NCBI GenBank assembly: GCA_002427535.1
Contig: DIRK01000058.1
Location: forward strand, 811 to 64,810
Origin: Mageeibacillus sp. UBA5438
GTDB lineage: Bacteria; Bacillota; Clostridia; Saccharofermentanales; DTU023
DNA length: 64,000 nt
Direction of reading: 5' to 3'
Part shown: positions 1 through 64,000 of the stretch, in pieces
Position numbering within the stretch: the first letter of the stretch is position 1
How the letters are laid out: the number at the start of each line of letters is the position of its first letter
Notes under the pieces: generated by a model
What the model was told of the DNA's origin: nothing
The model's input: the letters and a program-made list of their open reading frames with translations, nothing else
Database searches by the model: none
Program-made: the position numbers and the translations under genes

Positions 1-1
1 C

Positions 2-721
2 CGAGGACGGGAAAGAAGCCCCGGTGAGTTTAGGCACTCCCAAAACTGGATAGGGGGAGTTGGCAGCACTTTAAAAACGGCAAAGTATATTCCACCCAAT
101 GTTTCTGATATGAATCTCTCTATGTCCGACCTAGAAAAATATATGAATGCGGATGATGATTTAGATACGCTCATCCGTGCAGGACTTATTCACTATCAGT
201 TTGAAACGATCCATCCCTTCCTTGATGGGAATGGGCGTGTAGGCAGAATGCTAATCATTTTATTCCTGATAGAAAAAGGACTATTAAGTAGTCCTGTGTT
301 GTATATCTCCTACTTCTTAAAAATGAACAGGCTTGAATATTACGATCGACTTTCGGAGGTTAGGAATAGGGGTAACTATGAACAGTGGGTTAAATTCTTT
401 TTGCGAGCCGTTCTGGAATCAGCGGAGGATGCAACTGCAACCATTGATCGGTTAGAGGCACTTCGCAATAAAAATGCAGCCTTAATACACGAGAAGGGCA
501 AAGCAACAAAAAACACCTTGCGTCTTTTGGATTATTTGGAAGCTAATCCTATTATTGAGATTTCAAAAACGGCAAAGGCTTTAGGGCTTGCTTTTAATAC
601 AACATCTGACGCCATCAAAAGGTTAGAGAAAACGGGCATCTTAGTTCAATCCGCCGGGCAGCAAAGGAACAGGATCTATTCATACAAAGCATACTTAGAG
701 CTCTTAAGGGATGGGACTTAA
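2..721 (+). CDS. Fic/DOC family protein (adenylyltransferase type), N-terminus cut by window edge
   Basis: Frame of ORF 110..721 stays open back to nt 2 (..GEFRHSQNWIGGVGSTLKTAKYIPP..). Canonical Fic motif HPFLDGNGRVGR = HxFx(D/E)GNGRxxR. wHTH-like C-terminal tail. Visibly AT-richer than the rest of the window. Confidence 0.85.
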   Translation, partial: RGRERSPGEFRHSQNWIGGVGSTLKTAKYIPPNVSDMNLSMSDLEKYMNADDDLDTLIRAGLIHYQFETIHPFLDGNGRVGRMLIILFLIEKGLLSSPVLYISYFLKMNRLEYYDRLSEVRNRGNYEQWVKFFLRAVLESAEDATATIDRLEALRNKNAALIHEKGKATKNTLRLLDYLEANPIIEISKTAKALGLAFNTTSDAIKRLEKTGILVQSAGQQRNRIYSYKAYLELLRDGT

Positions 722-897
722 TATTGAATGCAACGGATCATGGTAATAAAAGGCTTTTGATAAATCCTCTTCGCTGTGTGCCGCCGCTTGATGGGGGAAC
801 CTTCATCCGGAACATCAAGAAATATCTCTTGATCGATAAAAGCCGCGGTCAGCAAAACCGGAAATAGGAGTTGATCTCAATGCCTGAGTGATGACCG

Positions 898-1320
898 TTA
901 ATTGGCCCCATCACCCGCGATAAAAAAGGACAATTCGCCGCTCACGCATAAATCGCCATCGACACGCCCTTCACATTCAATGACATAGACATTCATCCTT
1001 CTGCGAAGTAAACGACTTTTAAACTCAATCGTGTCACCCGGCACCACCACACGGCGAAACTTCACCTTATTCATACCCGTAAAATACGGGATAAAATCCC
1101 CCTCAAAATCAATCAAAAGACAAGCCGACTGCCCCATCATCTCGCAGATAATAACGCCGGGCACGACCGGGTTATCAGGAAAATGCCCTTGTAAAAAAAA
1201 CTCATCGCCCCGCACCGTATAAGAGCCTTGCGCCAACCCCTCCTCGCAAAACGCCTCATCCACCAACAACATAGGCTCCCGGTGCGGAAGTATTTTTTTA
1301 ATCGCTTCTTTATCCATCAT
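898..1320 (-). CDS. fabZ: 3-hydroxyacyl-ACP dehydratase FabZ
   Basis: 140 aa hot-dog fold protein. Motifs LPHREPMLLVDE and GHFPDNPVVPGV. Start overlaps the stop of the upstream fabF remnant (ATGATGA). Confidence 0.9.
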   Translation of the reverse strand: MMDKEAIKKILPHREPMLLVDEAFCEEGLAQGSYTVRGDEFFLQGHFPDNPVVPGVIICEMMGQSACLLIDFEGDFIPYFTGMNKVKFRRVVVPGDTIEFKSRLLRRRMNVYVIECEGRVDGDLCVSGELSFFIAGDGAN

Positions 1321-1877
1321 GAATCTCCGATACGTTGGAACAAGACACCCGCGTTATGCCCACCGAAACCCAATGACAACGACAGGGCCTTGTCCACTCT
1401 TTGCGGCCTCGCCGTGTGCAAAATATAGTCAAGATCGCAATCAGGATCAGGCACCTTCAAACCAATGGTCGGGGGTAAAATCTCCGTTTCAAGCGCCTTA
1501 ATAGAAGCGATCGCCTCCACCGCGCCCGCGGCCCCCAGCATATGACCCACCATAGACTTTGTGGAACTCATCGGGATCCTGTAGGCCTGTTCACCCAACA
1601 CCGATCTCAACGCAAAACTCTCCGCCTTGTCATTTAAAGGCGTCGACGTTCCGTGCAGATTGATGTAAAAACAATCATCTATTTTCGCGCCCGCCTCTTC
1701 CATGGCAAGCTCAATCATCCGAATACTGCCCTCGGCCTCCGGATGCGGCGCTGTCACATGGTAAGCGTCACAGCTATTGCCATAGCCTGTCATCTCACAG
1801 TAAATCTTCGCGCCGCGCGCCACCGCGCGTTCGTACTCCTCCAACACAAGAGCTCCGGCGCCCTCCCGCATTGACAT
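1317..1877 (-). pseudogene. fabF: beta-ketoacyl-ACP synthase II (FabF), C-terminal ~45% only; 5' half missing
   Basis: The 186 aa ORF begins at the ..EGAGALVLEEYERAVARGAKIY.. region and keeps the two His motifs (HGTSTPLND, GHMLGAAG). The N-terminal half with the active-site Cys is absent. The upstream frame hits a stop at 1908-1910, and the next gene starts 56 nt away on the other strand. Confidence 0.75.
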
Positions 1878-1899
1878 TCTTCTCCCATAGGCATAGCAT
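1871..1899 (+). promoter_or_regulatory. candidate sigma70-type promoter for the wHTH-LicC-LicA gene
   Basis: TTGACA (1871-1876), 17-nt spacer, TAGCAT (1894-1899), ~35 nt upstream of the ATG at 1934. The -35 box lies inside the fabF remnant. Confidence 0.35.
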
Positions 1900-1933
1900 A
1901 AAAATGTTCACCTAAAGTGAGAAAAGAGTATTC

Positions 1934-3691
1934 ATGAACAAAATTGACTATGACATCCTGCAATACCTGCTCGGCCATACACAAACCACACAGCGAGACA
2001 TCGCGACAGCCTTGCGGCATTCGCTCGGCGCCATCAACAAAGCCATTCAACGCCTGAAATATAAAAACCTCATCGACGATGACAACCGCGTCCGCCCCAA
2101 GGTCAAAAAACTACAAGACTATTCCAAACCACGAAAAGCCGTCATCCTCGCCGCGGGCTTCGGCCTTCGAATGATCCCCTTCAACTTCGACACCCCCAAA
2201 GGCCTCCTGGAAGTCAAAGGCGAACTTCTGATCGAACGGCTCATCCGCCAGCTCAAAGAAAAGGATATTGACGAAATTCATATCGTCGTCGGGCACTTAA
2301 AAGAAAGCTACGAATACCTTATCGACCTCCACGGCGTCGAACTCATCGTCAACCGCGAATACGCGCGCAAAAACAACTTACACTCCCTTTTTCTCGCATC
2401 CGAACATTTAGAAAATACCTACATCCTACCCTGCGACCTCTACTTTTTAGAAAACCCCTTCTCGGCCTATGAATTTTACTCCTGGTACGCCTTAGGCGAC
2501 GAGCTTGAAGACCCGGGGAAGCTCCGCATGAACCGCTTCGGAGAACTCATCCAAACCAAACGCGACGAAAAAGGTCAAATCCTCTTAGGCCTTGCCTACC
2601 TGCACGCAAAGGAAGCCCCCTCCTTCAACGACCGCTTGCAATCCCTTGCCACAGACTCCCGTTCAGACGATGTTCCCTGGGAAGGCGTGCTAATAGAAGG
2701 AAATATCCCCTTCAAAGCCAAACGATTTCGACAAAACAGTTTCCACGCATTCAAAACCGTGGCGGACCTCCAGGCATTCGATGGCGACAGCCAACTCCCC
2801 GACAACCGATCCCTCACGCTCATCTCCGAGATCCTTGACACCTCCGTCCATGAAATCACCGGGATAAAGCCCATGAAAACAGGCATGACCAACCGCTCCT
2901 TTCTCTTCGACCACAAGGGGCAGACCTATGTCATGCGCCTCCCCGGCGAAGGCTCCGAAGCGCTCATCAACCGCCCACAAGAATACGAGGTCCACCAAGT
3001 TATAACCCGTGAAAAACTGGCCGATGAACTCGTCTACCTTGACCCCAAAACAGGCATTAAACTCGCGCAATTTCTGCCGAACGCACGTGTCTGCGACCCC
3101 CATAACGACGGCGATCTTCTCCGATGCATGACCCTCCTGAGAACATTCCACGAACAGCGCCTACAAGTCGACCACCCCTTCGACCTGTTCCAAAACATCC
3201 TTTTCTACGAACACTTAAGAGGCTCCGTCCCCTCCGTCTACCGTGACTACGAAAAGACCAAGGCCTCCGTCATGGCCCTGTTTGAATTCATCAAATCCTT
3301 TGAGCGCGAACAAGTCCTCTGTCACATCGACGCCGTACACGATAACTTCCTGTTCTACCGAGAAAATTGCGATGGCCCCGAACAAATCAAAATGATCGAC
3401 TGGGAATACGCCGGCATGCAAGACCCCCATGTCGACATCGCCATGTTCTCCATCTACGCCGGTTATAAAAAGGATGAAATCGATCACCTAATCGATCTTT
3501 ACTTCCAAAACTCATGCCCGCCCTTGATCCGGCTCAAAATCTACGCCTATGTCGCCATATGCGGCCTGTTATGGAGCAACTGGTGCGAATACAAGCGCCT
3601 GTTGGGCGTCGACTTTGGCGAATACTCCCTGAACCAGTACCGCTACGCCAAAGAGTATTCGCGGCTCGTCACAGAAAAAGGCAAAAAATGA
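1934..3691 (+). CDS. tri-domain fusion: wHTH + LicC-like CTP:phosphocholine cytidylyltransferase + LicA-like choline kinase (motifs intact)
   Basis: N-terminal HTH (TQRDIATALRHSLGAINKAIQRL). NTP-transferase loop ILAAGFGLRMIPFNFDTPKGLLEV. Kinase P-loop-like KTGMTNRSF..YVMRLPG, Brenner motif HIDAVHDN, ChoK motif MIDWEYAGMQDPHVDIAMF. Confidence 0.85.
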   Translation: MNKIDYDILQYLLGHTQTTQRDIATALRHSLGAINKAIQRLKYKNLIDDDNRVRPKVKKLQDYSKPRKAVILAAGFGLRMIPFNFDTPKGLLEVKGELLIERLIRQLKEKDIDEIHIVVGHLKESYEYLIDLHGVELIVNREYARKNNLHSLFLASEHLENTYILPCDLYFLENPFSAYEFYSWYALGDELEDPGKLRMNRFGELIQTKRDEKGQILLGLAYLHAKEAPSFNDRLQSLATDSRSDDVPWEGVLIEGNIPFKAKRFRQNSFHAFKTVADLQAFDGDSQLPDNRSLTLISEILDTSVHEITGIKPMKTGMTNRSFLFDHKGQTYVMRLPGEGSEALINRPQEYEVHQVITREKLADELVYLDPKTGIKLAQFLPNARVCDPHNDGDLLRCMTLLRTFHEQRLQVDHPFDLFQNILFYEHLRGSVPSVYRDYEKTKASVMALFEFIKSFEREQVLCHIDAVHDNFLFYRENCDGPEQIKMIDWEYAGMQDPHVDIAMFSIYAGYKKDEIDHLIDLYFQNSCPPLIRLKIYAYVAICGLLWSNWCEYKRLLGVDFGEYSLNQYRYAKEYSRLVTEKGKK

Positions 3692-4407
3692 CTGTACATC
3701 TTGCAAAACGCGCGATCGTCATGGCAGCGGGAAAAGGGACGCGACTTTTACCCTATACGGAGAACACGCCAAAGCCCCTCCTTCAGGTCAAAGGTCAGCG
3801 CATGATCGACTCCATCATCCGGGCGCTCCACTCCAGGGGCATCCATGAAATCTACATCGTCACCGGTTACTTAAAAGAACAGTTTGAAACACTGCCCCAA
3901 GAATACCCGGGCGTCACGCTCATCCATAACCCGTATTTTGAAAAAGCCAACAACATCTCCTCCCTCTTTGTCGCAAGAGCGCAGCTCGAGGATGTCATCC
4001 TCATGGACGGCGACCAGCTGATCGAAAACGAAGACGTCCTCGATCCTGTATTTGAAGGATCCTGTTACTGTGCCTTTCAACAACAAAACTTAAGGACGCG
4101 TGAGTGGATATTAGAGCTTACGGACGGGATTATCACAAAATGTCACCGGGAGGGAGGCGTCGCGGGCTGGCAGCTTCAAAGCGTCTCCTTTTGGACCAAA
4201 GAAGACGCCTTGAAACTGCAACAAGACCTCGAAGAGCTATTTATAAAAGAACGCCGCTTCGATCTATTTTGGGACGACATCGCCCTTTTCGAACGCCCCG
4301 AACGCTATCGACTGGGCATACGAAAAGTCAAAGCGGGCGACATCTTAGAAATCGACACCGTGGAAGAACTGCGCGCCGTTGACGCGCAATACGACCCTAC
4401 TAAATAA
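3688..4407 (+). CDS. licC: CTP:phosphocholine cytidylyltransferase (LicC-like), stand-alone
   Basis: ATG at 3688 overlaps the upstream stop (ATGA). The listed ORF 3514.. is an out-of-context extension. Canonical MAAGKGTRLLPYTENTPKPLLQV loop; MDGDQLI acidic motif; 239 aa. Confidence 0.85.
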   Translation: MTVHLAKRAIVMAAGKGTRLLPYTENTPKPLLQVKGQRMIDSIIRALHSRGIHEIYIVTGYLKEQFETLPQEYPGVTLIHNPYFEKANNISSLFVARAQLEDVILMDGDQLIENEDVLDPVFEGSCYCAFQQQNLRTREWILELTDGIITKCHREGGVAGWQLQSVSFWTKEDALKLQQDLEELFIKERRFDLFWDDIALFERPERYRLGIRKVKAGDILEIDTVEELRAVDAQYDPTK

Positions 4408-4422
4408 AGAAAGATAACGACC

Positions 4423-6021
4423 ATGAACCGCACCGCTTCTCACAAACGATCCCTTCGAACCCTCGTTCAAAACATCGACTGGTTGTCCACCCTCTTGCCC
4501 CTGGGCATCATACTGATGCTCACCTTCTTTCTCATCTTCTCCCCGGGACAGTCTACCCTGGTCATTGACCGCATCCGCGATTTCATCGGCAACGAACTGG
4601 GATCCTACTATATTCTATTAGGCCTGCTGTTCTTTTTCGGTTCACTCTACATCGCCTTTTCCCGATACGGTTCTATCCGTTTAGGGAAACTCGAAAAACC
4701 CGAATATTCGTCCTTCAAATGGGGCACCATGATCTTCACCTCCACCATGGCCGCCGACATCCTTTTCTATTCACTTTGCGAATGGGCGCTCTATAGCGGG
4801 GAAGACCACATTCAGGGATTGGGCAACCTCACGCTGTGGGCGCCGACCTATCCCCTCTTCCACTGGGGTCCCATCGCCTGGTCCTTCTACGTCGTGTTGG
4901 CGGTCGCCTTCGGCTTCATGTTGCATGTACGGGGCAAGAATAAACAAAAATTCTCAGAAGGCTGCCGACCCTTATTAGGTAAATACGTCGACAAGGCACC
5001 GGGGAAGATCATTGACCTGTTTTCCATCTTCGCGCTTTTGGCCGGAACCGCCACAACCTTCTCGCTCGCCACACCCCTTTTAAGCGCCGCTTTGGGACGC
5101 GTCTTAAACATCCCCGCTTCGTTAGAACTCACCCTCTTTGTCATGGTCACCACCGCAGTCGTGTACACCCTGGCCGTCTGGTTTGGCATGCGCGGCATCG
5201 CGCTTTTAGCCACAGGCTGCGTCTACTTATTCTTCCTGTTATTGGGCTACGTCCTTTTCGGAGGCGGAGAGACCGTCTACATCCTGGAGACCGGCATCGC
5301 GTCTTTAGGGAATCTCATTCAGAACTTTTTAGGCCTTGCGACCTGGACCGATCCCCTAAGGCAGACCCATTTCCCGCAAAACTGGACCATCTTCTACTGG
5401 GCCTACTGGATGGTCTGGTGCGTGGCGACCCCGTTTTTCATCGGGATTATCAGCCGGGGGCGCACGATCAAGAATGTCGTGCTGGGCGCCTATGGCTGGG
5501 GACTTGCCGGCACCTTCACCTCATTTATTATTTTAGGGAACTACGGCCTGGCCCAGGAGTTAAAACACGGCCTCGATATCTCAAGTCATATCGCCCGAAC
5601 AGGCAATATCCAGGAGGCGATCTTAAAAATCTTTGACACACTGCCCCTCCCCGCCTTCGGCCTTATTTTATTGGTCATCACGATGATCGCCTTTTACGCG
5701 ACCACCTTCGACGCGCTCACCATGGTCATCTCCTCCTACTCGTATAAGAAGCTCGAAGTCGGTAAAGAACCGCATAAACTCGTCCGCAGTTTCTGGGCGC
5801 TCTTGTTCATCCTATTGCCCATCGGGCTATTATTCGGAAGAAACTCCATGAACAGCTTGCAGTCGATCTCAATTATCGCGGCTTTCCCCATGGGCATCAT
5901 CGTGACCCTGATCGCGGCCAGTTTTTTAAAGGACGCCAATCACTATTTAAAAGGAGATTCAAAAACAGACGATCAGACACCCGTCGCAAGCGAGGGTTCC
6001 AAATCTTCCAACAAACGGTAG
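4423..6021 (+). CDS. BCCT family (betaine/carnitine/choline) transporter
   Basis: 532 aa polytopic membrane protein. BCCT-signature-like NWTIFYWAYWMVWCVATPFFIGIISRGRTIKN. Sits in the choline locus. Confidence 0.85.
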   Translation: MNRTASHKRSLRTLVQNIDWLSTLLPLGIILMLTFFLIFSPGQSTLVIDRIRDFIGNELGSYYILLGLLFFFGSLYIAFSRYGSIRLGKLEKPEYSSFKWGTMIFTSTMAADILFYSLCEWALYSGEDHIQGLGNLTLWAPTYPLFHWGPIAWSFYVVLAVAFGFMLHVRGKNKQKFSEGCRPLLGKYVDKAPGKIIDLFSIFALLAGTATTFSLATPLLSAALGRVLNIPASLELTLFVMVTTAVVYTLAVWFGMRGIALLATGCVYLFFLLLGYVLFGGGETVYILETGIASLGNLIQNFLGLATWTDPLRQTHFPQNWTIFYWAYWMVWCVATPFFIGIISRGRTIKNVVLGAYGWGLAGTFTSFIILGNYGLAQELKHGLDISSHIARTGNIQEAILKIFDTLPLPAFGLILLVITMIAFYATTFDALTMVISSYSYKKLEVGKEPHKLVRSFWALLFILLPIGLLFGRNSMNSLQSISIIAAFPMGIIVTLIAASFLKDANHYLKGDSKTDDQTPVASEGSKSSNKR

Positions 6022-7760
6022 TAGTCCTTGGCATAGCGAAACTTGTTCATGGGGAAGGCCCCCATGTTAACCCCGATCCGTTTTTTGTTCAGACTGCACA
6101 TGGTACAGAGCATCCCGCATAGCGCGATGCTCAAATACAGGCGGATCAATTCTTCTTTTGTCGCCGCGCGTCCCAGGTAATACGCAAGGGCCAATTCATG
6201 GCGCCCCCGGTCAAAGTCCGCGCGGTTACAGAACATGGCCACATCGAAAAAGGGGTCGTCCATGCCCGCAAAATCCCAATTGATCACGCGAAGGCCTCCG
6301 GTTGAAAGACGGATCACATGCTCCGCAATATATTCCCTGTGGCATAACACTTGGTCCACCGGAATTCGCTCTTTCAAGCGCAAAAGCGTCGCCATCTTCT
6401 CATGCATCTCATCGATGTCGCGAAAGGGGATGCCGCCCGCCCGGTTGACGCGCTGTTGGTAATCCAGATAACACTTTTGGGTATTGCAATGGTTGTTAAC
6501 TTGCAGTTTCCTGTCGTGGACGAGCGAAATGAGCCGCATACTGTCCAAAAGATCGCGGTCTCGATAGGGGTTCACCTTCGAGGAATGATCGTAATAATGG
6601 ATGATCCGAACACCCGTCTCAGTATCTAAACTCAACAGCTGTTCGGTCACTTCAAGGGGGCGCAAAAGATCGTAGACGGACTGAACCTCTGCATAATCGA
6701 CACAGGCATCTTCTTCTCCGTTCGGTATACGTAAAACGTATTCTTCTTCCCCGACACTGAACTTATATGCCTCGTGGCCGATTTCATCGAAGATAAGCTC
6801 CATCTCCTCGATCGCATCATGCGTTAGGCACTCGTTCATGGGGAAATGCTGAAGCACGCGTTGTTTCGCTTCTATCCGATAGCTTTTATCAAAGGCTCGC
6901 AGCTCATCGAGGGAGTTGAATGCATGGACTATTCCTGACAGCTCACGAGCTCTGATCGACAGGCCGTTGAAATGTTCCATGAGCACCTGCTCCCAATATT
7001 GACGACTCATCTCAGCTTCAAGGTAGTGCGCTTGCAATAACTTCTTGACGCTTTCGGCCGTGTTGCGATCCACATACGCGGGCCCGATAAGCGCGAGACA
7101 ATCCTGCCCGCCCAATTGGACATTTTGAATCCACCCTCTGGGGGTCACCTCCACCGCCCAAGCGGACACCGGCCCTTCGCGAAAGACACAAGCATGCCAG
7201 CTTTCCGGCTCATAATCGTGGAATATGTTGTCCTCCATATAGTGCTCCGCCATGAGCACATAGCTGTTGCCCAGATGTTCCAGCGCGTGGTACAGGCTCG
7301 AAAAATTTTCAAAGGTCGCGTAATCCGGGTTGTAGATGAGGCGGATACCGTAACGGTCAATCAGGTAGTCATAGGCTTCCAGATGGTTACCCGCCAGCAA
7401 ATAAATAGTATCGATGCCCTGCTCTTTCAACTGATCGATCTGGCGCTCAATCATGACCTCGCCTTTAACCTCGAGTAAACCCGCCGGCTGGGTGCCCATA
7501 AAGGGAAATGACGGAAATTTAAAAGTGGCGGCCAAAATAATGGCGTTTTCGACCCGATAGGTTTCAAGCCACGCGAGTCCCTTTTCGGTGACCCTTAGAT
7601 CATCCTTATTTCGTTCTAGAAACTGATTCGAAAGAGCGTCCTTGATCACCCGATTTACGGTGCCCAAAGACAGCTGACATTGTTCAGCAAGGCGCCGCTG
7701 CGTCAAAGAACCGTCTTTCAGTAATCCGCGAAGGATCGGAACCGCATTTACCGCATTCAT
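5973..7760 (-). CDS. wHTH + LicC-like + choline-kinase-like paralog with degenerate catalytic motifs (putative pseudoenzyme/regulator)
   Basis: Same architecture as 1934..3691. NTP loop is ILAATFKFPSFPFMGTQPAGLLEV (no GxGxR, no PK). Kinase P-loop replaced by DEIGHEAYKF. Brenner motif is HREYIAEH. ChoK motif is VINWDFAG (D to N). Confidence 0.8.
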   Translation of the reverse strand: MNAVNAVPILRGLLKDGSLTQRRLAEQCQLSLGTVNRVIKDALSNQFLERNKDDLRVTEKGLAWLETYRVENAIILAATFKFPSFPFMGTQPAGLLEVKGEVMIERQIDQLKEQGIDTIYLLAGNHLEAYDYLIDRYGIRLIYNPDYATFENFSSLYHALEHLGNSYVLMAEHYMEDNIFHDYEPESWHACVFREGPVSAWAVEVTPRGWIQNVQLGGQDCLALIGPAYVDRNTAESVKKLLQAHYLEAEMSRQYWEQVLMEHFNGLSIRARELSGIVHAFNSLDELRAFDKSYRIEAKQRVLQHFPMNECLTHDAIEEMELIFDEIGHEAYKFSVGEEEYVLRIPNGEEDACVDYAEVQSVYDLLRPLEVTEQLLSLDTETGVRIIHYYDHSSKVNPYRDRDLLDSMRLISLVHDRKLQVNNHCNTQKCYLDYQQRVNRAGGIPFRDIDEMHEKMATLLRLKERIPVDQVLCHREYIAEHVIRLSTGGLRVINWDFAGMDDPFFDVAMFCNRADFDRGRHELALAYYLGRAATKEELIRLYLSIALCGMLCTMCSLNKKRIGVNMGAFPMNKFRYAKDYYRLLEDLEPSLATGV

Positions 7761-7796
7761 AAAAACCCCAATTACGCATAATTATAACAATAAAAG

Positions 7797-9584
7797 TTAT
7801 TCATAAATGTCCGATAAAACCCCTCTGCCCTCCAACAAGATGTAATAATCCTTCATAAAGCGGTACATCCGCACCGGATAGTCGCCCAAATCAAGCCCGT
7901 GTCGCTTCTTATGCAGCCCCCACATGGACCACAGCATCCCGCCGAGCGCGGCGTAAAGGTAGAGTCTTACGATTTCCGTCTCATCGGGATCGCGCCCCAG
8001 ATGCAGACGAAGCGCCAGGAGGAGGCGTTCTTCATTAAAGTTTGCGTCGATTGCGAACATGGCCACATCCATCAGGGGATCCGACATACCCGAAAACTCC
8101 CAGTTCGTAATGAACAGGCCGCCCGTCTTTTTGCGGATGACATTTGCGTAAAGATAGTCGCCGTGACACAACACCGGGTCAACATCGAGATGCGCTTTTA
8201 AAAAAAGCAGTCGCTCCATCTTCTGCTTCATCTCCTCAATATCGCGGAAAGGCACACCCCCTGTCTGCTCAACCAGTGATTCATAATGAGAAAACATCTT
8301 CACAATATCGTAATGACGATCGATTCGAAGCTTTCTGTCGTGTATCTGCCGGATGAGCTGCATGCTATCCGAAAGATCACGGTCGTTCATGGGATCCACA
8401 TAGTGGGATTCGTCCGCAAAACGTGTAATGCGAATACCGCTCGACACATCGCTGTCCAACAATTCCTCCGCCACCTCAAGCGGTGCCAGGATGTCGTAGA
8501 CATGCTTCACACTCGCATGGTCGTACAAAGAAACCTCTTCTTCACCGGGAATGCGGATGACATAGGCATCCTCACGCACGTCGAAGCGATACATCTCGCT
8601 GTCCCACTCGTCCTCAAGCAGTTCAATGGATTCGATGTCCTCCACTAGAAGCGGGGCGGCGGACGGAAAATGGGCGATGATCTCTCTTTTTAGATCATCG
8701 TAATGCGATTCATCGTAATGGCGCACCTGATCAAGATGGTTGAACTCATACACATAACCTGTCTGCACATTGGCCTTCATTTGGAAATCGTTGAAATTTT
8801 CCTTCAAAATCTCCTCCCAGTAGTAATGCGTCGCCTCACCCCGGCCGTAATAGTCATTGAGCAATATTTTCAAACGCTCGGACATCTCACGGTTCAGATA
8901 AGCCGGTCCCACCACCGTCAGGCTGTCCTTCCCCCCGACCCGAATGTTTTTTATCCAACCCATCGGGGAGGTGCTGACACACCAGTCATTGGTGTCACCT
9001 TCGCAATACACACAGCAGTACCAGCTTGTGGCCTCATAAAGGTTAAAGAAATTCTTCTCGATATAGGTGTCCGCCACCAAAATATAGGTATTGTCGAGTT
9101 TGTCGGCGGCATGGTAGAGGCTCGCGTAGTTATTAATCGTCGCAAAATCGGGATTGTAAACCAGCGTGACACCGTAGCGGTCAACCAGGTAGTCATAGGC
9201 CTCCATCTGGTAGCCCACCACCAGGGTAATGTCGAAAATTCCACGATCTTGGAGCTGTTCGATCTGGCGCTCGATCATGATCTCGCCTTTGACCTTCAAA
9301 AAACCGCCGGGTATTTCATCCACCGTCCCCAGCGCGGAAGAGGTGAAGCCCGCAGCCAATACGATCGCGTTTTTCACTTTGTAGGGTTCAAGAAAAACAA
9401 GTCCCTCATCTGTCACACGCAAACCGTCGTCAAGGCGCAGCAAATAATGTTGGTCGAGCGCCCGTTGAATCACGCGGTTAATCGTACCCAGCGACATGCC
9501 GCATGTGGCCGCAAGATTTCTTTGGGTCTGTTGAGGATCCTTTAATAACTCCCTCAGAATGATGACAGTGTTTCCTTGACTCAT
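7797..9584 (-). CDS. wHTH + LicC-like + choline-kinase-like paralog with degenerate catalytic motifs
   Basis: Likely start MSQGNTV at 9584; the listed ORF start 9707 would overlap the upstream paralog. NTP loop VLAAGFTSSALGTVDEIPGGFLKV. P-loop region DEWDSEMYRF. HGDYLYAN retained, but ITNWEFSG (D to N). Confidence 0.8.
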   Translation of the reverse strand: MSQGNTVIILRELLKDPQQTQRNLAATCGMSLGTINRVIQRALDQHYLLRLDDGLRVTDEGLVFLEPYKVKNAIVLAAGFTSSALGTVDEIPGGFLKVKGEIMIERQIEQLQDRGIFDITLVVGYQMEAYDYLVDRYGVTLVYNPDFATINNYASLYHAADKLDNTYILVADTYIEKNFFNLYEATSWYCCVYCEGDTNDWCVSTSPMGWIKNIRVGGKDSLTVVGPAYLNREMSERLKILLNDYYGRGEATHYYWEEILKENFNDFQMKANVQTGYVYEFNHLDQVRHYDESHYDDLKREIIAHFPSAAPLLVEDIESIELLEDEWDSEMYRFDVREDAYVIRIPGEEEVSLYDHASVKHVYDILAPLEVAEELLDSDVSSGIRITRFADESHYVDPMNDRDLSDSMQLIRQIHDRKLRIDRHYDIVKMFSHYESLVEQTGGVPFRDIEEMKQKMERLLFLKAHLDVDPVLCHGDYLYANVIRKKTGGLFITNWEFSGMSDPLMDVAMFAIDANFNEERLLLALRLHLGRDPDETEIVRLYLYAALGGMLWSMWGLHKKRHGLDLGDYPVRMYRFMKDYYILLEGRGVLSDIYE

Positions 9585-9607
9585 ACGCACCCCGTCTACT
9601 TGTATAA

Positions 9608-11368
9608 TTATACCATGGCAAGCGGGTAAAAGTCCTTCAAATAGCGGTACATCTTTAAGGGATAGGCTCCAAGATCGAAACCTGAACGCTTTCTTTGCAG
9701 CCCCCACATGGACCAGAGAAGACCCCCCAAAGCGACATAAAGATACAGGCGGATCAACTCTTCTTGTGTGGGCGCACGGCCCAAATATAAAGCAAGCGAA
9801 AGATCCAAGCGCGCTTGGTCAAAATAGGAGTAAATGCCAAACATCGCCACATCCATAAGCGGGTCGCTCATGCCGGCAAATTCCCAATTAATAATGAACA
9901 AACCGCCCGTGGTTTTACGGACGACATGGGCGTACAGATAATCACCGTGGCAAAGCACAGGCTCGATATTGAGACGCTCCTTGATTTTTAGAAGATTTCT
10001 CATCTTGGCCTTGACATCGTCAATGTCACGAAACGGCATGCCGCCCGTGCGGTACACCTTGTTTTCATAGTAAGCCGTCATTTTCTCAATATCGTAATCG
10101 TAGTCGACCTTAAGCTTCCTGTCATGGATCAGGCGTATCAGCTGCATGCTGTCAGCAAGGTCCCGGTCATCGAAGGGATCGACAAAAGACGAACGCTCGA
10201 CATAGCGCGTGACACGGATCCCTGTCGGGATATCAAAATTTAACACCTCATCGGTCACCTCTAAGGGCGCCAATAGCTCATAGGTTTGTTTGACCTTGGC
10301 ATTGTCAATAAACGCTTCGCAGTTTTTATCCGGTACGCGAAGCACATACTCATGGCGGTCGATCACAAATTTGTAAACGTCATAGGCGACTTCATCCGCT
10401 AATGGCGTGATTTTTTCAATTTTTTCAGATGAAATCGACCACGCATCCGCGTAGTACGCCGCAATCTGATCCCTGACTTCTTTTAGGTAAGCCTTGTCAT
10501 AGGCATGCACATCTTCAATACGTGTGAATTCATAGACCTTACCCGTCTGGATATTCGCCCTTTTCGGGAAATCTTCAAAATGCTCCAAAAGGCGCGCCTG
10601 CCAATAGGCGTTTGTCATCTCCGCTTCGCTGATATTGTGCTCAAAAAAGGATCGGATATTTTCACTCATGAAACAATCGTAGTAGGCCGGCCCCACGACG
10701 GTCATGCAATTTTTGCCTCCCAAGCGCATATTTTTTATTTTGCCGCCGGGCGTGACATCGACACACCAGTCCGAGGTCTCCCCCTCACAATAGCTCACCG
10801 AATACCAGGCATAGGGTTCGTAGCGATGAAAAAGATTCTCCTCTAAGTAGCTGTCCGCCACGAGCAGGTAAGTATTATCCAGATAATCCAAGGCATACAT
10901 GAGACTTGCGAAGTTGTTGATTTTGCTGAAGTCGGGATTGTAGATCAATTTGACCCCGTAGCGGTCAACTAAATAGTCATAGCTTTCCATCCGAAAACCG
11001 ACGACAATGGCGATTTCACGAATCCCGCGCTCCAAAAGCTGTTCAATCTGCCGCTCAATCATGATCTCCCCTTTCACCTCGAGGAAACCGGGCGGCATGG
11101 TGGCAGATAGGGATAGAGCGCTTGCTGAAAAACCCGCGGCAAGAATAATGGCGTTTTTCACCTGATAGGGTACAAGCCAATCGAAACCGGCTTCGGTGAC
11201 ATAAAGTCCCTCTTCGCGGCGTTCAAGATATTTTTTTTCGATGGCACGGTTGACGACATGATTTACGGTCCCCAATGAGAGACCGCAACGATCCGCCAGC
11301 TGCCTTTGAGACAGACGGCCGTTTTCAATCAATTCACGAAGTATCGGGACCGCATTTTCAGCCTTCAT
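9608..11368 (-). CDS. wHTH + LicC-like + choline-kinase-like paralog with degenerate catalytic motifs
   Basis: Likely start MKAENAVPIL at 11368, with GAGG ~10 nt upstream. NTP loop ILAAGFSASALSLSATMPPGFLEV. P-loop region DEVAYDVYKF. HGDYLYAH (N to H). IINWEFAG (D to N). Closest to the 7797..9584 paralog. Confidence 0.8.
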   Translation of the reverse strand: MKAENAVPILRELIENGRLSQRQLADRCGLSLGTVNHVVNRAIEKKYLERREEGLYVTEAGFDWLVPYQVKNAIILAAGFSASALSLSATMPPGFLEVKGEIMIERQIEQLLERGIREIAIVVGFRMESYDYLVDRYGVKLIYNPDFSKINNFASLMYALDYLDNTYLLVADSYLEENLFHRYEPYAWYSVSYCEGETSDWCVDVTPGGKIKNMRLGGKNCMTVVGPAYYDCFMSENIRSFFEHNISEAEMTNAYWQARLLEHFEDFPKRANIQTGKVYEFTRIEDVHAYDKAYLKEVRDQIAAYYADAWSISSEKIEKITPLADEVAYDVYKFVIDRHEYVLRVPDKNCEAFIDNAKVKQTYELLAPLEVTDEVLNFDIPTGIRVTRYVERSSFVDPFDDRDLADSMQLIRLIHDRKLKVDYDYDIEKMTAYYENKVYRTGGMPFRDIDDVKAKMRNLLKIKERLNIEPVLCHGDYLYAHVVRKTTGGLFIINWEFAGMSDPLMDVAMFGIYSYFDQARLDLSLALYLGRAPTQEELIRLYLYVALGGLLWSMWGLQRKRSGFDLGAYPLKMYRYLKDFYPLAMV

Positions 11369-11390
11369 TGACTTAGCCTCACATGTGTTC

Positions 11391-11426
11391 AATATAGCAT
11401 ATGAAAGGCCGCCTTTTGAACATATG
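11391..11426 (-). promoter_or_regulatory. candidate promoter (TTCAAA-18-TGcTATATT) overlapped by an imperfect palindrome CATATGAAAGGC/GCCTTTtgaaCATATG
   Basis: On the minus strand, TATATT is the complement of 11391-11396 and TTCAAA is the complement of 11415-11420. The inverted repeat spans 11398-11426. It lies in the 150-bp divergent region between the paralog operon and the yidC-tagF-like gene. Confidence 0.3.
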
Positions 11427-11518
11427 ATCCATTCTCGGACTGGCGTGGCTGTGGTACCATCTAGGGGATCGATCGCGCCCATAAACAGCGCTCGAGACAG
11501 GGGGATTTTTGTCAGCCT

Positions 11519-13726
11519 ATGTCCGTCATTAACACCGTTTTCGGCATCCCGTTCGGATACCTCATGTACCTTCTCTACCAGCTTTCCAAAAACTACGGCA
11601 TGGCCATTCTTTTGTTTACGCTGGTCACAAAAATCCTAATGTTTCCCCTGTCCTTAATCTCACAAAAAAATGCCATCATCATGGCCAAAATACAACCGGC
11701 CTTAGACGACATCCGCCGCTTTCACGCGGGCAACAACCCCCTCATCATGGAGGAACAAAAAAAACTGTTCAAAGAAGAGGGCTACAGCACATGGAAAAGC
11801 CTTGTCCCCCTCCTTGTCCAGATCCCCATCATCTTGGGGCTCATCCATGTCATCTACCATCCGCTGCAGCATATCCTCCGCCTGGACGCGGCCACCCTCG
11901 ATTTACTGTTGAATAAAACAGCTCAACTGTTGAATACGACCCGCGAGGCTTTAGGCTCGGGCGCCGAGTTGAAAATCATCGAAATGGTCGCCGAAAACCC
12001 GGCGCTCTTCCAAGGGATGAGCGGGGTCGAAAAGATCCTTGCCTTGGACATGCAGTTCTTGGGCGCAGATCTCAGCCATATCCCAAGCTTCTCCTCACTT
12101 CTTATCTTATTTCCCATTTTGTCGGGCGCAAGCGCCCTTCTTCTCGCCGTCTGCCAGAATCGCCATTACGTATTGCAGATCACGCAGAGCGCTTTTAGAA
12201 AATGGTCAATCAGCCTTTTCCTTGTGGCCTTCTCCTTTTTCTTCGCGCTCATCCTGCCCGCAGGTGTAGGACTCTACTGGATCGCGGGAAACCTTTTGTC
12301 CGTCGCGGTGCTTTTCATATGTAATGGGATCTACGACCCCAAAAAACTTGTACCCGAAAGTTACTTCCAACCCAAAGGTAAGCGAAGCCGAAAGGAAAAA
12401 GAGGAAGAAAAAACACGCGAAAAGGCAAAGAAAGCCCGTCAAAAAGAAGACCGCAGACGTTTTATGGCAATAAAAGGCAAACAGCTTGTCTTCTACGCGG
12501 AAAACGCCAGCTATTACCGCTATTTCAAAGGATTCATCGACTACATCCTGAAGCACTCCGAACTTGTCATCCACTATGTCACAAGTGACCCCGAGGATCC
12601 TGTTTTAAGAAACGATCACCCGCGCCTTTTAGGCTACTACATCGGCCCGGTCGCCCTCATTTCCTTCATGATGCGCCTGGACGCCGACATGCTCGTCATG
12701 ACCATGCCCGACCTTGAAACCTACCATATCAAGCGCTCCATCGTACGAAAAGACGTTGAATACGTCTACCTGGACCACGGGATGACGAGTTTCCACCTGA
12801 TGCTGAAAAAGGGAGCCCTCGATCATTTCGACACCATCTTCTGCTACGGGCCCAACCACGCCGATGAAGTGCGTGAGACGGAACGCGTGTACGGATTGCC
12901 GCGGAAAAAACTCGTGAAAACGGGCTATCCGCTCCTCGACCAAATGATCGAAGGCGCCAAGGCCCTGGGGCCCATTCAAAACGACCCCAAGGTCATCATG
13001 ATCGCCCCCTCTTGGCAAAAGGACAACATCATGGACTTCTGTCTCGATGATTTAATCATGCCTCTTTTGCAAACAGGCTACCGCGTGATCCTCCGACCGC
13101 ACCCTGAATACGTGAAGCGCTTCCCCGACAAGATGGAAAGGCTCAAGACGCGCTACGAAAAGCACCTCGGCCCTTATTTTGACATTCAAACCGAATACCA
13201 AAAAACAGAATCGGTGTACAGCGCCGACCTGGTCATCACGGACTGGTCCTCCATCGCGCAGGAATTTTCCTACGCCACAAAAAAACCCTCACTTTTTATT
13301 AACACGCCCATGAAAATCATGAACCCTGAATACCAAAAAATACCGCTTGTCCCCCTCGACATTTCACTGCGCGATGAAATCGGCCGCTCCCTCGACTTGG
13401 AACAGCTGGATACCCTGCCCGCCCTGATTGAGTCCCTCATGAACGAAGGTGAAGCTTGGTGTCGTCGCATCGAACAGGTCGTCTCGGATAATATCTATGA
13501 CGTCGGCCGCGCGGCCGAAGGCGGAGGGCGCTACATCATCGAAACACTCTCGAAGAAAAAGCACGTTCAAAAGGAAAATGATGAGAAGCAAAACGCCCTT
13601 TTGGAACTCGATCACACATGGGAAGCCATGCGCAGTCAACTGAGCCAAGAAGAGGCCGTAATGCTATTAAAACAACTGGAAGATTTCCAAAGGATCACAA
13701 ACGAACAGGAGGGCGATCATGCGTAA
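11519..13726 (+). CDS. fusion protein: YidC/Oxa1-type membrane insertase domain + TagB/TagF-type CDP-alcohol phosphotransferase domain
   Basis: Residues 1-~270 resemble YidC (NYGMAILLFTLVTKILMFPLSL, MAKIQPALDDI, LPAGVGLYWIAGNLLSV; ~5 TM). Then a Lys/Glu-rich linker (KGKRSRKEKEEEKTREKAKKARQKE). The C-terminal ~430 aa carry TagF-family motifs (MIAPSWQ, ILRPHPEY, VITDWSSIAQEFSYATKKPSLFI). Confidence 0.75.
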   Translation: MSVINTVFGIPFGYLMYLLYQLSKNYGMAILLFTLVTKILMFPLSLISQKNAIIMAKIQPALDDIRRFHAGNNPLIMEEQKKLFKEEGYSTWKSLVPLLVQIPIILGLIHVIYHPLQHILRLDAATLDLLLNKTAQLLNTTREALGSGAELKIIEMVAENPALFQGMSGVEKILALDMQFLGADLSHIPSFSSLLILFPILSGASALLLAVCQNRHYVLQITQSAFRKWSISLFLVAFSFFFALILPAGVGLYWIAGNLLSVAVLFICNGIYDPKKLVPESYFQPKGKRSRKEKEEEKTREKAKKARQKEDRRRFMAIKGKQLVFYAENASYYRYFKGFIDYILKHSELVIHYVTSDPEDPVLRNDHPRLLGYYIGPVALISFMMRLDADMLVMTMPDLETYHIKRSIVRKDVEYVYLDHGMTSFHLMLKKGALDHFDTIFCYGPNHADEVRETERVYGLPRKKLVKTGYPLLDQMIEGAKALGPIQNDPKVIMIAPSWQKDNIMDFCLDDLIMPLLQTGYRVILRPHPEYVKRFPDKMERLKTRYEKHLGPYFDIQTEYQKTESVYSADLVITDWSSIAQEFSYATKKPSLFINTPMKIMNPEYQKIPLVPLDISLRDEIGRSLDLEQLDTLPALIESLMNEGEAWCRRIEQVVSDNIYDVGRAAEGGGRYIIETLSKKKHVQKENDEKQNALLELDHTWEAMRSQLSQEEAVMLLKQLEDFQRITNEQEGDHA

Positions 13727-15653
13727 AAAGATGTCCGCTTTCCTCCTTTTCACAGGCTACTTCCTTATCCGGACGAAGCCCGTACACGCCTACATTGATC
13801 CCGCGACGACGACCTATCTCATCCAAATTTTGTCGGCGCTTGTCATCACATTGGGCGTGACCGTCGGCGTGTTTTTCGGCCGCATCCGACAGTTCTTTTT
13901 AAACTTCCGCGTCCGCATGACAGAACTTCGCATCCGCGTGTTCGAGCAAAAAAGAGAGGACAAGCAACCGCAAAAAATTGAAAAACAAGAAATCTCGTTG
14001 CCCTTCATAAAACGCTTCCTCCTCGCCTTACCAACCTCCGTCGCCCTCTTTTTCACCCTCGTAATCTTTGGCGTGTATGAGCTTTACATGAACAATCAAG
14101 AAGCCTTTATGTTCCCCCTCACATCCGTTCTCTTGTCGCTCATTCTCATCGCTCTTTTTGGAACGCTTTTATTGGCCCTCCTGATTGCTGTGTTTCGACA
14201 CCATACCTTTTCGACGGTTCTGTCGATTGCCTTTGGACTTCTATTGGCCTTCAACCTTGAGGGCAATCTGTTGAACCTTTCTTTGGGCGAACTGACAGGC
14301 GACAGCATCCCTTGGGAACTGTACCGGACAGAGGCGATCGTTAACCTGTTCGTCTGGATCGTACTCATCGGCCTTGTGGTTGTGATCGGCCACTACTTAA
14401 AAAACTTTTGGAAAGTCCTTGTAAGACTCGCCCCCGCCGTCATCCTTATGGCACAGATCATCGCCATGATCGTGATCTCCGCCACCGCGGCGCCCTCCAC
14501 ATTAGAGGACAACCTGTATTTGTCACGCCAGGGTATTTATGAAGTCGGCAAAAAGGAGAACATCGTCGTCATTGTGCTGGATCGTCTCGACAACTGGTTC
14601 ATCAATGACGTGCTGAAAGAAGAACCCGATTTTTTCGACCGTATGGACGGTTTCACGCGCTTCACGAACAACATCTCGCTTTACAGCCAAACCTTCCCCT
14701 CCGTGGCCAATATGCTGACCGGTGAACGCTACGACTTTAACGACTACTGGGCCGATTATTTGGAAAATGCTTGGAAAACAGGTGATTTCATCCCCCGATT
14801 AAAAGGGGCGGGTTACGAAAACCGCTTCTATATGGAGCGTAGCTACGCCTACCGGGACGCCCAAGATCTTCTAGGCCTTGCGGATAACATCGTCGAAGGA
14901 AAAATCAGCATCGACCGCAAGGAGGCCGTCGGGCAATTTATGGGACTCTCCTCCTACCGCTATGTCCCCTTGGCCTTAAAACCCTTCTTTTGGACCTCCA
15001 CTGAGGCATTCGGTAAGATCATCGATGTCAGTTTAGAAACAGCCCCCTATATCACAGATGACCTCGCCTTCTTCAAAGGTTTAAAAGAAGAGCGGTTGAA
15101 AATTGGGGAGGCCGAGAAGAATTTCCTGTTCATTCATTTGAATGGCCCCCATCCTCCCTACAATTTAGATGAATACGGAAACGAAGCGGAGCCCGGGCAG
15201 TCCTCCTATAAAATTCAGACGAAGGGGAGCTTTCGCATTGTCTTTGAATATTTGGACCAATTAAAGGCTCTCGGACTCTACGAGGACGCGACCATCATTG
15301 TGACAGGCGACCACGGGGCGCGTTTATCTGACACACAGCCTTTGAGCTCCGCCATTGTGACAGGCCTGTTCGTCAAACCGAAAGGCGCGATCGGCGAACC
15401 CATTAAGATCAACCGCGCGCCCTTGACCTCGGACAATCTGCGGGCCACCGTCATCGAAGCGGCGGGCATCGATGCCCCCCAGTACGGCCAGAGCTATTTT
15501 GAGGTGTCGCCCGATGAATTCGCCGTCCGCTTCCTCTTCCACCGCCTGTACGGTTCAGAGGACCAGCCGGCACGAGTCGAGGTATACCAGGTGCTGGGAG
15601 ACGCAAACCAGTTCAACAACTGGATTCTTGTGGAAGAGGAGATTATCCGGTAA
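13719..15653 (+). CDS. polytopic membrane protein with extracytoplasmic LtaS/sulfatase (alkaline-phosphatase superfamily) domain
   Basis: Start overlaps the upstream stop by 8 nt. Multi-TM N-terminal half. C-terminal motifs IVVIVLDRLDNWF, YSQTFPSVANMLTG (candidate Thr nucleophile), LNGPHPPY, IIVTGDHGARL. Confidence 0.7.
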   Translation: MRKKMSAFLLFTGYFLIRTKPVHAYIDPATTTYLIQILSALVITLGVTVGVFFGRIRQFFLNFRVRMTELRIRVFEQKREDKQPQKIEKQEISLPFIKRFLLALPTSVALFFTLVIFGVYELYMNNQEAFMFPLTSVLLSLILIALFGTLLLALLIAVFRHHTFSTVLSIAFGLLLAFNLEGNLLNLSLGELTGDSIPWELYRTEAIVNLFVWIVLIGLVVVIGHYLKNFWKVLVRLAPAVILMAQIIAMIVISATAAPSTLEDNLYLSRQGIYEVGKKENIVVIVLDRLDNWFINDVLKEEPDFFDRMDGFTRFTNNISLYSQTFPSVANMLTGERYDFNDYWADYLENAWKTGDFIPRLKGAGYENRFYMERSYAYRDAQDLLGLADNIVEGKISIDRKEAVGQFMGLSSYRYVPLALKPFFWTSTEAFGKIIDVSLETAPYITDDLAFFKGLKEERLKIGEAEKNFLFIHLNGPHPPYNLDEYGNEAEPGQSSYKIQTKGSFRIVFEYLDQLKALGLYEDATIIVTGDHGARLSDTQPLSSAIVTGLFVKPKGAIGEPIKINRAPLTSDNLRATVIEAAGIDAPQYGQSYFEVSPDEFAVRFLFHRLYGSEDQPARVEVYQVLGDANQFNNWILVEEEIIR

Positions 15654-15658
15654 AACCT

Positions 15659-16558
15659 TTAGTGACCCGGCGTTCTGAAACGATCGAAGAAATCCGAAGA
15701 TAAAAGCGGATTGGCGGATACGCCTGAAACAAGTTCATTGTAACGCTTCGTAATGGCCTCACCGAGCGGCAGGTCGGGGAAGATCGCGTAGCGCAGATAA
15801 AAATCGAAAAGATCCACACCCGAATCATAAATTTCGCCCGCGATATCGGAGATAAAATGACGGCTGTTCGGAAGCGCGATATCCGAAATAAGCGGCACGC
15901 GGCTCCAGATCACACGCCATGAACCGATGGAAATCACCGGCAACGGGATGGGCCGGCGGTTTTTTTGCCGCTCACTGTCGCGGACGAAGCGCATGTCCTC
16001 CAAGATTACGCATAAATCAGACAGTGCTTCCGCGACCGACGAGCGCGGATAGCTTTGCTGCAATGTCAACCACCCGCATAAATACAGATAGTGGCAGGCA
16101 CGCAGACGGATGAGATTTTGGATTTGCGCCAGTTCATCGCGGCGCTTCAGCGCCGCAAGCGTGGGAAACAACATGCACAGATCGCGATAACTCAAGCTGT
16201 CCGCAAAATGCTCTAACTGCGCCCTGGTCTTCACCTGCTTTAGTTGAGTGGAAAGCCAGGTCGCGTGAGAGGGCGTATGTTCGCAGAGTGTTTCCGTCGG
16301 CAGAGGGTGCTTTTCACGGCATCCCTCGAGCGCTTCTTCTAAAGTCTTGTAAATAAGCGGGACGGGCCTTGCTAACCTCGGTCGAGGAACCGGAGAGCTA
16401 ACGCGTACGGGCGGCGCTTCAATCTCTAGCGGCCGGCGCCTCGTCGAAGGCTGACGCCTTTTGGGCGCGATTGAATTCTCCGCTTCCGGCAACCGGAGGG
16501 TCACCGGCCGAATAGCGCGGTTTTTTTCCTCATCGTCTTTTAACAGACGATCATCCAT
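15659..16558 (-). CDS. hypothetical protein with Pro/Arg-rich N-terminus
   Basis: 299 aa with no motif I recognise. Its ATG is embedded in the upstream gene's terminal codons (cATGGATGA), indicating translational coupling. Confidence 0.5.
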   Translation of the reverse strand: MDDRLLKDDEEKNRAIRPVTLRLPEAENSIAPKRRQPSTRRRPLEIEAPPVRVSSPVPRPRLARPVPLIYKTLEEALEGCREKHPLPTETLCEHTPSHATWLSTQLKQVKTRAQLEHFADSLSYRDLCMLFPTLAALKRRDELAQIQNLIRLRACHYLYLCGWLTLQQSYPRSSVAEALSDLCVILEDMRFVRDSERQKNRRPIPLPVISIGSWRVIWSRVPLISDIALPNSRHFISDIAGEIYDSGVDLFDFYLRYAIFPDLPLGEAITKRYNELVSGVSANPLLSSDFFDRFRTPGH

Positions 16559-18083
16559 GGTTCGGCCCCACCCCGCGGATCATCTGCGGCAAGGCGTCCA
16601 CGGCATCGCGGATCTCCGCGGTCGTAAAGGTCAGCCGTTCCACTACCTCCGCAAGACGTGTGTCAAACACATCCAGTGTGCGGCTCACATAGTCGCTCGA
16701 TTCTTTCGTGAAATTCGTGGTATTGTCGCGGATCTGACGGTTCAAATCTTCCAAGGTCGAAAGCTGTTCATCCAGGCGTTCAAGCAAAATCGCCGCGTTC
16801 TTGTTCTGAGACGCGGACATGCGCACCGAAGCATCAATCGCGTTAGCACTCTCATCAATGCCCTCGCCGATCTTGTCAGAATACAGTTTCAGCTGCTCCG
16901 TCATCTTCTCCACATGGGTCGCAAGATCGTTTTGCTCCCCCGCGTAAAGCCGTGTAATCTTATCGACACTGACCCCTAAGGATTCCATACTGTCCGAAAT
17001 GGACGCCATCTCCTCGGCCATGTCATCCTTGGCAAGGGTCATAAGGCGCATGGCTTCCAGCACATCGTCGTGAATCAGTTTATTGTCGTCACGCGAGCGG
17101 ATCATGGTCGCGGTCGCCTCCTCCATCATGTCCGTGCTCGAGGCGGCTACCTGGTGCAGGATCTGCAGTTTATCGGGCAGGTTCGCCAGATGGACCGAAA
17201 GCGATTCAGCCACAGAAGCGGCAAACATATCCATCAGCTGCCGCATCCCCTCTTCTTGTTTTTCAGCCAGTGATTTGGCAAGTTCGGTCAAAGCGTGATT
17301 CGCGTCGTTCAAAGGCGGCGCGACCTCTTCACTCATAATCTGCCGCACACTCGTGTTAATGCCCTCGGCAAAATCGCCCGAGGCCAAGGTGTCGGCAAGC
17401 CGCGAAAACTGATTCACTTCACTTCGCATCTTTTCGCCGTAACTCAGCATTTCGCTGACAAGAAGGGACACGCCCGTCCCGTCCAAGAAAACAGGGGCGA
17501 AAGAAGACAAAGCCACGAGCGCGCGATTTTTTGCCTCCTCAACCTGCCTTGCGGCGCGGTTGCCGTACCAGAGCAACATAAGCGCCATCAAAAGCGATGC
17601 GAAAAACAACGCGCCGCCCACCGCCAACGACAGCACCCACTGCTTTGAAAACAAAGCAAAGAGCAAAAGAAGCGACAGGCCGCCAGATCCGACGGCAAAG
17701 CAGATAAGCGCGAAAAGGCGCGTCTTGGTCAGCACCAAGGCTTTGTCAAAAAAACCGAGTGAATCAAAAATAGGATCAGGATCGGGCAACAATCGCCCCT
17801 CATAGTGCAAAAAACTGATCCGTGAAAGCTGATCGCCGAACGCTGTCAGATGTTCATCACCGGCGTCATGAAACGCCTCCCGGACGGACTCTGCCGGCAG
17901 CAACGCGGCATCGGGTCCCCCTTTTAAGCGATCGACAATCGACGATGCGTCTCCTTGTGCAATGAGTGTTTTATGACGGCTTTTGATAATGCCTACCGCC
18001 AACAGGGCCAACGCGGCCAATAAAAGCATCGCTCCCCCGATTAAGGTTGACAATACAAAGGGATCTTGAAAATTAACGGGCAC
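16551..18083 (-). CDS. hypothetical membrane protein (3 predicted TM) with ~340-aa alpha-helical/coiled-coil C-terminal domain
   Basis: GTG start preceded by AGAGGAGGA with 7-nt spacing. TM segments at ~10-33 and ~115-170. Then a long Ala/Glu/Ser/Asp-rich helical region with no recognisable catalytic motif. Confidence 0.55.
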   Translation of the reverse strand: MPVNFQDPFVLSTLIGGAMLLLAALALLAVGIIKSRHKTLIAQGDASSIVDRLKGGPDAALLPAESVREAFHDAGDEHLTAFGDQLSRISFLHYEGRLLPDPDPIFDSLGFFDKALVLTKTRLFALICFAVGSGGLSLLLLFALFSKQWVLSLAVGGALFFASLLMALMLLWYGNRAARQVEEAKNRALVALSSFAPVFLDGTGVSLLVSEMLSYGEKMRSEVNQFSRLADTLASGDFAEGINTSVRQIMSEEVAPPLNDANHALTELAKSLAEKQEEGMRQLMDMFAASVAESLSVHLANLPDKLQILHQVAASSTDMMEEATATMIRSRDDNKLIHDDVLEAMRLMTLAKDDMAEEMASISDSMESLGVSVDKITRLYAGEQNDLATHVEKMTEQLKLYSDKIGEGIDESANAIDASVRMSASQNKNAAILLERLDEQLSTLEDLNRQIRDNTTNFTKESSDYVSRTLDVFDTRLAEVVERLTFTTAEIRDAVDALPQMIRGVGPNHG

Positions 18084-18099
18084 AGCCTAATCCTCCTCT

Positions 18100-19179
18100 T
18101 TATGAATCTCGCAGGAACGCGAATTTGATCAGTTCACGCAATAATTCCGCGTCACCGTAGCCCGCTTCGCGAAACAGCCTGGGGTACATGCTGATACTCA
18201 CAAATCCGGGAATTGTATTGATTTCATTGAGCAACACCCGGTCATCTTCGGTGAGGAAGAAATCAATCCGGGCCATGCCGTAACAGTCGAGCGCCTGCCA
18301 GGCCTCCGACGCGATCATGCGAAGGCGCATCAACTGATCGTCTCGAAGTTTCGCCGGGGCAATCAGTTCTGAAGCGGAATCTTCTTTGTATTTTGAGTCA
18401 TAGTCGTAAAACTCGCGGTCAGGGACAATCTCGCCGACGGGCGACAATATCGGTTTTCCGTAGCCACCGAACGCCGCGATCTCAAGTTCACGCCCCCTCA
18501 CCCCTTCTTCAATGACCAATTTTCGGTCATATTGAAAAGCAAACTCGATGGCGTCAACCAGTTCATCGGGGGACGCCACACGGCGGATGCCGAGAGAAGA
18601 ACCGCCGCGGGCCGGTTTCACAAATAGGGGGTAATGCATCCCCTGGACAAGATCGTCGAGCATTTTCTCGTCGCGATGAATGAAGGTATATCGATCCAGG
18701 GCGCGCCAAGGCGTATGCGGGATGGCACATTGGTCAAAGACCGTGTTCGCGAATACTTTGTCCATGGCTATCGCGCTTGCGGCGACCCCGCAGCCGACGT
18801 AAGGAATCCCCGAAAGCTCAAGCATCCCCTGGACGGTGCCATCCTCCCCAAAAGGGCCGTGGAGCACGGGGAAAACGCAGTCCACCGGGTAAGTAATCGA
18901 CCGGCCGTCGCGTTTGGTAAACAGATAAGGCTTGGACGTATCAGGGACAAGCGTCGCAGGGGTCACAGGACCCTCGGCGTACCAGCGGTCTTCCCGCATG
19001 GCCTGGGTCGGGCCTCCGTAGGCGTACCAGCGACCTTCCCGCGTGATGGCGACGGGAAGAATATGAAACGCTTCACACTGCTTCAATGTATCAATGATAT
19101 AGGCAGCCGAAGAAAGCGAGACCTCATGCTCCCCCGAGCGGCCGCCAAAAAGGACGACGATATTTTTACGAGACGCCAT
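18100..19179 (-). CDS. ddl: D-alanine--D-alanine ligase
   Basis: 359 aa. N-terminal VVLFGGRSGEHEVSLSSA. ATP-grasp C-terminal half (ARIDFFL..NEINTIPG). Confidence 0.92.
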   Translation of the reverse strand: MASRKNIVVLFGGRSGEHEVSLSSAAYIIDTLKQCEAFHILPVAITREGRWYAYGGPTQAMREDRWYAEGPVTPATLVPDTSKPYLFTKRDGRSITYPVDCVFPVLHGPFGEDGTVQGMLELSGIPYVGCGVAASAIAMDKVFANTVFDQCAIPHTPWRALDRYTFIHRDEKMLDDLVQGMHYPLFVKPARGGSSLGIRRVASPDELVDAIEFAFQYDRKLVIEEGVRGRELEIAAFGGYGKPILSPVGEIVPDREFYDYDSKYKEDSASELIAPAKLRDDQLMRLRMIASEAWQALDCYGMARIDFFLTEDDRVLLNEINTIPGFVSISMYPRLFREAGYGDAELLRELIKFAFLRDS

Positions 19180-19699
19180 TTGAATCTCCCAGGCTCTTCT
19201 TGTTGCGGGTAATATTCACGAGAATATCCGTCAGATGATCTTCCAAATTGCTCATCATCTCGTGCGCGTATTCAATCGCGGCCGCGCGGATGTCCGCACT
19301 CTGGCGCGTCGCATCCTCGATCATGATCGAGGCATTGTTCAAGGCCTGCTGCGTAATCTCATGCTCGTCGATCATGCGCGCCATCTGCGCTTCCGCATCA
19401 CGCATAATGGTGTCCGCCTCCCGCCTTGCCTGATTAATCAGCTGGCGGTTTTGCTGGAGCACCCATTTGGCCCGCTCAAATTCTTCGGGCAGACCCTCCC
19501 GGATCATACGGACGAGAAAAAGCATCTCCTCACGTTCGACCATGCAGCGATCTGAAAAAGGGACCGCACGCGCGTCGATCATTTCTGTTTCCAGCCGATC
19601 AAGCAAGGTGGCAACGCTTCTATCCTCACGGGGGCGTTCCCGCCTCCTTACTTCCTCGCGATCACCCTCTGCTTCACGCCTCTCCTCATAGTCATTCAT
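19166..19699 (-). CDS. conserved hypothetical coiled-coil protein (family often auto-annotated as ATPase subunit-like)
   Basis: Best start is the ATG at 19699 (GGAGGA, 7-nt spacer), just after the coaD stop. Highly charged helical sequence (..RAKWVLQQNRQLINQARREADTIMRDAEAQ..). Confidence 0.45.
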   Translation of the reverse strand: MNDYEERREAEGDREEVRRRERPREDRSVATLLDRLETEMIDARAVPFSDRCMVEREEMLFLVRMIREGLPEEFERAKWVLQQNRQLINQARREADTIMRDAEAQMARMIDEHEITQQALNNASIMIEDATRQSADIRAAAIEYAHEMMSNLEDHLTDILVNITRNKKSLGDSNGVS

Positions 19700-20222
19700 G
19701 TTCATTTCCTCCATCCGAAACTCCGTATAATGACGTGACCTCATCTAAAATAGCCTCAGGTATAAAAGAGGCGACCGATTCCCCCAGCCTCGCGATCTCG
19801 CGCACCAGCGAGGAGGACAAATTCCGATAACTTGAATAGGACGGCAAAAAGATCGTCTCCACCCGAACGTCCAGCATGCGGTTGATCTCGGCCATTTGAA
19901 TTTCTTCTTCAAATTGGACCGGTCCCCGTACCCCCCGGACTATCGTGTCGATCCCATGCTTCTCACAAAAATGAACCAGTAATCCGTCGGCCGCAAGAAC
20001 CTCGACCGAGGGATAATCTGCCAACGCTTTACGGATCCATTCGACGCGCTTTTCAATCGGAACCACCGTCGTCTTATGACTGTTGTCAAAAACAGCAATC
20101 ACTAATTCATCGCAAAGCAATATTGCCCGCTCCACGACATTCAGATGCCCTTTTGTAAAGGGATCGTAAGTCCCGGGAAAGACCATTTTGCGCTTTTTCT
20201 CGATTGAGCCGTCTGAGCGCAT
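19692..20222 (-). CDS. coaD: pantetheine-phosphate adenylyltransferase
   Basis: GTYDPFTKGHLNVVERA nucleotidyltransferase motif. ATG at 20222 preceded by GGGAGG; the listed start 20225 is TTG. Confidence 0.9.
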   Translation of the reverse strand: MRSDGSIEKKRKMVFPGTYDPFTKGHLNVVERAILLCDELVIAVFDNSHKTTVVPIEKRVEWIRKALADYPSVEVLAADGLLVHFCEKHGIDTIVRGVRGPVQFEEEIQMAEINRMLDVRVETIFLPSYSSYRNLSSSLVREIARLGESVASFIPEAILDEVTSLYGVSDGGNEHE

Positions 20223-20252
20223 CAAAATGCCTCCCTTATTTCGCCGTAATAC

Positions 20253-20822
20253 CTATTTTGAGTCTGTTTTAAGCTGGTAAAAGGATAGCACGCCACTGCC
20301 GTACTGACAACCGCGAACACGCGTCAGAGCCGTATCGAACATGACTTCCAACGGAGCCTTGCTGTCTGTTTCAATGATCAGGAAAGCATTGGGTAAAAGA
20401 AGTTTCGGCAAAATGGAATCAAGGGAGTGCATGACTTCATCGCTAAGTTTCCAGGGCGGATCCACATAGATCAGGTCAAAGCGCACCCCCTCTTGGACCA
20501 ATGCCTTTAAATGCCTCAGATAATCGCCGGGCAATAAGACCGCGCCTTCTGACAAACGCGTCTTTTCAATATTTTGCCTAATCGCCAACACGGCGTCCCT
20601 GTCCTTCTCGATCATGACCGCTTTTTGAGCGCCTCTTGACAGCGCCTCTAGTGCAATCTGCCCCGAACCTGAAAAAACATCGAGGATGGTAAATCCCTCA
20701 ACACGTTCCGAAAGAATTGAAAACAACGCCTCCTTCATCCGATCAGAGGTCGGCCGGCTCCCCAGCCCCTTAGGCGCCACGAGCCGTGTGCCTTTTGCTT
20801 TTCCCGCGATAATCCTCGGCAT
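20253..20822 (-). CDS. rsmD: 16S rRNA (guanine966-N2)-methyltransferase RsmD
   Basis: RPTSDRMKEALFSIL, SGSGQIALEALSRGA, YVDPPW motifs. Confidence 0.88.
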   Translation of the reverse strand: MPRIIAGKAKGTRLVAPKGLGSRPTSDRMKEALFSILSERVEGFTILDVFSGSGQIALEALSRGAQKAVMIEKDRDAVLAIRQNIEKTRLSEGAVLLPGDYLRHLKALVQEGVRFDLIYVDPPWKLSDEVMHSLDSILPKLLLPNAFLIIETDSKAPLEVMFDTALTRVRGCQYGSGVLSFYQLKTDSK

Positions 20823-20831
20823 CTAACCCTC

Positions 20832-22883
20832 CTACAGCCCGGGACGCGTCAGGCGTTCACCGTAGCGCCTTTTGAATTCCCTCATGATCACTTGGTTCTC
20901 TGGCTTTGACAGGTCGGGATCCTGTTTGAAAAGAGCGTCACACAGCCGGTAGGCTTCTTTTAACAATTCACTGTCTTCATACAGGTTCGCCACCTTGAAA
21001 TCGGGAAGACCGTGCTGTTCCACACCGAAAAAATCACCGGGGCCGCGAAGCAAAAGATCCTCCTCCGCGATCATGAAACCGCTGTTGTTTTTACACAACA
21101 CCGTCAACCTTCTTTTCACCAAGGGATCTTCACTGTCACTCATCAGGATACAAAAAGATTCAATGGAAGAACGTCCGACACGCCCTCTCAACTGGTGCAG
21201 CTGAGACAGGCCGAAACGTTCCGCGTTTTCAACCACCAGGAGCGTCGCGTCCGGCTGGTCGATGCCCACCTCAATGACCGTTGTTGAGACGAGAATATCA
21301 ATCTCACCCCGGCCGAAGGCCTCCATGACCGACAGTTTCTCCTTCGTCTTTAAGCGGCCGTGCATGAGGGCGACCCGTAAATCAGGAAACACCTGTTTGG
21401 ACAGACGCTCGTACACGGTTTGTGCGGAGTTCAGATCCATGAGATCAGAATCCTCGATCATGGGGCAGACGACATACACCTTGTGCCCCCTTTCAACCTC
21501 GCGGCGGATCGCGCGATCCACGCGCGGGCGCTCGTGCTCCGTCGCGGTGTAGGTCTTCACCGGCAACCGCCCCTTGGGATTGTCCCGCATCTCCGAGATA
21601 TCCAGGTCGCCGTACAAGATCATGGCAAGCGTCCTCGGGATCGGGGTCGCGGACATGACGAGCACATGCGGGATCATCACCCCTTCTCCTGTCAGGCTGA
21701 CGCGCTGGCGGACGCCGAAGCGATGCTGTTCGTCCGTGACACAGAGCCCCAATTTTTGGAAGGTGACATCGCTTTCTAACACCGCGTGTGTGCCGATCAG
21801 GATATCAATCGTACCTTTTTTTAACTGCTCGGCAAGAAGCCGCCTTTTAGCAGCGGGGACGGCGCCCGTAAGAAGCGCGATTTCAAGGCCGGTACCTTCC
21901 AATATTTTCGCTAAACTCTCGGCATGTTGGCCGGCCAAAATGGTCGTCGGCGCCATCAGGACCGACTGGTAGCCCTCCCAGGCGGCCACCGCCATGGCCG
22001 CGGCCGCGACCACCGTTTTTCCGGAACCCACATCCCCCTGGATCAGGCGATTGGCCGGCTCCGCGCGTTTGAAATCAGTCAGGATCGCCTCGATCGTCTC
22101 CTTTTGTGAGCCGGTCAGTTCGAAAGGTAATTGTGAAAGAAGCGATTGAAGTTTCGTCTCGGTCTCAGCCCCTATGGCCATCTCGGGACCCTTTTCCTTC
22201 TTCCTTCCCGCGCGAAGCGCGCGAAGGCCCGAAAGGACAAGAAACAACTCTTCAAAGGCAAGACGCCGTCTCGCGATGTCGATCTCCTTTGCGTCATTTG
22301 GAAAATGAATTCTTCGGATCGCAAAATCCGCCGTTGAAAGCTTCGCCTGCTGGCGGATGGAAGGCGGTAACGATTCTTCCACCGTAAGATCGGAATGTAA
22401 AAGAATCCTTTGCACGGCCTGACGGATGTTTGACTGGTAGAGCCCCGCGGTCAAGGGGTACACGGGAAGAAAGGCAGGCAAATCGCTATCATCGAGTTTT
22501 CGAAACTCAGGACTCAACACCGTGCGTCCGCGCTTGGTTTCAATCTTGCCCCGAAACACATAGCGCTCGCCCCGCCGAATCTGTTCGGTGATCCACGGTT
22601 GGTTAAACCAAATCACTGCGATGTGGCCGCTGTCATCCGAGAGTCGAGTGCGGACATAACAGAGCTTGCCTCTGCGCGATAAGGAAGGCACCTGATCGAC
22701 CGTGGCTTCAAAAACGGCTAAATCGCCTTCGCGTAGCGACGCGATCGGGACGCGTTCATGCCAGTTCTCGTATGAGCGCGGCATGAGCCATAAAAGATCG
22801 TCTAGGCTATAGATGCCCAGTTTTTGAAACAACTTCCCCCGTCTTTCTGAAATCCCCGGTAAAACCGTAATCGCTTTTTCCAT
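20832..22883 (-). CDS. recG: ATP-dependent DNA helicase RecG
   Basis: Wedge domain plus SF2 helicase motifs GDVGSGKT and DEQHRFG. Start MEKAITVLPGI at 22883 avoids overlap with nth. Confidence 0.92.
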   Translation of the reverse strand: MEKAITVLPGISERRGKLFQKLGIYSLDDLLWLMPRSYENWHERVPIASLREGDLAVFEATVDQVPSLSRRGKLCYVRTRLSDDSGHIAVIWFNQPWITEQIRRGERYVFRGKIETKRGRTVLSPEFRKLDDSDLPAFLPVYPLTAGLYQSNIRQAVQRILLHSDLTVEESLPPSIRQQAKLSTADFAIRRIHFPNDAKEIDIARRRLAFEELFLVLSGLRALRAGRKKEKGPEMAIGAETETKLQSLLSQLPFELTGSQKETIEAILTDFKRAEPANRLIQGDVGSGKTVVAAAAMAVAAWEGYQSVLMAPTTILAGQHAESLAKILEGTGLEIALLTGAVPAAKRRLLAEQLKKGTIDILIGTHAVLESDVTFQKLGLCVTDEQHRFGVRQRVSLTGEGVMIPHVLVMSATPIPRTLAMILYGDLDISEMRDNPKGRLPVKTYTATEHERPRVDRAIRREVERGHKVYVVCPMIEDSDLMDLNSAQTVYERLSKQVFPDLRVALMHGRLKTKEKLSVMEAFGRGEIDILVSTTVIEVGIDQPDATLLVVENAERFGLSQLHQLRGRVGRSSIESFCILMSDSEDPLVKRRLTVLCKNNSGFMIAEEDLLLRGPGDFFGVEQHGLPDFKVANLYEDSELLKEAYRLCDALFKQDPDLSKPENQVIMREFKRRYGERLTRPGL

Positions 22884-22893
22884 GAATAAGGGG

Positions 22894-23595
22894 TCAGACA
22901 CAATCTTGCTCCTCGGCTTCGGAGGGATCGAGCGCCTCACCGTATCGGCATTCTGCCCGGATGGGACATGAAAAACAAAGACGGCAGCGTGCCTTGCAGA
23001 GATCGCGACCGTGAGTGACCATGAGGTGCCCCCAAAGTGTCCAGTGCTCTTCTGGCAGGATGGCCATCAGGTCGCGTTCAATTTTTGGAGGTCTGTCACT
23101 GTCGGTGAAACCGATCAGGCGACTGATCCGGGCACAGTGCGTATCCACCACGACCGCCTGCTTGCCGAAGGCATCGCCCCGGATGAGGTTAGCGATCTTG
23201 CGGCCGACGCCGGGGAGCGCCATCAGCGCTTCTTCCGACTCCGGAACCCGGCCGTCATAATGCTCAACCAACTGCTGCGCGGTGCCGACCAGGGCCTTGG
23301 CCTTGGAGCGGAACAGGCCGCAGCTGCGAATAATGGGCTCAACCGCCTTTATCTCCGCCAGAGCCATGGATTCCGGGTCAGGATATTCTGAAAAAAGCGC
23401 GGGCGTTATTTTATTCACGCGCTCATCGGTGCATTGAGAGGCCAGGATGGCGCCCACCAAAAGCTCCCAGGGCGATTCATGCGTCAAGGTGGTTTCGGCA
23501 TAGGGGTAATGTTGTAACAGTTTTTCAACGATGATGCGGGCGCGTTTTTCGGTCAGTTGAAGAGCACTCAAGGCCGTTCCTCCAACAAGAAACAT
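22894..23595 (-). CDS. nth: endonuclease III
   Basis: HhH-GPD motif LPGVGRKIANLI. C-terminal Cx6Cx2Cx5C Fe-S cluster (CKARCRLCFSCPIRAEC). Confidence 0.9.
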   Translation of the reverse strand: MFLVGGTALSALQLTEKRARIIVEKLLQHYPYAETTLTHESPWELLVGAILASQCTDERVNKITPALFSEYPDPESMALAEIKAVEPIIRSCGLFRSKAKALVGTAQQLVEHYDGRVPESEEALMALPGVGRKIANLIRGDAFGKQAVVVDTHCARISRLIGFTDSDRPPKIERDLMAILPEEHWTLWGHLMVTHGRDLCKARCRLCFSCPIRAECRYGEALDPSEAEEQDCV

Positions 23596-24779
23596 GTTTT
23601 GACAAGGGTCTGTTCATCCGAGGGGCGAAACACCGTCATCTCCATCAGGGCGCCCACCACTTGACCGTCCATGAAGCTTAGGAGGTCTTTTGTCTCCTCC
23701 ATTACTTGGCCGTTAATACTAAGGAGAATGTCACCCGCGTTCAATCCGGCGGTGTAGGCGGCGCTTTCCGGCTTCACTAAATCAATGTACAGTCCCTTGG
23801 GATATCCGAAACGCTCGGATAACTCATGCATCTCCTCATCCGCAAGTACCGTGATGCCGAGTGCCGCGCGTCTTTCCGGCGCGCCTTCCGGTCGATGGAG
23901 AATGCGGTCAATGACATCCAGCACCACCGGTGACGGCACAGCGTAACCCTGATGCTGCACATAGATGCGCCTGAGGTAGGCGCTCGTCAAGGCAACAATT
24001 TCACCGTCACGGTTAATGAGCGGGCTGCCCGCGTAAACAGAAAAGGTGGGGATGCTTGTCTCCAACAGCCCCAAAGGCGAGCCATCCTCTTCAATGGCCG
24101 CGCGATAAAGTGATGTGATGTAACCGATCGCAAGGCCCCCATCACGGATCAAGGCGGGCGGATAACCGATCATGTAGACGGGAGCGCCGATAGCCAGTTC
24201 AGGATTTTTGGCCAAGGTTACCGCGGGGAAACTCAACTCTTCTTGCTCCTGAACCTTGATAATGGCCAGATCCACCGTCGAATGGTAACCCAGAAGTTTT
24301 GCGGGAAGCGCCTCATGGGTTCCCCTGATCGTCACATCGATCGACGCGTCGGGCAAAAGCTCACCGCGATAATCAAGCGCCCGTTCGAACAAGCTGTAGG
24401 TGGTGACGATGATCCCGGATTCATCCACGATAAGGCCCGTGAAGAATTCTTCGCGTTTGGCATAAAGAGAAGAGGCCGGTATCGTGACATGGATAGACAC
24501 CACGGAAGGTGCGATCTGTTCATAAATATCGGCTAAGAAATTCTCATCTTCTTCGGGGAGTTCCGGATCATTATCCGTCGGCTCAGTCACCGGCGTCGTC
24601 GTCACCGTGGTCGTACGGGTCGTGGTGGTTGTGCTACGGGTTGTCAAAGCTGAAGTCTCACTTTCGGACGGTTCTGTCGCCTCGCCGTTTTGTCCCGGAC
24701 AAGAAAGCGGAATAAAGATCGCCGCGACAAGTAGCAAAGCGATCAGAAAGATCAGTAATATCCGCTCCTTTTTAATCAT
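23568..24779 (-). CDS. HtrA/DegP-like trypsin-fold + PDZ protein, catalytic His and Ser apparently substituted
   Basis: Signal/TM anchor, Thr-rich linker, S1C-like core. GIIVTTYSLF sits where ..TNxHV.. is expected. DLAIIKV (Asp) is retained. VYAGSPLINRDGEIVAL sits where GNSGGPLxNxxGExIG is expected. C-terminal PDZ (GLNAGDILLSINGQ). Confidence 0.7.
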   Translation of the reverse strand: MIKKERILLIFLIALLLVAAIFIPLSCPGQNGEATEPSESETSALTTRSTTTTTRTTTVTTTPVTEPTDNDPELPEEDENFLADIYEQIAPSVVSIHVTIPASSLYAKREEFFTGLIVDESGIIVTTYSLFERALDYRGELLPDASIDVTIRGTHEALPAKLLGYHSTVDLAIIKVQEQEELSFPAVTLAKNPELAIGAPVYMIGYPPALIRDGGLAIGYITSLYRAAIEEDGSPLGLLETSIPTFSVYAGSPLINRDGEIVALTSAYLRRIYVQHQGYAVPSPVVLDVIDRILHRPEGAPERRAALGITVLADEEMHELSERFGYPKGLYIDLVKPESAAYTAGLNAGDILLSINGQVMEETKDLLSFMDGQVVGALMEMTVFRPSDEQTLVKTCFLLEERP

Positions 24780-24862
24780 CTAGGCATCCAACTCCCCGTT
24801 TGAATTTCATTTAGTTTAGCGATCACATATAGCCATTTTATGAACTATATAACAGGCAGGCC

Positions 24863-26398
24863 TCAGGGGCGGGCTACCGTGAAACTGATGCTGGCGCCGC
24901 CCAGTGTGGACGATCTTGTCGCGATGATCTCCTGACCGTGGCGCTGCACCAAGGCACGCGCGATGTAAAGCCCGAGCCCCGATCCCGATCCGTGGCGTGA
25001 CTTGTCCGCCTTATAAAAGCGATCGAAGATCTGAGGCAGATCATCCGCCGGAATGCCCGGTCCGTTATCCTCGACCGTGACACTGACGCAGCGCTCTCCG
25101 ACGCGTGTGCTGATCAGGATCAAGCCTCGGTCTGGCGTGAAGCGGATGGCGTTTGCGATCACATTGTTCAAAACCCGCGTCAGCTGCCCGATATCTCCAA
25201 CCACCCGCGTCGATTCGCCGTAGCGATAATCAAAGGCCACCTCCAACTCAATCGATTTTTCGGTAAGCATCGGCTCGAAGGACTGGCGGACCTGGCAGAT
25301 GAAGTCATTTAGCTCAAACACTTCCTGCTTCAAACGCTCCTGCCCCTCAAGGCCTGTTTCGGTGAACAGATCGTTGACAAGGCGTTCGAGACGATTGGTC
25401 TCCGATTTAATAATCGACAGATAGTAGTCAAATTTTTCTTCCGGAATGGTTCCGTCTCGCATGCCCTCGACAAAACCGCCGATGGAGGTCACAGGCGTTC
25501 GAAGGTCGTGGGAAACATTGCTCAAAAACTCCGCATACTGGCGCTCTCGATCCTCAAACTGTTCGATGAGCGTGTTGAAGGTACGGATGAGACGCGTCAA
25601 ATCGTCTTCTTTAATGCGGGAGGCCACCTGATCATGCTCAGGATCGTCTTGGTCAAGCATCAGTGTTTTATGTTTTTTGCCCCAGGTGACACGGGCGGAT
25701 AAATTGCCCGCATACACCGCATTCGCGGTTTTGGCCAGCTCTGATATCGGACGTGTAATATCCCGCGACAGCCAGATTATGATGAATAAGGACAAAAGGA
25801 AGGCCAGTGAAAAAGATAAGGGGACATTATGTTCCATCAGGAAGGCGCTAAAACTTTCGGCGCTGTGGCGCTTTAACAGCACCACTTCCCCTGTATAAAG
25901 ATCGCCGTGTTTTCCGATCGGGGAACTTGCGACAAGCCAGCTTGAGGCATCGGTTAAAAGCGTCTCAAAACCCGTCTTGTCGCCTGACTCACAGTAGACC
26001 GCGTGGCTTTGATTTCGCGCTTGCAAAGGCAACACAATGTCGCGCGAACCCTCCCGGCTTTCGTCGAGCTTCGCCATCGTGTCGGCGGGAATCCCTGTGT
26101 GGTAAATGATCTCACCGTTCGCGTTGATGATCCAGACAAAGGCCGTCGTCGAGCGCGAGGCAAAGGCGATATGCCCCGTGATATCCGCGCTTGTAAAAGT
26201 CGTATGCGTAGCATCCATCCGATCTTCGGTCAGAACCGACAGCTCAAAGGCGTTGCGCCGAAGCTCCTCCTTGCGCTGGGAGGCCGATGAAAGGGTGTAG
26301 ATCGCGCCATAAATGAAGGCAAGCACGAGAAAGACGACAAGAATGGCCGCCGAGATTTTTAAAAGCGTCCGCGTGTAAATGGAAATTCGGGTTTTCAC
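24863..26398 (-). CDS. sensor histidine kinase
   Basis: Two TM flanking an extracytoplasmic domain, then HAMP. H-box SNVSHDLRTPVTSI. HATPase boxes NAIRFTP, DNGPGI, GSGLGL. Confidence 0.9.
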   Translation of the reverse strand: MKTRISIYTRTLLKISAAILVVFLVLAFIYGAIYTLSSASQRKEELRRNAFELSVLTEDRMDATHTTFTSADITGHIAFASRSTTAFVWIINANGEIIYHTGIPADTMAKLDESREGSRDIVLPLQARNQSHAVYCESGDKTGFETLLTDASSWLVASSPIGKHGDLYTGEVVLLKRHSAESFSAFLMEHNVPLSFSLAFLLSLFIIIWLSRDITRPISELAKTANAVYAGNLSARVTWGKKHKTLMLDQDDPEHDQVASRIKEDDLTRLIRTFNTLIEQFEDRERQYAEFLSNVSHDLRTPVTSIGGFVEGMRDGTIPEEKFDYYLSIIKSETNRLERLVNDLFTETGLEGQERLKQEVFELNDFICQVRQSFEPMLTEKSIELEVAFDYRYGESTRVVGDIGQLTRVLNNVIANAIRFTPDRGLILISTRVGERCVSVTVEDNGPGIPADDLPQIFDRFYKADKSRHGSGSGLGLYIARALVQRHGQEIIATRSSTLGGASISFTVARP

Positions 26399-26400
26399 CG

Positions 26401-27126
26401 TTATTCGGAGTCCTTTACCTCAAATTTGTAGCCAACGCTCCACACGGTTTTGATCTGCCATAAAGGATGCGCGATGACGTCGAGTTTTTCGCGAATCCTT
26501 TTAATGTGGACATCCACCGTGCGTTGCTCTCCAAAATAATCCATCCCCCAGATATGTTCAAGAATCTGGTCGCGCGTAAACACACGATTGGGATGCGAGG
26601 TCAAGAAAAATAACAGTTCCAGTTCCTTGGGCGGCATATCAATTTCACGATCGCCCACACGCACTGAATAGCGGATGCGGTCCACCGTAAGATCGGGGTA
26701 GCTGACAATATCCTTTTGTTTCTCTTCAGTGAGATTCGCGCTCGGCGTCGCGGACTGCGATCGACGCAATACCGCTTTCACGCGGGCCAGTAATTCTTTG
26801 GGTTCAAAGGGCTTCAACACATAGTCATCGGCGCCCAGCTCCAGCCCGATAATTTTGTCAAGCGTATCGCTTCGCGCGGTGAGCATCAGGACAGGCACGT
26901 CCGACACACGCCTTAACTCGCGCATCACATCGAAGCCGCTCAGACCCGGGAGCATCAGGTCAAGAATAATGACATCCGGCTCCATCGCGCGCACCATCGG
27001 CATGACCGCGTCTCCTGTAAAACAGGAACTGACTTCAAAGCCGTCTTTTTCAAAATAGAGTTTTAATAATTCACTGATATGTTTATCGTCATCGACAATC
27101 AACACACGCTTCGTATCATCCATCAT
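26401..27126 (-). CDS. OmpR/PhoB-family response regulator
   Basis: Receiver domain (VIILDLMLPG, LMLTAR). Winged-helix output domain (..VHIKRIREKL..VWSVGYKF). Confidence 0.92.
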   Translation of the reverse strand: MMDDTKRVLIVDDDKHISELLKLYFEKDGFEVSSCFTGDAVMPMVRAMEPDVIILDLMLPGLSGFDVMRELRRVSDVPVLMLTARSDTLDKIIGLELGADDYVLKPFEPKELLARVKAVLRRSQSATPSANLTEEKQKDIVSYPDLTVDRIRYSVRVGDREIDMPPKELELLFFLTSHPNRVFTRDQILEHIWGMDYFGEQRTVDVHIKRIREKLDVIAHPLWQIKTVWSVGYKFEVKDSE

Positions 27127-27608
27127 GGGCCCTCCGTCTTAGCCGGGGCATCGCCTTCATCTTGCAGGAGATTTGAGATTTCTTCAATAAACGAACGGAT
27201 ATCGCGAAAAGCGCGGTAGACCGAGGCAAATCGAATATAGGCGACCTCATCGATCCCGCGGAGTTCTTTTAGCACCAGCTCGCCGATATCCGAGGAGGAG
27301 ATCTCCCGCTTCAGGGCATTGCCGGCCGCCCTTTCCACCTCATCGATCAAGTCTTCCACCTGCCGTGTGGTCACAGGGCGCTTTTCACAGCTCTTCATAA
27401 TGCCGATCAGTAATTTTTGTCGATCGAAGGCTTGGCGACTGCCATCCTTCTTAATCACCATCAGGGGCATGTCTTCAATTTTTTCGTAGGTCGTAAAACG
27501 CGTTCCGCAGGTGAGGCATTCACGGCGCCGACGAATCGAACTGCCGTCATCGGAAGGACGTGAATCCACGACGCGGTCGTCATTACTTTCACAATTAGGA
27601 CATTTCAT
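27123..27608 (-). CDS. nrdR: transcriptional repressor NrdR
   Basis: MKCPNC..CLTCGTRFTTYE zinc ribbon plus ATP-cone. Overlaps the response-regulator start by 4 nt. Confidence 0.92.
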   Translation of the reverse strand: MKCPNCESNDDRVVDSRPSDDGSSIRRRRECLTCGTRFTTYEKIEDMPLMVIKKDGSRQAFDRQKLLIGIMKSCEKRPVTTRQVEDLIDEVERAAGNALKREISSSDIGELVLKELRGIDEVAYIRFASVYRAFRDIRSFIEEISNLLQDEGDAPAKTEGP

Positions 27609-27727
27609 ACAGCTTGAGCCTCTCCTTTCACGGTATTATCAAGATGGCAAGGCCGGATGAATCATCCGGCCGCATTTCCAGTTTCGATTGGACCGCTAAT
27701 TTTGACGAACGCACCGTCAAGGCACGA

Positions 27728-29098
27728 TCAGGAGCGGTCCATATCGTCATCTTGCAAGAACCAAGGAAGCACGCGGCCGTCCTGGCGTCCGGAGCGCGGG
27801 CGCTGGGGCGCTTCACGCTTAGTCTCCTCATGCGGTGCCTCATCCAGCACACGGGGCGCGGTGACATTTTGCCTTGCGGCATTTTCGGTCGCGCGGTCGA
27901 TCATGTCGGCCATCATCTGGTCGGTCTGGCGCTGGCTTGTACGGGTGAAGCCCGTCGCGCGCTGACCGTCCGAAGAAGCGCGCGCGCTGCTGGGCGGTCT
28001 TAAGAATTCAGGCAAATCATCGATCGTTGATCTCGCGCCTGTTTGTGTCTGGCGCTGAGGAATACTAAAAGAAGGAGCCGTCGACTGGGCCTGCCCGTGA
28101 CGCAGGGTCCGGGCCTGGACACTGTCTGTCCCAAAGCGACTGGCGATAATTGTGATGATCAAATCATCTTGCATGTTTTCATCGATCACGGCGCCGAAAA
28201 TAATGTCAGCGTCAGGTGACACCGCCTCACGCACCTGGGAAGCGGCCTCATTGACTTCCTTGATCTTCATGTCGTGGCCACCGGTGAAGTTGATGATGAT
28301 GCTGTTCGCGCCGTCAATGGTCGTCTCAAGCAAGGGACTGGTCATCGCCTGTTTTACAGCCGTGGCCGCACGGCTCTCACCGTTGCCGCGCCCGATGCCC
28401 ATATGGCACACGCCGGCATTTGTCATCACACGCCTCACGTCCGCCAAGTCAAGGTTAATCAAACCGGGGACGGCCACAAGATCCGAGATACTCGACACGC
28501 CGTACTGAAGGACGCGGTCGGCCAAACTGAAGGCCTCGTCGATGGTCGTATCGTCACTTGCGATTTCAAGGAGTTTGTCGTTGGGCACGACAATCAGTGA
28601 ATCCACATACTGTTGGAGTTCACGCACGCCCTTTTCAGCGTTTTGGCGGCGTCTTGTGCCTTCAAAGCGAAAGGGTGTCGTTACGACACCTACGGTTAGA
28701 ATTCCGAGTTTTTCAGCGACCTGAGCTACAATCGGTGCGGCTCCCGTTCCGGTCCCGCCCCCCATGCCGGCCGTAATGAACAGCATGTCAGAGCCTTCGA
28801 TGGCTTTGGAAATCTCTTCAATGTTTTCCTCCGCCGCCTTTTGGCCCAGCTCCGGTTGAGCGCCCGCTCCGAGGCCGCGAGTTATTTTCTCGCCAATCTG
28901 GATGGCCTCGCTCGCCTTCGTATTCTGGAGCGATTGATGATCCGTGTTAATGGCGATGAACTCGATGCCCTGCACACCTCCGTCAATCATCCGATTAACC
29001 GCGTTGCAGCCGCCGCCTCCGACGCCGATCACACGGATCGTGGCGTAAACGCCGCCACTCATCCCAATATCAAATGAATAGTCAGTCACTTCTCGCAA
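27728..29098 (-). CDS. ftsZ: cell division protein FtsZ with extended C-terminal tail
   Basis: [12 protein letters not shown] and [10 protein letters not shown] tubulin signature. Start uncertain (TTG 29098, GTG 29089 or ATG 29062). Tail contains [11 protein letters not shown] followed by 87 more residues. Confidence 0.92.
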
Positions 29099-29322
29099 CT
29101 CCTTTCGCTCTTTCCCCGAAGCATTGCCGTTTCAACGGTTGTCATAACAAGCTTACAACCTCTGCGGACCATCATCGTCAAGCTCAATGCCGATTCGTAT
29201 CAGCATGTTTTCACTATTTTATCTTAACTGGGATTGACAAGCAAGCAATGATTGGCAAAAGCTTTGATTCTCTATGCTTTTAACTGTCGTATAGACGCCT
29301 TAACAAGTATATGAAAATCTAA

Positions 29323-29724
29323 TTACTCTGAAATAGTCTCCGTTTTGTCGGCCATAGACGCCTGTTTTTCTTCCTTACCCAGGCTTCCTTTTTCTTTCCT
29401 GCGCAGGTAAAACTTACGCGTCGTGAAGTTGATATTCCTGAAGATGCGATAGGCGAAGATGAAGGAGACGACCATTGAAAAGTCATACTTCATCTGATTG
29501 CCCAAAGCTGTCATAAGGACGGCAATCAAGGCATTTACAAAAAACTCAATGAGAAATTTTTCCGCTTCAAAAGTTGCCTCCGACACCGCGTTCCACGCCG
29601 CCGTTAAAGACTCGATCCCCACAAGGGTCAGCACCGCCAAAAAAGGCACAAGACTTGCGGGCAGGAGGACATTGACAAACAAGCCGATCAGAAGTCCTAC
29701 GAGTAAGCCAATTAAGATGAGCAT
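29323..29724 (-). CDS. sbp: small basic protein Sbp (DUF1290-like)
   Basis: 133 aa membrane protein between divIB and ftsZ, as in Bacillus ylxX/sbp. Basic C-terminus. Confidence 0.6.
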   Translation of the reverse strand: MLILIGLLVGLLIGLFVNVLLPASLVPFLAVLTLVGIESLTAAWNAVSEATFEAEKFLIEFFVNALIAVLMTALGNQMKYDFSMVVSFIFAYRIFRNINFTTRKFYLRRKEKGSLGKEEKQASMADKTETISE

Positions 29725-29784
29725 GGATCCATCCTCCCGTCTATTTTAAAAAGGACATGACGTCCTGTCTGCTAAATAATGCGC

Positions 29785-30720
29785 TCAGGCGGTATCCGGC
29801 CTAAAATACGCCGTCTCCCCGCTTAAGTCGAGTTCACCCGCGACCCCTTCAGGGATCTCCCCGCTTTGAATCAGGTAGCTTAGAAGTTGCAATTTCTCTT
29901 GTAATAACCTGTTGTCCTCCAGTTTAACACGAATCTCCCCACCCTGCGGAAGCGGAATAAACAGGTAGAAGGACTTAAGTCCGATCTGCCGGATCTGACG
30001 TACAAGCCCCATGAGGTGGCGATTATCCGGCGTCAATTGATCGTGCCGTATGAGCTCTGCGGTGAGGCGCGCGGCTGACATCAATTCCAGGTGATCCTCG
30101 ACATCGAGCACTTCAAAAGGGATGACCTCACTCAAGACAGAGATACCCTCTAATACGGGGAGATCAAAGTCGATCGTTTCGGCGACTCTGAGCACAATAT
30201 GATCGCGGTCAATTAAAGCAAATCCGCCCGACACCCGCACCGCCAAAATTTCGACACGCTCATCCACTCGGATGGCGATCGTCGAAGGGAATCGAAATTT
30301 CACCGTCACGTCACGAATGAGCGGGAAACGTTCCAAGATCTCCTGTTCAAGCGTTCCGTAGCGAAGCGAGAAGTATTGCTTAGGGCCCGGCCCGATGTCA
30401 AAGATGAAGTGGCGATCCAAAAGGCCTCGGGCCATCGCGCTGACATCCTCGGAATTCGTCAATCGCGTACCTTCAACCTTGATACTTTCAATCGTGAACT
30501 GGGGTAAAAGGGCGATGAGCGTCATCAGGATTAAAATCACCGCGATGACGGTAAGGACGCGTAGAGGCCAGCCTTTAAGTGCCTTTTTTCGCTTCTCTTT
30601 CGCCCTTTTGCGGCGGCTCGACGCTGTAAAAGGAGACGGTTGAAAAATCCCGGGATAGGGATCACCCGCCGCGGTGGATCTCTTTTTTGCCCGGCCTTTA
30701 TGTGGGCTTGATCGTTTCAT
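29785..30720 (-). CDS. divIB: cell division protein DivIB/FtsQ
   Basis: Basic N-terminus, single TM, POTRA-like FTIESIKVEGTRLTNSEDV. Position between murG and ftsZ. Confidence 0.8.
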   Translation of the reverse strand: MKRSSPHKGRAKKRSTAAGDPYPGIFQPSPFTASSRRKRAKEKRKKALKGWPLRVLTVIAVILILMTLIALLPQFTIESIKVEGTRLTNSEDVSAMARGLLDRHFIFDIGPGPKQYFSLRYGTLEQEILERFPLIRDVTVKFRFPSTIAIRVDERVEILAVRVSGGFALIDRDHIVLRVAETIDFDLPVLEGISVLSEVIPFEVLDVEDHLELMSAARLTAELIRHDQLTPDNRHLMGLVRQIRQIGLKSFYLFIPLPQGGEIRVKLEDNRLLQEKLQLLSYLIQSGEIPEGVAGELDLSGETAYFRPDTA

Positions 30721-31852
30721 GTGCTTCGATCACCGCCATCACTTCACCCGCAATCGCCTCGGCCGCAAGCGGCGTTGACCAATGGCGGGCACTTTCACCC
30801 ATGCTTTGCAGACGTTTTGGACTTTCGACCATCTCCTCTATCGTTAAAAGCAAGACACGGCTGTTGAAATCCTGATCCGCGTAGGTAATGGACGCCCCCG
30901 CCTCTTTCATGGCACGAGCATTTTCTGTCTGATGGTCGTCCGCGGCAAAGGGAAAGGGCACAAGAATAGAAGGCTTGCCCTGGGAAGCAATCTCCGCGCA
31001 GGTCATGGCACCGGCTCGTCCGACAAATAAATCGCAGGCGGCAATCCAATGGGGCGCGTCTTTTAAAAATGATTCCGCGCGCACAATGCCTCGGACCGCT
31101 TGGAGGTCAGAAAGGGCCGATTCCGTGCTCTGAACGCCGGTACTGATCGCGATCCGTAGCTGCGGATAGCGCTCCAATAAGGCGGACCACTGGCCTTCTT
31201 CGTCGAGGCGCGAGACCGCCGTGTTCAATGTTCTTGAGCCTAAGCTTCCGCCCATGACAAGGATGAGAAAAACATCCTCTGAAAGATTCAGCGCTTCGCG
31301 TGCTTTTGAGCGATCGAGTTCATAAAAAATGGAGCGCACGGGGTTGCCGCTGAAGCTAAGATTCACCTTGTCCGAAAAATACGCCCGGCTCGATTCATAG
31401 CTGATAAACACCGTATGGGCTTTTTTCGCAAACAGGCGGTTGGTCCTGCCGGGCACCGAGTTTTGCTCATGGAGGACATAGGGAATTTTCAAATATCGCG
31501 CGGCGGCAATAAGCGGCGCCGACACAAAACCGCCCGTCCCGATAACGACACAGGGGCGCTCTTTTTTTAACAGCGAAAGGCTCATCCGGAGGCCGCGCAG
31601 ATTTCTTACCATCCAGCTCCAATAGCGCCGATCTTGTTTTGAGGGCATATTTTGAGCGGAGATGGGCTGAAATTCATAGCCTTCACCCTCCACCATCGTC
31701 TGTTCCAGATTGCCCGGAACACCGCAAAAGACGAGCCGATAATCAGGCAGGCGTTGAGCGATTTTATCCGCAATGGAAAGCGCGGGATAAATATGCCCGC
31801 TCGTGCCGCCGGCTGCAATGACAATAGTCTGGCAAGTCTTTGTTCGTCTCAT
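30698..31852 (-). CDS. murG: UDP-GlcNAc:lipid I GlcNAc transferase MurG
   Basis: AAGGTSGHIYPALSIA N-terminal motif. GT28 C-terminal domain (GRAGAMTCAEI). Confidence 0.92.
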   Translation of the reverse strand: MRRTKTCQTIVIAAGGTSGHIYPALSIADKIAQRLPDYRLVFCGVPGNLEQTMVEGEGYEFQPISAQNMPSKQDRRYWSWMVRNLRGLRMSLSLLKKERPCVVIGTGGFVSAPLIAAARYLKIPYVLHEQNSVPGRTNRLFAKKAHTVFISYESSRAYFSDKVNLSFSGNPVRSIFYELDRSKAREALNLSEDVFLILVMGGSLGSRTLNTAVSRLDEEGQWSALLERYPQLRIAISTGVQSTESALSDLQAVRGIVRAESFLKDAPHWIAACDLFVGRAGAMTCAEIASQGKPSILVPFPFAADDHQTENARAMKEAGASITYADQDFNSRVLLLTIEEMVESPKRLQSMGESARHWSTPLAAEAIAGEVMAVIEAHETIKPT

Positions 31853-31897
31853 CTTGATTATCCAGGTAAGGGCCCATGGCGGACCGATCGTAATACC

Positions 31898-33325
31898 TTA
31901 TACAGCGTAACCCATCTCATCGTCTTCCTCAACCGTTTGACGGGGCTTCTTCCCGCCTCGTGAACGGGCATCCTGCTTCATGATCACGCGGGCAATATCG
32001 GGCTCTACGCGGCAGCATGACTTAGACACGCAAAGGACAAGTCCCGCGCTCACCGCGAAAAACAAGTTGGCCGTGCCCCCGTAGCTGAAAAAGGGCAATG
32101 AGATCCCCGTGGTGGGAATAAGGCTTGTCGCCACCGCCATGTTGAGAAAGGCCTGAAGCGCGATCAGGATGGTGTTTCCGGCCGCGACCAGCATCCCCAT
32201 ATGCGTGGCGGCCTGCCGGGCCACCATGATGCCTGTCGCAAGGAAGGCAAGGAAAAGGAGCACGACGGCACTGACACCGACAAAACCCAATTCTTCGCCG
32301 ATAATCGGCAATATGAAGTCGTTATGCGCCTCTGACAGCCAGTTTAATTTCTGCACACTTCGACCAATCCCGCGCCCTGTCAGTCCCCCTGAGCCGAGCG
32401 CCAGTTCCGCCTGTTCAATTTGCATCCTGTCATCTTCGTTGGCCGCGTCGCGGTCTTGGAAGGTGTCAACGCGCTTGAACACGTGCGCAAAGCGATTGGC
32501 CACAAATTCGGTCGGCGATTTTTTCGCGATAAGCTGGTAGCCGGCCCCGAAGATGATCGCCACGACAAGGAAAACGACCACGAGTTGCGTCGTACCCAAA
32601 AAGCGCGATTTCATTGGAATGTCAGCCATCACAAAGACAATCACACTGATGAGAAAAATAATGAGTGCGCCCGATAGATGCGGCTGTATCAGGGTCAGAA
32701 TGACCCAAAGCCCCATCAAGATGACGGGCCAGGTCACATCCAGAAAGGCTTGTTTTGACGCGGAGGGCGCATTTTTTTGGCCCCTTGCTTCAATTGCAAC
32801 GCGCTTTCTTCTGCGAGAGGCAAGGTAACCCGCAAGGAAAAAGACGGCTCCCACTTTCGCCAGTTCTGAGGGCTGGAAACCAACGGTACCGATGTAGATC
32901 CACCGCCTCGCCCCGTTGACGACCACGCCGCCAAACTGGCAATAAAGGAGGCTCGCGGTGATAACCAGATAAAGAAAAGCGCGATACACAGGACGCGTCA
33001 GCCGTCTGAAATGGACCAGGGCGCCTAAGGCCACCGCTCCGATCGTACCGACCAAGGTGATCCGAGCCTGCTTTCGGGCCATGGCGGAGGCATCCGCCTC
33101 AACAATGGCGCGAACAGGGGCACTGTCAATTGCAACGCCGCTTTTAATCAGTTCAGTCCTGATCTTCGCCGTGGATTGGATATAACTGATCCCGTAACTC
33201 GCGCTGAACATCATGAGGAGGCCAAAGCTCACTAACACGAGCCATACGACAAGGAAGGCAAGCGACATATGCCGGTGCGATTTTTGCAGCCGACTCTTCG
33301 TAATCGCCTGTGTGTCCTTGCCCAT
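31898..33325 (-). CDS. ftsW: SEDS family peptidoglycan polymerase FtsW/SpoVE
   Basis: Polytopic SEDS protein (..FQPSELAKV.., ..SYGGTANLF..). Start MGKDTQ at 33325 lies 5 nt after the mraY stop. Confidence 0.85.
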   Translation of the reverse strand: MGKDTQAITKSRLQKSHRHMSLAFLVVWLVLVSFGLLMMFSASYGISYIQSTAKIRTELIKSGVAIDSAPVRAIVEADASAMARKQARITLVGTIGAVALGALVHFRRLTRPVYRAFLYLVITASLLYCQFGGVVVNGARRWIYIGTVGFQPSELAKVGAVFFLAGYLASRRRKRVAIEARGQKNAPSASKQAFLDVTWPVILMGLWVILTLIQPHLSGALIIFLISVIVFVMADIPMKSRFLGTTQLVVVFLVVAIIFGAGYQLIAKKSPTEFVANRFAHVFKRVDTFQDRDAANEDDRMQIEQAELALGSGGLTGRGIGRSVQKLNWLSEAHNDFILPIIGEELGFVGVSAVVLLFLAFLATGIMVARQAATHMGMLVAAGNTILIALQAFLNMAVATSLIPTTGISLPFFSYGGTANLFFAVSAGLVLCVSKSCCRVEPDIARVIMKQDARSRGGKKPRQTVEEDDEMGYAV

Positions 33326-33330
33326 GTCCT

Positions 33331-34356
33331 CTACCTTCCAAAAAGCGGTCCGGACATCAGCATGAAGCCGAGACCGGCGCATAATAAGCCCACCAGGCTG
33401 AACACGCGGACGACCTTGGTCTCATGCCAGCCGACCAGTTCAAAATGGTGGTGAATGGGCGACATGCGAAAAATACGTTTCCCGCCGGTTGATTTGAAAT
33501 AAATCACCTGCAAGACGACCGAAAATCCTTCAAAGAAAAAGATAAATCCCGTAATCACCGCCAGGTAAGGCACGCCGATCACCACGGTGAGTAGCGTAAA
33601 TCCGATCCCTAAAGCCTGTGAACCCGTGTCTCCCATGAAAATGCGGGCAGGATAGCGGTTAAAAAACAAAAATGCAAGACAACCGCTCGCCATCACAGCG
33701 GAAAGCATCAGGGACGCGGGCGCGCTTGTGAGTGAGGCGGCGAGCGTGCTCACCACGGCAAACAGCCCCAGGGACGCAATCGCCATCAGGCTGGCTAAAA
33801 GGCCGTCCAGTCCGTCCGTGATGTTGACGGAATTGCTCATATAGAAGAGAAAGGGCACTAAAAAAGCGAAATACAAGAATTTCCATCCGCCCGTGATGAT
33901 CAGTTTCTGCGCGCCAAAGGGCAGCAAAATAAAGGGCTCCGTCGGCGCAAGCCACAGATAGTAAAGGGCGGCAACGGCAGAGAAGAACCCTAAAAGTAAG
34001 GTCTTATGCCTCACACTCATCCCTTTTTTTGACACGCGCACCTTGATCCAGTCATCGGCAAAACCCACCGCCCCGAAGATCACCATGAAGACGACAATCA
34101 TCGATAAGGGCAGAAGGTAGCGGCGGATAAAGGGCGCAACGATGCCTAAAAAGGCAATGGGGAGTATAAAAAACAACCCCCCGAAGGTCGGCGTCCCCGA
34201 CTTTTTCAAATGCGTTTTAGGACCATTTTCTCGGATCGGTTGACTGGCAAATTTTCTGGAAATAACAGGTAACCCGATCAGCCCGACAATCATGGTGCCG
34301 ATGAACACCGCCACCGCGGCGATTAAGGCCAGCATCATGGGACGAAGCGGAAACAT
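33331..34356 (-). CDS. mraY: phospho-N-acetylmuramoyl-pentapeptide transferase MraY
   Basis: KSGTPTFGG, NITDGLDGL, HHHFE motifs. Confidence 0.93.
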   Translation of the reverse strand: MFPLRPMMLALIAAVAVFIGTMIVGLIGLPVISRKFASQPIRENGPKTHLKKSGTPTFGGLFFILPIAFLGIVAPFIRRYLLPLSMIVVFMVIFGAVGFADDWIKVRVSKKGMSVRHKTLLLGFFSAVAALYYLWLAPTEPFILLPFGAQKLIITGGWKFLYFAFLVPFLFYMSNSVNITDGLDGLLASLMAIASLGLFAVVSTLAASLTSAPASLMLSAVMASGCLAFLFFNRYPARIFMGDTGSQALGIGFTLLTVVIGVPYLAVITGFIFFFEGFSVVLQVIYFKSTGGKRIFRMSPIHHHFELVGWHETKVVRVFSLVGLLCAGLGFMLMSGPLFGR

Positions 34357-35849
34357 CAGATACGACCCTTCTTATGATGCTCTAACAGGGCCTCTTTCAC
34401 CTTTTCGAGTTCATAAAAACGGGAGGCTTTGAGTAGCATAAAATCACCGGGTAAAAGTTGTTTCAATATCTCAGGAATCGCTTTTTCACAGGTAGGGTAC
34501 CAGCCTGCCAGGATAGACGCGCCCTCTTCGCTTTGGAGCAGGTAGTCGCGCGTTGTCTTTGTTTCCTCGCCGACTAAGAAGACAAGTTCCACACCCGCGT
34601 TCAAAAGTCCGACCGCTGCGTCTTCGTGCGCTTCCACAGAGTAGCGTCCCAGTTCACGTAAGCCTCCGATGACCGCGACAAAACGCCTGTTGTTTTCTGA
34701 CAACAGCGAAGCGGACTCGAGCGCCGAATGGAGTGATTCCGGCGAGGCGTTATAGGCGTCGTCCATGACATCAACAGGACCGATCGCGGCAAGCTCCTGA
34801 CGGCTGTCCGCGGGCTTGTAACGGCTGGCGCTTGTTGCGGCCACCTGCATGTTGAGCCCCATCGCGTACACCACCGCAAGACCGAACATGACCGCGGGCA
34901 CAAGGTGCAAGCCGGGCACGCTCAAAAAGATAGGCCAGCGCTCGTCAGGGGTCAGGTTAGAGCGGCCGATAAAGGAGAGCCCGTCACGATCCATGCGGAC
35001 ATGCTCCGCCCAAAAAACGGGCACCCCGTCGCGTTCGAGCCGGCCGACGTTTTGCTCGCTTGCGATAAACCACACGGGCACGGTTGGCTGTTCACGCAGC
35101 ATCCAGCTTTCAAGCATCGGGTCGTCCCCGTTGACAATGAGCAATCCATTGTCTTTCATGCCTGAAATAATGGAGGTTTTTTCATCGAGAATATCACTCA
35201 TCGAACCGAGGTATTCAGCGTGCGACATGCCGATCTGCGTAATGACGGCGATGTCAGGCCTGGCCACCTCGGATAACAGTGCGATTTCGCCCCGGCGCGC
35301 CATCCCCAGTTCCGCGACAAGGGCCTGGGTGTCAAGCTCTGTTGTGAGAATGGTCTTTGGGAGGCCGATCTGATTATTGTAATTTCTGGCCGACTGCTCG
35401 GCTTTCAACTGAGATTCAATCATCTGGTAGATCATGCGGCGCGTGGTAGTTTTACCCACACTGCCCGTCACACCGATAATATTGGCAGAAAGCGTGGTAC
35501 GAAAACCGCGCGCAATGTCCCGGTAGGCTTTCCCGGTATCCTGCACCACCAGAACGTCGGGAGCTGATTCATCTTTTTCGATCTTTTTGAGCCACTGTGA
35601 AAGTTTCTTGGCATGCGCTTCAATCACCAGCATGGCGGCTCCCTTTTGGGCGGCAGCCTCTAAAAAATCATGGCCGTCAAAATGATCGCCGACCAAGGGC
35701 ACAAACACTTCTCCTTCAAGAATTGAGCGCGTGTCGGTCGATACGGAGGAATAAAAGCGCTCGGGATCCGCCGCGTGGCGCTTGGTCTGGTAGAGTTCGC
35801 CCTCGGTCCAAATTTTCAATTGCATCGGCAAAATTCGTGTCATATCCAA
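34356..35849 (-). CDS. murF: UDP-MurNAc-tripeptide--D-Ala-D-Ala ligase MurF
   Basis: MurF-type N-terminus (VFVPLVGDHFDGHDFLEAAAQKGA). Mur ligase P-loop GVTGSVGKTTT. The listed first codon is TTG; an ATG lies at 35843. Confidence 0.88.
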   Translation of the reverse strand: MDMTRILPMQLKIWTEGELYQTKRHAADPERFYSSVSTDTRSILEGEVFVPLVGDHFDGHDFLEAAAQKGAAMLVIEAHAKKLSQWLKKIEKDESAPDVLVVQDTGKAYRDIARGFRTTLSANIIGVTGSVGKTTTRRMIYQMIESQLKAEQSARNYNNQIGLPKTILTTELDTQALVAELGMARRGEIALLSEVARPDIAVITQIGMSHAEYLGSMSDILDEKTSIISGMKDNGLLIVNGDDPMLESWMLREQPTVPVWFIASEQNVGRLERDGVPVFWAEHVRMDRDGLSFIGRSNLTPDERWPIFLSVPGLHLVPAVMFGLAVVYAMGLNMQVAATSASRYKPADSRQELAAIGPVDVMDDAYNASPESLHSALESASLLSENNRRFVAVIGGLRELGRYSVEAHEDAAVGLLNAGVELVFLVGEETKTTRDYLLQSEEGASILAGWYPTCEKAIPEILKQLLPGDFMLLKASRFYELEKVKEALLEHHKKGRI

Positions 35850-35864
35850 TTATCTTTCCTGCAT

Positions 35865-38258
35865 TTATTCGCCGCTGTCCGAGTCCCCGGTGCCATTTTG
35901 AAAATAGACGGTCACCGTGTGTCCGCGTTTCACTTTCCCCTCGGCGCGCCTGTCTTCATCGCGCTCGCGCTCGGGCGAACCTGCGATATCCATCGCGGGA
36001 TCGTCGCTCACACGTACGCTCGGCAGAACAGACTGATTGATTGCCTGTCCGCTCACAAGCCCTTCAGGGATGATCGTGACGCCGTAAGCAGCAGCCAGCC
36101 AGACACACTCATGGTAATTGAGCCCAGAAAAGTCCGGCACGGCTACCCATTCTACTTCATTATGTCCCTCGGGGTAAAGCCATATGGTTGAGCCGACACC
36201 CACCCGGGTGCCGGGCGCAGGTTCCATACGTGCCAGGGGCCTGTCGGGATAAAAATAATCCTCTGAAAGCGAAGGCGCAAGATTCAGCTGGAGCAGCGCC
36301 ATGGCCGCCTCCCCGACCGTCAGGTCGGACATGTCAGGCAGTTCAACCGCATGTGAAAGCGTGTTAAGCTCCTGGTCTGAATAATGTTGTCGGCGGCCTT
36401 CAAGATTCATCAGGCGGGCGGCGACGCGATTGGCCGCGCGCGCGGCGGATGAACTCAACGTGATCCCTGTTTCCGGCTTATGAATTGAGACAAGTACCAC
36501 ATACTCCGGCTCATCTGTAGGGACGAGACCCACAAAGGAGAAGGTGCGGCGGCCGTCCGCGGCATCAATCGCCGTGCCCGTCTTGCCGCCCATGGTGAAC
36601 CCCATCGCGCCGAATGTCCCCGCGGCGGTTCCCCGCGTCACCACATCGGTCATCAGGCGGCGGACACGCGTGCAGGTCTCTTGTGAAAATATTTGTTTGG
36701 CTTCTTCTGTGGCAAAGACCTCCATGGACTCCAGCCCTGATTCGGTTGAAGCATAGCCGACCCGCGGTGTCACCTGATACCCCCCGTTGCCGATGGAGGC
36801 AAATAGGCTGGCCAACTGAATGGCGGTCAATGAGGATGACTCACCGAAGGTAAGGTTCGCAAAGTCAATAGGCATGGGATTTCGGTGAAGCAGGCCTGAG
36901 GCTTCCGCGGGCAGGTCGATCCCTGTTTTGCTGTAAAGACCCAATTTTTGGATCCAGTCGTAGTAAAGATTCTGTCCGATTCTTTCACCCAGGTGCACAA
37001 ATACGGGGTTACAGGACAGATAAAAAGCTTTTTCAAGGGTTTCGTCACCGTGGCCGACCACTGAATAACAGGAGATTTCCTCCCCCTGGATCGTCACAGG
37101 ATCGTCGTTGAAGACAGTCTGCTCCCAGGCCACGCCCTCTTCTAAAGCGATGGCGAGCGTCAATGCTTTAAAAACAGAGCCCGGCTCATAGACGTCCGTA
37201 ATGTTGACGTTATTCCAAAGGTTCGAAGAAAGATAAGCCGTCCGCTCTTCAAATTCCATCTCCTGCCAGAAATCCTCTGCCAGCCCCAACGGGATATCGG
37301 CCGGCGATTCAGCGTCGAAAGAAGGCACCTGCTCCATGGCAATGATATGGCCGGTTTTAACCTCCATAATAAGGCCGTGGACGCCCTTGATCAGGCCTGC
37401 CGCGGTGGCGACCGATAAAAGTTCTTCTTTAAGGATGGCCGACGCTTCCGTGTCAAGCGTGGAAATCAAGTGGCGGCCTTTAAGACCGGGATTTTCAATC
37501 GGCTCAGAATAAGGGATGACGCCCCGCGTCGCATAGTTGTTGCGCTTGGCGTACACCATGCCGGTTTCACCCGACAACAAGCTATTATAGGCAAATTCAA
37601 GCCCCGAGGTGGCCACAATTTGACCGTCCCGGATATTGATGAGTCCGAGCACAGACGATGCCAGGCCGTGATTGGAATACACCCGGCGCTCTTCGGCGTC
37701 AAAGCGGATGCCGCCGACGTTGTTGTCGCGGGTCCATGTCTGTAAAAGCGTGGCATCCGTCTCCTTGACCTCGGTCGCGATCACTCGGTAGGTTACCGCC
37801 TGATGCCCCGCGAACTGCTGACCGATCCCGTCCCAGCCCCGCACGCGGTCGGCGCGGATTAGCTCAAGTATAGTGGCCGATTCTTCTTTATCTAAATGGA
37901 GGCATTCGGCCATCTTGTCGACAATCACTTCATCCGTGATGTCTTTTTTATTCGAGTAAACGTCAACCGGCGTAATTCCCACACGGTATACAAAGGTGGA
38001 AAACACAAGCGGATAGCCATTGCGGTCCAAAATCATCCCTCGTTTGGGATGCTCCTTTAAGGTGACATATTGCTGCCCTGCTGCTTTCGCGGCAAGTACT
38101 TCGTGGTCAACGATCTGCAACTGATAAAAGCATTGAATGATGGCCACCGCGGCCAGCACAAAGACAAGGATTAAGGCGAGCATCTTCGCGTCAAAAATGT
38201 GACGTTTGCGTTTAACGTCATGTCTTCTTTTCGACATATCGTCAGGTCGAAGTTTCAT
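35865..38258 (-). CDS. class B penicillin-binding protein (FtsI/PBP2B/SpoVD type) with C-terminal PASTA domains
   Basis: N-terminal TM. Transpeptidase motifs SVFK, SCN, KTGTA. Two PASTA-like repeats at the C-terminus. Confidence 0.9.
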   Translation of the reverse strand: MKLRPDDMSKRRHDVKRKRHIFDAKMLALILVFVLAAVAIIQCFYQLQIVDHEVLAAKAAGQQYVTLKEHPKRGMILDRNGYPLVFSTFVYRVGITPVDVYSNKKDITDEVIVDKMAECLHLDKEESATILELIRADRVRGWDGIGQQFAGHQAVTYRVIATEVKETDATLLQTWTRDNNVGGIRFDAEERRVYSNHGLASSVLGLINIRDGQIVATSGLEFAYNSLLSGETGMVYAKRNNYATRGVIPYSEPIENPGLKGRHLISTLDTEASAILKEELLSVATAAGLIKGVHGLIMEVKTGHIIAMEQVPSFDAESPADIPLGLAEDFWQEMEFEERTAYLSSNLWNNVNITDVYEPGSVFKALTLAIALEEGVAWEQTVFNDDPVTIQGEEISCYSVVGHGDETLEKAFYLSCNPVFVHLGERIGQNLYYDWIQKLGLYSKTGIDLPAEASGLLHRNPMPIDFANLTFGESSSLTAIQLASLFASIGNGGYQVTPRVGYASTESGLESMEVFATEEAKQIFSQETCTRVRRLMTDVVTRGTAAGTFGAMGFTMGGKTGTAIDAADGRRTFSFVGLVPTDEPEYVVLVSIHKPETGITLSSSAARAANRVAARLMNLEGRRQHYSDQELNTLSHAVELPDMSDLTVGEAAMALLQLNLAPSLSEDYFYPDRPLARMEPAPGTRVGVGSTIWLYPEGHNEVEWVAVPDFSGLNYHECVWLAAAYGVTIIPEGLVSGQAINQSVLPSVRVSDDPAMDIAGSPERERDEDRRAEGKVKRGHTVTVYFQNGTGDSDSGE

Positions 38259-38267
38259 CGCACTGCC

Positions 38268-38804
38268 TCAGCGGCCTATGACCCAGGCCTCGATTAAGTC
38301 CATGCACGCGTCATCATCCGCCGTAAGAAGGGGGTTGTTTTCATAGACCATGAAATGAGCCGACGACACGCGGATCACTTGCTCGGAGGCCACCTTTTGC
38401 ATCCCTAACAGGTCGACTGCTTGTTCTCTTACCATCTGAAGCGAGGCTTTGCCCGAGACGCGGTCCTGCATCTGAGAGTTTTGTTTTTCAAACTCATTGA
38501 TCTGTCGCTGAAGTCCCGCGTTTGAGAAACTGATCTCAGTAATGCGGGCGTTGCGCCACACGATGAAGCCGGACAACGCGGAAATCATTAAAATGACAAA
38601 GACGAGACGAAATGCCAGACCCGTGTGGACACGGCCGGCCGCTTTGTATTCTTTTCGGGCCGCCTCTTCTCGTTTTAGCTGTTCTCTTTTTTCGTGCTTT
38701 TTGGCTTCCCTTTCAGCGGGTGATTCAACACGCCGCTTAGGAATGGCATAGGGCACGCCGTAGTCGAGCGGGCGGGCCAAGTTTCCGTCTTCGTAGTAAC
38801 TCAT
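38268..38804 (-). CDS. ftsL: FtsL-like cell division protein
   Basis: Charged N-terminus, single TM, coiled-coil (LQRQINEFEKQNSQMQDRV). Position between rsmH and the PBP. Confidence 0.65.
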   Translation of the reverse strand: MSYYEDGNLARPLDYGVPYAIPKRRVESPAEREAKKHEKREQLKREEAARKEYKAAGRVHTGLAFRLVFVILMISALSGFIVWRNARITEISFSNAGLQRQINEFEKQNSQMQDRVSGKASLQMVREQAVDLLGMQKVASEQVIRVSSAHFMVYENNPLLTADDDACMDLIEAWVIGR

Positions 38805-39763
38805 TGTGCACCTCCCAGGAATTCGAACGCGCGCATCTTTGCGCTTCTTGACCTCGGATTGTCATCCAGTTCATCCTCTGTCGCTAAGAGAGGTTTCGTC
38901 GTCAGCTGATTGCCAAGCGGTGTTTTGCCGCAGGTGCAGACAGGAAAATCGGGCGGGCATTCGCAAGGAGACTGCCATCGCCTCATCGCCTGTTTGACCA
39001 TGCGATCTTCGAGCGAATGAAAGCTAATTAAGACGACCCGTCCTCTTGGCTTCATGATCTCCGGTATTTCGTGTAATAAATGCGCCAACTCCTGCTGCTC
39101 ACGATTCACGGCCATGCGTAACGCCTGAAAGGTTTGACGCGCGGGATTCCCAAGACGCCTCACCTTTGAGGGCACCGCGTGGGCCACCACGGATGTCAAC
39201 TCAGTGGTCCTCGTGATCGGGCTTAATTCCCGACGTCTCACGATCGCGCGGGCAATGGAGGTGGCATAGCGCTCTTCGCCGTAAAGGCGCAAAAGCGCGA
39301 TAAGTTCTTCTTCACTGATGTCCGCCAATAACTCGGCGGCGGTCATGCCCTTGTCCTGATTCATCCGCATATCAAGCGGGCCATCCTTCAAATAGGAAAA
39401 ACCGCGTTCGTCGCGGTCGAGCTGGTGTGAGCTTACGCCAAGGTCCGCTAGAAGGCCGTCAAGCCTCCGATCCTCCTCTTCGAGGCAGCTTGGGAATTCA
39501 GAAAAACTCGCGTGTATGAGCTGGTAAGAAGCCTCTGTTTCGACCTGAGAAAGACGTTTGTCAGAAGCTTCCAAAGCCTCGCGGTCGCGATCGAGCGCGA
39601 TCAATTTTCCGCCGCAGCCGAGCTTTTCGAGAATGGCGGCGCTGTGCCCGCCCCCGCCGGCGGTCATGTCAACATAGAGGCCGTCCGCTTTCACGCGAAG
39701 CGCCTCGATCACCTCTCTTAAGAGGACCGGCGTATGCCACGCGTTATAATCCGCGGATGTCAT
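38801..39763 (-). CDS. rsmH: 16S rRNA (cytosine1402-N4)-methyltransferase RsmH
   Basis: HTPVLLREV, DMTAGGGGHS, DLGVSSHQLD motifs. Likely start MTSADYNAWH at 39763; the listed 39817 overlaps mraZ more deeply. Confidence 0.9.
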   Translation of the reverse strand: MTSADYNAWHTPVLLREVIEALRVKADGLYVDMTAGGGGHSAAILEKLGCGGKLIALDRDREALEASDKRLSQVETEASYQLIHASFSEFPSCLEEEDRRLDGLLADLGVSSHQLDRDERGFSYLKDGPLDMRMNQDKGMTAAELLADISEEELIALLRLYGEERYATSIARAIVRRRELSPITRTTELTSVVAHAVPSKVRRLGNPARQTFQALRMAVNREQQELAHLLHEIPEIMKPRGRVVLISFHSLEDRMVKQAMRRWQSPCECPPDFPVCTCGKTPLGNQLTTKPLLATEDELDDNPRSRSAKMRAFEFLGGAQ

Positions 39764-40178
39764 AGCCTGAAAGATCCATGTCGGAGAGCGTGCCCTCTTT
39801 TTCCTGACTTTCGTCAAAGAAGGCCTGCGAGCAGATTTCTATTTTGTCAAACACATCGATGAAGCAGATGGCTTCTCCCGGTTCCACATTGATGTGCTCC
39901 CAAAGAAAAGCAGGCAGAGACATACGTCCCTGTCCGTCAAATTCACACAGGGTGGAAGAACCGAGAACGTCTCGTTTCAGTTTCCTGATTTCATAACCTG
40001 TACTGGAATGATTGAGGATTTGTTCCTTGATTGACTCAAATTGTTCGGGGGTGTAGGCAGCCAAATAACCTTCGTCCATTCCCAACGTCACCATGAGTGC
40101 GCCGTCGAGTTTTTCGCGAAGTTTCGCAGGTACAATAACGCGCCCTTTTGTGTCGACCGTATGGGTATATCTGGCCAC
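39744..40178 (-). CDS. mraZ: transcriptional regulator MraZ
   Basis: Two SpoVT/AbrB-like repeats (DTKGRVIVPAKLR and DGQGRMSLPAFL). GTG start with AGGAGGAA 7 nt upstream. Confidence 0.9.
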   Translation of the reverse strand: MARYTHTVDTKGRVIVPAKLREKLDGALMVTLGMDEGYLAAYTPEQFESIKEQILNHSSTGYEIRKLKRDVLGSSTLCEFDGQGRMSLPAFLWEHINVEPGEAICFIDVFDKIEICSQAFFDESQEKEGTLSDMDLSGYDIRGL

Positions 40179-40204
40179 AACTCCATTCCTCCTACTTTGG
40201 AAGT

Positions 40205-40260
40205 TATTCTACCACAATTCCCCACAATAATGTCAACAACAACCACAATTCACCACCATT
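40205..40260 (-). promoter_or_regulatory. dcw promoter region with phased GTGG-containing direct repeats (candidate MraZ boxes)
   Basis: Minus strand reads ..TGGTGGTGAATTGTGGttgttgTTGACAttATTGTGGGGAATTGTGGTAGAAT... (A)ATTGTGG boxes lie at complement 40212-40219, 40221-40228 and 40243-40250, flanking a TTGACA (complement 40231-40236) and a TAGAAT-like -10. Confidence 0.5.
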
Positions 40261-40267
40261 TATACCC

Positions 40268-40297
40268 AAAACAACAAAAAACCGGAAAAGTCCGGCC
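40268..40297 (-). terminator. rho-independent terminator downstream of rodA
   Basis: Minus strand: GGCCGGACTTTTCCGGTTTTTTGTTGTTTT. Stem CCGG/CCGG (40282-40295) followed by a U-run. Confidence 0.55.
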
Positions 40298-40329
40298 TAA
40301 AAAAGTATTTTTAATAAATACTTTACCTG

Positions 40330-41496
40330 TTAACTCGTCGAATACGCGTTATGGTTCAAAGAATAGTTCAGCAGGACGCCGAGTAACAGAAAATTGGAGA
40401 TCATGGCGGAGCCCCCGTAGCTGATAAATGGGAGCGGAATACCTGTAATGGGCAAAAGCCCCACCGTCATCCCGATATTCTCAATAAAGTGAAAAGCAAT
40501 GCTCGCGATCAGCGCCACCATAATAAAAGACTCCTCGGGCGCGCGGTCAAAGACCTTACTTGAGACGCGGAAGGCATGGATGATGAAATAAATGGCCAAA
40601 AAGATGACAAGTGTCGTCCCGATGAGGCCGAATTGTTCTGAAATGGCAGGATAGATAAAATCCGATTCTTTGACCGGCACACTGACATGGGCCCCCGTCC
40701 GATCGCCGAAAAGCCCCCCTGAAGCCACCGCCGCCAGCGACTGGTCGATATGGTAGGAGGCCGTCTTATCGTAGCCGCGAAAAAGAAAGGTCATGACCCG
40801 CTCTTTTTGAGCGGGGTTTAGGACAAACTGCCAGGCAAGCGGGAGTATGACGAACACCGAACCCGCAACGGATAAGATAATCGTGCGCCAGCGCACGCCC
40901 CAAACAAAGACCGTGCACAAAAACATGAAGACTAAAACGAGGCTCGTGCCCATATCAGGCTCCGTGATGATAAAAAGAAAGGGAATGCCGTAGTAAACAG
41001 CCAGGCGGGCAAAACCCCGCATCGCGGATATTTCGCCCCTCGACATGGCGGCAAAAACAGGGCCCGCGATCATGGCGACGCCGATTTTTGACAGCTCCGA
41101 GGGTTGGAATGAACCAAAGAGCGGGATCCTGATCCAGCTGTCCGCGCCCGCGACAGGTCGATAGCCGTCGACCTTCACGACAAGGAGCAAAATGATGCTT
41201 GTGATGTAGATGATCCCCCCGATCAGGCGCATCGTCGGGGGCTCGAACAGACAGAGGGTGAAGGCCGCGACCAGTCCGATCAGGACCGCCGCGATCTGCT
41301 TGTAGAAGTTCATCGGGTAATCGAAGATAACAGCGCCGTAGCCCTTGGCCAACACGGTATTCAGGACCGCCAGCCCGATGATGACAAGTGCCAGCACGGG
41401 AACGAGCATCCGGTAGTCAAGCAATTGGAAGAATCGATCCGCGCGGGATTGCCGCAAGGGATCTGATCGCCTCATTGAACCGTCTTGCCAGTTCAT
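40330..41496 (-). CDS. rodA: SEDS family protein RodA/FtsW
   Basis: Polytopic protein with ..FQPSELSKI.. and ..SYGGSAMISNF.. motifs. Second SEDS paralog in the window, outside the mur genes. Confidence 0.8.
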   Translation of the reverse strand: MNWQDGSMRRSDPLRQSRADRFFQLLDYRMLVPVLALVIIGLAVLNTVLAKGYGAVIFDYPMNFYKQIAAVLIGLVAAFTLCLFEPPTMRLIGGIIYITSIILLLVVKVDGYRPVAGADSWIRIPLFGSFQPSELSKIGVAMIAGPVFAAMSRGEISAMRGFARLAVYYGIPFLFIITEPDMGTSLVLVFMFLCTVFVWGVRWRTIILSVAGSVFVILPLAWQFVLNPAQKERVMTFLFRGYDKTASYHIDQSLAAVASGGLFGDRTGAHVSVPVKESDFIYPAISEQFGLIGTTLVIFLAIYFIIHAFRVSSKVFDRAPEESFIMVALIASIAFHFIENIGMTVGLLPITGIPLPFISYGGSAMISNFLLLGVLLNYSLNHNAYSTS

Positions 41497-42452
41497 TCGT
41501 CCAAATCGTCCGAAACAGACGCGACTTCCACAATCGTGTCGGGCGCCGCAAGTTCTGCCATCAGGGCTTTTCGCTTGTGATCCATCCCTCGGATGACCAG
41601 GTAGACGATGACGGATCCGACCACCATCACAGCTGACAACAGCTGCGAGATACGTATGCTCTGTCCGAAAGCGTCAAACATAAGCGAGTCTGTGCGGATG
41701 CCCTCGACAAAGAATCGGACGATGCCGTATAAGAAGAAATACGTCAACACGGATGACCAGGGACGTTTTTGATGCTTATGGACAAAAAGCAAGATGACGA
41801 AAATCATCATGTTCGCTAAAAATTCGTACAGGAAAGTCGGATGAACAGGAAGGTTCGGGTCAAGGCCCGGCAAGGGACTTGCCGGATTTGCGTTGAGCGC
41901 CTGCAGACCCTGCCTCGTCCCTTCGCTGATCATGCCCCAGGGAAGTTGGGTATTGGTGCCGAAGGCCTCCTGGTTAAAGAAATTACCCCAGCGACCGATC
42001 CCCTGCCCTAGGGGGACAAGGACGGCGAAAAAATCGAGGACTCGGTGGAGTTTTACGCGTTTAATGCGGGCCGCGATGGTGATCGCGAGCATGCCGCCTA
42101 TGACGCCTCCGTAAAAGGCTAGGCCGCCTTTTCGAAAATCAAAGATCGCGGCCAAAGATCCGCGGAACTGATCCCATTCAAAGGCCACGTAGTAGATGCG
42201 GGATCCCACCAAAATAAAGGGGATCATCCAAAGAAAGTAATCGAGGACGTCATCTTTTATAAAATCGTAGCGAGACGCGCGCATCATGGCCACGGCAATG
42301 CACAACAACATGGCAAAGGTAAAAATAAGGCCATACCAATAGACCGTCAACGGCCGCCCGAATAAATTGAATTCGAAGGCGACGCGTTCGATTGAAAGAT
42401 TCTCAATTCCGAGTCCCGGAAAAGAGACCAAATAATTTAAAAAGGTGAACAT
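41493..42452 (-). CDS. lgt: prolipoprotein diacylglyceryl transferase
   Basis: YGLIFTFAM.., GGLAFYGGVIGG, GQGIGRWGNFFNQEAFG motifs. Confidence 0.9.
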   Translation of the reverse strand: MFTFLNYLVSFPGLGIENLSIERVAFEFNLFGRPLTVYWYGLIFTFAMLLCIAVAMMRASRYDFIKDDVLDYFLWMIPFILVGSRIYYVAFEWDQFRGSLAAIFDFRKGGLAFYGGVIGGMLAITIAARIKRVKLHRVLDFFAVLVPLGQGIGRWGNFFNQEAFGTNTQLPWGMISEGTRQGLQALNANPASPLPGLDPNLPVHPTFLYEFLANMMIFVILLFVHKHQKRPWSSVLTYFFLYGIVRFFVEGIRTDSLMFDAFGQSIRISQLLSAVMVVGSVIVYLVIRGMDHKRKALMAELAAPDTIVEVASVSDDLDE

Positions 42453-42482
42453 TCCTCTACCTCCGCGAACAAGGCTATTTTA

Positions 42483-43421
42483 TCATATGGCGTGAAGCGC
42501 CCTGACAGTCCGAAGATCCTCGTCGATTTTGTCTTTCAGTTCGGCGACGGTGCCAAAGTCCAATTCATCGCGGACAAAAGACAAGAACTCAACGCTCATG
42601 GTCTCGCCGTACAGGTTGCCGGAAAAGTCATAAAGATAAGATTCCACAAGCAACTCACGCAGATCGCGGTGAACCGAGGGCGCGACGCCCACGCTAGTCA
42701 CCGCGGGGTAACTTTGATCTCCCACTCGAACCCGCGTCTGATACACACCGCGCCTTACAAGCGTGGAGGTCTTCGGATAGCGAATATTGGCGGTCGGAAA
42801 TCCGAGCGTTGTCCCGAGCTTCTGCCCGCTGATCACGGTGCCGGTGAGGCAAAAGGGACGCGTCATCATGGCGGTCGCGTCTTCGATATTGCCGGCCCAC
42901 AAGGCTTCGCGTATCCGGGTGCTTGAGACTTTTTCCTCTTGCCAGTACACATCCCCCATGATCATGGCCTGCAAGGGTTGTCCCTTACTGTATTCAAGCA
43001 GGAATTGGACGTCCCCTTCACCTTTGTAGCCAAAGCGTCCGTCCTCCCCGATCGCGAGTATTTTCCCTCCCAAATCTTTCCGTATGACGCGGTCAAGAAA
43101 TTCAAAGGGACGAAGGTGGGTGAATTCGTCGTTGACGGCGATAATGAAGATATCCTCCACCCCCAATTGGGCCAATGCGCCAATCTTCTCTTCCTCAGTC
43201 ATGAGAAAATCGTGCTCAATAGGCCTTCGGTTGAACCCGAGGCCCTCCGGATAAGAAAAAGTAAACACGGAGGGGCGCAAGGCCTTTTTGTCGCATTCCC
43301 AAAGCAGTGTCTTAATGAGTTCACGATGTCCGATGTGAACGCCGTCAAAGGCGCCGAGCGCGATCGCGCGATCGGCCTTTTCGACCCCATCAAGATTTCG
43401 AATGACGTTTGGCATTACCAT
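42483..43421 (-). CDS. ribF: bifunctional riboflavin kinase/FMN adenylyltransferase
   Basis: ALGAFDGVHIGH in the N-terminal FAD synthetase domain. GFPTANI in the riboflavin kinase domain. Confidence 0.92.
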   Translation of the reverse strand: MVMPNVIRNLDGVEKADRAIALGAFDGVHIGHRELIKTLLWECDKKALRPSVFTFSYPEGLGFNRRPIEHDFLMTEEEKIGALAQLGVEDIFIIAVNDEFTHLRPFEFLDRVIRKDLGGKILAIGEDGRFGYKGEGDVQFLLEYSKGQPLQAMIMGDVYWQEEKVSSTRIREALWAGNIEDATAMMTRPFCLTGTVISGQKLGTTLGFPTANIRYPKTSTLVRRGVYQTRVRVGDQSYPAVTSVGVAPSVHRDLRELLVESYLYDFSGNLYGETMSVEFLSFVRDELDFGTVAELKDKIDEDLRTVRALHAI

Positions 43422-44354
43422 TCACCTCCTCATGGATTCGGCTGACACAAACACACGTTTTGTCCGGCAGAGGCCTCCGCTGATTTCCCCGATCGCGATG
43501 AGCCTTCCTTTGTGTATGAACGCGACCTCCGGTGAATCAACACACTCACAGGAGAAGGACTGGCCGTTTGACAGGCGTACAGCTTCTTCTTCTGTGAGCG
43601 GGTATTGATCCCAATGGGTAAAAACATCCGCTACGGGTATCACCCAATCATGCGCATCCAAAGTGTCAATCTTTGATTCCAGTTCATCTAATGTCAGTGC
43701 TTTCTGAAGATCGAAATGGCCCACCGAAAGGCGTCTTAAGGCGGCCGCATGCGCGCCGCAACCTAGTCTTTGGCCGAGAAGATCCGCTAAGGACCGTATG
43801 TAAGTTCCGGCACTGACCATGAGTTCGACGGATACTATCGGATAGCCTTGTTCATCTTCCCATAGATTTTTGAAGACGGATTCATACACCCGGATGGACC
43901 GCATCGGGCGTTCAATCTCAATGCCTTGGCGCGCGTATTCGTATAGGGGTTTACCGCGGTGTTTTATGGCGGAATACATCGGAGGCCGCTGTTCTTTTTC
44001 CTCGACCAAGCGTTCAACCTCTTGGCGAATCCGCGATTCATCTTCCAGCCACTTTCGACATTCACCCACATCCGCGATGGGCAAAATGGCCTCACCCTCA
44101 ATATCCATGGTAGTGGTGGCATAGCCCAAACGAATGCCCACATGATAGCGTTTGTCCCAATGCAGCATATAGGCGGAGGCTCGTGTGGCCCGGCCAAAAC
44201 AGATGGGCAATACGCCCGTCGCGAAAGGGTCAAGTGTCCCTGTGTGACCGACGCGTTTCATCTTTAAAAGGCGCCTGATCCGCGAGACGACTCCCGCCGA
44301 TGTCATCCCCGCCTGTTTGTCAATGATGAGGATTCCGCCGTCCGGATCGTTCAT
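43422..44354 (-). CDS. truB: tRNA pseudouridine(55) synthase
   Basis: GHTGTLDPFATGVLP catalytic Asp motif. PUA-like C-terminus. Confidence 0.92.
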   Translation of the reverse strand: MNDPDGGILIIDKQAGMTSAGVVSRIRRLLKMKRVGHTGTLDPFATGVLPICFGRATRASAYMLHWDKRYHVGIRLGYATTTMDIEGEAILPIADVGECRKWLEDESRIRQEVERLVEEKEQRPPMYSAIKHRGKPLYEYARQGIEIERPMRSIRVYESVFKNLWEDEQGYPIVSVELMVSAGTYIRSLADLLGQRLGCGAHAAALRRLSVGHFDLQKALTLDELESKIDTLDAHDWVIPVADVFTHWDQYPLTEEEAVRLSNGQSFSCECVDSPEVAFIHKGRLIAIGEISGGLCRTKRVFVSAESMRR

Positions 44355-45391
44355 TCATGATCGCTTTCTTTTGAACAAATGTTGAGCCAATGCTCCGCTT
44401 CAACGGCAATTTTCTCCTTGGCCTCATCGATACTTAAGCCTTGCAGGGTCATGCCGGCGGCTTTCACATGGCCTCCGCCATTGAATTGGCGGGCAAAGGC
44501 TTGAGAATCAAAACAGCTGTTGGAACGGATGCTGACGCGGATATCTCCGTTTTCTGATTCAATGAGTAAAAAAACCGCCGCCGCGTCGTCGGCCGCTCGT
44601 ATTTCAGACGCGAGATTCGACAGTTCGTCGTCGGGCGCCTCTCTTTTCTCGAGCATCGCACGGCTCACGTGGGCCAAGAGAATACGCCCATCGGCCACCG
44701 AGGAAATCGTTGAGAAGATATCGCCTTTGATCTGCAGACGGTTGACCGTCGTGCGTTCGTAAAGATTATGGTGAAGGGCCGCTAAATCGACGCGGAAGCG
44801 CTCCAGCAAAGAAGCGGCTTGTCGCAGGCAAAGCGGCGTGGTGTTGCTGTAGGAGTAGCGCCCTGTGTCCGTGATGGTCCCGGCCAAAAGCAAGACGGCC
44901 ATAGTCTCATCGAACAGGGGCCGGCTTAACTGCAATTCAAGTTCCCAGATAAGGCTGAATACGAGCTCACAGGAGGATGAGGCTGATACATCGATGAGGT
45001 CGAGCATGTCCGGTTCGCCTTCATACACATGGTGATCGACGGCGCCACGAAGGGGGCTGTTTAAATAACACGCGCCTCGTTCACCCATGCGATCGGCGTC
45101 ATAGCAGTCAATGGCAATCGCAAGATCCAATGCAGGGCAGTCTTCCATGCCCTCATAAATGATGATTTCTTCTAAACCCGGCAGGTGAGAAAGTGAGTCG
45201 GGCACGGCCTCATCGACCAGGACCGATGTCTCACAGCCCAGCGCGCGTAGCGCGCGGGAGAATGACACCGCCGCTCCGATCGCGTCCGCGTCAAATCGCT
45301 CGTGCGGGAACAGTCCGACGCGGCCGCCGATGGCGGCCAGGTCGATGGCAATCTCAAGCAGTCGGTTCCCCGCTTCCTGAATCGCTTTCAT
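44351..45391 (-). CDS. nrnA: DHH/DHHA1 phosphoesterase NrnA-like
   Basis: DADAIGAA, DHH (AVDHHV), GGGHVKAAG motifs. Start uncertain: ATG 45391 (MKAIQEAG) or the upstream ATG 45475. Both overlap rbfA. Confidence 0.8.
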   Translation of the reverse strand: MKAIQEAGNRLLEIAIDLAAIGGRVGLFPHERFDADAIGAAVSFSRALRALGCETSVLVDEAVPDSLSHLPGLEEIIIYEGMEDCPALDLAIAIDCYDADRMGERGACYLNSPLRGAVDHHVYEGEPDMLDLIDVSASSSCELVFSLIWELELQLSRPLFDETMAVLLLAGTITDTGRYSYSNTTPLCLRQAASLLERFRVDLAALHHNLYERTTVNRLQIKGDIFSTISSVADGRILLAHVSRAMLEKREAPDDELSNLASEIRAADDAAAVFLLIESENGDIRVSIRSNSCFDSQAFARQFNGGGHVKAAGMTLQGLSIDEAKEKIAVEAEHWLNICSKESDHE

Positions 45392-45743
45392 GACCCACCT
45401 CCTGTTCTTTGATACGGCGCAGCAGTTGGTCGATGGCTTCTCCCTCACGAAAACTCTTGTCTTCGATGAAAACAAGGCGTGGGACTTTGCGCGAGCGAAG
45501 CCTTGATGCGAGCTCCGTTCTCAGATAGCCCTTCGCCTTTTCAAAGGCTGCCTTGGCGTCCTTTTGTGCTTCTTCGTCACCGTAAACGCTGTAATAGACA
45601 CGCGCGTTCGACAAGTCTCTTGACAGGTCGACACCCGTAATCGACACGCTTTCATTAATTCTGGGATCGTTCAGTTTGCGCTGAACGAGTTCGGCTAAGA
45701 TTCGCCGGATTTCATCCCCCATCCGATCCGATCTGTTACGCAT
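45354..45743 (-). CDS. rbfA: ribosome-binding factor A
   Basis: 129 aa with [37 protein letters not shown]. Position after infB. Confidence 0.9.
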
Positions 45744-48573
45744 CCGCCTGTTCCTCCTTCATCGCAAAGAGTTCGATGGTGTCACCCACTTTGATGTCGT
45801 TAAAGCGCTCAAGGCTCAAACCGCATTCATAACCGGCCTGGACTTCCCGGACGTCGTCTTTGAAACGACGAAGTGAGGCAAGCTTTGTTTCGTAAATGAC
45901 TACGCCGTCACGCAAGAGGCGTGCGCCGTCGTTGCGGTTGACCCGCCCGTCTGTCACATAACAGCCGGCAATCGTTCCCACGCTCGAAGCGTGGAAGACG
46001 TCGCGCACTTCAATGTGGCCGACAATGACTTCCTTCATGACGGGGCCCAAGAGGCCGCGCATGGCACGCTCCACCTGCTCAATCGCCTCGTAGATGACGC
46101 GGTAGAGGTGGATGTCGATGTTGGAGTCCTGGGCGACCTGTGTGGCGGTTGCGGCCGGCCTTACGTTAAAGCCGATGATGATGGCGTCCGCGACTTCCGC
46201 CAAGCGGATATCGGATTCGGTGATAGCCCCGACCGCTCCGTGGATCACTTTGACACGGATCTTGTCGGTCGAAAGATTTTCCATGGAGGAGGTCATCGCT
46301 TCAACAGAGCCCTGGGCGTCTGCCTTGATGATGATGTTGAGGTCGACGGTTTCCTCGTCGCCCATGCGTTCAAACAAGGTATCAAGTGACATACGCGATG
46401 ACTGGCGAAGCGCTGATTCGCGCTCTTCCGTACGGCGTTTGTCAACGAGATCGCGAGCGATGCGCTCGTTTTCTACCTGGTAGAGGATGTCCCCGCCTTC
46501 AGGCACATCGGCTAAACCGATAATTTCAACAGGCATGGAAGGTCCTGCCTCTTCAATCTGCTGTCCGCGGTCGTTGTACATGACGCGGATGCGTCCGACG
46601 GTACTGCCGACCACGACGGCGTCGCCTTGTTTCAGGGTGCCGCGTTGGATCAGGATGGTCGCAAGCGGACCTCTTGAGGTATCGAGTTTCGCCTCGATGA
46701 CCGTCCCCTTTGCCTGACGCTTGGGGTTGGCGCGCAGATCGAGCACGTCGGCGGTCAGAAGGATCATCTCTAACAATTCATCCATATTTTCGCCCGTCTT
46801 AGCGGAGACAGGAACGATGGTCGTCTGCCCGCCCCAGTCGGAACCGAGCAAGCCGTATTGCGACAGCTCGCGTTTGACGCGTTCGACGTCGCCTTGCGGT
46901 TTGTCTATTTTGTTGATCGCGACAATGATTTCTGTATTGGCCGCGCGCGCGTGGTTAATCGCTTCCACCGTCTGCGGCATGACACCGTCGTCGGCCGCGA
47001 CGACCAGAATGGCGATGTCGGTCACCTGCGCACCTCTGGCGCGTAGCGTTGTAAAGGCTTCATGGCCCGGTGTATCGAGGAAGGTGATCTGTCTTCCGTC
47101 CACTTTTACCGAATAGGCGCCGATATGCTGGGTAATGCCGCCGGCTTCACCTTCAGTGACGGATGATTTGCGGATGTAGTCGAGAATCGAGGTCTTGCCG
47201 TGGTCGACGTGACCCATGACTACGACGACCGGCGGGCGTGAGATAAGATCTTCTTCCTTGTCCTCCGCGTCGTCAAAGAGGATGTCCTCTTCGGTGACTT
47301 CGACCAGTTTTTCACTCGTAATGCCAAATTCGGCGACAATGATTTCAGCAGTGTCGTAGTCGATTTCCTGATTGATCGTCGCCATCACGCCGAGAGCCAT
47401 CAGTTTCATGATGACGTCGGCGGTTGTTTTCTTGATTGCTTCTGCTAATTCTTTGACGGTCAGCTGAGACGGGAGTGTCACTTTTGTCAACTGAGCGACG
47501 GGACGCTTCGGTGCTTCCGCCACGGGTTCAGGTGCGCGTGAACGGCGCCTTCTTGACGAGCGGTCTGCCTGGGTCTGCTGTTCTCTGCGTCCGCGGTCTC
47601 GACTGTTGTCTGCGCGGCTCCGATCGCGTCCTTTTTGAGTGCGCCTGGTTGAGGCACCCGGTTTTTGGGCCGGAGTCTCAAATACGGGCGGCGCCTCTTG
47701 AGGTACCACGGGTTGCGGGCGGCTTTGCGCAGGTCTCGGCGGTCGTTTATCTTCGCGGGGAGGCGCGGGTCTTCGCGTTTGTCGTTCACGCTCCACTGCG
47801 GGCACGTCGCGATCGCTTCCGACATAGCTTCCGCGCTGCGCGCGAAGCGGACGTCCGTCTTCGGTTGTCAACGGACGCGCCGTAGCGGGCGTCGGTGATA
47901 CCACCACAGGTGTCGGTTTTGTGATCTGTTCAGTTAAGGGGAGCGAACGCTCTGCCACGCTCAAGGGTTCACGTTTTGTGATTTCTTTTTTCCTGACTTT
48001 GGGTTCAGGTTTTTTGGCCGCGGGCACAATCGGTTCAGGTTTCTTTTCCTTTTTAACGACTTCCTTTTTGACAGGTTTTTCGACCACTGTCTCTGCCGCC
48101 TTCGGCTTCGGAGCCGCTTCTTTAACCGGTTTTTCCGCTTTTTTAGTCACGGCCACCTTTTCAAGTTTTGTCTCAACCGCGGGGATTTCCTTTTCAACAG
48201 GAGCCTCGATTACCTCAGCCTTGACCTCGACTTTGACCGGTTCCGGTTCAGGCAGGGGTTCAGGCTCCGGATCAGGCACTGTTTCTAATTTAGGGGCAGC
48301 CTTTGGTTTTTTGACAATTTTTATGAGCCCCGGGATGACTTTACCCGAGATGCCCTGAATATCAATGGTTGACGGCTCGGGAAGATCTTTCAATTCCTGA
48401 TCCGGTTCGGGAATCGCTTGTTCCGATTCCGCATCAGGTACAAGCGGAACGACAGGCTCCTCAACTTCCGGAACAAAATCGATTTCGTCGAAAATTTTGT
48501 CCTTCTTTCGCGCTTCGTCTTCCGTTATAAATCCTGACATGAGCCCTGAATTTGCTTCTTCTCTTTTCGCCAT
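45736..48573 (-). CDS. infB: translation initiation factor IF-2
   Basis: G-domain motifs [21 protein letters not shown]. Long Pro/Lys/Glu-rich N-terminal region. Start MAKREE at 48573 lies 7 nt after the ylxR stop; the listed 48606 overlaps it. Confidence 0.92.
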
Positions 48574-48580
48574 GCTCAGC

Positions 48581-48859
48581 TCATTCCTCCCGTTTGGCGG
48601 TGGCATCTTCCACCGCTTTTTCTAGTTCAATCCAAATCGGCTGCGGCACCGGACGCTTTAGCGCGCGTTCGAGCGACTGCCTTTTTTTTGCTTTCTCGAC
48701 GCATTCCTTCTTATAGCAAAGGTAGGCGCCACGCCCTTGTCCCTTGTGGTTCCGGTCGAAGATAACTCCTTCAACGCCGTCTGTCGCGATGCGCATAAGC
48801 TGCTTTTGAGGGGCAGCATTCCGGCACCCGACACAGGTTCTTTCGGGCTCTTTTCTCAC
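48581..48859 (-). CDS. ylxR: YlxR/RnpM family (DUF448) RNA-binding protein
   Basis: 92 aa with [11 protein letters not shown]...GRGAYLC motif. Between nusA and infB. Confidence 0.85.
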
Positions 48860-48862
48860 GTT

Positions 48863-50173
48863 TTACGCCTCCGGCTCTTCCTCTGCCAACAAATCGATCG
48901 TGTCTTCCAGTTGGCCGAGGTAGTCTTCGGCGGATACTTCTTCAATCGCGGGAAGTTCTGTTTCCACTTCCTCATCTTCGATGTTGTCGTCCCATTCTCC
49001 GCGTTCTGCCTCATCGGCGGCTACGGCTTCGTCGAAGTCTGACATCCAGACGGCTTCCAGCATCTCGCGATACTGCGCTTCGCTCTTGATATCGATTTTC
49101 CATTCGGTCAGCTTGGCGGCCAGGCGGGCGTTTTGCCCTTCCTTCCCGATGGCTAGCGACAGCTGGTGGTCGGCGACGACCACGCGGGCGCTTTGGTCTT
49201 CTTCGTTCAGGATGACGCGTATAACGCGCGCGGGTGACAGGGCGCTGCTGATGAATTCCGTGATATCCGGATTCCACTCGATGATGTCGATTTTCTCACC
49301 GTTCAGCTCCGTGATCACGGACTGTACGCGTGTTCCGCGCTGCCCCACGCAGGCGCCGACCGCGTCGATGCTTGCGTCGTGGCTCATGACGGCCATCTTG
49401 GTGCGGGAGCCGGCTTCGCGCGCGATGTTGACAATTTCAACGATGCCCGCGCCGATCTCAGGCACTTCCTGTTCGAACAGGCGTCTCACAAGGCCCGGGT
49501 GGCTCCTTGAGATCATGATGATCGGGCGGTGGTCGCGCTGGTCGACCTTCATGATGTAAAAGCGCATATGCTTTTTAAAGGTGTAGTTATCGAGGCGCGA
49601 TTGCTGGCTGTAGGGCAGGACAGCCTGTGCGCGTCCGATGTCCACCAACACTTCGTTTCGGTCTCTTCTTTGGACCACGCCGCTTGCAAGCCCGCCGACG
49701 CGTTCTGAAAATTCTTCATGTATGCGAAGTTTCTCGGCCTGCGCGAGTTTTTGGTTAATGACACTTTTGGCGGTCTGTGCGGCTAAACGCCCGAAATGCG
49801 CCGGATCCACTTCGCGTACGAGTTGGTCTCCGAGCTCCAAATCGTCGGACAGGGCTTGGGCCTGTTCCAATGACAATTCACTGTTGGGGTCGCGTACTTC
49901 CTCAACCACGGTCATGGGCTGGTATACCCTCATCTCGCCTGTGCGGCGGTCAATATGCGCCGTGATGCCATCGTTTTCGACCGGTTTAGGCTCTGTCTCC
50001 TGCGTGGGCATGCCCTCGCGTTCACGGCCTTTTTCGCGGTCTTTGGAGCGGATTTCAAACTCGCGGCGATACGCTGCGACAAGCGCGTCTTCAATCGCTT
50101 CTACGAGCGTCTCCATCTCGACGCCGCGTTCTTTTTCCAAAAGCCTTAGAGCTTCAATAAATTCTTGGTTCAT
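48863..50173 (-). CDS. nusA: transcription termination/antitermination factor NusA
   Basis: N-terminal domain, S1 and two KH domains (..GQRGTRVQSV.., ..AIGKEGQNARLAAKLT..). Acidic C-terminal tail. Confidence 0.93.
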   Translation of the reverse strand: MNQEFIEALRLLEKERGVEMETLVEAIEDALVAAYRREFEIRSKDREKGREREGMPTQETEPKPVENDGITAHIDRRTGEMRVYQPMTVVEEVRDPNSELSLEQAQALSDDLELGDQLVREVDPAHFGRLAAQTAKSVINQKLAQAEKLRIHEEFSERVGGLASGVVQRRDRNEVLVDIGRAQAVLPYSQQSRLDNYTFKKHMRFYIMKVDQRDHRPIIMISRSHPGLVRRLFEQEVPEIGAGIVEIVNIAREAGSRTKMAVMSHDASIDAVGACVGQRGTRVQSVITELNGEKIDIIEWNPDITEFISSALSPARVIRVILNEEDQSARVVVADHQLSLAIGKEGQNARLAAKLTEWKIDIKSEAQYREMLEAVWMSDFDEAVAADEAERGEWDDNIEDEEVETELPAIEEVSAEDYLGQLEDTIDLLAEEEPEA

Positions 50174-50194
50174 TTGTTCTCCTTATCGAACTCA

Positions 50195-50659
50195 TTAAAA
50201 GACAATTTCACGCTTCACACTGGCGATCTCTGTAAAGGGAAAAAGTTTCTTTTCGCCTTCTTCAGTTTCAACGCCAACCGACTCCCCGTCGACCAAAAGT
50301 TTCCCGAAGAATCGCTTCTCCCCTTCAACTGCCTTGTACAGGCTCACACGTGCCCACTCGCCTTCATGGCGCAGGCAGTCCTCTAAGGTGCTAAGCGGGC
50401 GGTCGAGTCCGGGCGATGAGACTTCGAATACATCAAAGTCATCGAGCCCCAGTTCATCTGAAATGAGGGGGTCGGCGATTTCACTCAAGCGTTCACAATC
50501 GTCTATCCCCACGCCGCCTTTTTTATCAATGATGAGGCGCAGCACAGTACGTCCGCTTTCGTGCACGTAGCGGGCTTCCAAAAGCGCAAGCTCAAGTGAC
50601 TCCGCCAACGGTGCGACGGCATCCTCAATCAGTCGTTTATTTTGTTTGACTGTACTCAT
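50195..50659 (-). CDS. rimP: ribosome maturation factor RimP
   Basis: 154 aa with ..LRLIIDKKGGVGIDDCERLSE...EVSSPGLDRPL.. First gene of the nusA operon. Confidence 0.9.
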   Translation of the reverse strand: MSTVKQNKRLIEDAVAPLAESLELALLEARYVHESGRTVLRLIIDKKGGVGIDDCERLSEIADPLISDELGLDDFDVFEVSSPGLDRPLSTLEDCLRHEGEWARVSLYKAVEGEKRFFGKLLVDGESVGVETEEGEKKLFPFTEIASVKREIVF

Positions 50660-50684
50660 CTAAAACCTCAAGTCAAAGTCTTAC

Positions 50685-50717
50685 GACGAAAAGAGCGGGA
50701 CACCCCGCTCTTTTTCT
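50685..50717 (-). promoter_or_regulatory. leader hairpin with short U-tract upstream of rimP (candidate attenuator/terminator)
   Basis: 8-bp GC-rich stem AGAGCGGG/CCCGCTCT (50692-50711) with a 4-nt loop. Followed on the minus strand by UUUUCGUCG, ~30 nt upstream of the rimP ATG. Followed on the plus strand by TTTTTCT. Confidence 0.4.
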
Positions 50718-50882
50718 ACAAAATTCGCCGTGAACCCATTATATATGCCTTTAGGGGATGGGTCAAGGATCCGCAACCTTGATCAATGTCTCATTTATGG
50801 TACCTCTCCACCCTCCTTCTTGTGAAATGATACATCTATGATACCTTGCCGCTGTAATGACTTTACCCACAGGAGGTGCAAG

Positions 50883-52262
50883 ATGCCTGATCCGGCGGAT
50901 ACAACAAAGAAGTGGCGGCAAAACCTCATTGAACGCATCATTCAGGCGCGGACGGAGCAAAAAATGACGCAGGCGCAGCTTGCCCAAATGGTGGGCACGC
51001 AACGTTCTAACATCTCCCGGCTGGAGAGCGGTACGCACAACCCTTCCCTCGATTTCCTGTTGAATGTCGCGAACGCGTTGTCTTTGGAGCTGGATTTGAT
51101 TCCAAGGGTCAGGGAAGATTGGAAGGCGACGGAAAATCTTTACGAACTTCGGCTTTATGACCGCGCTTTGCTGGAGTTTAAGTTGGAGGAACGAGGTGTC
51201 AGTCTGGTGGTAGAGATCACGGAGATACTGAGTCGGGATCCGCATTTATTTCCTCTCGATCTAAGGCTTACGGATGAAGGCGTATTGAGTTGGCTTAGGC
51301 ATCGGGTGATCCCCAAAAACCGTGCCTTTGTGGAAGAAATATTGAAAACGCTTGGGCTTTCGGTAGGAAACACGAAGGGGATTATCGACGTATGCAAGGG
51401 ATTATCGCTTAACGATAGTTTTTGGGTGGTTCCTCGAGGTTTCCCCGGACGTTTTTCACAGTACAATCTGTATGAAAATGAGTTTTCTGAAATACTCTCA
51501 CGGGTAGCGTACACAGGTATTGCACGGAGCAACCCCGCTTTTACCACCTCTCCAGAGCTGACCACAGGAGGGATGCTGCCCAAGGCATGGCATCGCGTGG
51601 CAGAGGGTGACATTTATTTGTACAAGGGTGCTAGCGGAGCTGCCAACACGGGCAATGAACCGTACAGCGAATTCTACGCCTGTCAGATCGCGCAAGCGAT
51701 GGGATTGAATGCTATTTTTTATGATCTCGAATACTGGAAGGATATTCTTGCCTCCAAATGCAAACTGTTCACCGACATTGACACCGCCTTTATCGCGATC
51801 GGCCAATTGGGACCCACAGGAGGTTTGCAAGCTTGCTTGGATTACTACGCGGCTTTGGGCGACGATTTCTCAGAAGCGCTGCACAGTATGCTGGTGTTTG
51901 ATGCCGTGATCTACAACGAAGATCGGCATTTTGGTAACTTTGGTATTCTGCGTGACAATCTTTCGGGGGCGATCATCTCCCCGGCCCCCATCTATGACAA
52001 CGGACTCTCCCTTTTTAACTACGCGATGCCGGATGATATTTTGCATTTGGATGAGTATGCGAAAACACGTTTTCCGGCCTATGGCGATATTTCGTTTGAA
52101 CGCATCTGCTCCGAAGTGATGGGCAAGCTACAGGCCGAGCAACTTCGCGGTCTTATCGGATTCAAATTCAGACGACATCCGTCGATCAATTGGCCCGAAG
52201 CACGGCTACAAGCCATTGAAAAACATATTCAGCGCCGTGTCAGGCAGCTTTTGGGACTTTAA
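50883..52262 (+). CDS. XRE-type HTH fused to HipA-like Ser/Thr kinase (HipH/YjjJ-like architecture)
   Basis: ATG at 50883 preceded by AGGAGG. HTH MTQAQLAQMVGTQRSNISRLESG. Kinase Gly-rich loop TTGGMLPKAW, catalytic NEDRHFGNFG, Mg site PIYDNG. No separate antitoxin ORF adjacent. Confidence 0.8.
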   Translation: MPDPADTTKKWRQNLIERIIQARTEQKMTQAQLAQMVGTQRSNISRLESGTHNPSLDFLLNVANALSLELDLIPRVREDWKATENLYELRLYDRALLEFKLEERGVSLVVEITEILSRDPHLFPLDLRLTDEGVLSWLRHRVIPKNRAFVEEILKTLGLSVGNTKGIIDVCKGLSLNDSFWVVPRGFPGRFSQYNLYENEFSEILSRVAYTGIARSNPAFTTSPELTTGGMLPKAWHRVAEGDIYLYKGASGAANTGNEPYSEFYACQIAQAMGLNAIFYDLEYWKDILASKCKLFTDIDTAFIAIGQLGPTGGLQACLDYYAALGDDFSEALHSMLVFDAVIYNEDRHFGNFGILRDNLSGAIISPAPIYDNGLSLFNYAMPDDILHLDEYAKTRFPAYGDISFERICSEVMGKLQAEQLRGLIGFKFRRHPSINWPEARLQAIEKHIQRRVRQLLGL

Positions 52263-52269
52263 GGGTAAT

Positions 52270-52346
52270 TGGTGCGCCAGAAGGGATTCGAACCCCCGGC
52301 CCCTTCCTTAGGAGGGAAGTGCTCTATCCAGCTGAGCTACTGGCGC
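52270..52346 (-). tRNA. tRNA-Arg (anticodon CCT)
   Basis: Reverse complement folds as a cloverleaf: GCGCCAG-TA-GCTC..GAGC-A-CTTCC-CTCCTAA-GGAAG-GGGCC-GGGGG-TTCGAAT-CCCTT-CTGGCGC-A-CCA. Encoded CCA end. Confidence 0.85.
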
Positions 52347-52371
52347 ATGCGGTCGGATTGCTTTCGACAGT

Positions 52372-52409
52372 ATAACAAAAAACGGCCCCGGTTGTGCCGG
52401 AGCCGTTTT
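52372..52409 (-). terminator. rho-independent (bidirectional-looking) terminator after the permease gene
   Basis: AAAACGGCCCCGG-ttgtg-CCGGAGCCGTTTT with one mismatch. U-runs follow on both strands. Lies between the permease stop (52442) and the tRNA. Confidence 0.6.
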
Positions 52410-52441
52410 GTGATCCTAGGATCGTTAGACTAAAGATTCGC

Positions 52442-53797
52442 TTACTCGGCGAGGACTTCCTCGTCGTCTGCTACAAACTCATAGTCTTTACCGGGCAGGA
52501 CGGCATTCAGCAGGATACCGATGATCGCCGCGATGGCAAGGCCGGAGAAGCTGATGACTGCGTCGCCCACTGGGAAGTGCAAGCCGCCGATGAACTCAAA
52601 GCCGAGGCCTGAAACGAGGATCATAGCCGCGACCACGAGGTTACGGGTTTTCGTCAGGTCAACTTTGTTCTCAACCATGTTGCGGACACCGATGGCGGAA
52701 ATCATACCATAAAGGATGAAGGATACGCCGCCGATGACAACGGCCGGAATGGATCCGATAGCGCCTTCCACAACGGGGAAGAAGCTTGCGATAATCGCCA
52801 TGACCGCCGCGATCTGCATGACTCTCGGGTCATAAACGCGTGTCAGGACGAGAACGCCTGTGTTCTCACCATAGGTGGTGTTCGCGGGGCCGCCGACGGC
52901 GGACGCCAAGCTGGTCGCAAGGCCATCACCTATCAGAGTTCTGTGGAGGCCGGGTTTCGCGATCAGGTTTTTGCCGATGGTCGCGGAGATCGCGGAGACG
53001 TCCCCGACGTGCTCCATCATCGTAGCGAGCGCAATGGGCACAATCGTGATAATCGCGCCTGCCTCAAATTTCATAAAACGGTCTGCCTTGATCGGAATGT
53101 CAATGATGCCCGCGCCTGAAAGGCCGGAGAAGTCAACAATACCAAAGATCAGTGCCAAGACATAGCCGACGATGACACCCATCAGGATGGGGACGATCTT
53201 CAGCATGCCTCTGCCCCAGAGGTTGCAGACGACAATGGTGGCGATGGCGGCAAGCGCGATCAGCCAGTTGACGCCTGCGGGCAGGGTCGCACCATCTTTA
53301 ACGCGGACAAGTGTGTCCATAATTCCGCCTGAGCCCGGACCACCGAGCGCGGCCGGTGACAGAATAAGACCAATCAGAATAATGACGGGGCCTGTCACGA
53401 CGGGCGGGAAGAAGCGCATGACGCGTTTGGGGCCGATCACTTTGATCAGGCCGGCCACGGCAACATACACAAAACCAGCGACAAATACACCACCACATGC
53501 GTAGGGCAGTCTTGCCGGGTCGCCGCCGGACACAATGTTATAACCGGCGATAAAAGCAAACGACGATCCCAGGAAGGCAGGAACCTTTCCTCCCGTGATC
53601 ACATGAAACAATAATGTCCCGATACCGGCCATCAGTAGCGCGGTGGAGACATTAAGACCTGTCAGAATGGGGACCAAAATAGTAGCTCCGAACATCGCGA
53701 ACAGATGCTGTACACCCAGCACCAACGCTCTCGGAGCGCCCAGCTCTCTGACATCATAGATGGGCTCTGTGCCCAGCTTTGATTTCTCTTTTGCCAT
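52442..53797 (-). CDS. NCS2 family nucleobase (uracil/xanthine) permease
   Basis: LGVQHLFAMFGATILVP and YGENTGVLVLTRV motifs. Start MAKEKSK at 53797 with AGAGGAG upstream. Confidence 0.88.
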   Translation of the reverse strand: MAKEKSKLGTEPIYDVRELGAPRALVLGVQHLFAMFGATILVPILTGLNVSTALLMAGIGTLLFHVITGGKVPAFLGSSFAFIAGYNIVSGGDPARLPYACGGVFVAGFVYVAVAGLIKVIGPKRVMRFFPPVVTGPVIILIGLILSPAALGGPGSGGIMDTLVRVKDGATLPAGVNWLIALAAIATIVVCNLWGRGMLKIVPILMGVIVGYVLALIFGIVDFSGLSGAGIIDIPIKADRFMKFEAGAIITIVPIALATMMEHVGDVSAISATIGKNLIAKPGLHRTLIGDGLATSLASAVGGPANTTYGENTGVLVLTRVYDPRVMQIAAVMAIIASFFPVVEGAIGSIPAVVIGGVSFILYGMISAIGVRNMVENKVDLTKTRNLVVAAMILVSGLGFEFIGGLHFPVGDAVISFSGLAIAAIIGILLNAVLPGKDYEFVADDEEVLAE

Positions 53798-53813
53798 TCG
53801 TTCATCTCCTCTC

Positions 53814-53893
53814 ATAATAAGTCGTTTCCCTTCACGTAAAGGCAAAATCCACTTTGCAATTGTGGCGCCCAACGATTCAGGTTTCTTATTATT
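53814..53893 (-). promoter_or_regulatory. candidate structured 5' leader element (three-way-junction-like) abutting the permease RBS
   Basis: Minus strand: AAUAAUAAG..(CCAC-aauugcaaa-GUGG)..(CCUU-uacgug-AAGG)..CUUAUUAU, followed directly by GAGAGGAG and the ATG. Does not match the purine riboswitch consensus as I remember it. Confidence 0.25.
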
Positions 53894-53967
53894 TTACACA
53901 AATGCTACCACAGCATACCCTGCATTGCATTAGCAATTTTTACAGGTTCAGCTGTTTATTGCCCTCC

Positions 53968-53995
53968 ATTATAGCGGAAATGTGGCGGAAATCAA
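53968..53995 (-). promoter_or_regulatory. candidate sigma70-type promoter for the permease
   Basis: Minus strand: TTGATT (complement 53990-53995), 16 nt, TATAAT (complement 53968-53973). Implies a ~160-nt 5' UTR. Confidence 0.45.
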
Positions 53996-54065
53996 AAGAT
54001 ATCCCGCCTGTTTTTGTTGCACAGACACAAATCTATATCCGTTTTTTGTCCGCTGTGAGGCCGCA

Positions 54066-54108
54066 TGAAAAAAGAATAAAAAATACCCCGCGTCTTTTCG
54101 ACGCGGGG
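54066..54108 (-). terminator. rho-independent terminator after the cyclase-family gene
   Basis: 9-bp stem CCCCGCGTC/GACGCGGGG (54086-54108) with a 5-nt loop. Followed on the minus strand by a U-rich tract (TATTTTTTATTCTTTTTT). Confidence 0.75.
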
Positions 54109-54119
54109 CAGAAAGTGCA

Positions 54120-54917
54120 TTAGTCGATTTCTTCGAAAGCGACACAGCGGCAGAACGCTGACTCACCGTACTGGAACTTCCAGGGGAAGGTGCCGAGGAT
54201 GAGGCGCTTGTTCAGGACCTTGTCAATCTCGCCGCCGACGTTCTCAACGTGAATGATCTCGTCAGGCTGCGGGAAGAGCATCAGGTGCATCGCCTGATAG
54301 GTCTCAGGCCAGGGGTACAGCTCATTCAGGCTCTTACCGTACTTCTCTTGCATGTACGCGTCACAGGCAGCCGCCTCCTGGGGCTCCCAGTCACGAATCT
54401 TGGTGTTCATCGGGTGGTCTGCTGATCCGCAGTCAACGGCGATGTACTTGATCTCCATCTCCTTTAGCCATGCGGGGAAATCCATTGAGGGGCCCGGGTG
54501 GCGGAGCATGTAGCGGCGCTCGTCCGCTTCCGGCTGATCGAAGCCATACTTGTGATAGCCCGTGTTGATGAAGAGGATATCGCCCTTTTTCACTTCCACG
54601 CGATCCATAATGTCTTGCGGTGTGTAAATGGAGAAATCCTCCGTGATGTCGGAGATATCGGCAACAACACCGGGTCCCACGAGCATGTCCATCTCAAGTG
54701 AAGCGATGTCACGGCCTGATGTATCAAAGTGCAGCGGGCCGTCAAGATGCGTACCGACATGGTTAGAAGTCGTAATCAGCATCCCGTTCGCGCCGTTCGG
54801 TGAAAGGCGTTTGAAAAATTTTACCTGCAGCGGCTCATAGGTCGGCCACGGCGGGGTCAAATGGCTTGTGTTCTGTGTAAGGTCGTACACCTTAATTTTG
54901 TCCCAGTTTTTAATCAT
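54120..54917 (-). CDS. putative cyclase family metal-dependent amidohydrolase (kynurenine-formamidase-like)
   Basis: HxGTHxDxPxH motif (NHVGTHLDGPLHF). Start MIKNWDK at 54917 with GGGAGGAA upstream. Confidence 0.75.
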   Translation of the reverse strand: MIKNWDKIKVYDLTQNTSHLTPPWPTYEPLQVKFFKRLSPNGANGMLITTSNHVGTHLDGPLHFDTSGRDIASLEMDMLVGPGVVADISDITEDFSIYTPQDIMDRVEVKKGDILFINTGYHKYGFDQPEADERRYMLRHPGPSMDFPAWLKEMEIKYIAVDCGSADHPMNTKIRDWEPQEAAACDAYMQEKYGKSLNELYPWPETYQAMHLMLFPQPDEIIHVENVGGEIDKVLNKRLILGTFPWKFQYGESAFCRCVAFEEID

Positions 54918-54969
54918 ATTGTTTTGTTCCTCCCATTTTCTATGACTGGTAGTTTCTATTATAGCGCTA

Positions 54970-56229
54970 TTATTCAAGCATGCCTTCTTCGTCGAGAAGC
55001 GTGACATATGCCTCAAGCGCGTCCTCAAAACATTTCATCGGCGGATGCACAACGCCCGCCCCGACTTGGCCGACACCGGCCTTCTTGTGCGCGATGCCCG
55101 TATTGATGACCGGGCGGATCTGTGTCTCTACCACGAGACGAATGTCAATGCCTGTCGGTGAGCCTCTGAAGTTCATCGGGGGCAGTTTGTAGCTTGCGCT
55201 TTCCTCTAAGGTGATCTCGTACATGCTCGTCGTGAAGTTCACGGCATCTTGCGGCGTGCCTCCGACAAATTGCACGATGGCCGGCGCGGTGGCCATGGCA
55301 AAACCGCCGATGCCCATCGTCTCCGTGATGCAGGAATCACCGATGTCGGGGTTCGCGTCGTCCATGGAATAACCGGGGAAGTAAAGCCCGTCAATGATCT
55401 CGGCCGGAGCGGTAAACCAGCGGTCACCCAAAGCGGCCACGCGGATACCGAAGTCAGTGCCGTTTCTTGCCATGGTGTAGACGACGGTGGAATGTTTCAC
55501 CTTCCCGACGGGATCCATGGTCGCCTTGGCGGCCGGCATCGACAGGTTAAGCGCGAAGTGGTCGTTGGAGTTCAAAAAGTCAAAGACTTTCTCCTGATCT
55601 TCCTTCGACGCATCGGTTTTCACAATGCTCGACGCCATCTCGCGGATGAACAGCGAGGTCGTCGCCTTGTTTCGGTTATGCACCTCGTCGCCCATCTGCA
55701 CGGACTGCGCGATCAGGTTCTTCAGATCGATCGGACCGTGAATGGCAAGCGCTTCTTTCAGGATGGGATAAAGCGTCTTTTCCATCCATTTCAGATGCGT
55801 GATGACTTCTTCACTGTAGGCGCCAAAGCGCAACACCTGACCGAGTCCCTCGTTCTGCGTGCAGTACGCGAAATTGCCCTCAGCCTTGTTCTCAACAATG
55901 AACACAGGCATGGAGGCGGTCACGACACCGGCCATCGGTCCGACCGACGCATGGTGGTGACAGGGATCAAATTCAATCTTGCCTGAAGCGGCTAAGGCCT
56001 CAGCTTCCTCGGGTGTATCGGCCAATCCCTCATAGATCAGTCCTCCGATCACCGCACCGCGAAGCGGACCCGACATCCTGTCCCAGGTAATCGGGGGACC
56101 CGCGTGCATCACTAAATGTTTGTGCATGCCCGGAACCACGTCTTGGGCAATCCCCATCCCGACCAAGGTCGGCTGAGCACCCTGAATGATTTCCAGCGCC
56201 TTCTTATTGGCTTCTTCAATAAATTGCAT
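54970..56229 (-). CDS. DUF1116 (YlbE-like) protein, main part
   Basis: ~419 aa. First ATG at 56229 preceded by AAGGAG. Neighbours fdrA-like and DUF2877-like genes, as in the E. coli fdrA-ylbE-ylbF region. Confidence 0.7.
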   Translation of the reverse strand: MQFIEEANKKALEIIQGAQPTLVGMGIAQDVVPGMHKHLVMHAGPPITWDRMSGPLRGAVIGGLIYEGLADTPEEAEALAASGKIEFDPCHHHASVGPMAGVVTASMPVFIVENKAEGNFAYCTQNEGLGQVLRFGAYSEEVITHLKWMEKTLYPILKEALAIHGPIDLKNLIAQSVQMGDEVHNRNKATTSLFIREMASSIVKTDASKEDQEKVFDFLNSNDHFALNLSMPAAKATMDPVGKVKHSTVVYTMARNGTDFGIRVAALGDRWFTAPAEIIDGLYFPGYSMDDANPDIGDSCITETMGIGGFAMATAPAIVQFVGGTPQDAVNFTTSMYEITLEESASYKLPPMNFRGSPTGIDIRLVVETQIRPVINTGIAHKKAGVGQVGAGVVHPPMKCFEDALEAYVTLLDEEGMLE

Positions 56230-56252
56230 GGCATCTCCTTCTTTCAAAATAA

Positions 56253-56429
56253 TTATTTCAAACCCTTTAATCTGCCCAAAAGCGAAGACATTTTCTTATC
56301 GCCTCCGGCAGCCGGCTTCCACTGTACATGGGCGGTCGACACGCCCTGATTTTTCAAATCCTCGTAAAAGGATTCCAAACCCATATTGATCACAACCAAC
56401 TCTTTTGTAAACAGCTCATTCACAGACAT
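56253..56429 (-). CDS. small ORF (58 aa) not in the supplied track; probable detached N-terminal segment of the DUF1116/YlbE family
   Basis: GGGAGG, 6 nt, ATG at 56429. MSVNELFTKELVVINMGLESFYEDLKNQGVSTAHVQWKPAAGGDKKMSSLLGRLKGLK, stop at 56253-56255. Fills the gap between the fdrA-like and DUF1116 genes. Confidence 0.55.
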   Translation of the reverse strand: MSVNELFTKELVVINMGLESFYEDLKNQGVSTAHVQWKPAAGGDKKMSSLLGRLKGLK

Positions 56430-56442
56430 GGTGTACCTCCCT

Positions 56443-57993
56443 TTAAAGCTTCGCGGCCGTCATGATCCGATGGACAAGACGGACCGCCTGCGCGTTCGAA
56501 GGCATCACGATGACGCCTGCTTTTTCCAAATCTTTTGTGGATTTCACAAGATCCTGAGGATCCTGATCAGTTCCCGTCACAGACGCGACGGCGATCACGT
56601 CCTTGCCTTCCTTTTTTAAGGCCTCTTTAATCTCCGTAATTGAATCGGCCACGGCGCCCGCCGGATCTTCATGCGAACCGTATCCGAGCACCACATCCGC
56701 CAGGATCACCGCGGTGGTCCCGTCGACATGTGACTTGAAAAACTCGGTCCTGGTCATCGGGTCGATCATGGGATGGGGGCGACCTCTTGTGAACTCGTCT
56801 TCACCTAAGTCAAGGCAGATATGGCCTTTGCCCTCGCGCTTGGACAGCGCGCGGTCCGGCGTCAGCGGAATATTCGAGTAAAGGGGGAAATCCTCTCCCA
56901 GATACTTAATCGCTTCATCCGTTAGTGTACCGCCCGTGAAAAGCGCCACCAGATATTTCTGGTCATCTTTTAACTTCGCCACCTCCGCCTTCACCAAGGC
57001 ATCGATCGCTTCTTCCGACTGGTCGAAACCGTCAAAGTCAACGGGCGTTTCTTTTCGAAGGAGCGCGACGGCCTTTTTAGCCGCGTCTTCCAAACTGACA
57101 CAGGAAATGGCGCCGGCCTTTTTCACGGACTCCGCGTCACCGCCGATGAAGTCAATGACAACAGGCTTCGGGCTGTCCTTAATGAGATCGTAAATTTTCT
57201 TTTCCACCGAAGGTGCCGGCGGTTTTGACACAAGCACGATGACCTCTGTTTCGGGATCCGCGATCAGGGCTTCAATTCCCTGGATCATCATGAGGCCGCC
57301 GATCTCCTCGCGAAGATCGCGCCCGCCGGTACCGATGACCTGGGACAGGCCTTCGCCCAACTTATGGATAATGACCGTGATTTCCTGTGTACCTGTGCCC
57401 GAGGCGCCGACAAGACCGATCTTCCCTCTTCGCACAGCGTTGGCAAAGCAGAGCGGCACACCGTTAATAATGGCGGTTCCGCAGTCAGGGCCCATCATGA
57501 GAAGGCCCTTTTCAACGGCCATTTTCTTCAATTTCAATTCTTCTTCCACGGGGACGTTATCTGAAAACATCATGACATGAAGGCCTTCGTTGAGCGCTGT
57601 TTCCGCCTCCTGCCCCGCGTATTGGCCGGGAATCGAAATCTGAACTAGGTTGGCCCCCGCCAGATGACGGATCGCCGAGCTTAAAGTCGGCGGCTGGTAG
57701 TCACCCGACATCGCTTCTTTTTTGCTGTTGATTTGCTCATCAAATGAAGCGACCAGTTCGTCCATGCTGACTAAATTTTCATCAAATTTTGCCGCGATGA
57801 ACAGATCATTGGGCGTCACCTGCTCAAGCTCGGAAACGAACATGTCAAGCATCTTGACCAAGTCGAGGTTGAGATCGGTGCCCATGCCGACGAGCACCTC
57901 TTCCACCCCTTCTTGTTTTTTCATCTCGCGCGATATGAGCATCAGCGTGACTGAGTCATAATACGCGTTCTCCCTTACAATCGCTTTTATCAT
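56443..57993 (-). CDS. fdrA: FdrA-like acyl-CoA synthetase/succinyl-CoA-ligase-alpha-like protein
   Basis: 516 aa. CoA-ligase-like glycine motif IGLVGASGTGTQEI. Gene order with DUF1116 and DUF2877. Confidence 0.75.
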   Translation of the reverse strand: MIKAIVRENAYYDSVTLMLISREMKKQEGVEEVLVGMGTDLNLDLVKMLDMFVSELEQVTPNDLFIAAKFDENLVSMDELVASFDEQINSKKEAMSGDYQPPTLSSAIRHLAGANLVQISIPGQYAGQEAETALNEGLHVMMFSDNVPVEEELKLKKMAVEKGLLMMGPDCGTAIINGVPLCFANAVRRGKIGLVGASGTGTQEITVIIHKLGEGLSQVIGTGGRDLREEIGGLMMIQGIEALIADPETEVIVLVSKPPAPSVEKKIYDLIKDSPKPVVIDFIGGDAESVKKAGAISCVSLEDAAKKAVALLRKETPVDFDGFDQSEEAIDALVKAEVAKLKDDQKYLVALFTGGTLTDEAIKYLGEDFPLYSNIPLTPDRALSKREGKGHICLDLGEDEFTRGRPHPMIDPMTRTEFFKSHVDGTTAVILADVVLGYGSHEDPAGAVADSITEIKEALKKEGKDVIAVASVTGTDQDPQDLVKSTKDLEKAGVIVMPSNAQAVRLVHRIMTAAKL

Positions 57994-58008
57994 TCCTTAT
58001 TCTCTCCT

Positions 58009-58971
58009 TTACGAAAGTTCTTTCTTTATCCATATCGACGGATCGTTCCGATTCGAACTCAAAATAGCGGCGGCGTACAATCCAAATAAAAAGTCCGCGC
58101 CTGAACTCGCGCCGTACGCCAAGGCGCGATCAATTTTCTCCTCCAAAAAGTCCTCATCGCCCATCGCGACAAGAAGATCCAAATACAAGGCGTTCGCCCG
58201 GCCATGAGACGCGTGACGCAACATATGGTAACTGACAAGGGTTGTGCGTTCTTTCGAAAGGGCTACCAATTGGGAGGCAAATTCCAAAGCACGTGCGCGC
58301 TTGTCGATCTGCGGTGACTTGTCATAGTAAGACCATAGCAAAATACCCGCTAAAAAATCATCGCAGGAAGGTGTCAGCCCCGGACCAAAACCGATCAATC
58401 GCTTCGCGCGCTCAAAAGCCGCTTCAAAATGGCCGCTCCCCCATTCATCCAAAAACAGGTCAATGTCGCGGGCGATATAGGCGCTGTATATATTCATGGG
58501 CGGTGCGTCTTCACTCGGCGCCCCCCCTTGTATGCGGGCTGCCAAAGAGGAGATACCGGTGGACTCGTGCGTTAACAGTGCCTGTCGGATAAGTTCGAGT
58601 GAATCGTCATGACCCGTTATTGGGTATCGGCCCGAAAAGTTCAGCGATACAGGTATGACCGTCGCATTTCGAAAGGACAGCTGGCCTCTGTCGTGCGGCA
58701 GATGAAAGCTAAAATCCCCGTCGTAGCGGATCGTATCGCCGGGGTAAAGTTTCCAGGCGGCGATCGATTCAACCGGGGCGACAAGCCCCATCGGCACCAT
58801 GTCGCGCCCCGAGGCTAAAAAAGTGACAAGTTCGCCATCCTTCGTCAGGGTATTGACCGAGCGGTTAAATACAGAATGGACACTTAACTCCAAAGCGCCG
58901 GAAGTCTTCAGGTATCTTCTAAGATCCGAGGCAATCGCAAGGCATTGGCCGGGAGACATTAAGGGGTTCAT
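58009..58971 (-). CDS. DUF2877 (YlbF-like) protein
   Basis: 320 aa. The assignment rests mainly on conserved neighbourhood with FdrA/DUF1116 and on the overlap with the pucR-like stop. No catalytic motif recognised. Confidence 0.5.
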   Translation of the reverse strand: MNPLMSPGQCLAIASDLRRYLKTSGALELSVHSVFNRSVNTLTKDGELVTFLASGRDMVPMGLVAPVESIAAWKLYPGDTIRYDGDFSFHLPHDRGQLSFRNATVIPVSLNFSGRYPITGHDDSLELIRQALLTHESTGISSLAARIQGGAPSEDAPPMNIYSAYIARDIDLFLDEWGSGHFEAAFERAKRLIGFGPGLTPSCDDFLAGILLWSYYDKSPQIDKRARALEFASQLVALSKERTTLVSYHMLRHASHGRANALYLDLLVAMGDEDFLEEKIDRALAYGASSGADFLFGLYAAAILSSNRNDPSIWIKKELS

Positions 58972-60641
58972 TCAAGCAACTCCTTAATCTTTAACGCGAG
59001 CTGAAAATTGAACGCCGTTTCGGGGTCACGCAGATCAATGCCGTAGACATCGCGAATGCGGTTAATCCTGTAAATAATCGTGTTGTAATGGGTGAACAAC
59101 AGTTCAGACACGCGCTTCAAATTGCCGCCTGAGGCAAAATAGACGCGCACCGTGTCGATGAGGTCGCCGCGCTGATTGGAATCGTGTTCCTCCAGCGCCC
59201 CGAGCACCTCGTTCGCGTAGGCGAGCGCGTCCTCACGCAGCAGTGGATGCCCCAAGACGCGAAGGAGCCCCAAGTCATCGTAAAACAACACATGGGTCTG
59301 CTCTTCGCCGCGCGCCAAAAGAATTCTGACCGTCTGTTCGGCCTGCTGCAGGCTGTCCGGCAGTTGCCGGGCGTGTGAGACGCAAGAACCTACGCCGATC
59401 ATGGTGAAAGCCGAGAGTTCTTTTTCGGCGAGGCATCCGTCCAATATCTCGATAAACCGCCGGCACATGGCGTGGCGTCCTTCGACCGGGCAGGCGTTGT
59501 CAAATTGCAAAAGGAAAATGGCGCGATCGCTTTTCCTTGTCGAAAGAAAATAACCTTCGTACTCCCTGCCCAGGCGGTTCGTCAAATTGAGCAGCCCCGT
59601 GTTCAGATTTTTAATCATCTTCGAATTGTTCGCCGTCATTTGAAGGCGTTCTTCGCGGTTCATCACAAGCGCGACAATCTGACTTGGCAGCTCAGGATTA
59701 AAGCGGTAATAATCGGCGCTGTCAATCGCCTTTTGCTGCTCTTTGGGATCCTCGCTTAAAAGTTGTTCCAAGAAGGTGGTTTGGTGAACATTTTCGCGCT
59801 CGACCAGTGTGGTGCGGTTCAAAATATCAAGCGCGATCAAAGTCGAGGTCGACTCGATGACAAACAGGTCTTGAGGTCGCAGTGAGCCTTCCGTATCCCA
59901 GATGAAAATATTGCCGTAATAGGTGTTGTCAAAATAAATCGGGATGGTATAGCGGGAAAGGCCGCTCTCTACCATCGTCACATGCTGAAAGCGGTTATTG
60001 GGGGTTGTATAGTCGCCCTTGTCAGAGGGCATGGCCATGAGCTTTTGGATGTCATTTTCAATCTGGGCTTCTTTTTCCTGATCGGGACAAAAACAATAAT
60101 GGTCGCGAAATATATCGTCACGGATCATGACCGGTGCTCCGGTCGCCTGATAAATCTGCTCGACGATTTCCTGCATGCCCCCGTGCCGCAACATGATTTC
60201 TCGCACGGTATGGTTGAAGTCATTGATGCGGGAAAGAAGTCGGGTCTGTTCCCCGATGATGTGGTTGAAAATTTCCTTGATCAGTTCACCGTAAGGAACG
60301 TCCTGCGGGATGCGAATAATGGGAAAATCGAGGATGTTCGCCAGTTCTATCGCTGATTTTGGCACTTCGCTGATATAGCGATGTGTCTTGATCCCGAGAC
60401 CGCACACGTCCTTTTCTTTTAACTGGGGGATCAGGCGTTCTAAGGCGGCGGGATCGTCACTGAAGGTATAAGCGGTTGTAAGGAGTAATTCTCCGGGTCT
60501 GACCCATTCGACGATGTCGGGAACTTCCATGACGTTAACCGACACGATGCCGCGATCAAGCCCGCCGTGTCCGGCCAGCACTTCAGCCCCGTCCAGCAGG
60601 CTGACATTCAAAATATTCCTAAGTGGGATGACTAGTTTCAT
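58968..60641 (-). CDS. PucR family transcriptional regulator (purine catabolism type)
   Basis: PucR-like N-terminal domain (LAGHGGLDRGIVSVNVMEVPDIVEWVRPGELLLTT). C-terminal HTH (NLKRVSELLFTHYNTIIYRINRIRDVYGIDL). Confidence 0.85.
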   Translation of the reverse strand: MKLVIPLRNILNVSLLDGAEVLAGHGGLDRGIVSVNVMEVPDIVEWVRPGELLLTTAYTFSDDPAALERLIPQLKEKDVCGLGIKTHRYISEVPKSAIELANILDFPIIRIPQDVPYGELIKEIFNHIIGEQTRLLSRINDFNHTVREIMLRHGGMQEIVEQIYQATGAPVMIRDDIFRDHYCFCPDQEKEAQIENDIQKLMAMPSDKGDYTTPNNRFQHVTMVESGLSRYTIPIYFDNTYYGNIFIWDTEGSLRPQDLFVIESTSTLIALDILNRTTLVERENVHQTTFLEQLLSEDPKEQQKAIDSADYYRFNPELPSQIVALVMNREERLQMTANNSKMIKNLNTGLLNLTNRLGREYEGYFLSTRKSDRAIFLLQFDNACPVEGRHAMCRRFIEILDGCLAEKELSAFTMIGVGSCVSHARQLPDSLQQAEQTVRILLARGEEQTHVLFYDDLGLLRVLGHPLLREDALAYANEVLGALEEHDSNQRGDLIDTVRVYFASGGNLKRVSELLFTHYNTIIYRINRIRDVYGIDLRDPETAFNFQLALKIKELLE

Positions 60642-61032
60642 GCGCTTTACCCGATAATCTCTTCTCTATCATTTTACACAATATCGACTCAAGATTGCCT
60701 GTTAACTTGCCACAGCGATAGCGTCATTATAGACCATATCACTATTATATGACAACAGTGTTAAGGAATATTCATCCCCTCTTTTCGCCTTTTTATCCGA
60801 ATTAATCACCCGCGGCCGATGTTATTCAGATTTACCTCATTTTCCCACTTGTATACTCACGACAAAATACATCCCAACGAGAAATGTTATTTGTAAACTC
60901 ACACATCGAGCTTAGCCTACATAAGTGATAGAATTATAATAAATTATTCACCGCAACCTATTAGGCTGTGCAATTGAACATTGGATTGAATATGCAAAAT
61001 AAATCGTTTTTGCGAAACGAAGGAGGTTTTTC

Positions 61033-61872
61033 GTGCTAAGTCAATTTGATTATGTCAAACCGCTTGTACTGGACGAGGCTCTGGATGCGCTGTCGCACCA
61101 CGATGACACGTACATCCTGGCCGGTGGTACCGATCTTCTGATCATGCTTCGCCACCATCTGATCGACGCCAAGCATATCGTCGATATCAAGGGTGTCTCG
61201 GAACTTTCTGTTTTCAACTTTGTTGAGGGCGAAGGGCTTGAGATCGGAGCGAACGTGGTGGTCAACACGCTTGTTGATTCGGAGCTTGTCAAAACAAAGT
61301 ATGGGGCGCTCCACGACGCGGCGGCCTGTCTTGCGACCTACCAGCTTAGAAATCGCGCGACACTTGTGGGCAATATCTGCAACGCGTCACCCGGGGCGGA
61401 TCTGCCGCCTGCCATGCTGATCTACGACGCCACCGTCAAGATCGCGAGCAAAGAGGGCGTACGGACCGTACCGCTCAAAGAATTCTTCACCGGTGTTAAA
61501 AAGACCCAGCTTACAAAGGGCGAGCTTGTCGTCTCTGTGTTCCTACCGGATCCCGGCAACAATGACAAGAGCGTTTACCTTCGCCAGACACGCTTGAAGG
61601 GACACGACCTTTCGACGGTCGGCGTCGCCTGTCGTATCGACGGTGAAGGCAAGGCGGCCATCGGAATTAATGCTGTGGCCATTACGCCGCTGCGCCTCAA
61701 CGCGTTAGAAGACGCGCTGAACGCCAAAGGCATCACGGAGGAATCCGTCCTCTGGGCCTCCGAAGAAATCAAGAATCACATCAAGCCCATCACCGACGTA
61801 CGCGCATCGAAGGAGTACCGCCTGCATATGGCAGGGGTATTGCTGAAGCGCTGCTTCGCGAAGATCATGTAG
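61033..61872 (+). CDS. xanthine-dehydrogenase-family FAD-binding subunit
   Basis: GTG start with GAAGGAGG upstream. FAD_binding_5-type ILAGGTDLLIML. CO-dehydrogenase flavoprotein-like C-terminus (DVRASKEYR). Confidence 0.88.
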   Translation: MLSQFDYVKPLVLDEALDALSHHDDTYILAGGTDLLIMLRHHLIDAKHIVDIKGVSELSVFNFVEGEGLEIGANVVVNTLVDSELVKTKYGALHDAAACLATYQLRNRATLVGNICNASPGADLPPAMLIYDATVKIASKEGVRTVPLKEFFTGVKKTQLTKGELVVSVFLPDPGNNDKSVYLRQTRLKGHDLSTVGVACRIDGEGKAAIGINAVAITPLRLNALEDALNAKGITEESVLWASEEIKNHIKPITDVRASKEYRLHMAGVLLKRCFAKIM

Positions 61873-61885
61873 TAGGAGGTCAAAG

Positions 61886-62437
61886 ATGAGCCATACAGAC
61901 GATAATAAGGCATGTGCCATGCATACGGCACACGTGCGAGAAGCCCACGCGCGACGTGTATTACTGGAGATGACCGTGAACGGTGAGTGTATCGTTGAAG
62001 AGGTCGACCCGAACATGCTGCTCCTTCACTTCCTGCGCGACACATTGAAGTTGTTCGGCGCCAAGGAAGCCTGCGGAGAAGGCGAGTGCGGCGCGTGCAC
62101 CATTATTTTGAATGGTAAGACAGTCAACTCCTGCCTGGTCCTTGCGATTGAGGCACAGGGGGGCGATATTTTGACGGTCGAAGGACTGTCAAAGGATGGC
62201 GAACTCAGCATTTTGCAGCAAGAGTTCATCAAGGAGGACGCGTTGCAGTGCGGATTTTGCACGCCCGGCATGCTGATGTCGGCTCGCTCGCTCTTGGACC
62301 GCCATCCCGATCCCACCGATGAAGAGATCAAAGAAGGCATGGGTGGAAACCTCTGCCGCTGCACCGGTTACCAACAGATTTTCGACGCCATTAAACGAGC
62401 TGCAAAGCGCGAGAGAGAGGAGTTGAATCGTTCATGA
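61886..62437 (+). CDS. xanthine-dehydrogenase-family [2Fe-2S] subunit
   Basis: CGEGECGACT plant-type cluster plus CGFCTPGM..CRCTGY second cluster. AGGAGG RBS. Confidence 0.9.
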   Translation: MSHTDDNKACAMHTAHVREAHARRVLLEMTVNGECIVEEVDPNMLLLHFLRDTLKLFGAKEACGEGECGACTIILNGKTVNSCLVLAIEAQGGDILTVEGLSKDGELSILQQEFIKEDALQCGFCTPGMLMSARSLLDRHPDPTDEEIKEGMGGNLCRCTGYQQIFDAIKRAAKREREELNRS

Positions 62438-63999
62438 GTCAGCAAGATTTGAAAAATTTTGAATACAAGTGCTGCCGCAATTACGAGTCCGACTACAAAT
62501 ACGTCGGTAAGCCGTATCAGCGTAAAGACGCGATTGAAAAAGCGACAGGCCAGGCAGAATACACATTTGACATGGAACTGCCGGGCATGCTCTATGCCAA
62601 AGCACTCCACTCACCCCACGCGAGAGCGCGCATTGTCTCGATTGACACAAGCCGTGCTGAAGCGCTGTTTGGGGTCAAAGCGGTCCTGACGGGTGAAGAA
62701 TCCGACATCGTGGTCGGTCTTTACATGCAGGATAAGCTGGCGATCGCCAAAGGCGAAACACGCTACCAGGGCGAAGTGGTCGCCGCGGTTACCGCGACCA
62801 CCGAAGCAATCGCGGAACGCGCCATTTCACTCATTGAGGTTGAGTACGAGGTCTTGGAACCTGTACGCAACGTGGATGAGGCATTGGAAGCCAAGACGCT
62901 CGTTCATGAGAACATCGCGGAGATCAAGCACGTTGAGGGTGTTTTCTTCCCTCAGCCGAACTCCAATATCGCAAGCTTGAACAAGAGCCGCAAGGGTTCG
63001 CTCGACGATGGATTCGCTGAAGCCGATGTCGTGGTTGAAAACGAATTTTCATTGCCGGCCGTCGCGCACGTGCCGCTTGAGACGCACGTCGCCATTGTGC
63101 AGGCCGATCCTTTCACGGACAAGATTAAAATCTGGTCCTCGGCGCAATCGCCCTTCGCGCTCCGCCAGTTGATGGCGGTGAGCTTTGGCATCAATGAGTC
63201 GGACATCGAAGTGCACATCCCTTACGTGGGCGGCGCCTTCGGTGGTAAAGCCGGTATCCATCTTGAACCTTTGCTGGCCCTGCTGTCCAAGAAAAGTGGC
63301 GGCGCGCCTGTGAAGCTTCGCCTGACGCGTGAGCAGGAGTTCTCCTTCATGCCGACACGCGCCGGCATGCGCGGTCGCATCAAGACGGGTGCCAAAAAAG
63401 ATGGTTCCCTGACGGCGATTGACATTGTGTACGACTGGGACAGCGGCGCTTACGCTGACTATGGCGTTAACGTCGGTAAGACGGCTGTTTACGGCGGTCT
63501 AGGCCCCTATGAAGTCGACAACGCGGCGATTATCTCTAACACCATCTACACCAACAAGGTGTTCAGCACCGCCTACCGCGGATTTGGTCACTTGGAAACC
63601 ATGTGGACCGTTGAGCGCCAAATGGATATCCTGTCACAAAAATTGGGCATCGACCCTTATGAGTTCCGCATGAAAAACATGCTGAAACCCGGGGGACACA
63701 CGATGTCAGGTGAGCTCATGACCGAGAGCACCGGCAGTCCCGGCGAATGTCTCACAGCGGTTGTCAAAGAGATCGGCTGGACAGGACGCAAGACGAACGA
63801 AGAGCGCGAGCGTGAGTGGAAAACAGGTAAGGTGCGCGGTAAAGGATTTGCCATGCTGCAAAAAGCCCCCGCCATGCCTCCTAACACTTCCTCATCGGTC
63901 ATCATGCAGATGGCCGGCGACGGTCACGTCAAGGTCATGATCGGCGCGATTGACTACGGTCAGGGCGCTTTGACCTCCATCGCCCAGATCGCGGCGCAG
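62434..63999 (+). CDS. xanthine-dehydrogenase/aldehyde-oxidase-family molybdopterin-binding large subunit, 3' end outside window
   Basis: ATG overlaps the upstream stop (ATGA). My manual translation stays open to the window edge. Motifs GKPYQRKDAIEKATGQAEY, RYQGEVVAAV, YVGGAFGGK, RGFGH. Absent from the ORF track because it has no stop. Confidence 0.85.
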   Translation, partial: MSQQDLKNFEYKCCRNYESDYKYVGKPYQRKDAIEKATGQAEYTFDMELPGMLYAKALHSPHARARIVSIDTSRAEALFGVKAVLTGEESDIVVGLYMQDKLAIAKGETRYQGEVVAAVTATTEAIAERAISLIEVEYEVLEPVRNVDEALEAKTLVHENIAEIKHVEGVFFPQPNSNIASLNKSRKGSLDDGFAEADVVVENEFSLPAVAHVPLETHVAIVQADPFTDKIKIWSSAQSPFALRQLMAVSFGINESDIEVHIPYVGGAFGGKAGIHLEPLLALLSKKSGGAPVKLRLTREQEFSFMPTRAGMRGRIKTGAKKDGSLTAIDIVYDWDSGAYADYGVNVGKTAVYGGLGPYEVDNAAIISNTIYTNKVFSTAYRGFGHLETMWTVERQMDILSQKLGIDPYEFRMKNMLKPGGHTMSGELMTESTGSPGECLTAVVKEIGWTGRKTNEEREREWKTGKVRGKGFAMLQKAPAMPPNTSSSVIMQMAGDGHVKVMIGAIDYGQGALTSIAQIAAQ

Positions 64000-64000
64000 G

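Follow-up and report, generated by a model that had tools for sequence, protein, structure and literature searches.

Which enzyme uses the CDP-choline that a choline gene island without LicD appears able to make? Surface phosphocholine and aminoethylphosphonate (AEP) shape immune recognition and colonisation, and to our knowledge LicD is the only accepted transferase for either group; we know of no enzyme that has been identified as fixing phosphonates to the envelope. The island lies at positions 1934 to 15653 of the window, the whole 64,000-nucleotide stretch of DNA analysed here, which belongs to the very small, 92.6% complete genome of an anaerobic Clostridia bacterium. A sequence-only reading had proposed that the choline genes are wired to a TagF-like and an LtaS-like enzyme, and every computational check that this reading named favoured the wiring. 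From gene neighbourhood, fusions and folds, the island probably encodes a membrane machine for decorating the cell surface with phosphocholine, or with a phosphonate in other species. The module is a concrete candidate for the attachment of both groups.

Gene content and predicted enzymes of the island

The gene positions proposed earlier all agreed with the open reading frame list and Pfam matches, and the features of the island are as follows.

1934..3691, plus strand: wHTH (residues 1-47), LicC-like cytidylyltransferase (68-250) and LicA-like choline kinase (305-572), apparently active (Pfam and PDB matches)
3688..4407, plus strand: stand-alone canonical LicC (CTP:phosphocholine cytidylyltransferase-like), ATGA-coupled to the upstream gene (1JYK match)
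4423..6021, plus strand: BCCT-family transporter, presumed choline importer in the place of LicB (Pfam BCCT, PF02028, 6e-120)
5973..7760, minus strand: wHTH-LicC-LicA paralog 1, eroded catalytic motifs (alignment)
7797..9707, minus strand: wHTH-LicC-LicA paralog 2, eroded catalytic motifs (alignment, Pfam)
9608..11482, minus strand: wHTH-LicC-LicA paralog 3, eroded catalytic motifs, divergent from the yidC-tagF gene (alignment, Pfam)
11519..13726, plus strand: YidC-TagF-like fusion gene, 60KD_IMP (YidC) plus Glyphos_transf (Pfam)
11519..12343, plus strand: YidC/Oxa1 core of the fusion, residues 1-275, five TM helices (Pfam 60KD_IMP 8.6e-29)
12473..13726, plus strand: TagB/TagF-like GT-B phosphotransferase domain (residues 319-660) and variable helical tail, cytoplasmic (Pfam Glyphos_transf 3.8e-13)
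13719..15653, plus strand: LtaS-like gene, Sulfatase fold (Pfam)
13719..13913, plus strand: N-terminal module of the LtaS-like gene, a separate small membrane protein in other lineages (invariant residues)
14004..15653, plus strand: LtaS/EptA-type enzyme, five-TM core (residues 96-256) and extracytoplasmic alkaline-phosphatase-superfamily domain (266-644) (Pfam Sulfatase 2.5e-13)

Genes for presumed choline import (BCCT), phosphorylation (LicA domain) and CDP-choline synthesis (LicC) were confirmed in this block, as was the absence of LicD and CDP-OH_P_transf from positions 1934-15653. The best solved relatives of the first gene product were pneumococcal LicA (4R77; 9e-29, residues 305-572) and LicC (1JYK; 4e-26). 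Its LicA-type choline kinase domain matched PF01633 at 7.5e-15 and has the Brenner HxDxxxxN and DxE motifs; in the alignment, the fusion protein as a whole retained the GFGLRM loop, TPK, HIDAVHDN and IDWEY. LicC-type cytidylyltransferases occur as stand-alone and fused copies, and the sequence-only reading had regarded both as competent. The stand-alone enzyme is fully canonical and matches 1JYK at 5.8e-32 over residues 7-232; the fused domain, apparently active, keeps the G-loop and Lys but only one of the two Asp residues in the IDADN region. The stand-alone gene starts at the ATG at 3688, which overlaps the stop of the preceding gene as ATGA; a start at 3514 was rejected in favour of this position. 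No LicB-type permease was found in the block, where the transporter is the BCCT protein, and within the genome the choline supply genes are confined to this locus. In the alignment, the three minus-strand paralogs have neither the GxGxR loop nor the lysine of TPK nor the Asp of the kinase DxE motif, and the first is absent from the nearest relative (L001), in which 6428-7831 has no counterpart.

The YidC core of the fusion matched 60KD_IMP (PF02096) at 101 bits and TIGR03592 at 95.8 bits (cut-off 84.3). A profile comparison aligned it with residues 336-438 and 466-531 of E. coli YidC, and its AF2 model had a pLDDT of 90.5. Its sequence predicts the five-TM core with a positive residue in the hydrophilic groove that characterises YidC/Oxa1 proteins: K38, which aligns with E. 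coli R366, replaces the groove Arg, while the signature residues Q101, P103 and N258 are retained. In the core, 72 of 275 columns are at least 90% conserved, a level that matches the catalytic domain. The TagF-like domain matched Glyphos_transf (PF04464) at 49.6 bits (cut-off 22.1), and Foldseek recovered the GT-B TagF fold, with TagF 3L7I as the best match (1.2e-9, probability 1.00), followed by Cps3D, TarL and Bcs3. Its invariant residues comprise H420, H528, S498-W499-Q500 and T574-D575-W576-S577; the two histidines (in LDHG and RPHP) are invariant in 72 sequences and may correspond to the TagF catalytic residues H444 and H584. Because five TM helices precede it, the TagF-like domain would lie in the cytoplasm, where CDP-choline is.

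The LtaS-like protein matched PF00884 at 50.4 bits, was modelled by AF2 with a pLDDT of 91 and retrieved 3LXQ, LtaS 2W5R/4UOR, PbgA and MCR-1 in Foldseek, although in sequence it barely resembles LtaS (phmmer E about 0.08). Sequence and model together predict the architecture of LtaS/EptA, namely a polytopic N-terminus and an extracytoplasmic alkaline-phosphatase fold with a Thr nucleophile and metal ligands; the conserved residues are D288, D291, T325, H473, H478, D531 and H532. The first ~65 residues match a separate 64-106 aa membrane protein encoded 3' of the fusion gene in other lineages, and A24, Y25, D27, P28, Y33 and G46 are invariant between this module and the small ORFs of L003, L008, L011, L012, L022 and L035. 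Judged by these residues, the N-terminus of the LtaS-like protein is a small membrane protein that is encoded separately elsewhere, an identification that is new here, and its motif occurs only once in the genome. The 8-nt overlap noted earlier between the YidC-TagF and LtaS-like genes is real (13719-13726), and AGGAGG lies six bases 5' of the LtaS-like gene's ATG at this overlap; by these sequence signals, the two genes are translationally coupled.

Other potential users of CDP-choline and conservation of the module

To look for other users of CDP-choline, we searched the genome. A profile search for LicD (PF04991), in which L. lactis gave a match as the positive control, returned none in the 92.6%-complete genome, and no TagD or other glycerol-3-phosphate cytidylyltransferase was found in it. 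The genome contains a single TagF-family Glyphos_transf gene, and its sole true IspD-like gene is on another contig, unlinked to the island. Two genes carry PF01066 (CDP-OH_P_transf); both encode PgsA/ClsA-like proteins of ~200 aa, one being pgsA at 150 bits (cut-off 109) and the other pgsA/ClsA-like below the cut-off, and neither is linked to the island. A CDP-alcohol-family choline phosphotransferase (CPT) or Pcs was not found in the genome. The alternative routes raised by the sequence-only reading, LicD and phosphatidylcholine synthase or CPT, therefore yielded nothing beyond PgsA-like CDP-alcohol transferases. Because the genome is 92.6% complete, these absences are not proof. Nevertheless, a very small genome in which LicD, TagD and CPT were not found leaves CDP-choline with no other recognisable consumer and makes the island a clean case.

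The same gene association was found in well over 100 loci of other genomes, more than expected by chance. We defined 72 well-flanked loci, in which the YidC-TagF homologue has 5 kb or more of sequence on each side. A LicC-like nucleotidyltransferase lies within 10 kb in 60 of them, and a sulfatase-fold membrane protein, the most constant neighbour, is present in 66, indicating that the two sub-blocks of the island are co-conserved. Neighbour matches are on the same strand in 185 of 190 cases. The order in Oscillospiraceae is YidC-TagF, small ORF, licA, licC and BCCT, and 21 of 122 related loci have a BCCT homologue after licC. Natural fusions also occur: one locus (L025) encodes a single 1241-aa protein of YidC, Glyphos_transf and Sulfatase domains, and the same three domains are found in about 20 of 23 longer homologues (protein clusters).

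A canonical licD is not the conserved partner of these genes, since it is linked in none of the 72 well-flanked loci. Within the genus, the fusion occurs in 16 of 18 genomes and LicD in 2 of 18, and in six or more congeners a LicA-like gene lies no further than about 3 kb from the fusion. Among 30 more distant carriers, 23 have LicD, always unlinked and for example inside a Wzy-type polysaccharide cluster, so that CDP-choline there has another possible user and may feed both enzymes.

The supply genes themselves vary. A choline cassette was found in 26 loci and a 2-aminoethylphosphonate cassette (Ppm/Ppd/AEP-transaminase/PntC-like) in 25, and the protein tree contains at least two AEP clades and at least three choline clades. 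The cassettes have thus been swapped repeatedly, and what they have in common is the product of a LicC-type cytidylyltransferase. Almost no residues of the TagF-like domain track choline versus AEP supply, the only one being F583/Y, which is confounded by phylogeny. At least 593 species genomes carry the module, among them those of the cultured gut species Roseburia inulinivorans, Eubacterium uniforme and Bittarella massiliensis.

Comparison with known systems

The island resembles the Lic pathway of S. pneumoniae and H. influenzae (LicB, LicA, LicC and LicD, with the pneumococcal flippase TacF) in choline import, LicA-type kinase and LicC-type activation to CDP-choline. It differs in having BCCT instead of LicB, in its LicC and LicA domains being fused behind a wHTH, and in the linked candidate transferases, which are the YidC-TagF-like fusion and the LtaS-like enzyme in a genome without LicD. 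Treponema denticola LicCA, which with CPT serves phosphatidylcholine synthesis, has the same LicC-LicA domain order, whereas the island fusion adds the N-terminal wHTH and its genome yielded no CDP-alcohol-family choline phosphotransferase.

The TagF-like domain shares the GT-B TagF fold with TagB, TagF, TarF, TarL and the capsule polymerases Cps3D and Bcs3; its conserved histidines in HG and HP motifs are putative counterparts of theirs, and its TDWSS resembles TDYSS. The TagF-family motif is PTWR-like, and the island enzyme has PSWQ there. Unlike these enzymes, it is fused to a YidC core in a genome where no CDP-glycerol supply was found, and because CDP-choline and CMP-AEP cannot be polymerised, it would have to be a single-transfer decorator. 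LtaS, EptA/MCR-1 and PptA, which transfer a phospho-head group from a membrane lipid to an extracytoplasmic acceptor, share with the LtaS-like enzyme the five-TM core and outward alkaline-phosphatase domain with Thr nucleophile and Asp/His metal ligands; the island enzyme carries the extra N-terminal module.

Also comparable is C. difficile FtaD (CD0244, with FtaB), a TagF-like enzyme encoded with a nucleotidyltransferase that transfers a single phospho-N-methylthreonine group from a CDP-N-methylthreonine donor in vitro (bioRxiv 10.64898/2026.02.12.704994). By analogy, this non-polyol CDP donor provides a precedent for a TagF-like domain that would use CDP-choline. FtaD differs in being free-standing and soluble, in its acceptor, O-GlcNAc on flagellin (bioRxiv 10.64898/2026.02.12.704994), and in having no YidC half, LtaS-like partner or small membrane protein. 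Pnt clusters share CMP activation by a LicC-like PntC; the paper describing them proposed LicD-like transferases for the last step, and TagF, YidC and sulfatase-fold partners do not feature in it (Rice et al. 2019, PMC6697681). The Lachnospiraceae loci of the module are Pnt-like sisters (Ppm/Ppd/AEP-transaminase/PntC-like), and the island is the choline version.

A proposed route and its alternatives

Based on neighbourhood, fusions and folds, we propose that the island decorates the envelope with phosphocholine independently of LicD, by TagF-like transfer followed by LtaS-like relay, and we regard this proposal as evenly poised between right and wrong. Choline would enter via the BCCT transporter, be phosphorylated by the LicA domain and then be converted to CDP-choline by the LicC enzymes. 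The YidC-like half would hold the cytoplasmic TagF-like domain at the membrane, where the domain would take phosphocholine from CDP-choline and place it on a membrane-bound lipid or lipid-linked glycan. At the outer face, the LtaS-like enzyme would act on this product, most probably passing the head group to a final envelope acceptor in the way that LtaS and EptA transfer the head groups of phospholipids, and in other lineages CMP-AEP would be supplied to the same machine. Gene content, synteny, folds, conserved catalytic residues, fusions and the searches that found no known alternative enzyme are what was observed; we infer which donor and acceptor are used, in what order the steps run and whether YidC does more than anchor. 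That no choline-binding-repeat proteins were found in the genome counts against phosphocholine decoration, as do the unlinked LicD of most distant carriers and the near lack of TagF-like residues that track the supply.

One alternative, which we consider rather unlikely, is that the TagF-like domain acts as a direct LicD analogue, loading phosphocholine within the cell onto its final carrier, a lipid-linked polymer or glycolipid, while the LtaS-like enzyme builds or ligates the polymer, for example with glycerol phosphate from phosphatidylglycerol, and no head group is relayed. FtaD indeed transfers straight to its final acceptor, TagB/TagF enzymes work on lipid-linked polymers, and a second, more classical LtaS-like gene on another contig (C1) makes LTA-type chemistry plausible. 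However, the core module occurs in most loci without a glycosyltransferase or a Wzx/TacF-type flippase, and the constancy of the sulfatase-fold partner (66 of 72 loci), together with its fusion in about 20 protein clusters, fits substrate hand-over better than parallel action.

Alternatively, the product might be an end-point membrane lipid. The TagF-like domain would then be a non-canonical CDP-choline:diacylglycerol (or glycolipid) cholinephosphotransferase making a phosphatidylcholine-like lipid, or a phosphonolipid in Lachnospiraceae, and the LtaS-like enzyme would only remodel or recycle it. This would suit a genome in which CPT and Pcs were not found and a self-contained module without glycan genes, and earlier work assigned phosphonate clusters that contain several sulfatases to a group of putative phosphonolipid clusters (PMC8942020). 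The lipid reading does not account for the conservation and fusion of an outward-facing transferase whose Thr/metal site is intact, and we consider it improbable.

Still less probable is that the neighbourhood misleads, the pair drawing on another donor to make a polymer of glycerol phosphate or ribitol phosphate and the choline genes serving osmoprotection, regulation or an unrecognised transferase. The Pfam name of the domain is CDP-glycerol glycerophosphotransferase, BCCT transporters are often osmolyte carriers, and in 8 of the 72 loci the pair has no nearby activating gene, which also counts against phosphocholine decoration. Against this, no TagD was found in the genome and its sole true IspD-like gene is unlinked, LicC is kept even though CDP-choline has no osmoprotective role, and LicC-type linkage survives repeated cassette swaps. 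Finally, the YidC half could be dedicated to inserting or chaperoning its polytopic LtaS-like partner and the small membrane protein, with the TagF-like domain only a passenger. The canonical signature residues kept in the core, its conservation and a separately encoded housekeeping YidC (C27), which frees the island copy to specialise, speak for this reading. It leaves the constant fusion to a cytoplasmic transferase and the link to activating genes unexplained, and it does not conflict with our proposal; as a rival we consider it very doubtful.

Within the proposed decoration route, the conserved hydrophilic groove of YidC (T34, T37, K38, Q101, Q213, N214 and N258) could itself carry the phosphocholine or AEP head group of a TagF-made lipid intermediate across the membrane, a speculative extension that we think unlikely to be correct. 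If true, the fusion would act on its own as a "load and flip" enzyme that supplies the outer LtaS-like transferase, and the Oxa1 fold would be newly used as a substrate-specific lipid translocator. The current database label of the fusion protein is just "YidC".

Layout of the island and its choline supply

The nearest named relative of the source genome (1.43 Mb, 66 contigs, 92.6% complete) is L001, a MAG of an uncultured Clostridia bacterium recovered from an anaerobic membrane bioreactor (protein 99% identical), and homologues farther off carry the labels Fastidiosipila or Saccharofermentanales. ORF listing and Pfam searches resolved the island into three transcription units with the following genes (window positions):

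1934-3691, +, wHTH + LicC-like + LicA-like
3688-4407, +, stand-alone LicC-like
4423-6021, +, BCCT
5973-7760, -, paralog 1 of the first gene
7797-9707, -, paralog 2 of the first gene
9608-11482, -, paralog 3 of the first gene
11519-13726, +, YidC + TagF-like fusion
13719-15653, +, sulfatase fold (LtaS-like)

The gene content and layout first described for 1934-15653 were thus confirmed, including the 8 nt shared by the fusion and LtaS-like genes, and AGGAGG lies six bases 5' of the LtaS-like start. The stand-alone LicC was assigned to the ATG at 3688, inside an ATGA overlap, rather than to 3514. Promoter and terminator scans of the window gave signal no better than shuffles. The BCCT gene and paralog 1 converge, and their 3' ends share 49 nt (5973-6021). 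The island's left edge holds a truncated fabF-like remnant, a 186-aa ORF (1317-1877, -) with only the C-terminal ketoacyl-synthase domain (PF02801). Positions 15659-18083 (-) hold two overlapping genes of 299 and 510 aa that lack a Pfam or NCBIfam family, the latter with just weak coiled-coil-type matches; both are 93-96% conserved in L001.

The closest solved relatives of the supply enzymes were pneumococcal LicC (1JYK; 5.8e-32 for the stand-alone and 4e-26 for the fused part) and pneumococcal LicA (4R77; 9e-29). The sequence-only reading had counted two apparently competent cytidylyltransferases. This holds for the stand-alone LicC, whose motifs are fully canonical, and is less secure for the fused one, in which one of the two Asp of the IDADN region is present; gene 1934-3691 otherwise retains the nucleotide-binding loop, the TPK lysine, and the HxDxxxxN and DxE motifs. 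Alignment showed that paralogs 1-3 no longer have the GxGxR loop or the lysine and that Asn replaces the kinase's metal-binding Asp; all three are unlikely to be enzymes. No further lic-like genes were found outside the island in the 92.6%-complete genome.

L001 matches the flanking DNA at 93-96% identity but is missing about 1.4 kb corresponding to window 6428-7831, the bulk of paralog 1. With two eroded wHTH-LicC-LicA paralogs there and three here, copy number differs between near-identical genomes. In a 98%-identical relative (G040:C11:50681-51571), the counterpart of the apparently active wHTH-LicC-LicA gene is broken up by in-frame TGA/TAA stops, reflecting either pseudogenisation or an assembly error.

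The fusion, the LtaS-like enzyme and a possible two-step route

The fusion was modelled from a 72-sequence alignment (pLDDT 90.5). The C-terminal domain spans residues from about 319 to 660. Its top fold match was TagF (3L7I, E 1e-9), followed by TagF-like capsule polymerases and TarL, and H420, H528, S498-W499-Q500 and T574-D575-W576-S577 are invariant. Because phmmer found no match for this domain among PDB sequences, and a profile of the fusion reached only YidC entries and no TagF entry, its kinship to TagF rests on Pfam and fold. FtaD of C. difficile is a TagF-like enzyme that uses a non-polyol CDP donor, CDP-N-methylthreonine, in vitro (bioRxiv 10.64898/2026.02.12.704994); a TagF-family enzyme acting on CDP-choline would thus plausibly extend a known principle and not introduce a new one.

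The N-terminal half aligns to residues 336-438 and 466-531 of E. coli YidC, with K38 at the position of R366. Its conservation comes close to that of the catalytic domain (72 of 275 versus 109 of 342 columns conserved at 90% or more), and the conserved columns include several polar intramembrane residues. Lipid scrambling by YidC has been published (PMC11047089). Strong conservation of the YidC core would suit a role in carrying the head group across the membrane, which we consider unlikely; a YidC half that serves only as an insertase for its partners would be less likely still. A second YidC of ordinary type is encoded on another contig (C27).

The LtaS-like protein (model pLDDT 91) matched LtaS, a Vibrio AP-superfamily protein, PbgA and MCR-1 in fold. 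Its conserved residues D288, D291, T325, H473, H478, D531 and H532 would form the metal site and supply the Thr nucleophile that an active transferase should have. In the model, a five-helix membrane core precedes the catalytic domain at residues 266-644, for which an outward orientation is predicted. The first 65 or so residues of the protein align to a separate membrane protein of 64-106 aa in other lineages, whose gene lies directly 3' of the fusion gene in Oscillospiraceae and Lachnospiraceae; A24, Y25, D27, P28, Y33 and G46 are invariant between the two forms. All three recurrent components of the module (fusion, LtaS-like enzyme and small membrane protein) are therefore present here as two genes, and the apparent fusion of the small protein to the N-terminus of the LtaS-like protein is new for this window.

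LtaS and EptA-type enzymes move phospholipid head groups to an acceptor. In the route that we propose, the TagF-like domain would act at the inner face, moving phosphocholine from CDP-choline onto an acceptor bound to the membrane, and the LtaS-like enzyme would work on this product at the outer face, most probably by handing the head group to the final acceptor. We hold this sequence of TagF-like transfer inside and LtaS-like action outside to be about as likely as not. Its main rival, which is less likely, is that the TagF-like domain takes a direct LicD-like role while the LtaS-like enzyme acts in parallel.

Other possible users of CDP-choline

LicD gave no match in the 92.6%-complete source genome, in which the module is present. 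The two CDP-alcohol phosphatidyltransferases (about 200 aa each) are PgsA/ClsA-like and lie on contigs other than the island's. A choline lipid as end product is a further, unlikely alternative. The fusion gene is the sole TagF-family member in the genome, no glycerol-3-phosphate cytidylyltransferase was found there, and the one true IspD-like copy is unlinked to the island. One further sulfatase-fold gene (G000:C1:24840-27179, -; an open frame of about 780 aa) encodes a membrane protein nearer to classical LtaS-like proteins than the island enzyme is; it may be an ordinary lipoteichoic acid synthase and a possible source of acceptor polymer. A rough regular-expression search found no choline-binding-type GW...WYY repeats in this genome.

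LicD did not prove to be the conserved partner of these genes. Within the genus, the fusion occurs in 16 of 18 genomes versus LicD in 2, and at least six congeners (G032, G033, G037, G039, G041 and G047) carry a LicA-like gene no more than about 3 kb from the fusion. In another (G042), a LicA-like gene lies 13 kb from LicD, on a contig other than the fusion's. Among more distant carriers, LicD was found in 23 of 30 and linked to the fusion in none; one unlinked LicD belongs to a Wzy-type polysaccharide cluster that also encodes RmlA, Glf and glycosyltransferases. LicD and the module thus coexist in many species, where CDP-choline may serve both.

Distribution of the module and exchange of its supply cassette

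Relatives of the fusion were found in at least 593 species; cultured carriers include Roseburia inulinivorans DSM 16841, Eubacterium uniforme ATCC 35992 and Lachnospiraceae bacterium G11. Two scans of contigs, with one genome per species, yielded 122 usable loci, and neighbours were counted in the 72 flanked to the left and right by 5 kb or more. A LicC-like nucleotidyltransferase was present in 60 and a sulfatase-fold membrane protein in 66 of the 72, LicD in none, and 185 of 190 neighbour matches in the first 50 loci were on the same strand. The two sub-blocks are therefore co-conserved in relatives. A misleading gene neighbourhood is an unlikely alternative.

A LicA-like kinase, often with BCCT, occurs in 26 of these loci, and PEP mutase, phosphonopyruvate decarboxylase and 2-aminoethylphosphonate (AEP) transaminase stand beside the LicC-like gene in 25, an arrangement checked by Pfam in Eubacterium uniforme and Lachnospiraceae bacterium G11. 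The nucleotidyltransferase stands alone in 13, and 8 have neither cassette nor nucleotidyltransferase. A quick maximum-likelihood tree computed from 48 fusion proteins placed AEP-type proteins in two or more clades and choline-type proteins in three or more, indicating that the LicC-type linkage outlived repeated swapping of the supply genes. The one feature common to both cassettes is a small head group activated by a cytidine nucleotide, which is the strongest argument that the TagF-like domain uses such a donor. Since choline and AEP are not polymerisable, the domain would have to be a single-transfer decorator. When choline-type TagF domains were compared with AEP-type ones to find residues that determine specificity, one differing position emerged, F583/Y, and it is confounded by phylogeny.

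Rice et al. 2019 (PMC6697681) proposed that the last Pnt step falls to LicD-like enzymes and made no mention of TagF, YidC or sulfatases, and the searchable literature held no description of the fusion or of its link to Lic or Pnt genes. Wiring to TagF-like and LtaS-like enzymes instead of LicD, a connection reached entirely by inference, was supported by all computational tests available, and the module is a widespread, unannotated candidate for a missing enzymatic step.

Locus L025 encodes a single 1241-aa protein with YidC, Glyphos_transf and Sulfatase domains, the only true longer fusion among the loci examined for fusions; among proteins of at least 1288 aa, about 20 of 23 matches carry the same three domains. 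In two AEP-type loci, the PEP mutase (L035:6819-8114 and L049:12943-14250) carries a fused CTP_transf_like domain at its N-terminus; together with the separate LicC-like gene there, this gives each cluster two different cytidylyltransferases. Five loci (L003, L005, L030, L092 and L113) are near-identical to Oscillospiraceae loci yet lie in MAGs labelled Barnesiella, Bacteroidaceae, Flexilinea or Caulobacteraceae, probably reflecting binning errors rather than cross-phylum transfer.

Follow-up and report, generated by a model that had tools for sequence, protein, structure and literature searches.

Three tandem wHTH-LicC-LicA paralogs with eroded catalytic motifs as candidate pseudoenzyme regulators of a choline-decoration locus

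The window, a stretch of 64,000 nucleotides from contig DIRK01000058.1 of Mageeibacillus sp. UBA5438, contains a locus with intact and eroded members of one enzyme family. Its genes and features are listed here by position in the window.

1905..1940: candidate operator O_D, TGTTCA-N24-TGAACA, reaching from just past the −10 motif of the D promoter to the D start codon
1934..3691, plus strand: gene D, an intact wHTH-LicC-LicA (LicCA-type) enzyme by its motifs
3688..4407, plus strand: stand-alone LicC-type cytidylyltransferase with an intact GxGTRx8PK signature
4423..6021, plus strand: BCCT-family transporter (PF02028, E = 6e-120)
5973..7760, minus strand: paralog A, wHTH plus LicC fold plus LicA fold, 595 aa, the most eroded copy
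7797..9584, minus strand: paralog B, wHTH plus dead LicC fold plus dead LicA fold, 595 aa, 23 nt after C
9608..11368, minus strand: paralog C, wHTH plus dead LicC fold plus dead LicA fold, 586 aa, the first gene past the operator-bearing promoter
11386..11422: candidate operator O_C, TGTTCA-N25-TGAACA, spanning the −35 and −10 motifs of the C promoter
11519..15653, plus strand: divergent envelope operon with a YidC/TagF-like fusion (11519..13726) and an LtaS-like sulfatase-fold protein (13719..15653)

The intergenic gaps in the row C-B-A are 23 nt (C/B) and 36 nt (B/A). B is probably co-transcribed with C, and an extended −10 motif (TGTTATAAT) within the 36-nt gap upstream of A suggests that A has its own promoter. 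The BCCT gene, which probably encodes a choline importer, and A are convergent, and their 3′ ends share 49 nt. The mechanical ORFs for B and C extend farther upstream than the starts adopted here, and the adopted starts (595, 595, and 586 aa for A, B, and C) are those used by the gene calls on more than 20 public contigs.

A Pfam scan assigned HTH_24, NTP_transf_3, and APH/Choline_kinase domains to A, B, and C, and also to the intact D. The best PDB sequence match of the LicC fold was the pneumococcal LicC 1jyk (E = 3e-30, residues 72-291 of C), and that of the LicA fold was LicA 4r77 (E = 5e-20). The AlphaFold model of C (pLDDT 86.7) was matched by Foldseek to LicC (1jyk/1jyl) with a TM score of 0.87 to 0.89 and to LicA (4r77/4r7b) with 0.81 to 0.84. 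Residues 3-68 of this model form three helices, a two-strand wing, and a further helix with a pLDDT of 93 to 97. The wHTH signature [ST]QRxLAx5SLGx[VI]N is conserved, and the order of the three domains is kept in all three paralogs. The tandem minus-strand trio and its three-domain architecture, both described in the first-pass annotation, were verified by the ORF analysis in the case of coordinates and spacing, and by Pfam, the PDB matches, and AlphaFold/Foldseek in the case of the domains.

The erosion of the catalytic motifs was mapped against a background of 86 intact relatives. Conservation among these is 97 to 100% at the signature Gly, Arg, and Lys of the LicC fold and, in the LicA fold, at the Gly, Thr, and Asn of the P-loop, the Glu of alpha-C, and the Asp of the ChoK motif. 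All of these residues are lost in A, B, C, and two orthologues from a second species, with the sole exception of the C orthologue L1_C, which retains the Arg. About 164 of 216 full-length relatives retain the catalytic residues lost in A, B, and C; a LicC domain was called live or dead by its Arg and Lys, and a GxSxR variant (AAGLSSRF) was not counted as dead.

The GxG(T/S)Rx4-8PK region of the LicC fold reads AATFKFPSFPFMGTQPAG in A, AAGFTSSALGTVDEIPGG in B, and AAGFSASALSLSATMPPG in C. The catalytic Arg and Lys, which are 100% conserved among the intact relatives, are missing, and the signature loop was modelled as disordered by AlphaFold in C (pLDDT below 50 at residues 80-89). In the LicA fold, the P-loop (Gly26 to Asn31, including Thr29) was found as EIGHEAY, EWDSEMY, and EVAYDVY versus GxTNxSF in the intact relatives, the alpha-C Glu is replaced by Val in all five dead proteins, and the Mg-binding Asp194 of the IDWEY motif, 100% Asp in the intact relatives, by Asn in A, B, C, and both orthologues. 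A clade-specific conserved basic residue was sought by sequence comparison in the signature loop and the P-loop, and none was found there. The Brenner motif HxDxxxxN is kept in B (HGDYLYAN), carries Asn to His in C (HGDYLYAH), and Asp to Glu plus Asn to His in A (HREYIAEH). Every motif string quoted in the first-pass annotation is present in the translations, the losses in both enzyme domains are real against the 86 intact relatives, and two of the three paralogs, A and C, do have an altered Brenner motif as had been claimed.

A has lost more than this: Asp176 is replaced by Glu, both LicC metal ligands are changed (D102E, E211A), and the choline cage of the kinase domain is gone (Trp251Cys, Trp254Cys). 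Both choline-box Trp residues of its LicC fold are retained. B and C retain the choline aromatic cages of both domains and the catalytic-base Asp plus the Mg-ligand Asp and Glu of the LicC fold; the LicC-fold columns kept are D102, W131, W186, and E211, in the LicC numbering of the alignment made for this analysis.

Substitution of the eroded catalytic positions is known to be harmful in homologous enzymes. The R15A and K25A variants of the GXG(T/S)RX4-8PK signature left PntC with less than 10% activity, and the exchange of the signature Lys for Ala abolished activity in FrbH and YgbP (PMC6697681). In LicA, T29A retained about 10% and D176A about 14% activity, and Asn181, Asp194, and Glu196 were reported to be important (PMC4364537). 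Since the substitutions in A, B, and C hit positions whose mutation cripples the homologous enzymes, catalysis should be lost in both domains.

A, B, and C are not copies of the intact gene D in the window. D is only 30 to 32% identical to A, B, and C and is a member of a distant subclade. In GCA_040767365.1, the corresponding slot beside the YidC/TagF-like gene is occupied by one gene, P0005, which is the closest intact relative, and the dead clade is nested among intact enzymes in the tree. A, B, and C descend from a subclade different from that of D, an intact member of which holds the same slot in a sister genome. The changes D194N and E60V and the loss of K23 and G11 are shared derived characters that predate both duplications. 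The dead state has outlasted two duplications and one speciation.

The profile and GTDB searches found the dead clade of A, B, and C in two species only. The profile search of 1.84 billion representatives yielded no further close members of this clade, which at 50% clustering is absorbed by P0016, and the GTDB scan recovered it in the species of the window only. P0028, considered as a third species, was rejected as such because it represents a strain that belongs to the species of L001 and carries a nonsense codon. Double-dead relatives also occur in other lineages, which means that this state is not unique to the window.

The within-species comparison of the window with L002 to L007 gave 0 to 8 synonymous changes per gene, too few to estimate selection, and the second species (L001) was therefore used for dN. 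The C orthologue (L001:8217-10004) is 68% identical with a dN of 0.227, and the B orthologue (P0002, L001:10001-11794) 67% identical with a dN of 0.243. The intact D and LicC yielded 0.254 and 0.259, respectively, for the same pair of species, at a pS of 0.74 to 0.82 with saturated synonymous sites. Within the wHTH, dN was 0.16 to 0.22 in B and C versus 0.39 in D. Purifying selection on B and C matches in strength that on the intact enzymes. The earlier suggestion that selection acts on something besides catalysis, to be examined by dN/dS across orthologs, agrees with these values (0.23 to 0.24 for B and C against 0.25 to 0.26 for the intact genes) and with the conserved wHTH.

The situation of A is different. 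No A orthologue was found in the second species, A has the longest branch in the family tree, and several assemblies contain a frameshift allele of A. The comparison of A with B or C gave a pN of 0.33 to 0.34 and a pS of 0.75 to 0.79. A may be a degenerating or a ligand-independent member. The C orthologue in L043 carries a TAG at codon 329, which together with the disrupted A alleles indicates that at least part of each protein is dispensable in some strains. All three reading frames of the window are nevertheless open over 586 to 595 codons despite a divergence of 45 to 52% between the paralogs.

The inverted repeat TGTTCA-N24/25-TGAACA has exactly 2 matches in the 64 kb of the window, at the C and D promoters, with 0.02 expected; the pattern was chosen after both promoters had been viewed, and this statistic is post hoc. 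A promoter-like TTCAAA-18-TATATT with a TG is located on the minus strand at 11420..11391, upstream of C, and a promoter-like TTGACA-17-TAGCAT is found at 1871..1899, upstream of D. O_C is conserved in L001 and also present at the promoter of the intact orthologue in L008, with one mismatch per half-site. O_D is likewise conserved in L001, but its right half-site overlaps the conserved ATGAACA start of D, so that coding constraint may explain part of this conservation. At several promoters, GTTCA shares bases with a −35-like TTCAAA. Sites that resemble the operator but have one mismatch, at 41810, 55617, and 60945, the last of them upstream of a xanthine-dehydrogenase-like operon, were rejected as probable chance matches because their number was near expectation. 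An Rfam scan of positions 1..16000 gave no matches, indicating that no riboswitch accounts for the conserved intergenic blocks in this region.

Because the window statistic is post hoc, a count across taxa serves as the independent test. In 33 genome loci comprising 579 kb, GTTCA-N24-26-TGAAC occurred 30 times as the inverted form versus 2, 2, and 1 times for the everted and direct controls. A match was positioned at most 200 bp upstream of a family gene in 16 of the 33 loci (17 such matches), which belong to Clostridia, Coriobacteriia, and Treponema. The five loci whose family match is without an HTH all have no repeat site. Repeat sites are found at the start of the operon in L009 and L035, and two independent double-dead lineages possess a perfect TGTTCA-N25-TGAACA just upstream of their genes. 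The presence of the TGTTCA-N24/25-TGAACA repeat at the C and D promoters, and of its core GTTCA-N24-26-TGAAC beside family genes across phyla, is new here. Judged from this distribution, the repeat is a separate line of evidence in favor of regulation of the choline genes by DNA binding, and its location upstream of intact as well as double-dead members makes the family look like autoregulating enzyme-repressors.

Loss of the catalytic residues, purifying selection, and a wHTH with a likely target site make a function as gene regulators most likely for the three paralogs. A, B, and C are proposed with moderate confidence to be former LicCA-type enzyme-repressors that lost catalysis in both domains and were kept as dedicated transcription regulators of the choline-decoration locus. 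Dimers of A, B, C, and D, whether homo- or heterodimeric, would place one wHTH domain on each half-site, with about three helical turns between them, and would occlude the promoter once bound. Choline, phosphocholine, or CDP-choline in the retained pockets may modulate operator occupancy; ligand sensing by A, B, and C is assumed from these pockets. Catalysis could have become dispensable once the cassette of D, licC, and the BCCT gene supplied it. The first-pass annotation had read the paralogs as transcription factors built from pseudoenzymes, and the multiple substitutions at catalytic positions, the purifying selection, the conserved wHTH, and the candidate operator at the C and D promoters support this. 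It needs correction in other respects: regulation was not newly gained, since the wHTH and the operator are ancestral to the whole family including the intact enzymes and the paralogs only lost catalysis, the proteins are not derived from D, A lacks the kinase-domain cage and has frameshift alleles, and double-dead relatives exist elsewhere.

Instead of being independent DNA-binding regulators, A, B, and C could be non-catalytic partner subunits that tune the activity or localization of D or LicC allosterically, or dominant-negative anti-repressors of D. Control by an inactive paralogous subunit is known from other nucleotidyltransferases, namely GlgD with GlgC and GMPPA with GMPPB; dead modules recur beside live ones (in cis in P0185, next to HTH-LicC in L009, next to D and LicC here), and an inverted-repeat operator implies dimers, which makes heterodimers with D plausible. 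Taken alone, such a role leaves unexplained the stronger constraint on the wHTH in B and C than in D and the perfect operator that double-dead lineages carry at their own promoters. It is rather unlikely as the sole function but compatible with the regulator model, not exclusive of it.

That A, B, and C are functionless, decaying duplicates is very unlikely. The frameshift alleles, long branch, and missing second-species orthologue of A and the nonsense allele of the C orthologue in L043 would fit decay, but the reading frames have stayed open at this divergence, dN of B and C is no higher than that of the intact enzymes at saturated synonymous sites, pN of A is well below its pS, and the dead state has persisted through both duplications and the speciation. 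The least probable explanation is that the proteins are still enzymes that use non-canonical residues or a different substrate. Some pseudokinases, CASK and SelO among them, are active in an atypical way, B has the full HxDxxxxN motif, and B and C have the catalytic-base Asp, the LicC-fold Mg ligands, and the choline cages. Against this, each domain lacks several independent essentials (signature Arg and Lys; P-loop Gly, Thr, and Asn; alpha-C Glu; Mg-binding Asp), the signature loop is modelled as disordered with no clade-specific basic residue in it or in the P-loop, and the adjoining intact D and LicC already supply both activities.

Known systems share some features of the proposed pseudoenzyme regulators. 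Enterobacterial NadR consists of an HTH, an NMN adenylyltransferase, and a ribosylnicotinamide kinase; it represses the genes of its own pathway including the transporter and remains an enzyme. Domain order and logic are alike, an HTH followed by a nucleotidyltransferase and a small-molecule kinase of one pathway, but the enzyme folds are unrelated and A, B, and C have lost the catalytic motifs. Pfam and NCBIfam scans gave only NTP_transf_3/LicC-like and APH/choline-kinase-like matches and no NadR domains. Dead enzyme folds serve as effector domains in the ROK repressors NagC and Mlc, in PurR of Bacillus subtilis (PRTase fold), and in NrtR (Nudix fold). These also have an enzyme fold fused to a (w)HTH as sensor, with the catalytic residues lost and the pocket kept. 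In contrast to them, two different dead domains are arranged here in tandem in three paralogs in a row, and live and dead family members share one locus and apparently one operator. BetI (TetR family) and GbsR (MarR type), known repressors that respond to choline, resemble the paralogs in the role proposed here, choline-dependent control of choline uptake and utilization genes, but have unrelated sensor domains, neither being built from LicC or LicA folds.

LicC and LicA of Streptococcus pneumoniae have the same folds as A, B, and C, with the choline cages in B and C, but they are separate single-domain enzymes without an HTH, and the signature Arg and Lys, the P-loop, and Asp194 are absent from the three paralogs. 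Treponema LicCA belongs to the same family as A, B, and C and has the same order of LicC before LicA; its motifs are intact, whereas both motif sets are lost in the paralogs. LicCA is an active enzyme (2004 work as cited in PMC8590670). A literature search found no paper reporting an HTH or an operator for LicCA. In T. putidum, the homologue (L026) likewise has a wHTH at its N-terminus; a BCCT gene follows it, and GTTCA-N26-TGAAC precedes it by 21 bp.

Tentatively, and as a plausible rather than a probable extension, the whole wHTH-LicC-LicA family including Treponema LicCA may be composed of unrecognised NadR/BirA-like enzyme-repressors. They would autoregulate choline uptake and activation via GTTCA-N24-26-TGAAC in Clostridia, Coriobacteriia, and spirochaetes and would have undergone repeated loss of catalysis, in one domain or in both, leaving pure sensors of choline, phosphocholine, or CDP-choline. 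The three tandem double-pseudoenzymes, possibly in mixed dimers with the live enzyme, would then be the clearest natural case of a separation of function. Phosphocholine decoration of bacterial surfaces shapes the interaction with the host, and to our knowledge little has been described about its regulation beyond pneumococcus and Haemophilus. If the proposal is true, a widespread enzyme, LicCA, doubles as its own repressor, and the defined operator would allow prediction of the choline regulons of anaerobes from the gut, the mouth, and bioreactors. As transcription factors made of two different pseudoenzyme domains, the paralogs would be a rarity among bacteria, with a live relative in the same locus that allows direct comparison and makes questions of the transition from enzyme to sensor testable, and they would offer choline-responsive parts for synthetic biology.

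Erosion recurs in the family in three patterns, with a dead nucleotidyltransferase and a live kinase domain, the reverse, or both dead, and the eroded members examined have a live copy in cis or next door. These patterns provide a ready-made series on the partitioning of functions after duplication or gene acquisition. P0185 is composed of an HTH, a dead LicC, a dead LicA, and an extra live LicA domain and is followed by a separate LicC and a BCCT gene; its locus seems to represent the same outsourcing of catalysis as in the window. In L009, a dead module adjoins an HTH-LicC protein. All 11 double-dead sequences carry the HTH versus a background of about 79%, a difference that is not statistically significant. 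The synteny with the envelope operon is shared by L001, L002 to L007, and L008, and a conserved extended −10 motif of this operon (TGGTACCAT, 11452..11460) is positioned about 30 nt from O_C.

The three tandem paralogs A, B and C possess the domain order of the intact fusion D, a winged helix-turn-helix (wHTH) followed by a LicC-like and a LicA-like domain. The three minus-strand reading frames and the intergenic gaps of 36 and 23 nt given in the first-pass annotation were confirmed, the starts of A, B and C were the same in public gene calls from more than 20 contigs, and all motif strings quoted for these proteins and their references were correct in the translations. The features of the locus, with Pfam assignments for the genes, are as follows.

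1905..1940, candidate D operator, beginning just past the −10 box of the D promoter and reaching the D start codon
1934..3691, plus strand, gene D, HTH_24 + NTP_transf_3 + APH/Choline_kinase
3688..4407, stand-alone NTP transferase (licC)
4423..6021, BCCT transporter
5973..7760, minus strand, paralog A, HTH_24 + NTP_transf_3 + APH/Choline_kinase, 595 aa
7797..9584, minus strand, paralog B, HTH_24 + NTP_transf_3 + APH/Choline_kinase, 595 aa
9608..11368, minus strand, paralog C, HTH_24 + NTP_transf_3 + APH/Choline_kinase, 586 aa
11386..11422, candidate C operator, covering the −35 and −10 of the C promoter

The best matches of C among solved structures were pneumococcal LicC (1jyk, E = 3e-30) and LicA (4r77, E = 5e-20). 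Its AlphaFold model, with a mean pLDDT of 86.7, was superposed on LicC with a TM score of 0.89 and on LicA with 0.83; the first 68 residues were confidently modelled as a winged helix, and pLDDT was below 50 only at residues 80-89, the eroded signature loop. Erosion of the catalytic motifs in both domains was borne out by an alignment of 86 intact relatives with A, B, C and two of their orthologues (five “dead” proteins), in which the residues missing from the dead proteins were 97-100% conserved across the intact relatives. The GxG(T/S)Rx4-8PK signature had lost its second Gly, its Lys and, except in one orthologue, its Arg, and the conserved Lys aligned with LicC K57 was gone as well. In the kinase domain, Gly, Thr and Asn of the P-loop and the following PGxGT turn were gone, Asn181 was retained by B alone, and the alpha-C Glu was changed to Val and the Mg-binding Asp194 to Asn in all five proteins. 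The R15A and K25A variants of the related PntC have <10% activity left, and changing the signature Lys to Ala abolished the activity of FrbH and YgbP (PMC6697681); LicA T29A and D176A have about 10-14% left, and the importance of Asn181, Asp194 and Glu196 was also reported (PMC4364537). In B and C, the positions corresponding to the metal ligands and the aromatic box of LicC are retained, as are the choline cage of LicA (Tyr197 as Phe, Trp251, Trp254, Tyr268) and the catalytic-base Asp176. Judged from the aligned residues, the erosion is selective, with those handling nucleotide and phosphate gone and the choline head-group pockets kept. A is eroded beyond B and C (Trp251Cys, Trp254Cys, Asp176Glu, both LicC metal ligands changed).

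By descent, A, B and C belong to the LicCA fusion family. LicCA is an experimentally known fusion enzyme (PMC8590670), to which a Treponema putidum gene is closely related. In this Treponema gene, the wHTH is present and the motifs are intact; a BCCT gene follows downstream, and a repeat of the operator type is found 21 bp upstream. A, B and C, annotated as “phosphotransferase” in public records, match neither the defining enzyme motifs of LicC nor those of LicA and therefore should not be annotated as choline kinase or cytidylyltransferase.

The 216 full-length fusions classified comprise 164 that keep both residue sets, the kinase set being scored by a strict five-residue criterion, and 34 of these are without HTH. 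The LicC domain alone is dead in 24 and the kinase domain alone in 7, an intermediate kinase state with one key residue missing was found in 10, and both domains are dead in 11, all with HTH, of which six are independent representatives. Two of the independent double-dead lineages, at loci L044 and L045, possess a perfect TGTTCA-N25-TGAACA immediately upstream of each gene. P0185 (L045:8001-10643, 880 aa) consists of HTH, dead LicC, dead LicA and a second, intact LicA domain, and its gene is followed by a separate LicC gene and a BCCT gene within a polysaccharide locus; other relatives of 830-910 aa (P0099, P0103, P0106, P0107, P0141, P0147, P0148, P0153) may be built in the same way. In a sister group of the dead clade (P0014-P0016, P0019, P0022), the LicC signature alone is eroded (AALPPHQLLPP..RGLL) and the kinase is intact. 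In L009 (7045-9782), such a dead-LicC/live-kinase protein directly follows a separate 297-aa HTH + NTP-transferase protein, with TGTTCA-N25-TGAACT at the start of the operon. The P0185 and L009 arrangements, with dead modules beside live ones as in the window, indicate that the unit of HTH, LicC fold and LicA fold is kept as a module where catalysis comes from another source. In the family, a large subgroup (among P0141-P0286) carries AAG(L/M)SSRF instead of GxGxR, with Ser for the second Gly, and intact kinase motifs.

In the syntenic locus of a second species (L001), the YidC/TagF-like gene and the BCCT-licC-D cassette are separated by two dead paralogs, the orthologues of C (68% identity) and B (67%); D and its orthologue share 67%. 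The dN values between both species were 0.243 for B, 0.227 for C, 0.254 for D and 0.259 for LicC at saturated synonymous sites (pS 0.74-0.82), so that the dN/dS comparison proposed earlier placed B and C under purifying selection. The wHTH ranked among the most conserved regions of B and C (dN 0.16-0.22), and in D it was the least conserved one (dN 0.39). Asp194Asn, Glu60Val and the signature losses are common to all five dead proteins, which places the inactivation before both duplications and the speciation. The double-dead state also recurs in other lineages. A, B and C as copies of D could be discarded, since they are only 30-32% identical to D and have closer intact relatives in P0004, P0005 and P0007 (47-51% identity to C), which also share the HGDYLYAN motif of B. 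In GCA_040767365.1, the very slot of C, B and A is taken by one intact gene, P0005, whose neighbors match the window (Ddl, two unknown proteins, sulfatase, YidC/TagF-like), and the D-licC-BCCT cassette is absent. In the likely history, the presence of a distant D-licC-BCCT cassette would have made a resident enzyme-regulator redundant for catalysis, after which it lost catalysis and was duplicated.

When intergenic sequence of the window was compared with that of L001, the short conserved blocks proved to be promoter elements and the inverted repeat TGTTCA-N24/25-TGAACA. This pattern, chosen after viewing the C and D promoter regions, has exactly two matches in the 64-kb window compared to 0.02 expected from shuffles, and it was subsequently tested on independent loci. 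In 33 genome loci with family members (579 kb), GTTCA-N22-29-TGAAC was found 30 times, compared to 2, 2 and 1 matches for everted and direct-repeat controls. At 16 of these loci, which belong to Peptococcaceae, Oscillospiraceae, Lachnospiraceae, Family XIII, Coriobacteriia and Treponema, the family gene is preceded by a match at a distance of up to 200 bp (17 matches in all), with a spacer of 24-26 nt and in many cases a −10-like box inside. Other loci, for instance L035 and L009, have the site at the start of an operon with the family gene as its last gene, and the five loci whose match is without HTH have no site. The parsimonious reading would be that the family wHTH binds the repeat and autoregulates; no HTH protein other than the family protein is consistently encoded beside the site. 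A one-mismatch repeat, TATTCA-N24-TGAACA at 60945..60980, precedes a xanthine-dehydrogenase-like operon (FAD and 2Fe-2S subunits) by about 50 bp, is adjoined by a PucR-type regulator and is probably a chance match.

The candidate operator is new evidence from the present analysis. It strengthens the earlier interpretation of A, B and C as regulators, which is partly supported; the wHTH head, however, is ancestral to the family and not specific to the paralogs. A, B and C may bind the palindromes as dimers, with half-sites about 30 bp apart center to center, or roughly three helical turns, which would suit a large protein whose HTH domains are set well apart. They would repress the C-B(-A) and D-licC-BCCT operons and may also influence the divergent YidC/TagF-like + LtaS-like operon, whose conserved extended −10 and the C operator are about 30 nt apart. 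The DNA affinity would change on binding of choline, phosphocholine or CDP-choline in the pockets that are kept. An extended −10 of its own in the 36-nt gap, the lost kinase-domain cage, the longest branch in the tree, the missing orthologue in L001 and frameshifts in several assemblies indicate that A may be partly independent.

Alternatively, A, B and C may be partner subunits or anti-repressors of D, a role that would fit the repeated pairing of dead with live modules but leaves the tighter constraint on the HTH and the retained operators unexplained. Cryptic enzyme activity is unlikely in view of several independent losses in each domain. Decay can be rejected for B and C due to their dN/dS but is possible for A in some strains. 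In some assemblies of the same species, A has a frameshift after about residue 344, which may be a real allele or a recurrent assembly error, and is called as 368-aa and 230-aa pieces (P0124, P0125, P0132). In a strain of the second species (L043:2939-4444), the C orthologue has TAG at codon 329, a Tyr codon in L001, and remains in frame past it; the product is a 328-aa HTH + dead-LicC protein.

Intact family members resemble NadR, which combines HTH, nucleotidyltransferase and kinase, or BirA in their logic, and the dead members resemble the pseudoenzyme-based regulators NagC/Mlc, PurR of Bacillus subtilis and NrtR, with unrelated folds in all these comparisons. In full-text searches that covered few subscription journals, no description of an HTH, operator or dead paralogs was found for LicCA-type proteins.

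The vicinity of the lic genes contains no recognizable LicD-type phosphocholine transferase. The region 11519..15653 encodes a 735-aa fusion of a YidC insertase domain and a TagF-like CDP-glycerol glycerophosphotransferase domain and then an LtaS-like sulfatase-fold protein, followed at 15659..18083, before Ddl, by two conserved proteins of 299 and 510 aa for which Pfam gave essentially no match; given the missing LicD, one of these proteins may be the transferase. Just 5′ of the D promoter (898..1877) are a 140-aa FabA-like ORF and a 186-aa ORF covering just the C-terminal half of a beta-ketoacyl synthase, which appears truncated yet is kept in all strains of the species (L002-L007) and may mark, as a remnant, the edge of an insertion of the D-licC-BCCT cassette. 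The window start cuts a Fic/DOC domain protein with a C-terminal HTH_24 (110..721; 380 aa in L002), which has no bearing on the reading of A-C. The convergent BCCT gene and A overlap at their 3′ ends by 49 nt (5973..6021), also in L002-L007, which could lead to transcriptional interference between both operons.

Follow-up and report, generated by a model that had tools for sequence, protein, structure and literature searches.

A large family of proteins joining a YidC/Oxa1 core to a TagF-like phosphotransferase, with a possible role in decoration of the bacterial cell envelope

A single gene of Mageeibacillus sp. UBA5438 joins a complete YidC/Oxa1-type membrane core to a TagF-like phosphotransferase, and it belongs to a large family that is already present in the databases, mis-named 'YidC'. 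The gene lies at 11519..13726 on the + strand of the window, by which we mean the whole 64,000-nucleotide stretch of contig DIRK01000058.1 that was analyzed. It specifies 735 aa and a stop codon in one open reading frame (ORF), exactly where an earlier note on this DNA had placed it, and is preceded by the Shine-Dalgarno sequence AGGGGGA. Both fused domains are real and catalytically plausible. Our working model, which we hold tentatively and at somewhat less than even confidence, is that the fusion protein serves as the central subunit in a conserved three-part machine for envelope decoration, with the YidC domain acting as the membrane module of the enzyme. No published description of a YidC-TagF fusion was found in the literature searched, in agreement with the earlier note, whose author knew of no characterised YidC fused to a teichoic-acid-type enzyme; the family appears to be unstudied.

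The fusion occurs far above chance expectation and is not the product of a frameshift or of faulty assembly. Our reasoning for this is that both halves lie within a single stop-to-stop ORF in 79 of 80 related genome loci, where a stop or frameshift separating two ordinary genes was not seen, and that both Pfam domains are present in all of the top 120 homologue clusters (49-99% identity, at least 89% coverage). In all, 554 fusion loci occur among 185,579 species-representative genomes, spread over Clostridia, Coriobacteriia, Bifidobacteriaceae and Propionibacteriaceae; several genomes (some of them MAGs) have two to three copies. Both the NCBI and JGI pipelines name the fusion proteins simply YidC. 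Some unfused transferases have also acquired this name, through annotation transfer.

The first 272 residues (11519..12334, + strand) resemble a short clostridial YidC/SpoIIIJ/Oxa1 protein, with which they share a five-TM core, the C1 hairpin, an EH1-like helix, a positive charge in TM1, the QIP and GLYW..N motifs and a basic segment after TM5. PF02096 (60KD_IMP) matched aa 26-268 with 101 bits (cut-off 35) over profile positions 1-161 of 163, TIGR03592 (yidC_oxa1_cterm) of NCBIfam matched with 95.8 bits (cut-off 84.3), and the solved YidC chains 5MG3, 3WVF, 5Y83 and 3WO6 matched the family profile with E values of 1e-16 to 1e-19; these matches confirm a complete YidC core and refute the possibility, raised in the earlier note, that the N-terminal region is not YidC-like. 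Hydropathy gave five hydrophobic segments, the number stated in the earlier note (aa 29-47, 94-112, 194-212, 234-252 and 250-268). The AlphaFold2 (AF2) model has helices at 26-68, 73-87, 91-113, 194-216, 225-245 and 248-271, with pLDDT mostly above 85, and the resulting layout is an EH1-like N-terminal helix, TM1 (aa 26-48), a cytoplasmic coiled-coil hairpin corresponding to the anticipated C1 region (aa 49-93), TM2, and TM3 to TM5. The positively charged residue noted earlier in the first groove helix is Lys38 (11630..11632, + strand), which aligns with R366 of E. coli YidC, the conserved groove Arg, and is invariant in alignment A1; among 38 representatives the position is Lys in 35 and Arg in 3. 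Besides having Lys rather than Arg in the groove, the fusion differs from YidC, SpoIIIJ and Oxa1 in carrying an enzyme where a ribosome-binding tail would end and in a clade-specific, net-acidic extracytoplasmic insertion of 75 aa between TM2 and TM3 (aa 116-190; 11864..12088, + strand), with the Pfam match extending over 243 residues for a 163-position profile. The insertion is modeled as short helices, has a mean pairwise identity of 0.42 and is missing from fusions of about 625 aa. Positive-inside charges read from the sequence, together with homology to the solved YidCs, support the C-in topology that had been predicted and hence a cytoplasmic location for the TagF-like domain.

Judging from the alignments, constraint on the YidC half equals that on the enzyme half. 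The mean pairwise identity is 0.56 for the YidC half and 0.67 and 0.56 for the lobes of the enzyme, and 46 of the 272 positions of the YidC half are invariant, among them the polar residues T34, T37, K38, Q101, Q213, N214, Y253, W254 and N258. Equal conservation, invariant polar positions and a Lys or Arg in the groove of 38 of 38 representatives argue against a passive anchor, and we consider it very unlikely that the YidC half is either a membrane anchor inherited by chance or the cell's ordinary insertase carrying an extra enzyme domain. It is true that membrane attachment of a TagF-type enzyme would need no more than some TM segment (amphipathic helices serve other TagF enzymes where the fusion has its YidC core), and the database names are what would be expected of an ordinary insertase. 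However, housekeeping yidC is a near-universal, single-copy gene, usually in an rpmH-rnpA-yidC-jag context, and the fusion shows neither this distribution nor this copy number: duplicated genes at locus L091 even share one YidC half, and no RNase P (rnpA) or Jag domains were seen in the fusion neighbourhoods read. A second yidC, which the note had suggested looking for, was found neither in the 64-kb window nor within 10 kb of the fusion at 87 loci. The best reading is that the fusion is an accessory gene of sporadic spread and not the housekeeping yidC.

A Lys/Arg/Glu-rich linker (aa 273-318; 12335..12472, + strand) of low conservation (0.37) joins the halves; it is the Lys/Glu-rich stretch that had been remarked on before, and it is modeled as a basic helix at 291-317. 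The AF2 model of the entire protein, a check that had also been advised, has a mean pLDDT of 86 and a pTM of 0.66, and in addition to the YidC helices, C1 hairpin and linker it contains an alpha/beta two-lobe domain (aa 321-660) and long helices (aa 665-729) within a variable C-terminal tail (aa 661-735; 13499..13723, + strand; mean pairwise identity 0.24). PF04464, Foldseek and invariant columns define the two-lobe part as a TagF-like GT-B phospho-transferase domain (aa 319-660; 12473..13498, + strand). PF04464 (Glyphos_transf) scored 49.6 bits (cut-off 22.1) at aa 453-593, a match that covers only profile positions 148-291 of 367, and in relatives it spans positions 10-293. TagF took the first two ranks in a Foldseek search of the PDB (3L7L and 3L7K; E 4.5e-9, target-normalised TM-score 0.56), followed by the TagF-like capsule polymerases 8QOY and 8A0C. 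The claim of a full TagF-type domain is upheld, and every motif quoted for the protein is present (LVTKILMFPL at aa 35-44, APSWQ at 496-500, RPHPEY at 526-531 and TDWSS...KKPSLFI at 574-593).

Invariant in the enzyme half are D419-H420-G in the N-lobe, PSWQ (497-500) and, in the C-lobe, R526-P-H528-P (RPHP, 526-529) and TDWS (574-577). Placed beside TagF, TagB and TarF (PF04464; S. epidermidis TagF 3L7I-3L7L), with which the fusion would share a GT-B two-lobe fold, a cytoplasmic site and a CMP-activated phospho-alcohol donor, DHG would stand for the WHG-like motif, PSWQ for PTW, RPHP for xHP and TDWSS for TDYSS. The catalytic His pair of TagF is H444 and H584, and H420 and H528, which are at the expected places, are their putative counterparts; sequence searches against the PDB did not reach TagF. 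Identity to TagF is 16%, and NF041712 (TarF) scored 23 bits against a cut-off of 550, far from equivalog-level identity with TarF.

The next gene downstream (13719..15653, + strand) encodes a polytopic Sulfatase-family protein of 644 aa and of the LtaS/EptA type. Its ATG overlaps the stop codon of the fusion gene and GGAGGG lies upstream, an arrangement that we read as translational coupling of this partner to the fusion gene. Its description as LtaS-like held up, in that PF00884 matched aa 281-584 with 50.4 bits (cut-off 25) and hydrophobic segments are visible in the translation before aa 260. D288, D291, T325, P327, H473, H478, D531 and H532 are conserved in at least 95% of 50 sequences; the residues around T325 read QTFPSVA, and the CxPxR sulfatase motif (C/S-x-P-x-R, the formylglycine site) is absent. 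By analogy, T325 is the putative nucleophile and the Asp and His residues the putative metal ligands, as in LtaS, EptA, GacH, OpgB and BcsG, which likewise have a polytopic N-terminal domain and an extracytoplasmic Sulfatase fold. The partner differs from these in its very weak similarity to solved LtaS (the best PDB match, at E 0.075, which is not close kinship to a characterised member), in an extra N-terminal hairpin and in being coupled or fused to a cytoplasmic CMP-donor transferase; no NCBIfam family matched it. Enzymes of the LtaS/EptA type draw on the head group of a membrane phospholipid as donor, and we know of no characterised member that is coupled or fused to such a transferase.

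This partnership is nearly constant. A strong homologue of the partner is adjacent and on the same strand at 49 of 80 loci, and the count rises to at least 66 of 80 once diverged paralogues, neighbours on the opposite strand and a single triple fusion are added. Furthermore, each of the seven long representatives tested is a triple fusion, with both YidC-TagF-Sulfatase and Sulfatase-YidC-TagF represented, and locus L040 holds another. The link to the downstream LtaS-like protein, offered earlier as one option among several, is strongly supported by this conserved adjacency and by the natural triple fusions.

At its N-terminus (13719..13928, + strand) the partner carries a procoat-like hairpin made up of MRKK, a hydrophobic helix, V-H-A, YIDPATTTYLIQ, a TM helix and a basic tail. 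An alignment of 62 copies gave the pattern "AxA-YIDPATT"-TM-basic tail with a near-invariant YIDPATT motif; no Pfam family matched the module. The hairpin is a constant companion of the fusion, either joined to the partner or, in other clades, as a free-standing ORF of about 100 aa, and it also adjoins unfused transferases. At locus L090 the order is a TagF-like gene, a 74-aa hairpin and a 221-aa YidC, so that the association with YidC is kept even though the genes are unfused.

A hairpin of this kind raises the possibility that the YidC half serves it, and thereby the LtaS-type partner, as a dedicated insertase or permanent clamp. The YidC half would first insert the hairpin and afterwards keep hold of it, which would bring the cytoplasmic transferase and the ecto-enzyme together in a single complex, with any lipid flipping left to other proteins. 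M13 procoat is a YidC-only substrate, and the hairpin repeats its architecture: a signal-like helix, A-x-A, a short acidic outside turn with an invariant Asp, a TM helix and a basic tail. The positive groove charge is conserved in the fusion, and Kumazaki et al. reportedly found in 2014 that the groove Arg of YidC pairs with acidic residues of substrates. The encoding of the hairpin beside the fusion, free or within the partner, and the translational coupling of the partner gene fit as well. We nevertheless regard this explanation as doubtful given that: (i) the hairpin accompanies an unfused transferase at locus L088, where there is no YidC nearby, and it follows that the housekeeping YidC can insert it and that its conserved Asp is independent of a fused YidC; (ii) the stand-alone YidC of L090 has Asn at the groove position, neither Lys nor Arg; (iii) a pattern search did not find the hairpin motif in 15 long representatives of triple-fusion length and (iv) a pure insertase has no need of a covalent tie to a cytoplasmic enzyme.

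With regard to the donor, the gene divergent from the fusion gene (9608..11482, - strand) encodes a wHTH domain, a LicC-like cytidylyltransferase and a LicA-like choline kinase in one protein (Pfam HTH_24, NTP_transf_3 and APH/Choline_kinase), with PDB matches to LicC (1JYK, E 3e-30) and LicA (4R77, E 5e-20). Three paralogues lie at 7797..9707 (- strand), 5973..7760 (- strand) and 1934..3691 (+ strand; Choline_kinase 55.5 bits, NTP_transf_3 55.8 bits), together with a BCCT (betaine/carnitine/choline) transporter (4423..6021, + strand; PF02028, 401 bits) and an extra LicC-like nucleotidyltransferase (3514..4407, + strand; NTP_transf_3 and NTP_transferase). As in the Lic pathway (LicB/LicA/LicC/LicD) of S. 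pneumoniae and H. influenzae and the licABC genes of Clostridium immunis, a transporter, a choline kinase and a CTP:phosphocholine cytidylyltransferase are encoded together. Unlike in that pathway, the transporter is a BCCT and not LicB, the LicC-LicA proteins carry a wHTH and come in four copies, and no match to the LicD family was found among the 16 window ORFs that were Pfam-scanned (within 110-22940), nor in those of the operon at locus L079, so that some other enzyme must use CDP-choline; the TagF-like domain stands in the place expected for this user. Of the ORFs scanned, none was noted as tagD/tarD-like. Judged by these neighbours, CDP-choline is a likelier local donor than the CDP-glycerol of TagF. 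Since choline has a single hydroxyl, the choline form would be a monotransferase and not a polymerase. Four LicC-LicA paralogues hint at more than a single head group, which makes choline less than certain.

There is precedent for such a modification, as gut Clostridia make phosphocholine-modified polysaccharide (bioRxiv 10.1101/2024.06.12.598703). Across the 80 loci, LicC/LicA homologues occur within 6 kb at 45 and a BCCT at 8. Relatives of the transferase domain have PEP mutase-cytidylyltransferase, Ppd, Fe-ADH or PntC-AEPT-like genes as neighbours, as in the Pnt pathways that make CMP-activated phosphonates (PntC and Fom1-type cytidylyltransferase-PEP mutase; PMC6697681, PMC8942020); the window itself has no PEP mutase genes. 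LicD-like phosphotransferases, glycosyltransferases and 'sulfatases' are mentioned for phosphonate gene neighbourhoods, with no TagF-like or YidC-fused enzyme (PMC6697681, PMC8942020). The TagF-like domain is a candidate user of CDP-choline or a CMP-phosphonate in many Clostridia, Coriobacteriia and other anaerobes.

A plausible scenario is that the fusion system probably adds phosphocholine to the cell envelope. By homology, the BCCT would import choline, the LicA-like domains would phosphorylate it and the LicC-like domains would convert the phosphocholine to CDP-choline. The cytoplasmic TagF-like domain, tethered by the basic linker directly below the YidC core, would then transfer the phospho-head-group from the CMP-activated donor to a hydroxyl of a membrane lipid acceptor with release of CMP. 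The role that we propose, speculatively, for the YidC half is that of the enzyme's membrane module and not of a housekeeping insertase: its intact hydrophilic groove (Lys38, Gln101, Tyr253/Trp254/Asn258) may bring the acceptor lipid to the active site, and the product's charged head group may slide through the groove to the outer leaflet by scramblase-type conduction, with the procoat-like hairpin probably docking at the groove and tying in the partner. The LtaS/EptA-type ecto-enzyme would finally take the head group from this lipid, much as characterised membrane-bound enzymes of its family use theirs, and pass it to a final acceptor, which could be the wall, lipoteichoic acid or a glycan. 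Related clades pair the same core with phosphonate (HEP/AEP) activation genes in place of the Lic genes.

That an Oxa1-superfamily insertase fold has been recruited in this way, as an enzyme subunit that loads a groove-bound lipid and slides its head group out to be passed on by an LtaS-type enzyme, strikes us as possible but on the unlikely side. In favor of our working model, nothing else in the conserved module is a candidate flippase. Against it, scrambling of ordinary phospholipids already takes place in bacterial membranes and may make a dedicated conduit superfluous, and the transfer chemistry needs no dedicated YidC, since the unfused transferase relatives at L088 and L089 have no YidC gene nearby. 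A hint of a diacylglycerol-based cycle does not generalise, a diacylglycerol-kinase gene being adjacent at only 1 of 80 loci. Consistent with conduction through the groove, scrambling of glycerophospholipids has been shown for E. coli YidC in proteoliposomes and, in silico, for B. subtilis MisCB (PMC11047089).

Characterised TagB, TagF and TarF enzymes act on lipid-linked precursors inside the cell. By extension, the TagF-like domain could be an analogue of LicD that decorates an undecaprenyl-(pyro)phosphate-linked glycan or teichoic-acid precursor on the cytoplasmic face, with export by ordinary flippases from genes elsewhere, a YidC half that mainly positions the enzyme at sites of membrane biogenesis and a partner that has a separate job (a second modification, polymer transfer or trimming). 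The transferase at L088 is surrounded by the genes of a classical glycopolymer cluster (GT2, Bac_transf, epimerase and LCP), and there it is simpler to suppose that an undecaprenyl-linked glycan is decorated directly in the cytoplasm; the lack of a LicD match in the window and L079 ORFs scanned points the same way. As a general account we think it unlikely, given that it leaves unexplained both the repeated fusion of the Sulfatase-family protein to YidC-TagF in either order and the invariance of the YidC polar positions, and that glycosyltransferase and flippase genes are missing beside the module in the window and at most loci. The machine that we tentatively favor would instead resemble GtrA/GtrB/GtrV and ArnC/ArnE-F/ArnT, in which a lipid carrier is loaded inside from a nucleotide-activated donor, flipped by a small module and used by an outer enzyme. 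It would differ from these in transferring a phospho-alcohol rather than a glycosyl group, in using a YidC fold as the flipper and in having its components fused in one or two polypeptides.

YidC has been treated as a dedicated protein insertase. Scrambling by YidC is so far known from in vitro work and simulations (PMC11047089), and the fusion family provides a direct way to test its biological use. If the lipid-conduction reading is true, this would be the first natural system that selects for a YidC-type scramblase activity and a new route of phosphocholine or phosphonate decoration in gut and digester anaerobes, some of which would run the whole route in one polypeptide of 1200-1500 aa. 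The family also exposes a systematic mis-annotation that extends from the fusions to some unfused transferases. Immunometabolic effects have been reported for phosphocholine carried by commensal polysaccharide (bioRxiv 10.1101/2024.06.12.598703), and the fusion family is a candidate for the missing transferase beside licA/licC or PEP-mutase genes, including those of human-gut Oscillospiraceae.

The 735-aa open reading frame at 11519..13726 on the plus strand was found just as the earlier note had described it, a YidC insertase core joined to a TagB/TagF-type phosphotransferase, with every motif quoted there located in the ORF and five hydrophobic segments given for the YidC core by hydropathy. 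Profile searches bear out the YidC assignment: the N-terminal 270 residues scored 101 bits against Pfam 60KD_IMP/YidC (cut-off 35 bits) and covered essentially the whole profile, the fusion protein scored 95.8 bits with NCBIfam TIGR03592 (cut-off 84.3), and a family profile built from 24 members matched all of the solved YidCs (E. coli, T. maritima and B. halodurans; E 1e-16 to 1e-19), aligning Lys38 of the fusion with E. coli Arg366. The Pfam Glyphos_transf match spans residues 453-593 (49.6 bits, cut-off 22.1). In a confident AlphaFold2 model computed from the family alignment (mean pLDDT 86, pTM 0.66), the YidC helices and their C1 hairpin are followed by a linker helix of basic character and an alpha/beta domain of two lobes. 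When the PDB was searched by structure, teichoic-acid polymerase TagF ranked first (3L7L, E 4.5e-9), ahead of capsule polymerases of the TagF-like kind. The likeness of the transferase half to solved TagF came from fold search, as neither the family profile nor the domain alone matched it at the sequence level. By profile, fold and motifs the protein belongs to both the YidC/Oxa1 family and the broad PF04464 family. It is not equivalent to TarF (equivalog score 23 bits versus 550) or to TagF (16% identity), and its gene context gives no pointer to CDP-glycerol as the donor. The C1 loop is basic, the TM2-TM3 loop net-acidic and the region after TM5 strongly basic; because of this charge pattern and the homology to YidC, the transferase half is probably on the cytoplasmic side, in agreement with the topology proposed in the earlier note.

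A frameshift or assembly artefact is ruled out, as 79 of the 80 loci fetched from relatives keep both halves in one stop-to-stop ORF, L056 being the sole split locus. The best 120 homologue clusters are 657-885 aa long, with 49-99% identity and query coverage of at least 89%, and all but two have both Pfam domains on record; the fusion clusters are named only 'membrane protein insertase YidC' by their sources, and the NCBI name is likewise only 'YidC'. The JGI name 'YidC/Oxa1 family membrane protein insertase' is also found on stand-alone TagF-like proteins of ~375-398 aa that have no YidC half (cluster representatives P0186, P0285, P0294, P0378 and P0387), apparently because the annotation of the fusions was carried over to them. 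When 1.84 billion representatives were searched exhaustively, 651 clusters passed E<=1e-30. Four groups can be told apart among them: the classic fusions, fusions of ~625 aa without a 75-aa loop insertion, long proteins of 1170-1545 aa, and a large tier of stand-alone ~380-aa proteins with the transferase half only (31-40% identity).

With one genome scanned for each species, 554 fusion loci came to light, and the best of them (L008, JAXGRH01, 99% identity) is in the MAG 'Clostridia bacterium AnMBR.bin345'. Carriers among the Clostridia are Saccharofermentanales/Fastidiosipila-like bacteria, Peptococcaceae and Oscillospiraceae, the last including human-gut MAGs and cultured Bittarella massiliensis (L035, NZ_JABFCL01); further carriers are Coriobacteriales, Bifidobacteriaceae and Propionibacteriaceae. 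Fusion loci typical of Oscillospiraceae also occur in bins labelled as Gram-negative (L063 and L070, Barnesiella/Bacteroidaceae; L072, a Caulobacteraceae MAG; L084, a Treponema MAG), which could be a result of mis-binning or horizontal transfer. No paper on a YidC-glycerophosphotransferase protein turned up in full-text literature searches, and a 2025 YidC review does not mention fused forms; the earlier note had likewise known of no characterised fusion of YidC to a teichoic-acid-type enzyme. The domain fusion is real, widespread and uncharacterised. The earlier description of it was correct, and beyond its view lies a richer context: the partner enzyme is conserved, a hairpin module is new, triple fusions occur, and the choline and phosphonate donor pathways are interchangeable.

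The YidC half appears to be under selection as a YidC. Across Clostridia and Actinobacteria, mean pairwise identity is 0.56 in the YidC core, 0.67 and 0.56 in the two transferase lobes, 0.37 in the linker and 0.24 in the C-terminal tail. In the YidC core 46 of 272 positions are invariant, polar residues at groove positions among them (T34, T37, K38, Q101, Q213, N214, Y253, W254 and N258), and the groove charge is carried by Lys in 35 and by Arg in 3 of 38 representatives. A passive membrane anchor would hardly be expected to be so constrained. Association with YidC also outlasts fission of the fusion: the relative's locus L090 has the order transferase, hairpin ORF and separate 221-aa YidC. 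No YidC gene was found near the transferases of two other relatives, L088 (where the hairpin is present) and L089, so YidC is dispensable for the transferase chemistry. As to a housekeeping insertase, no second yidC was found in the 64-kb window or within 10 kb in 87 loci; the sporadic distribution of the fusion, its presence in two or three copies in a few MAGs and the absence of rnpA/jag among its neighbours argue that it is an accessory paralogue. We regard the passive-anchor and housekeeping readings as the least likely of those considered, and as quite improbable.

In one relative (L091, 4822-9875; GCA_948994625.1, CARIJZ010000005.1) two divergent YidC-TagF genes have in common an 874-nt inverted repeat, 100% identical, whose arms (5901-6774 and 7935-8808) extend over the entire YidC half and the 66 nt preceding it and flank a 1160-nt segment with a tyrosine-recombinase gene. 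The arrangement resembles an inversion switch by which one YidC half could be followed by either of two transferase halves; alternatively, it is an artefact of the assembly.

Directly 3' of the fusion gene, at 13719..15653, is a gene whose polytopic product has a Pfam Sulfatase domain; its ATG overlaps the fusion stop codon and is preceded by a GGAGGG Shine-Dalgarno sequence. A strong homologue of this partner adjoins the fusion on the same strand in 49 of 80 loci and on the other strand in 2, contig ends cutting most of the remainder. In a gut Oscillospiraceae clade (14 loci) the fusion is immediately preceded by one diverged Sulfatase-family paralogue or by two of them; L079, for example, has two in tandem (6589-9958), both membrane proteins and 49% identical, the second under the Pfam Sulfatase threshold yet clearly homologous to the first. 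Furthermore, all seven long representatives tested proved to be triple fusions of Sulfatase, YidC and Glyphos_transf, in the order YidC-TagF-Sulfatase (P0130, P0147 and P0153) or Sulfatase-YidC-TagF (P0144, P0150, P0158 and P0163), and L040 has another at 10001-14446; these natural triple fusions are 1185-1545 aa long. P0163 has an additional DUF7024 between its Sulfatase and YidC parts. Because independent fusions occur in both orders, there is strong Rosetta-stone evidence that the fusion and its partner form one functional unit.

The partner family has a Sulfatase fold and conserves D288, D291, T325-x-P, H473, H478 and D531-H532, and the CxPxR motif is absent from it; judged by these residues, the partner appears to be a phospho-transferase of the LtaS/EptA type, with Thr as its nucleophile, rather than a sulfatase. 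It is remote from any characterised member, its relationship to solved LtaS being very distant (E 0.075). It is conceivable that the transferase decorates undecaprenyl-linked glycans directly and that the Sulfatase-family protein does something else, but given the Rosetta-stone evidence for one functional unit we consider this improbable. Two genes at 15659-18083 on the minus strand, which converge on the operon, could not be assigned convincingly to a family; one encodes a 299-aa protein without a Pfam match and the other a protein of 510 aa that has TM segments at its N-terminus and a long stretch resembling a coiled coil.

The genes 5' of the fusion (1934-11482) encode four wHTH-LicC-LicA fusion paralogues, each with a winged-helix DNA-binding domain, a LicC-like cytidylyltransferase and a LicA-like kinase, together with an extra LicC-like nucleotidyltransferase and a BCCT transporter. 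The four wHTH-bearing copies may reflect several head-group substrates or autoregulation. The nearest LicC-LicA fusion matched pneumococcal LicC (1JYK, E 3e-30) and the choline kinase LicA (4R77, E 5e-20) in the PDB. Within 6 kb of the fusion, LicC/LicA homologues occur in 45 of 80 loci and BCCT in 8, and the gut-clade operon has the order Sulfatase, Sulfatase, YidC-TagF, hairpin, LicA, LicC, BCCT. The Lic pathway is present apart from LicD, for which the ORFs scanned gave no match. Two ORFs that resemble gene fragments lie at 110-721 and 1317-1877, one of which has a wHTH and matches no more of the Fic profile than its last ~48 positions, and the other has only a beta-ketoacyl synthase C-terminal domain.

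Other relatives of the transferase domain are in phosphonate clusters (L088, from Natronincola peptidivorans, L089, L090 and L091; L072, L077 and L087), accompanied by a PEP mutase-cytidylyltransferase fusion, which is Fom1-like, phosphonopyruvate decarboxylase and Fe-ADH, or by a PntC-aminotransferase-like fusion. The true set of PEP mutase, Ppd and Fe-ADH together was found in 3 of 80 loci. Apparent 'PntC-AEPT' matches in 37 loci reached only 33-66 bits and were read as cross-matches of LicC-type nucleotidyltransferases. Papers on phosphonate tailoring report LicD-like transferases and 'sulfatases' in such neighbourhoods, but not the fusion enzyme (PMC6697681, PMC8942020). Our data point to members of this subfamily as the missing transferases of CMP-activated phosphonates; common to both donor pathways is a CMP-activated small phospho- or phosphono-alcohol.

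Residues 1-~70 of the partner (13719-13928) form a separate and strikingly conserved hairpin module, consisting of a basic N-terminus, a hydrophobic signal-like helix, A-x-A, 'YIDPATT(S/T)YIIQ' (across the occurrences of the module, 'YIDPATT' or 'YLDPGT'), a TM helix and a basic amphipathic tail. No Pfam family covers it, and a homology search with the 99-aa module gave only 3 matches and was uninformative. It occurs either as the N-terminus of the Sulfatase partner or as a free protein of ~70-106 aa: clades whose Sulfatase protein lacks it have a free ~100-aa ORF of the same architecture 0-20 nt 3' of the fusion (L063, L069-L081 and L085), and hairpin-like ORFs of 69-74 aa adjoin unfused transferases (L088, 7648-7857; L090, 3820-4044). 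The L040 triple fusion has the hairpin; a pattern search did not find the motif in 15 long representatives, so it is not always part of the Sulfatase chain. We take its layout to match that of substrates that depend on YidC alone, M13 procoat for example. The main rival to the model that we favor is that the YidC half serves as a dedicated insertase or permanent clamp for this procoat-like hairpin, which we think unlikely, if less so than the other alternatives.

Homology supports the individual parts of a putative pathway, namely supply of CDP-choline (BCCT, LicA, LicC), a cytoplasmic TagF-type transferase and an outward-facing LtaS/EptA-type transferase, and the physical coupling of these parts is also supported. 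The TagF-like domain would load a membrane acceptor from the CMP-activated donor, and the ecto-enzyme would obtain its head group from an outer-leaflet lipid that serves as donor. Characterised membrane-bound members of the latter family use such donors, LtaS taking its group from phosphatidylglycerol and EptA from phosphatidylethanolamine. If loading is cytoplasmic and transfer is in the outer leaflet, the head group must cross the membrane. Apart from the YidC core, the module has no conserved polytopic element that is non-enzymatic, and scrambling of glycerophospholipids has been described for E. coli YidC in proteoliposomes and for B. subtilis MisCB in simulations (PMC11047089). DAG-kinase adjacency, considered as support for a diacylglycerol cycle, was seen in one Coriobacteriales MAG (1 of 80 loci) and was dropped as general evidence. 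Because a crossing step would be needed, the YidC core is the sole candidate element for it in the module and scrambling is known for E. coli YidC, we tentatively favor a working model in which the YidC domain is the lipid-handling and lipid-conducting module of a make-flip-transfer machine, with the hairpin aiding assembly. A YidC fold that conducts a lipid-linked intermediate would, if the model is true, be more than a variation on known kinds.
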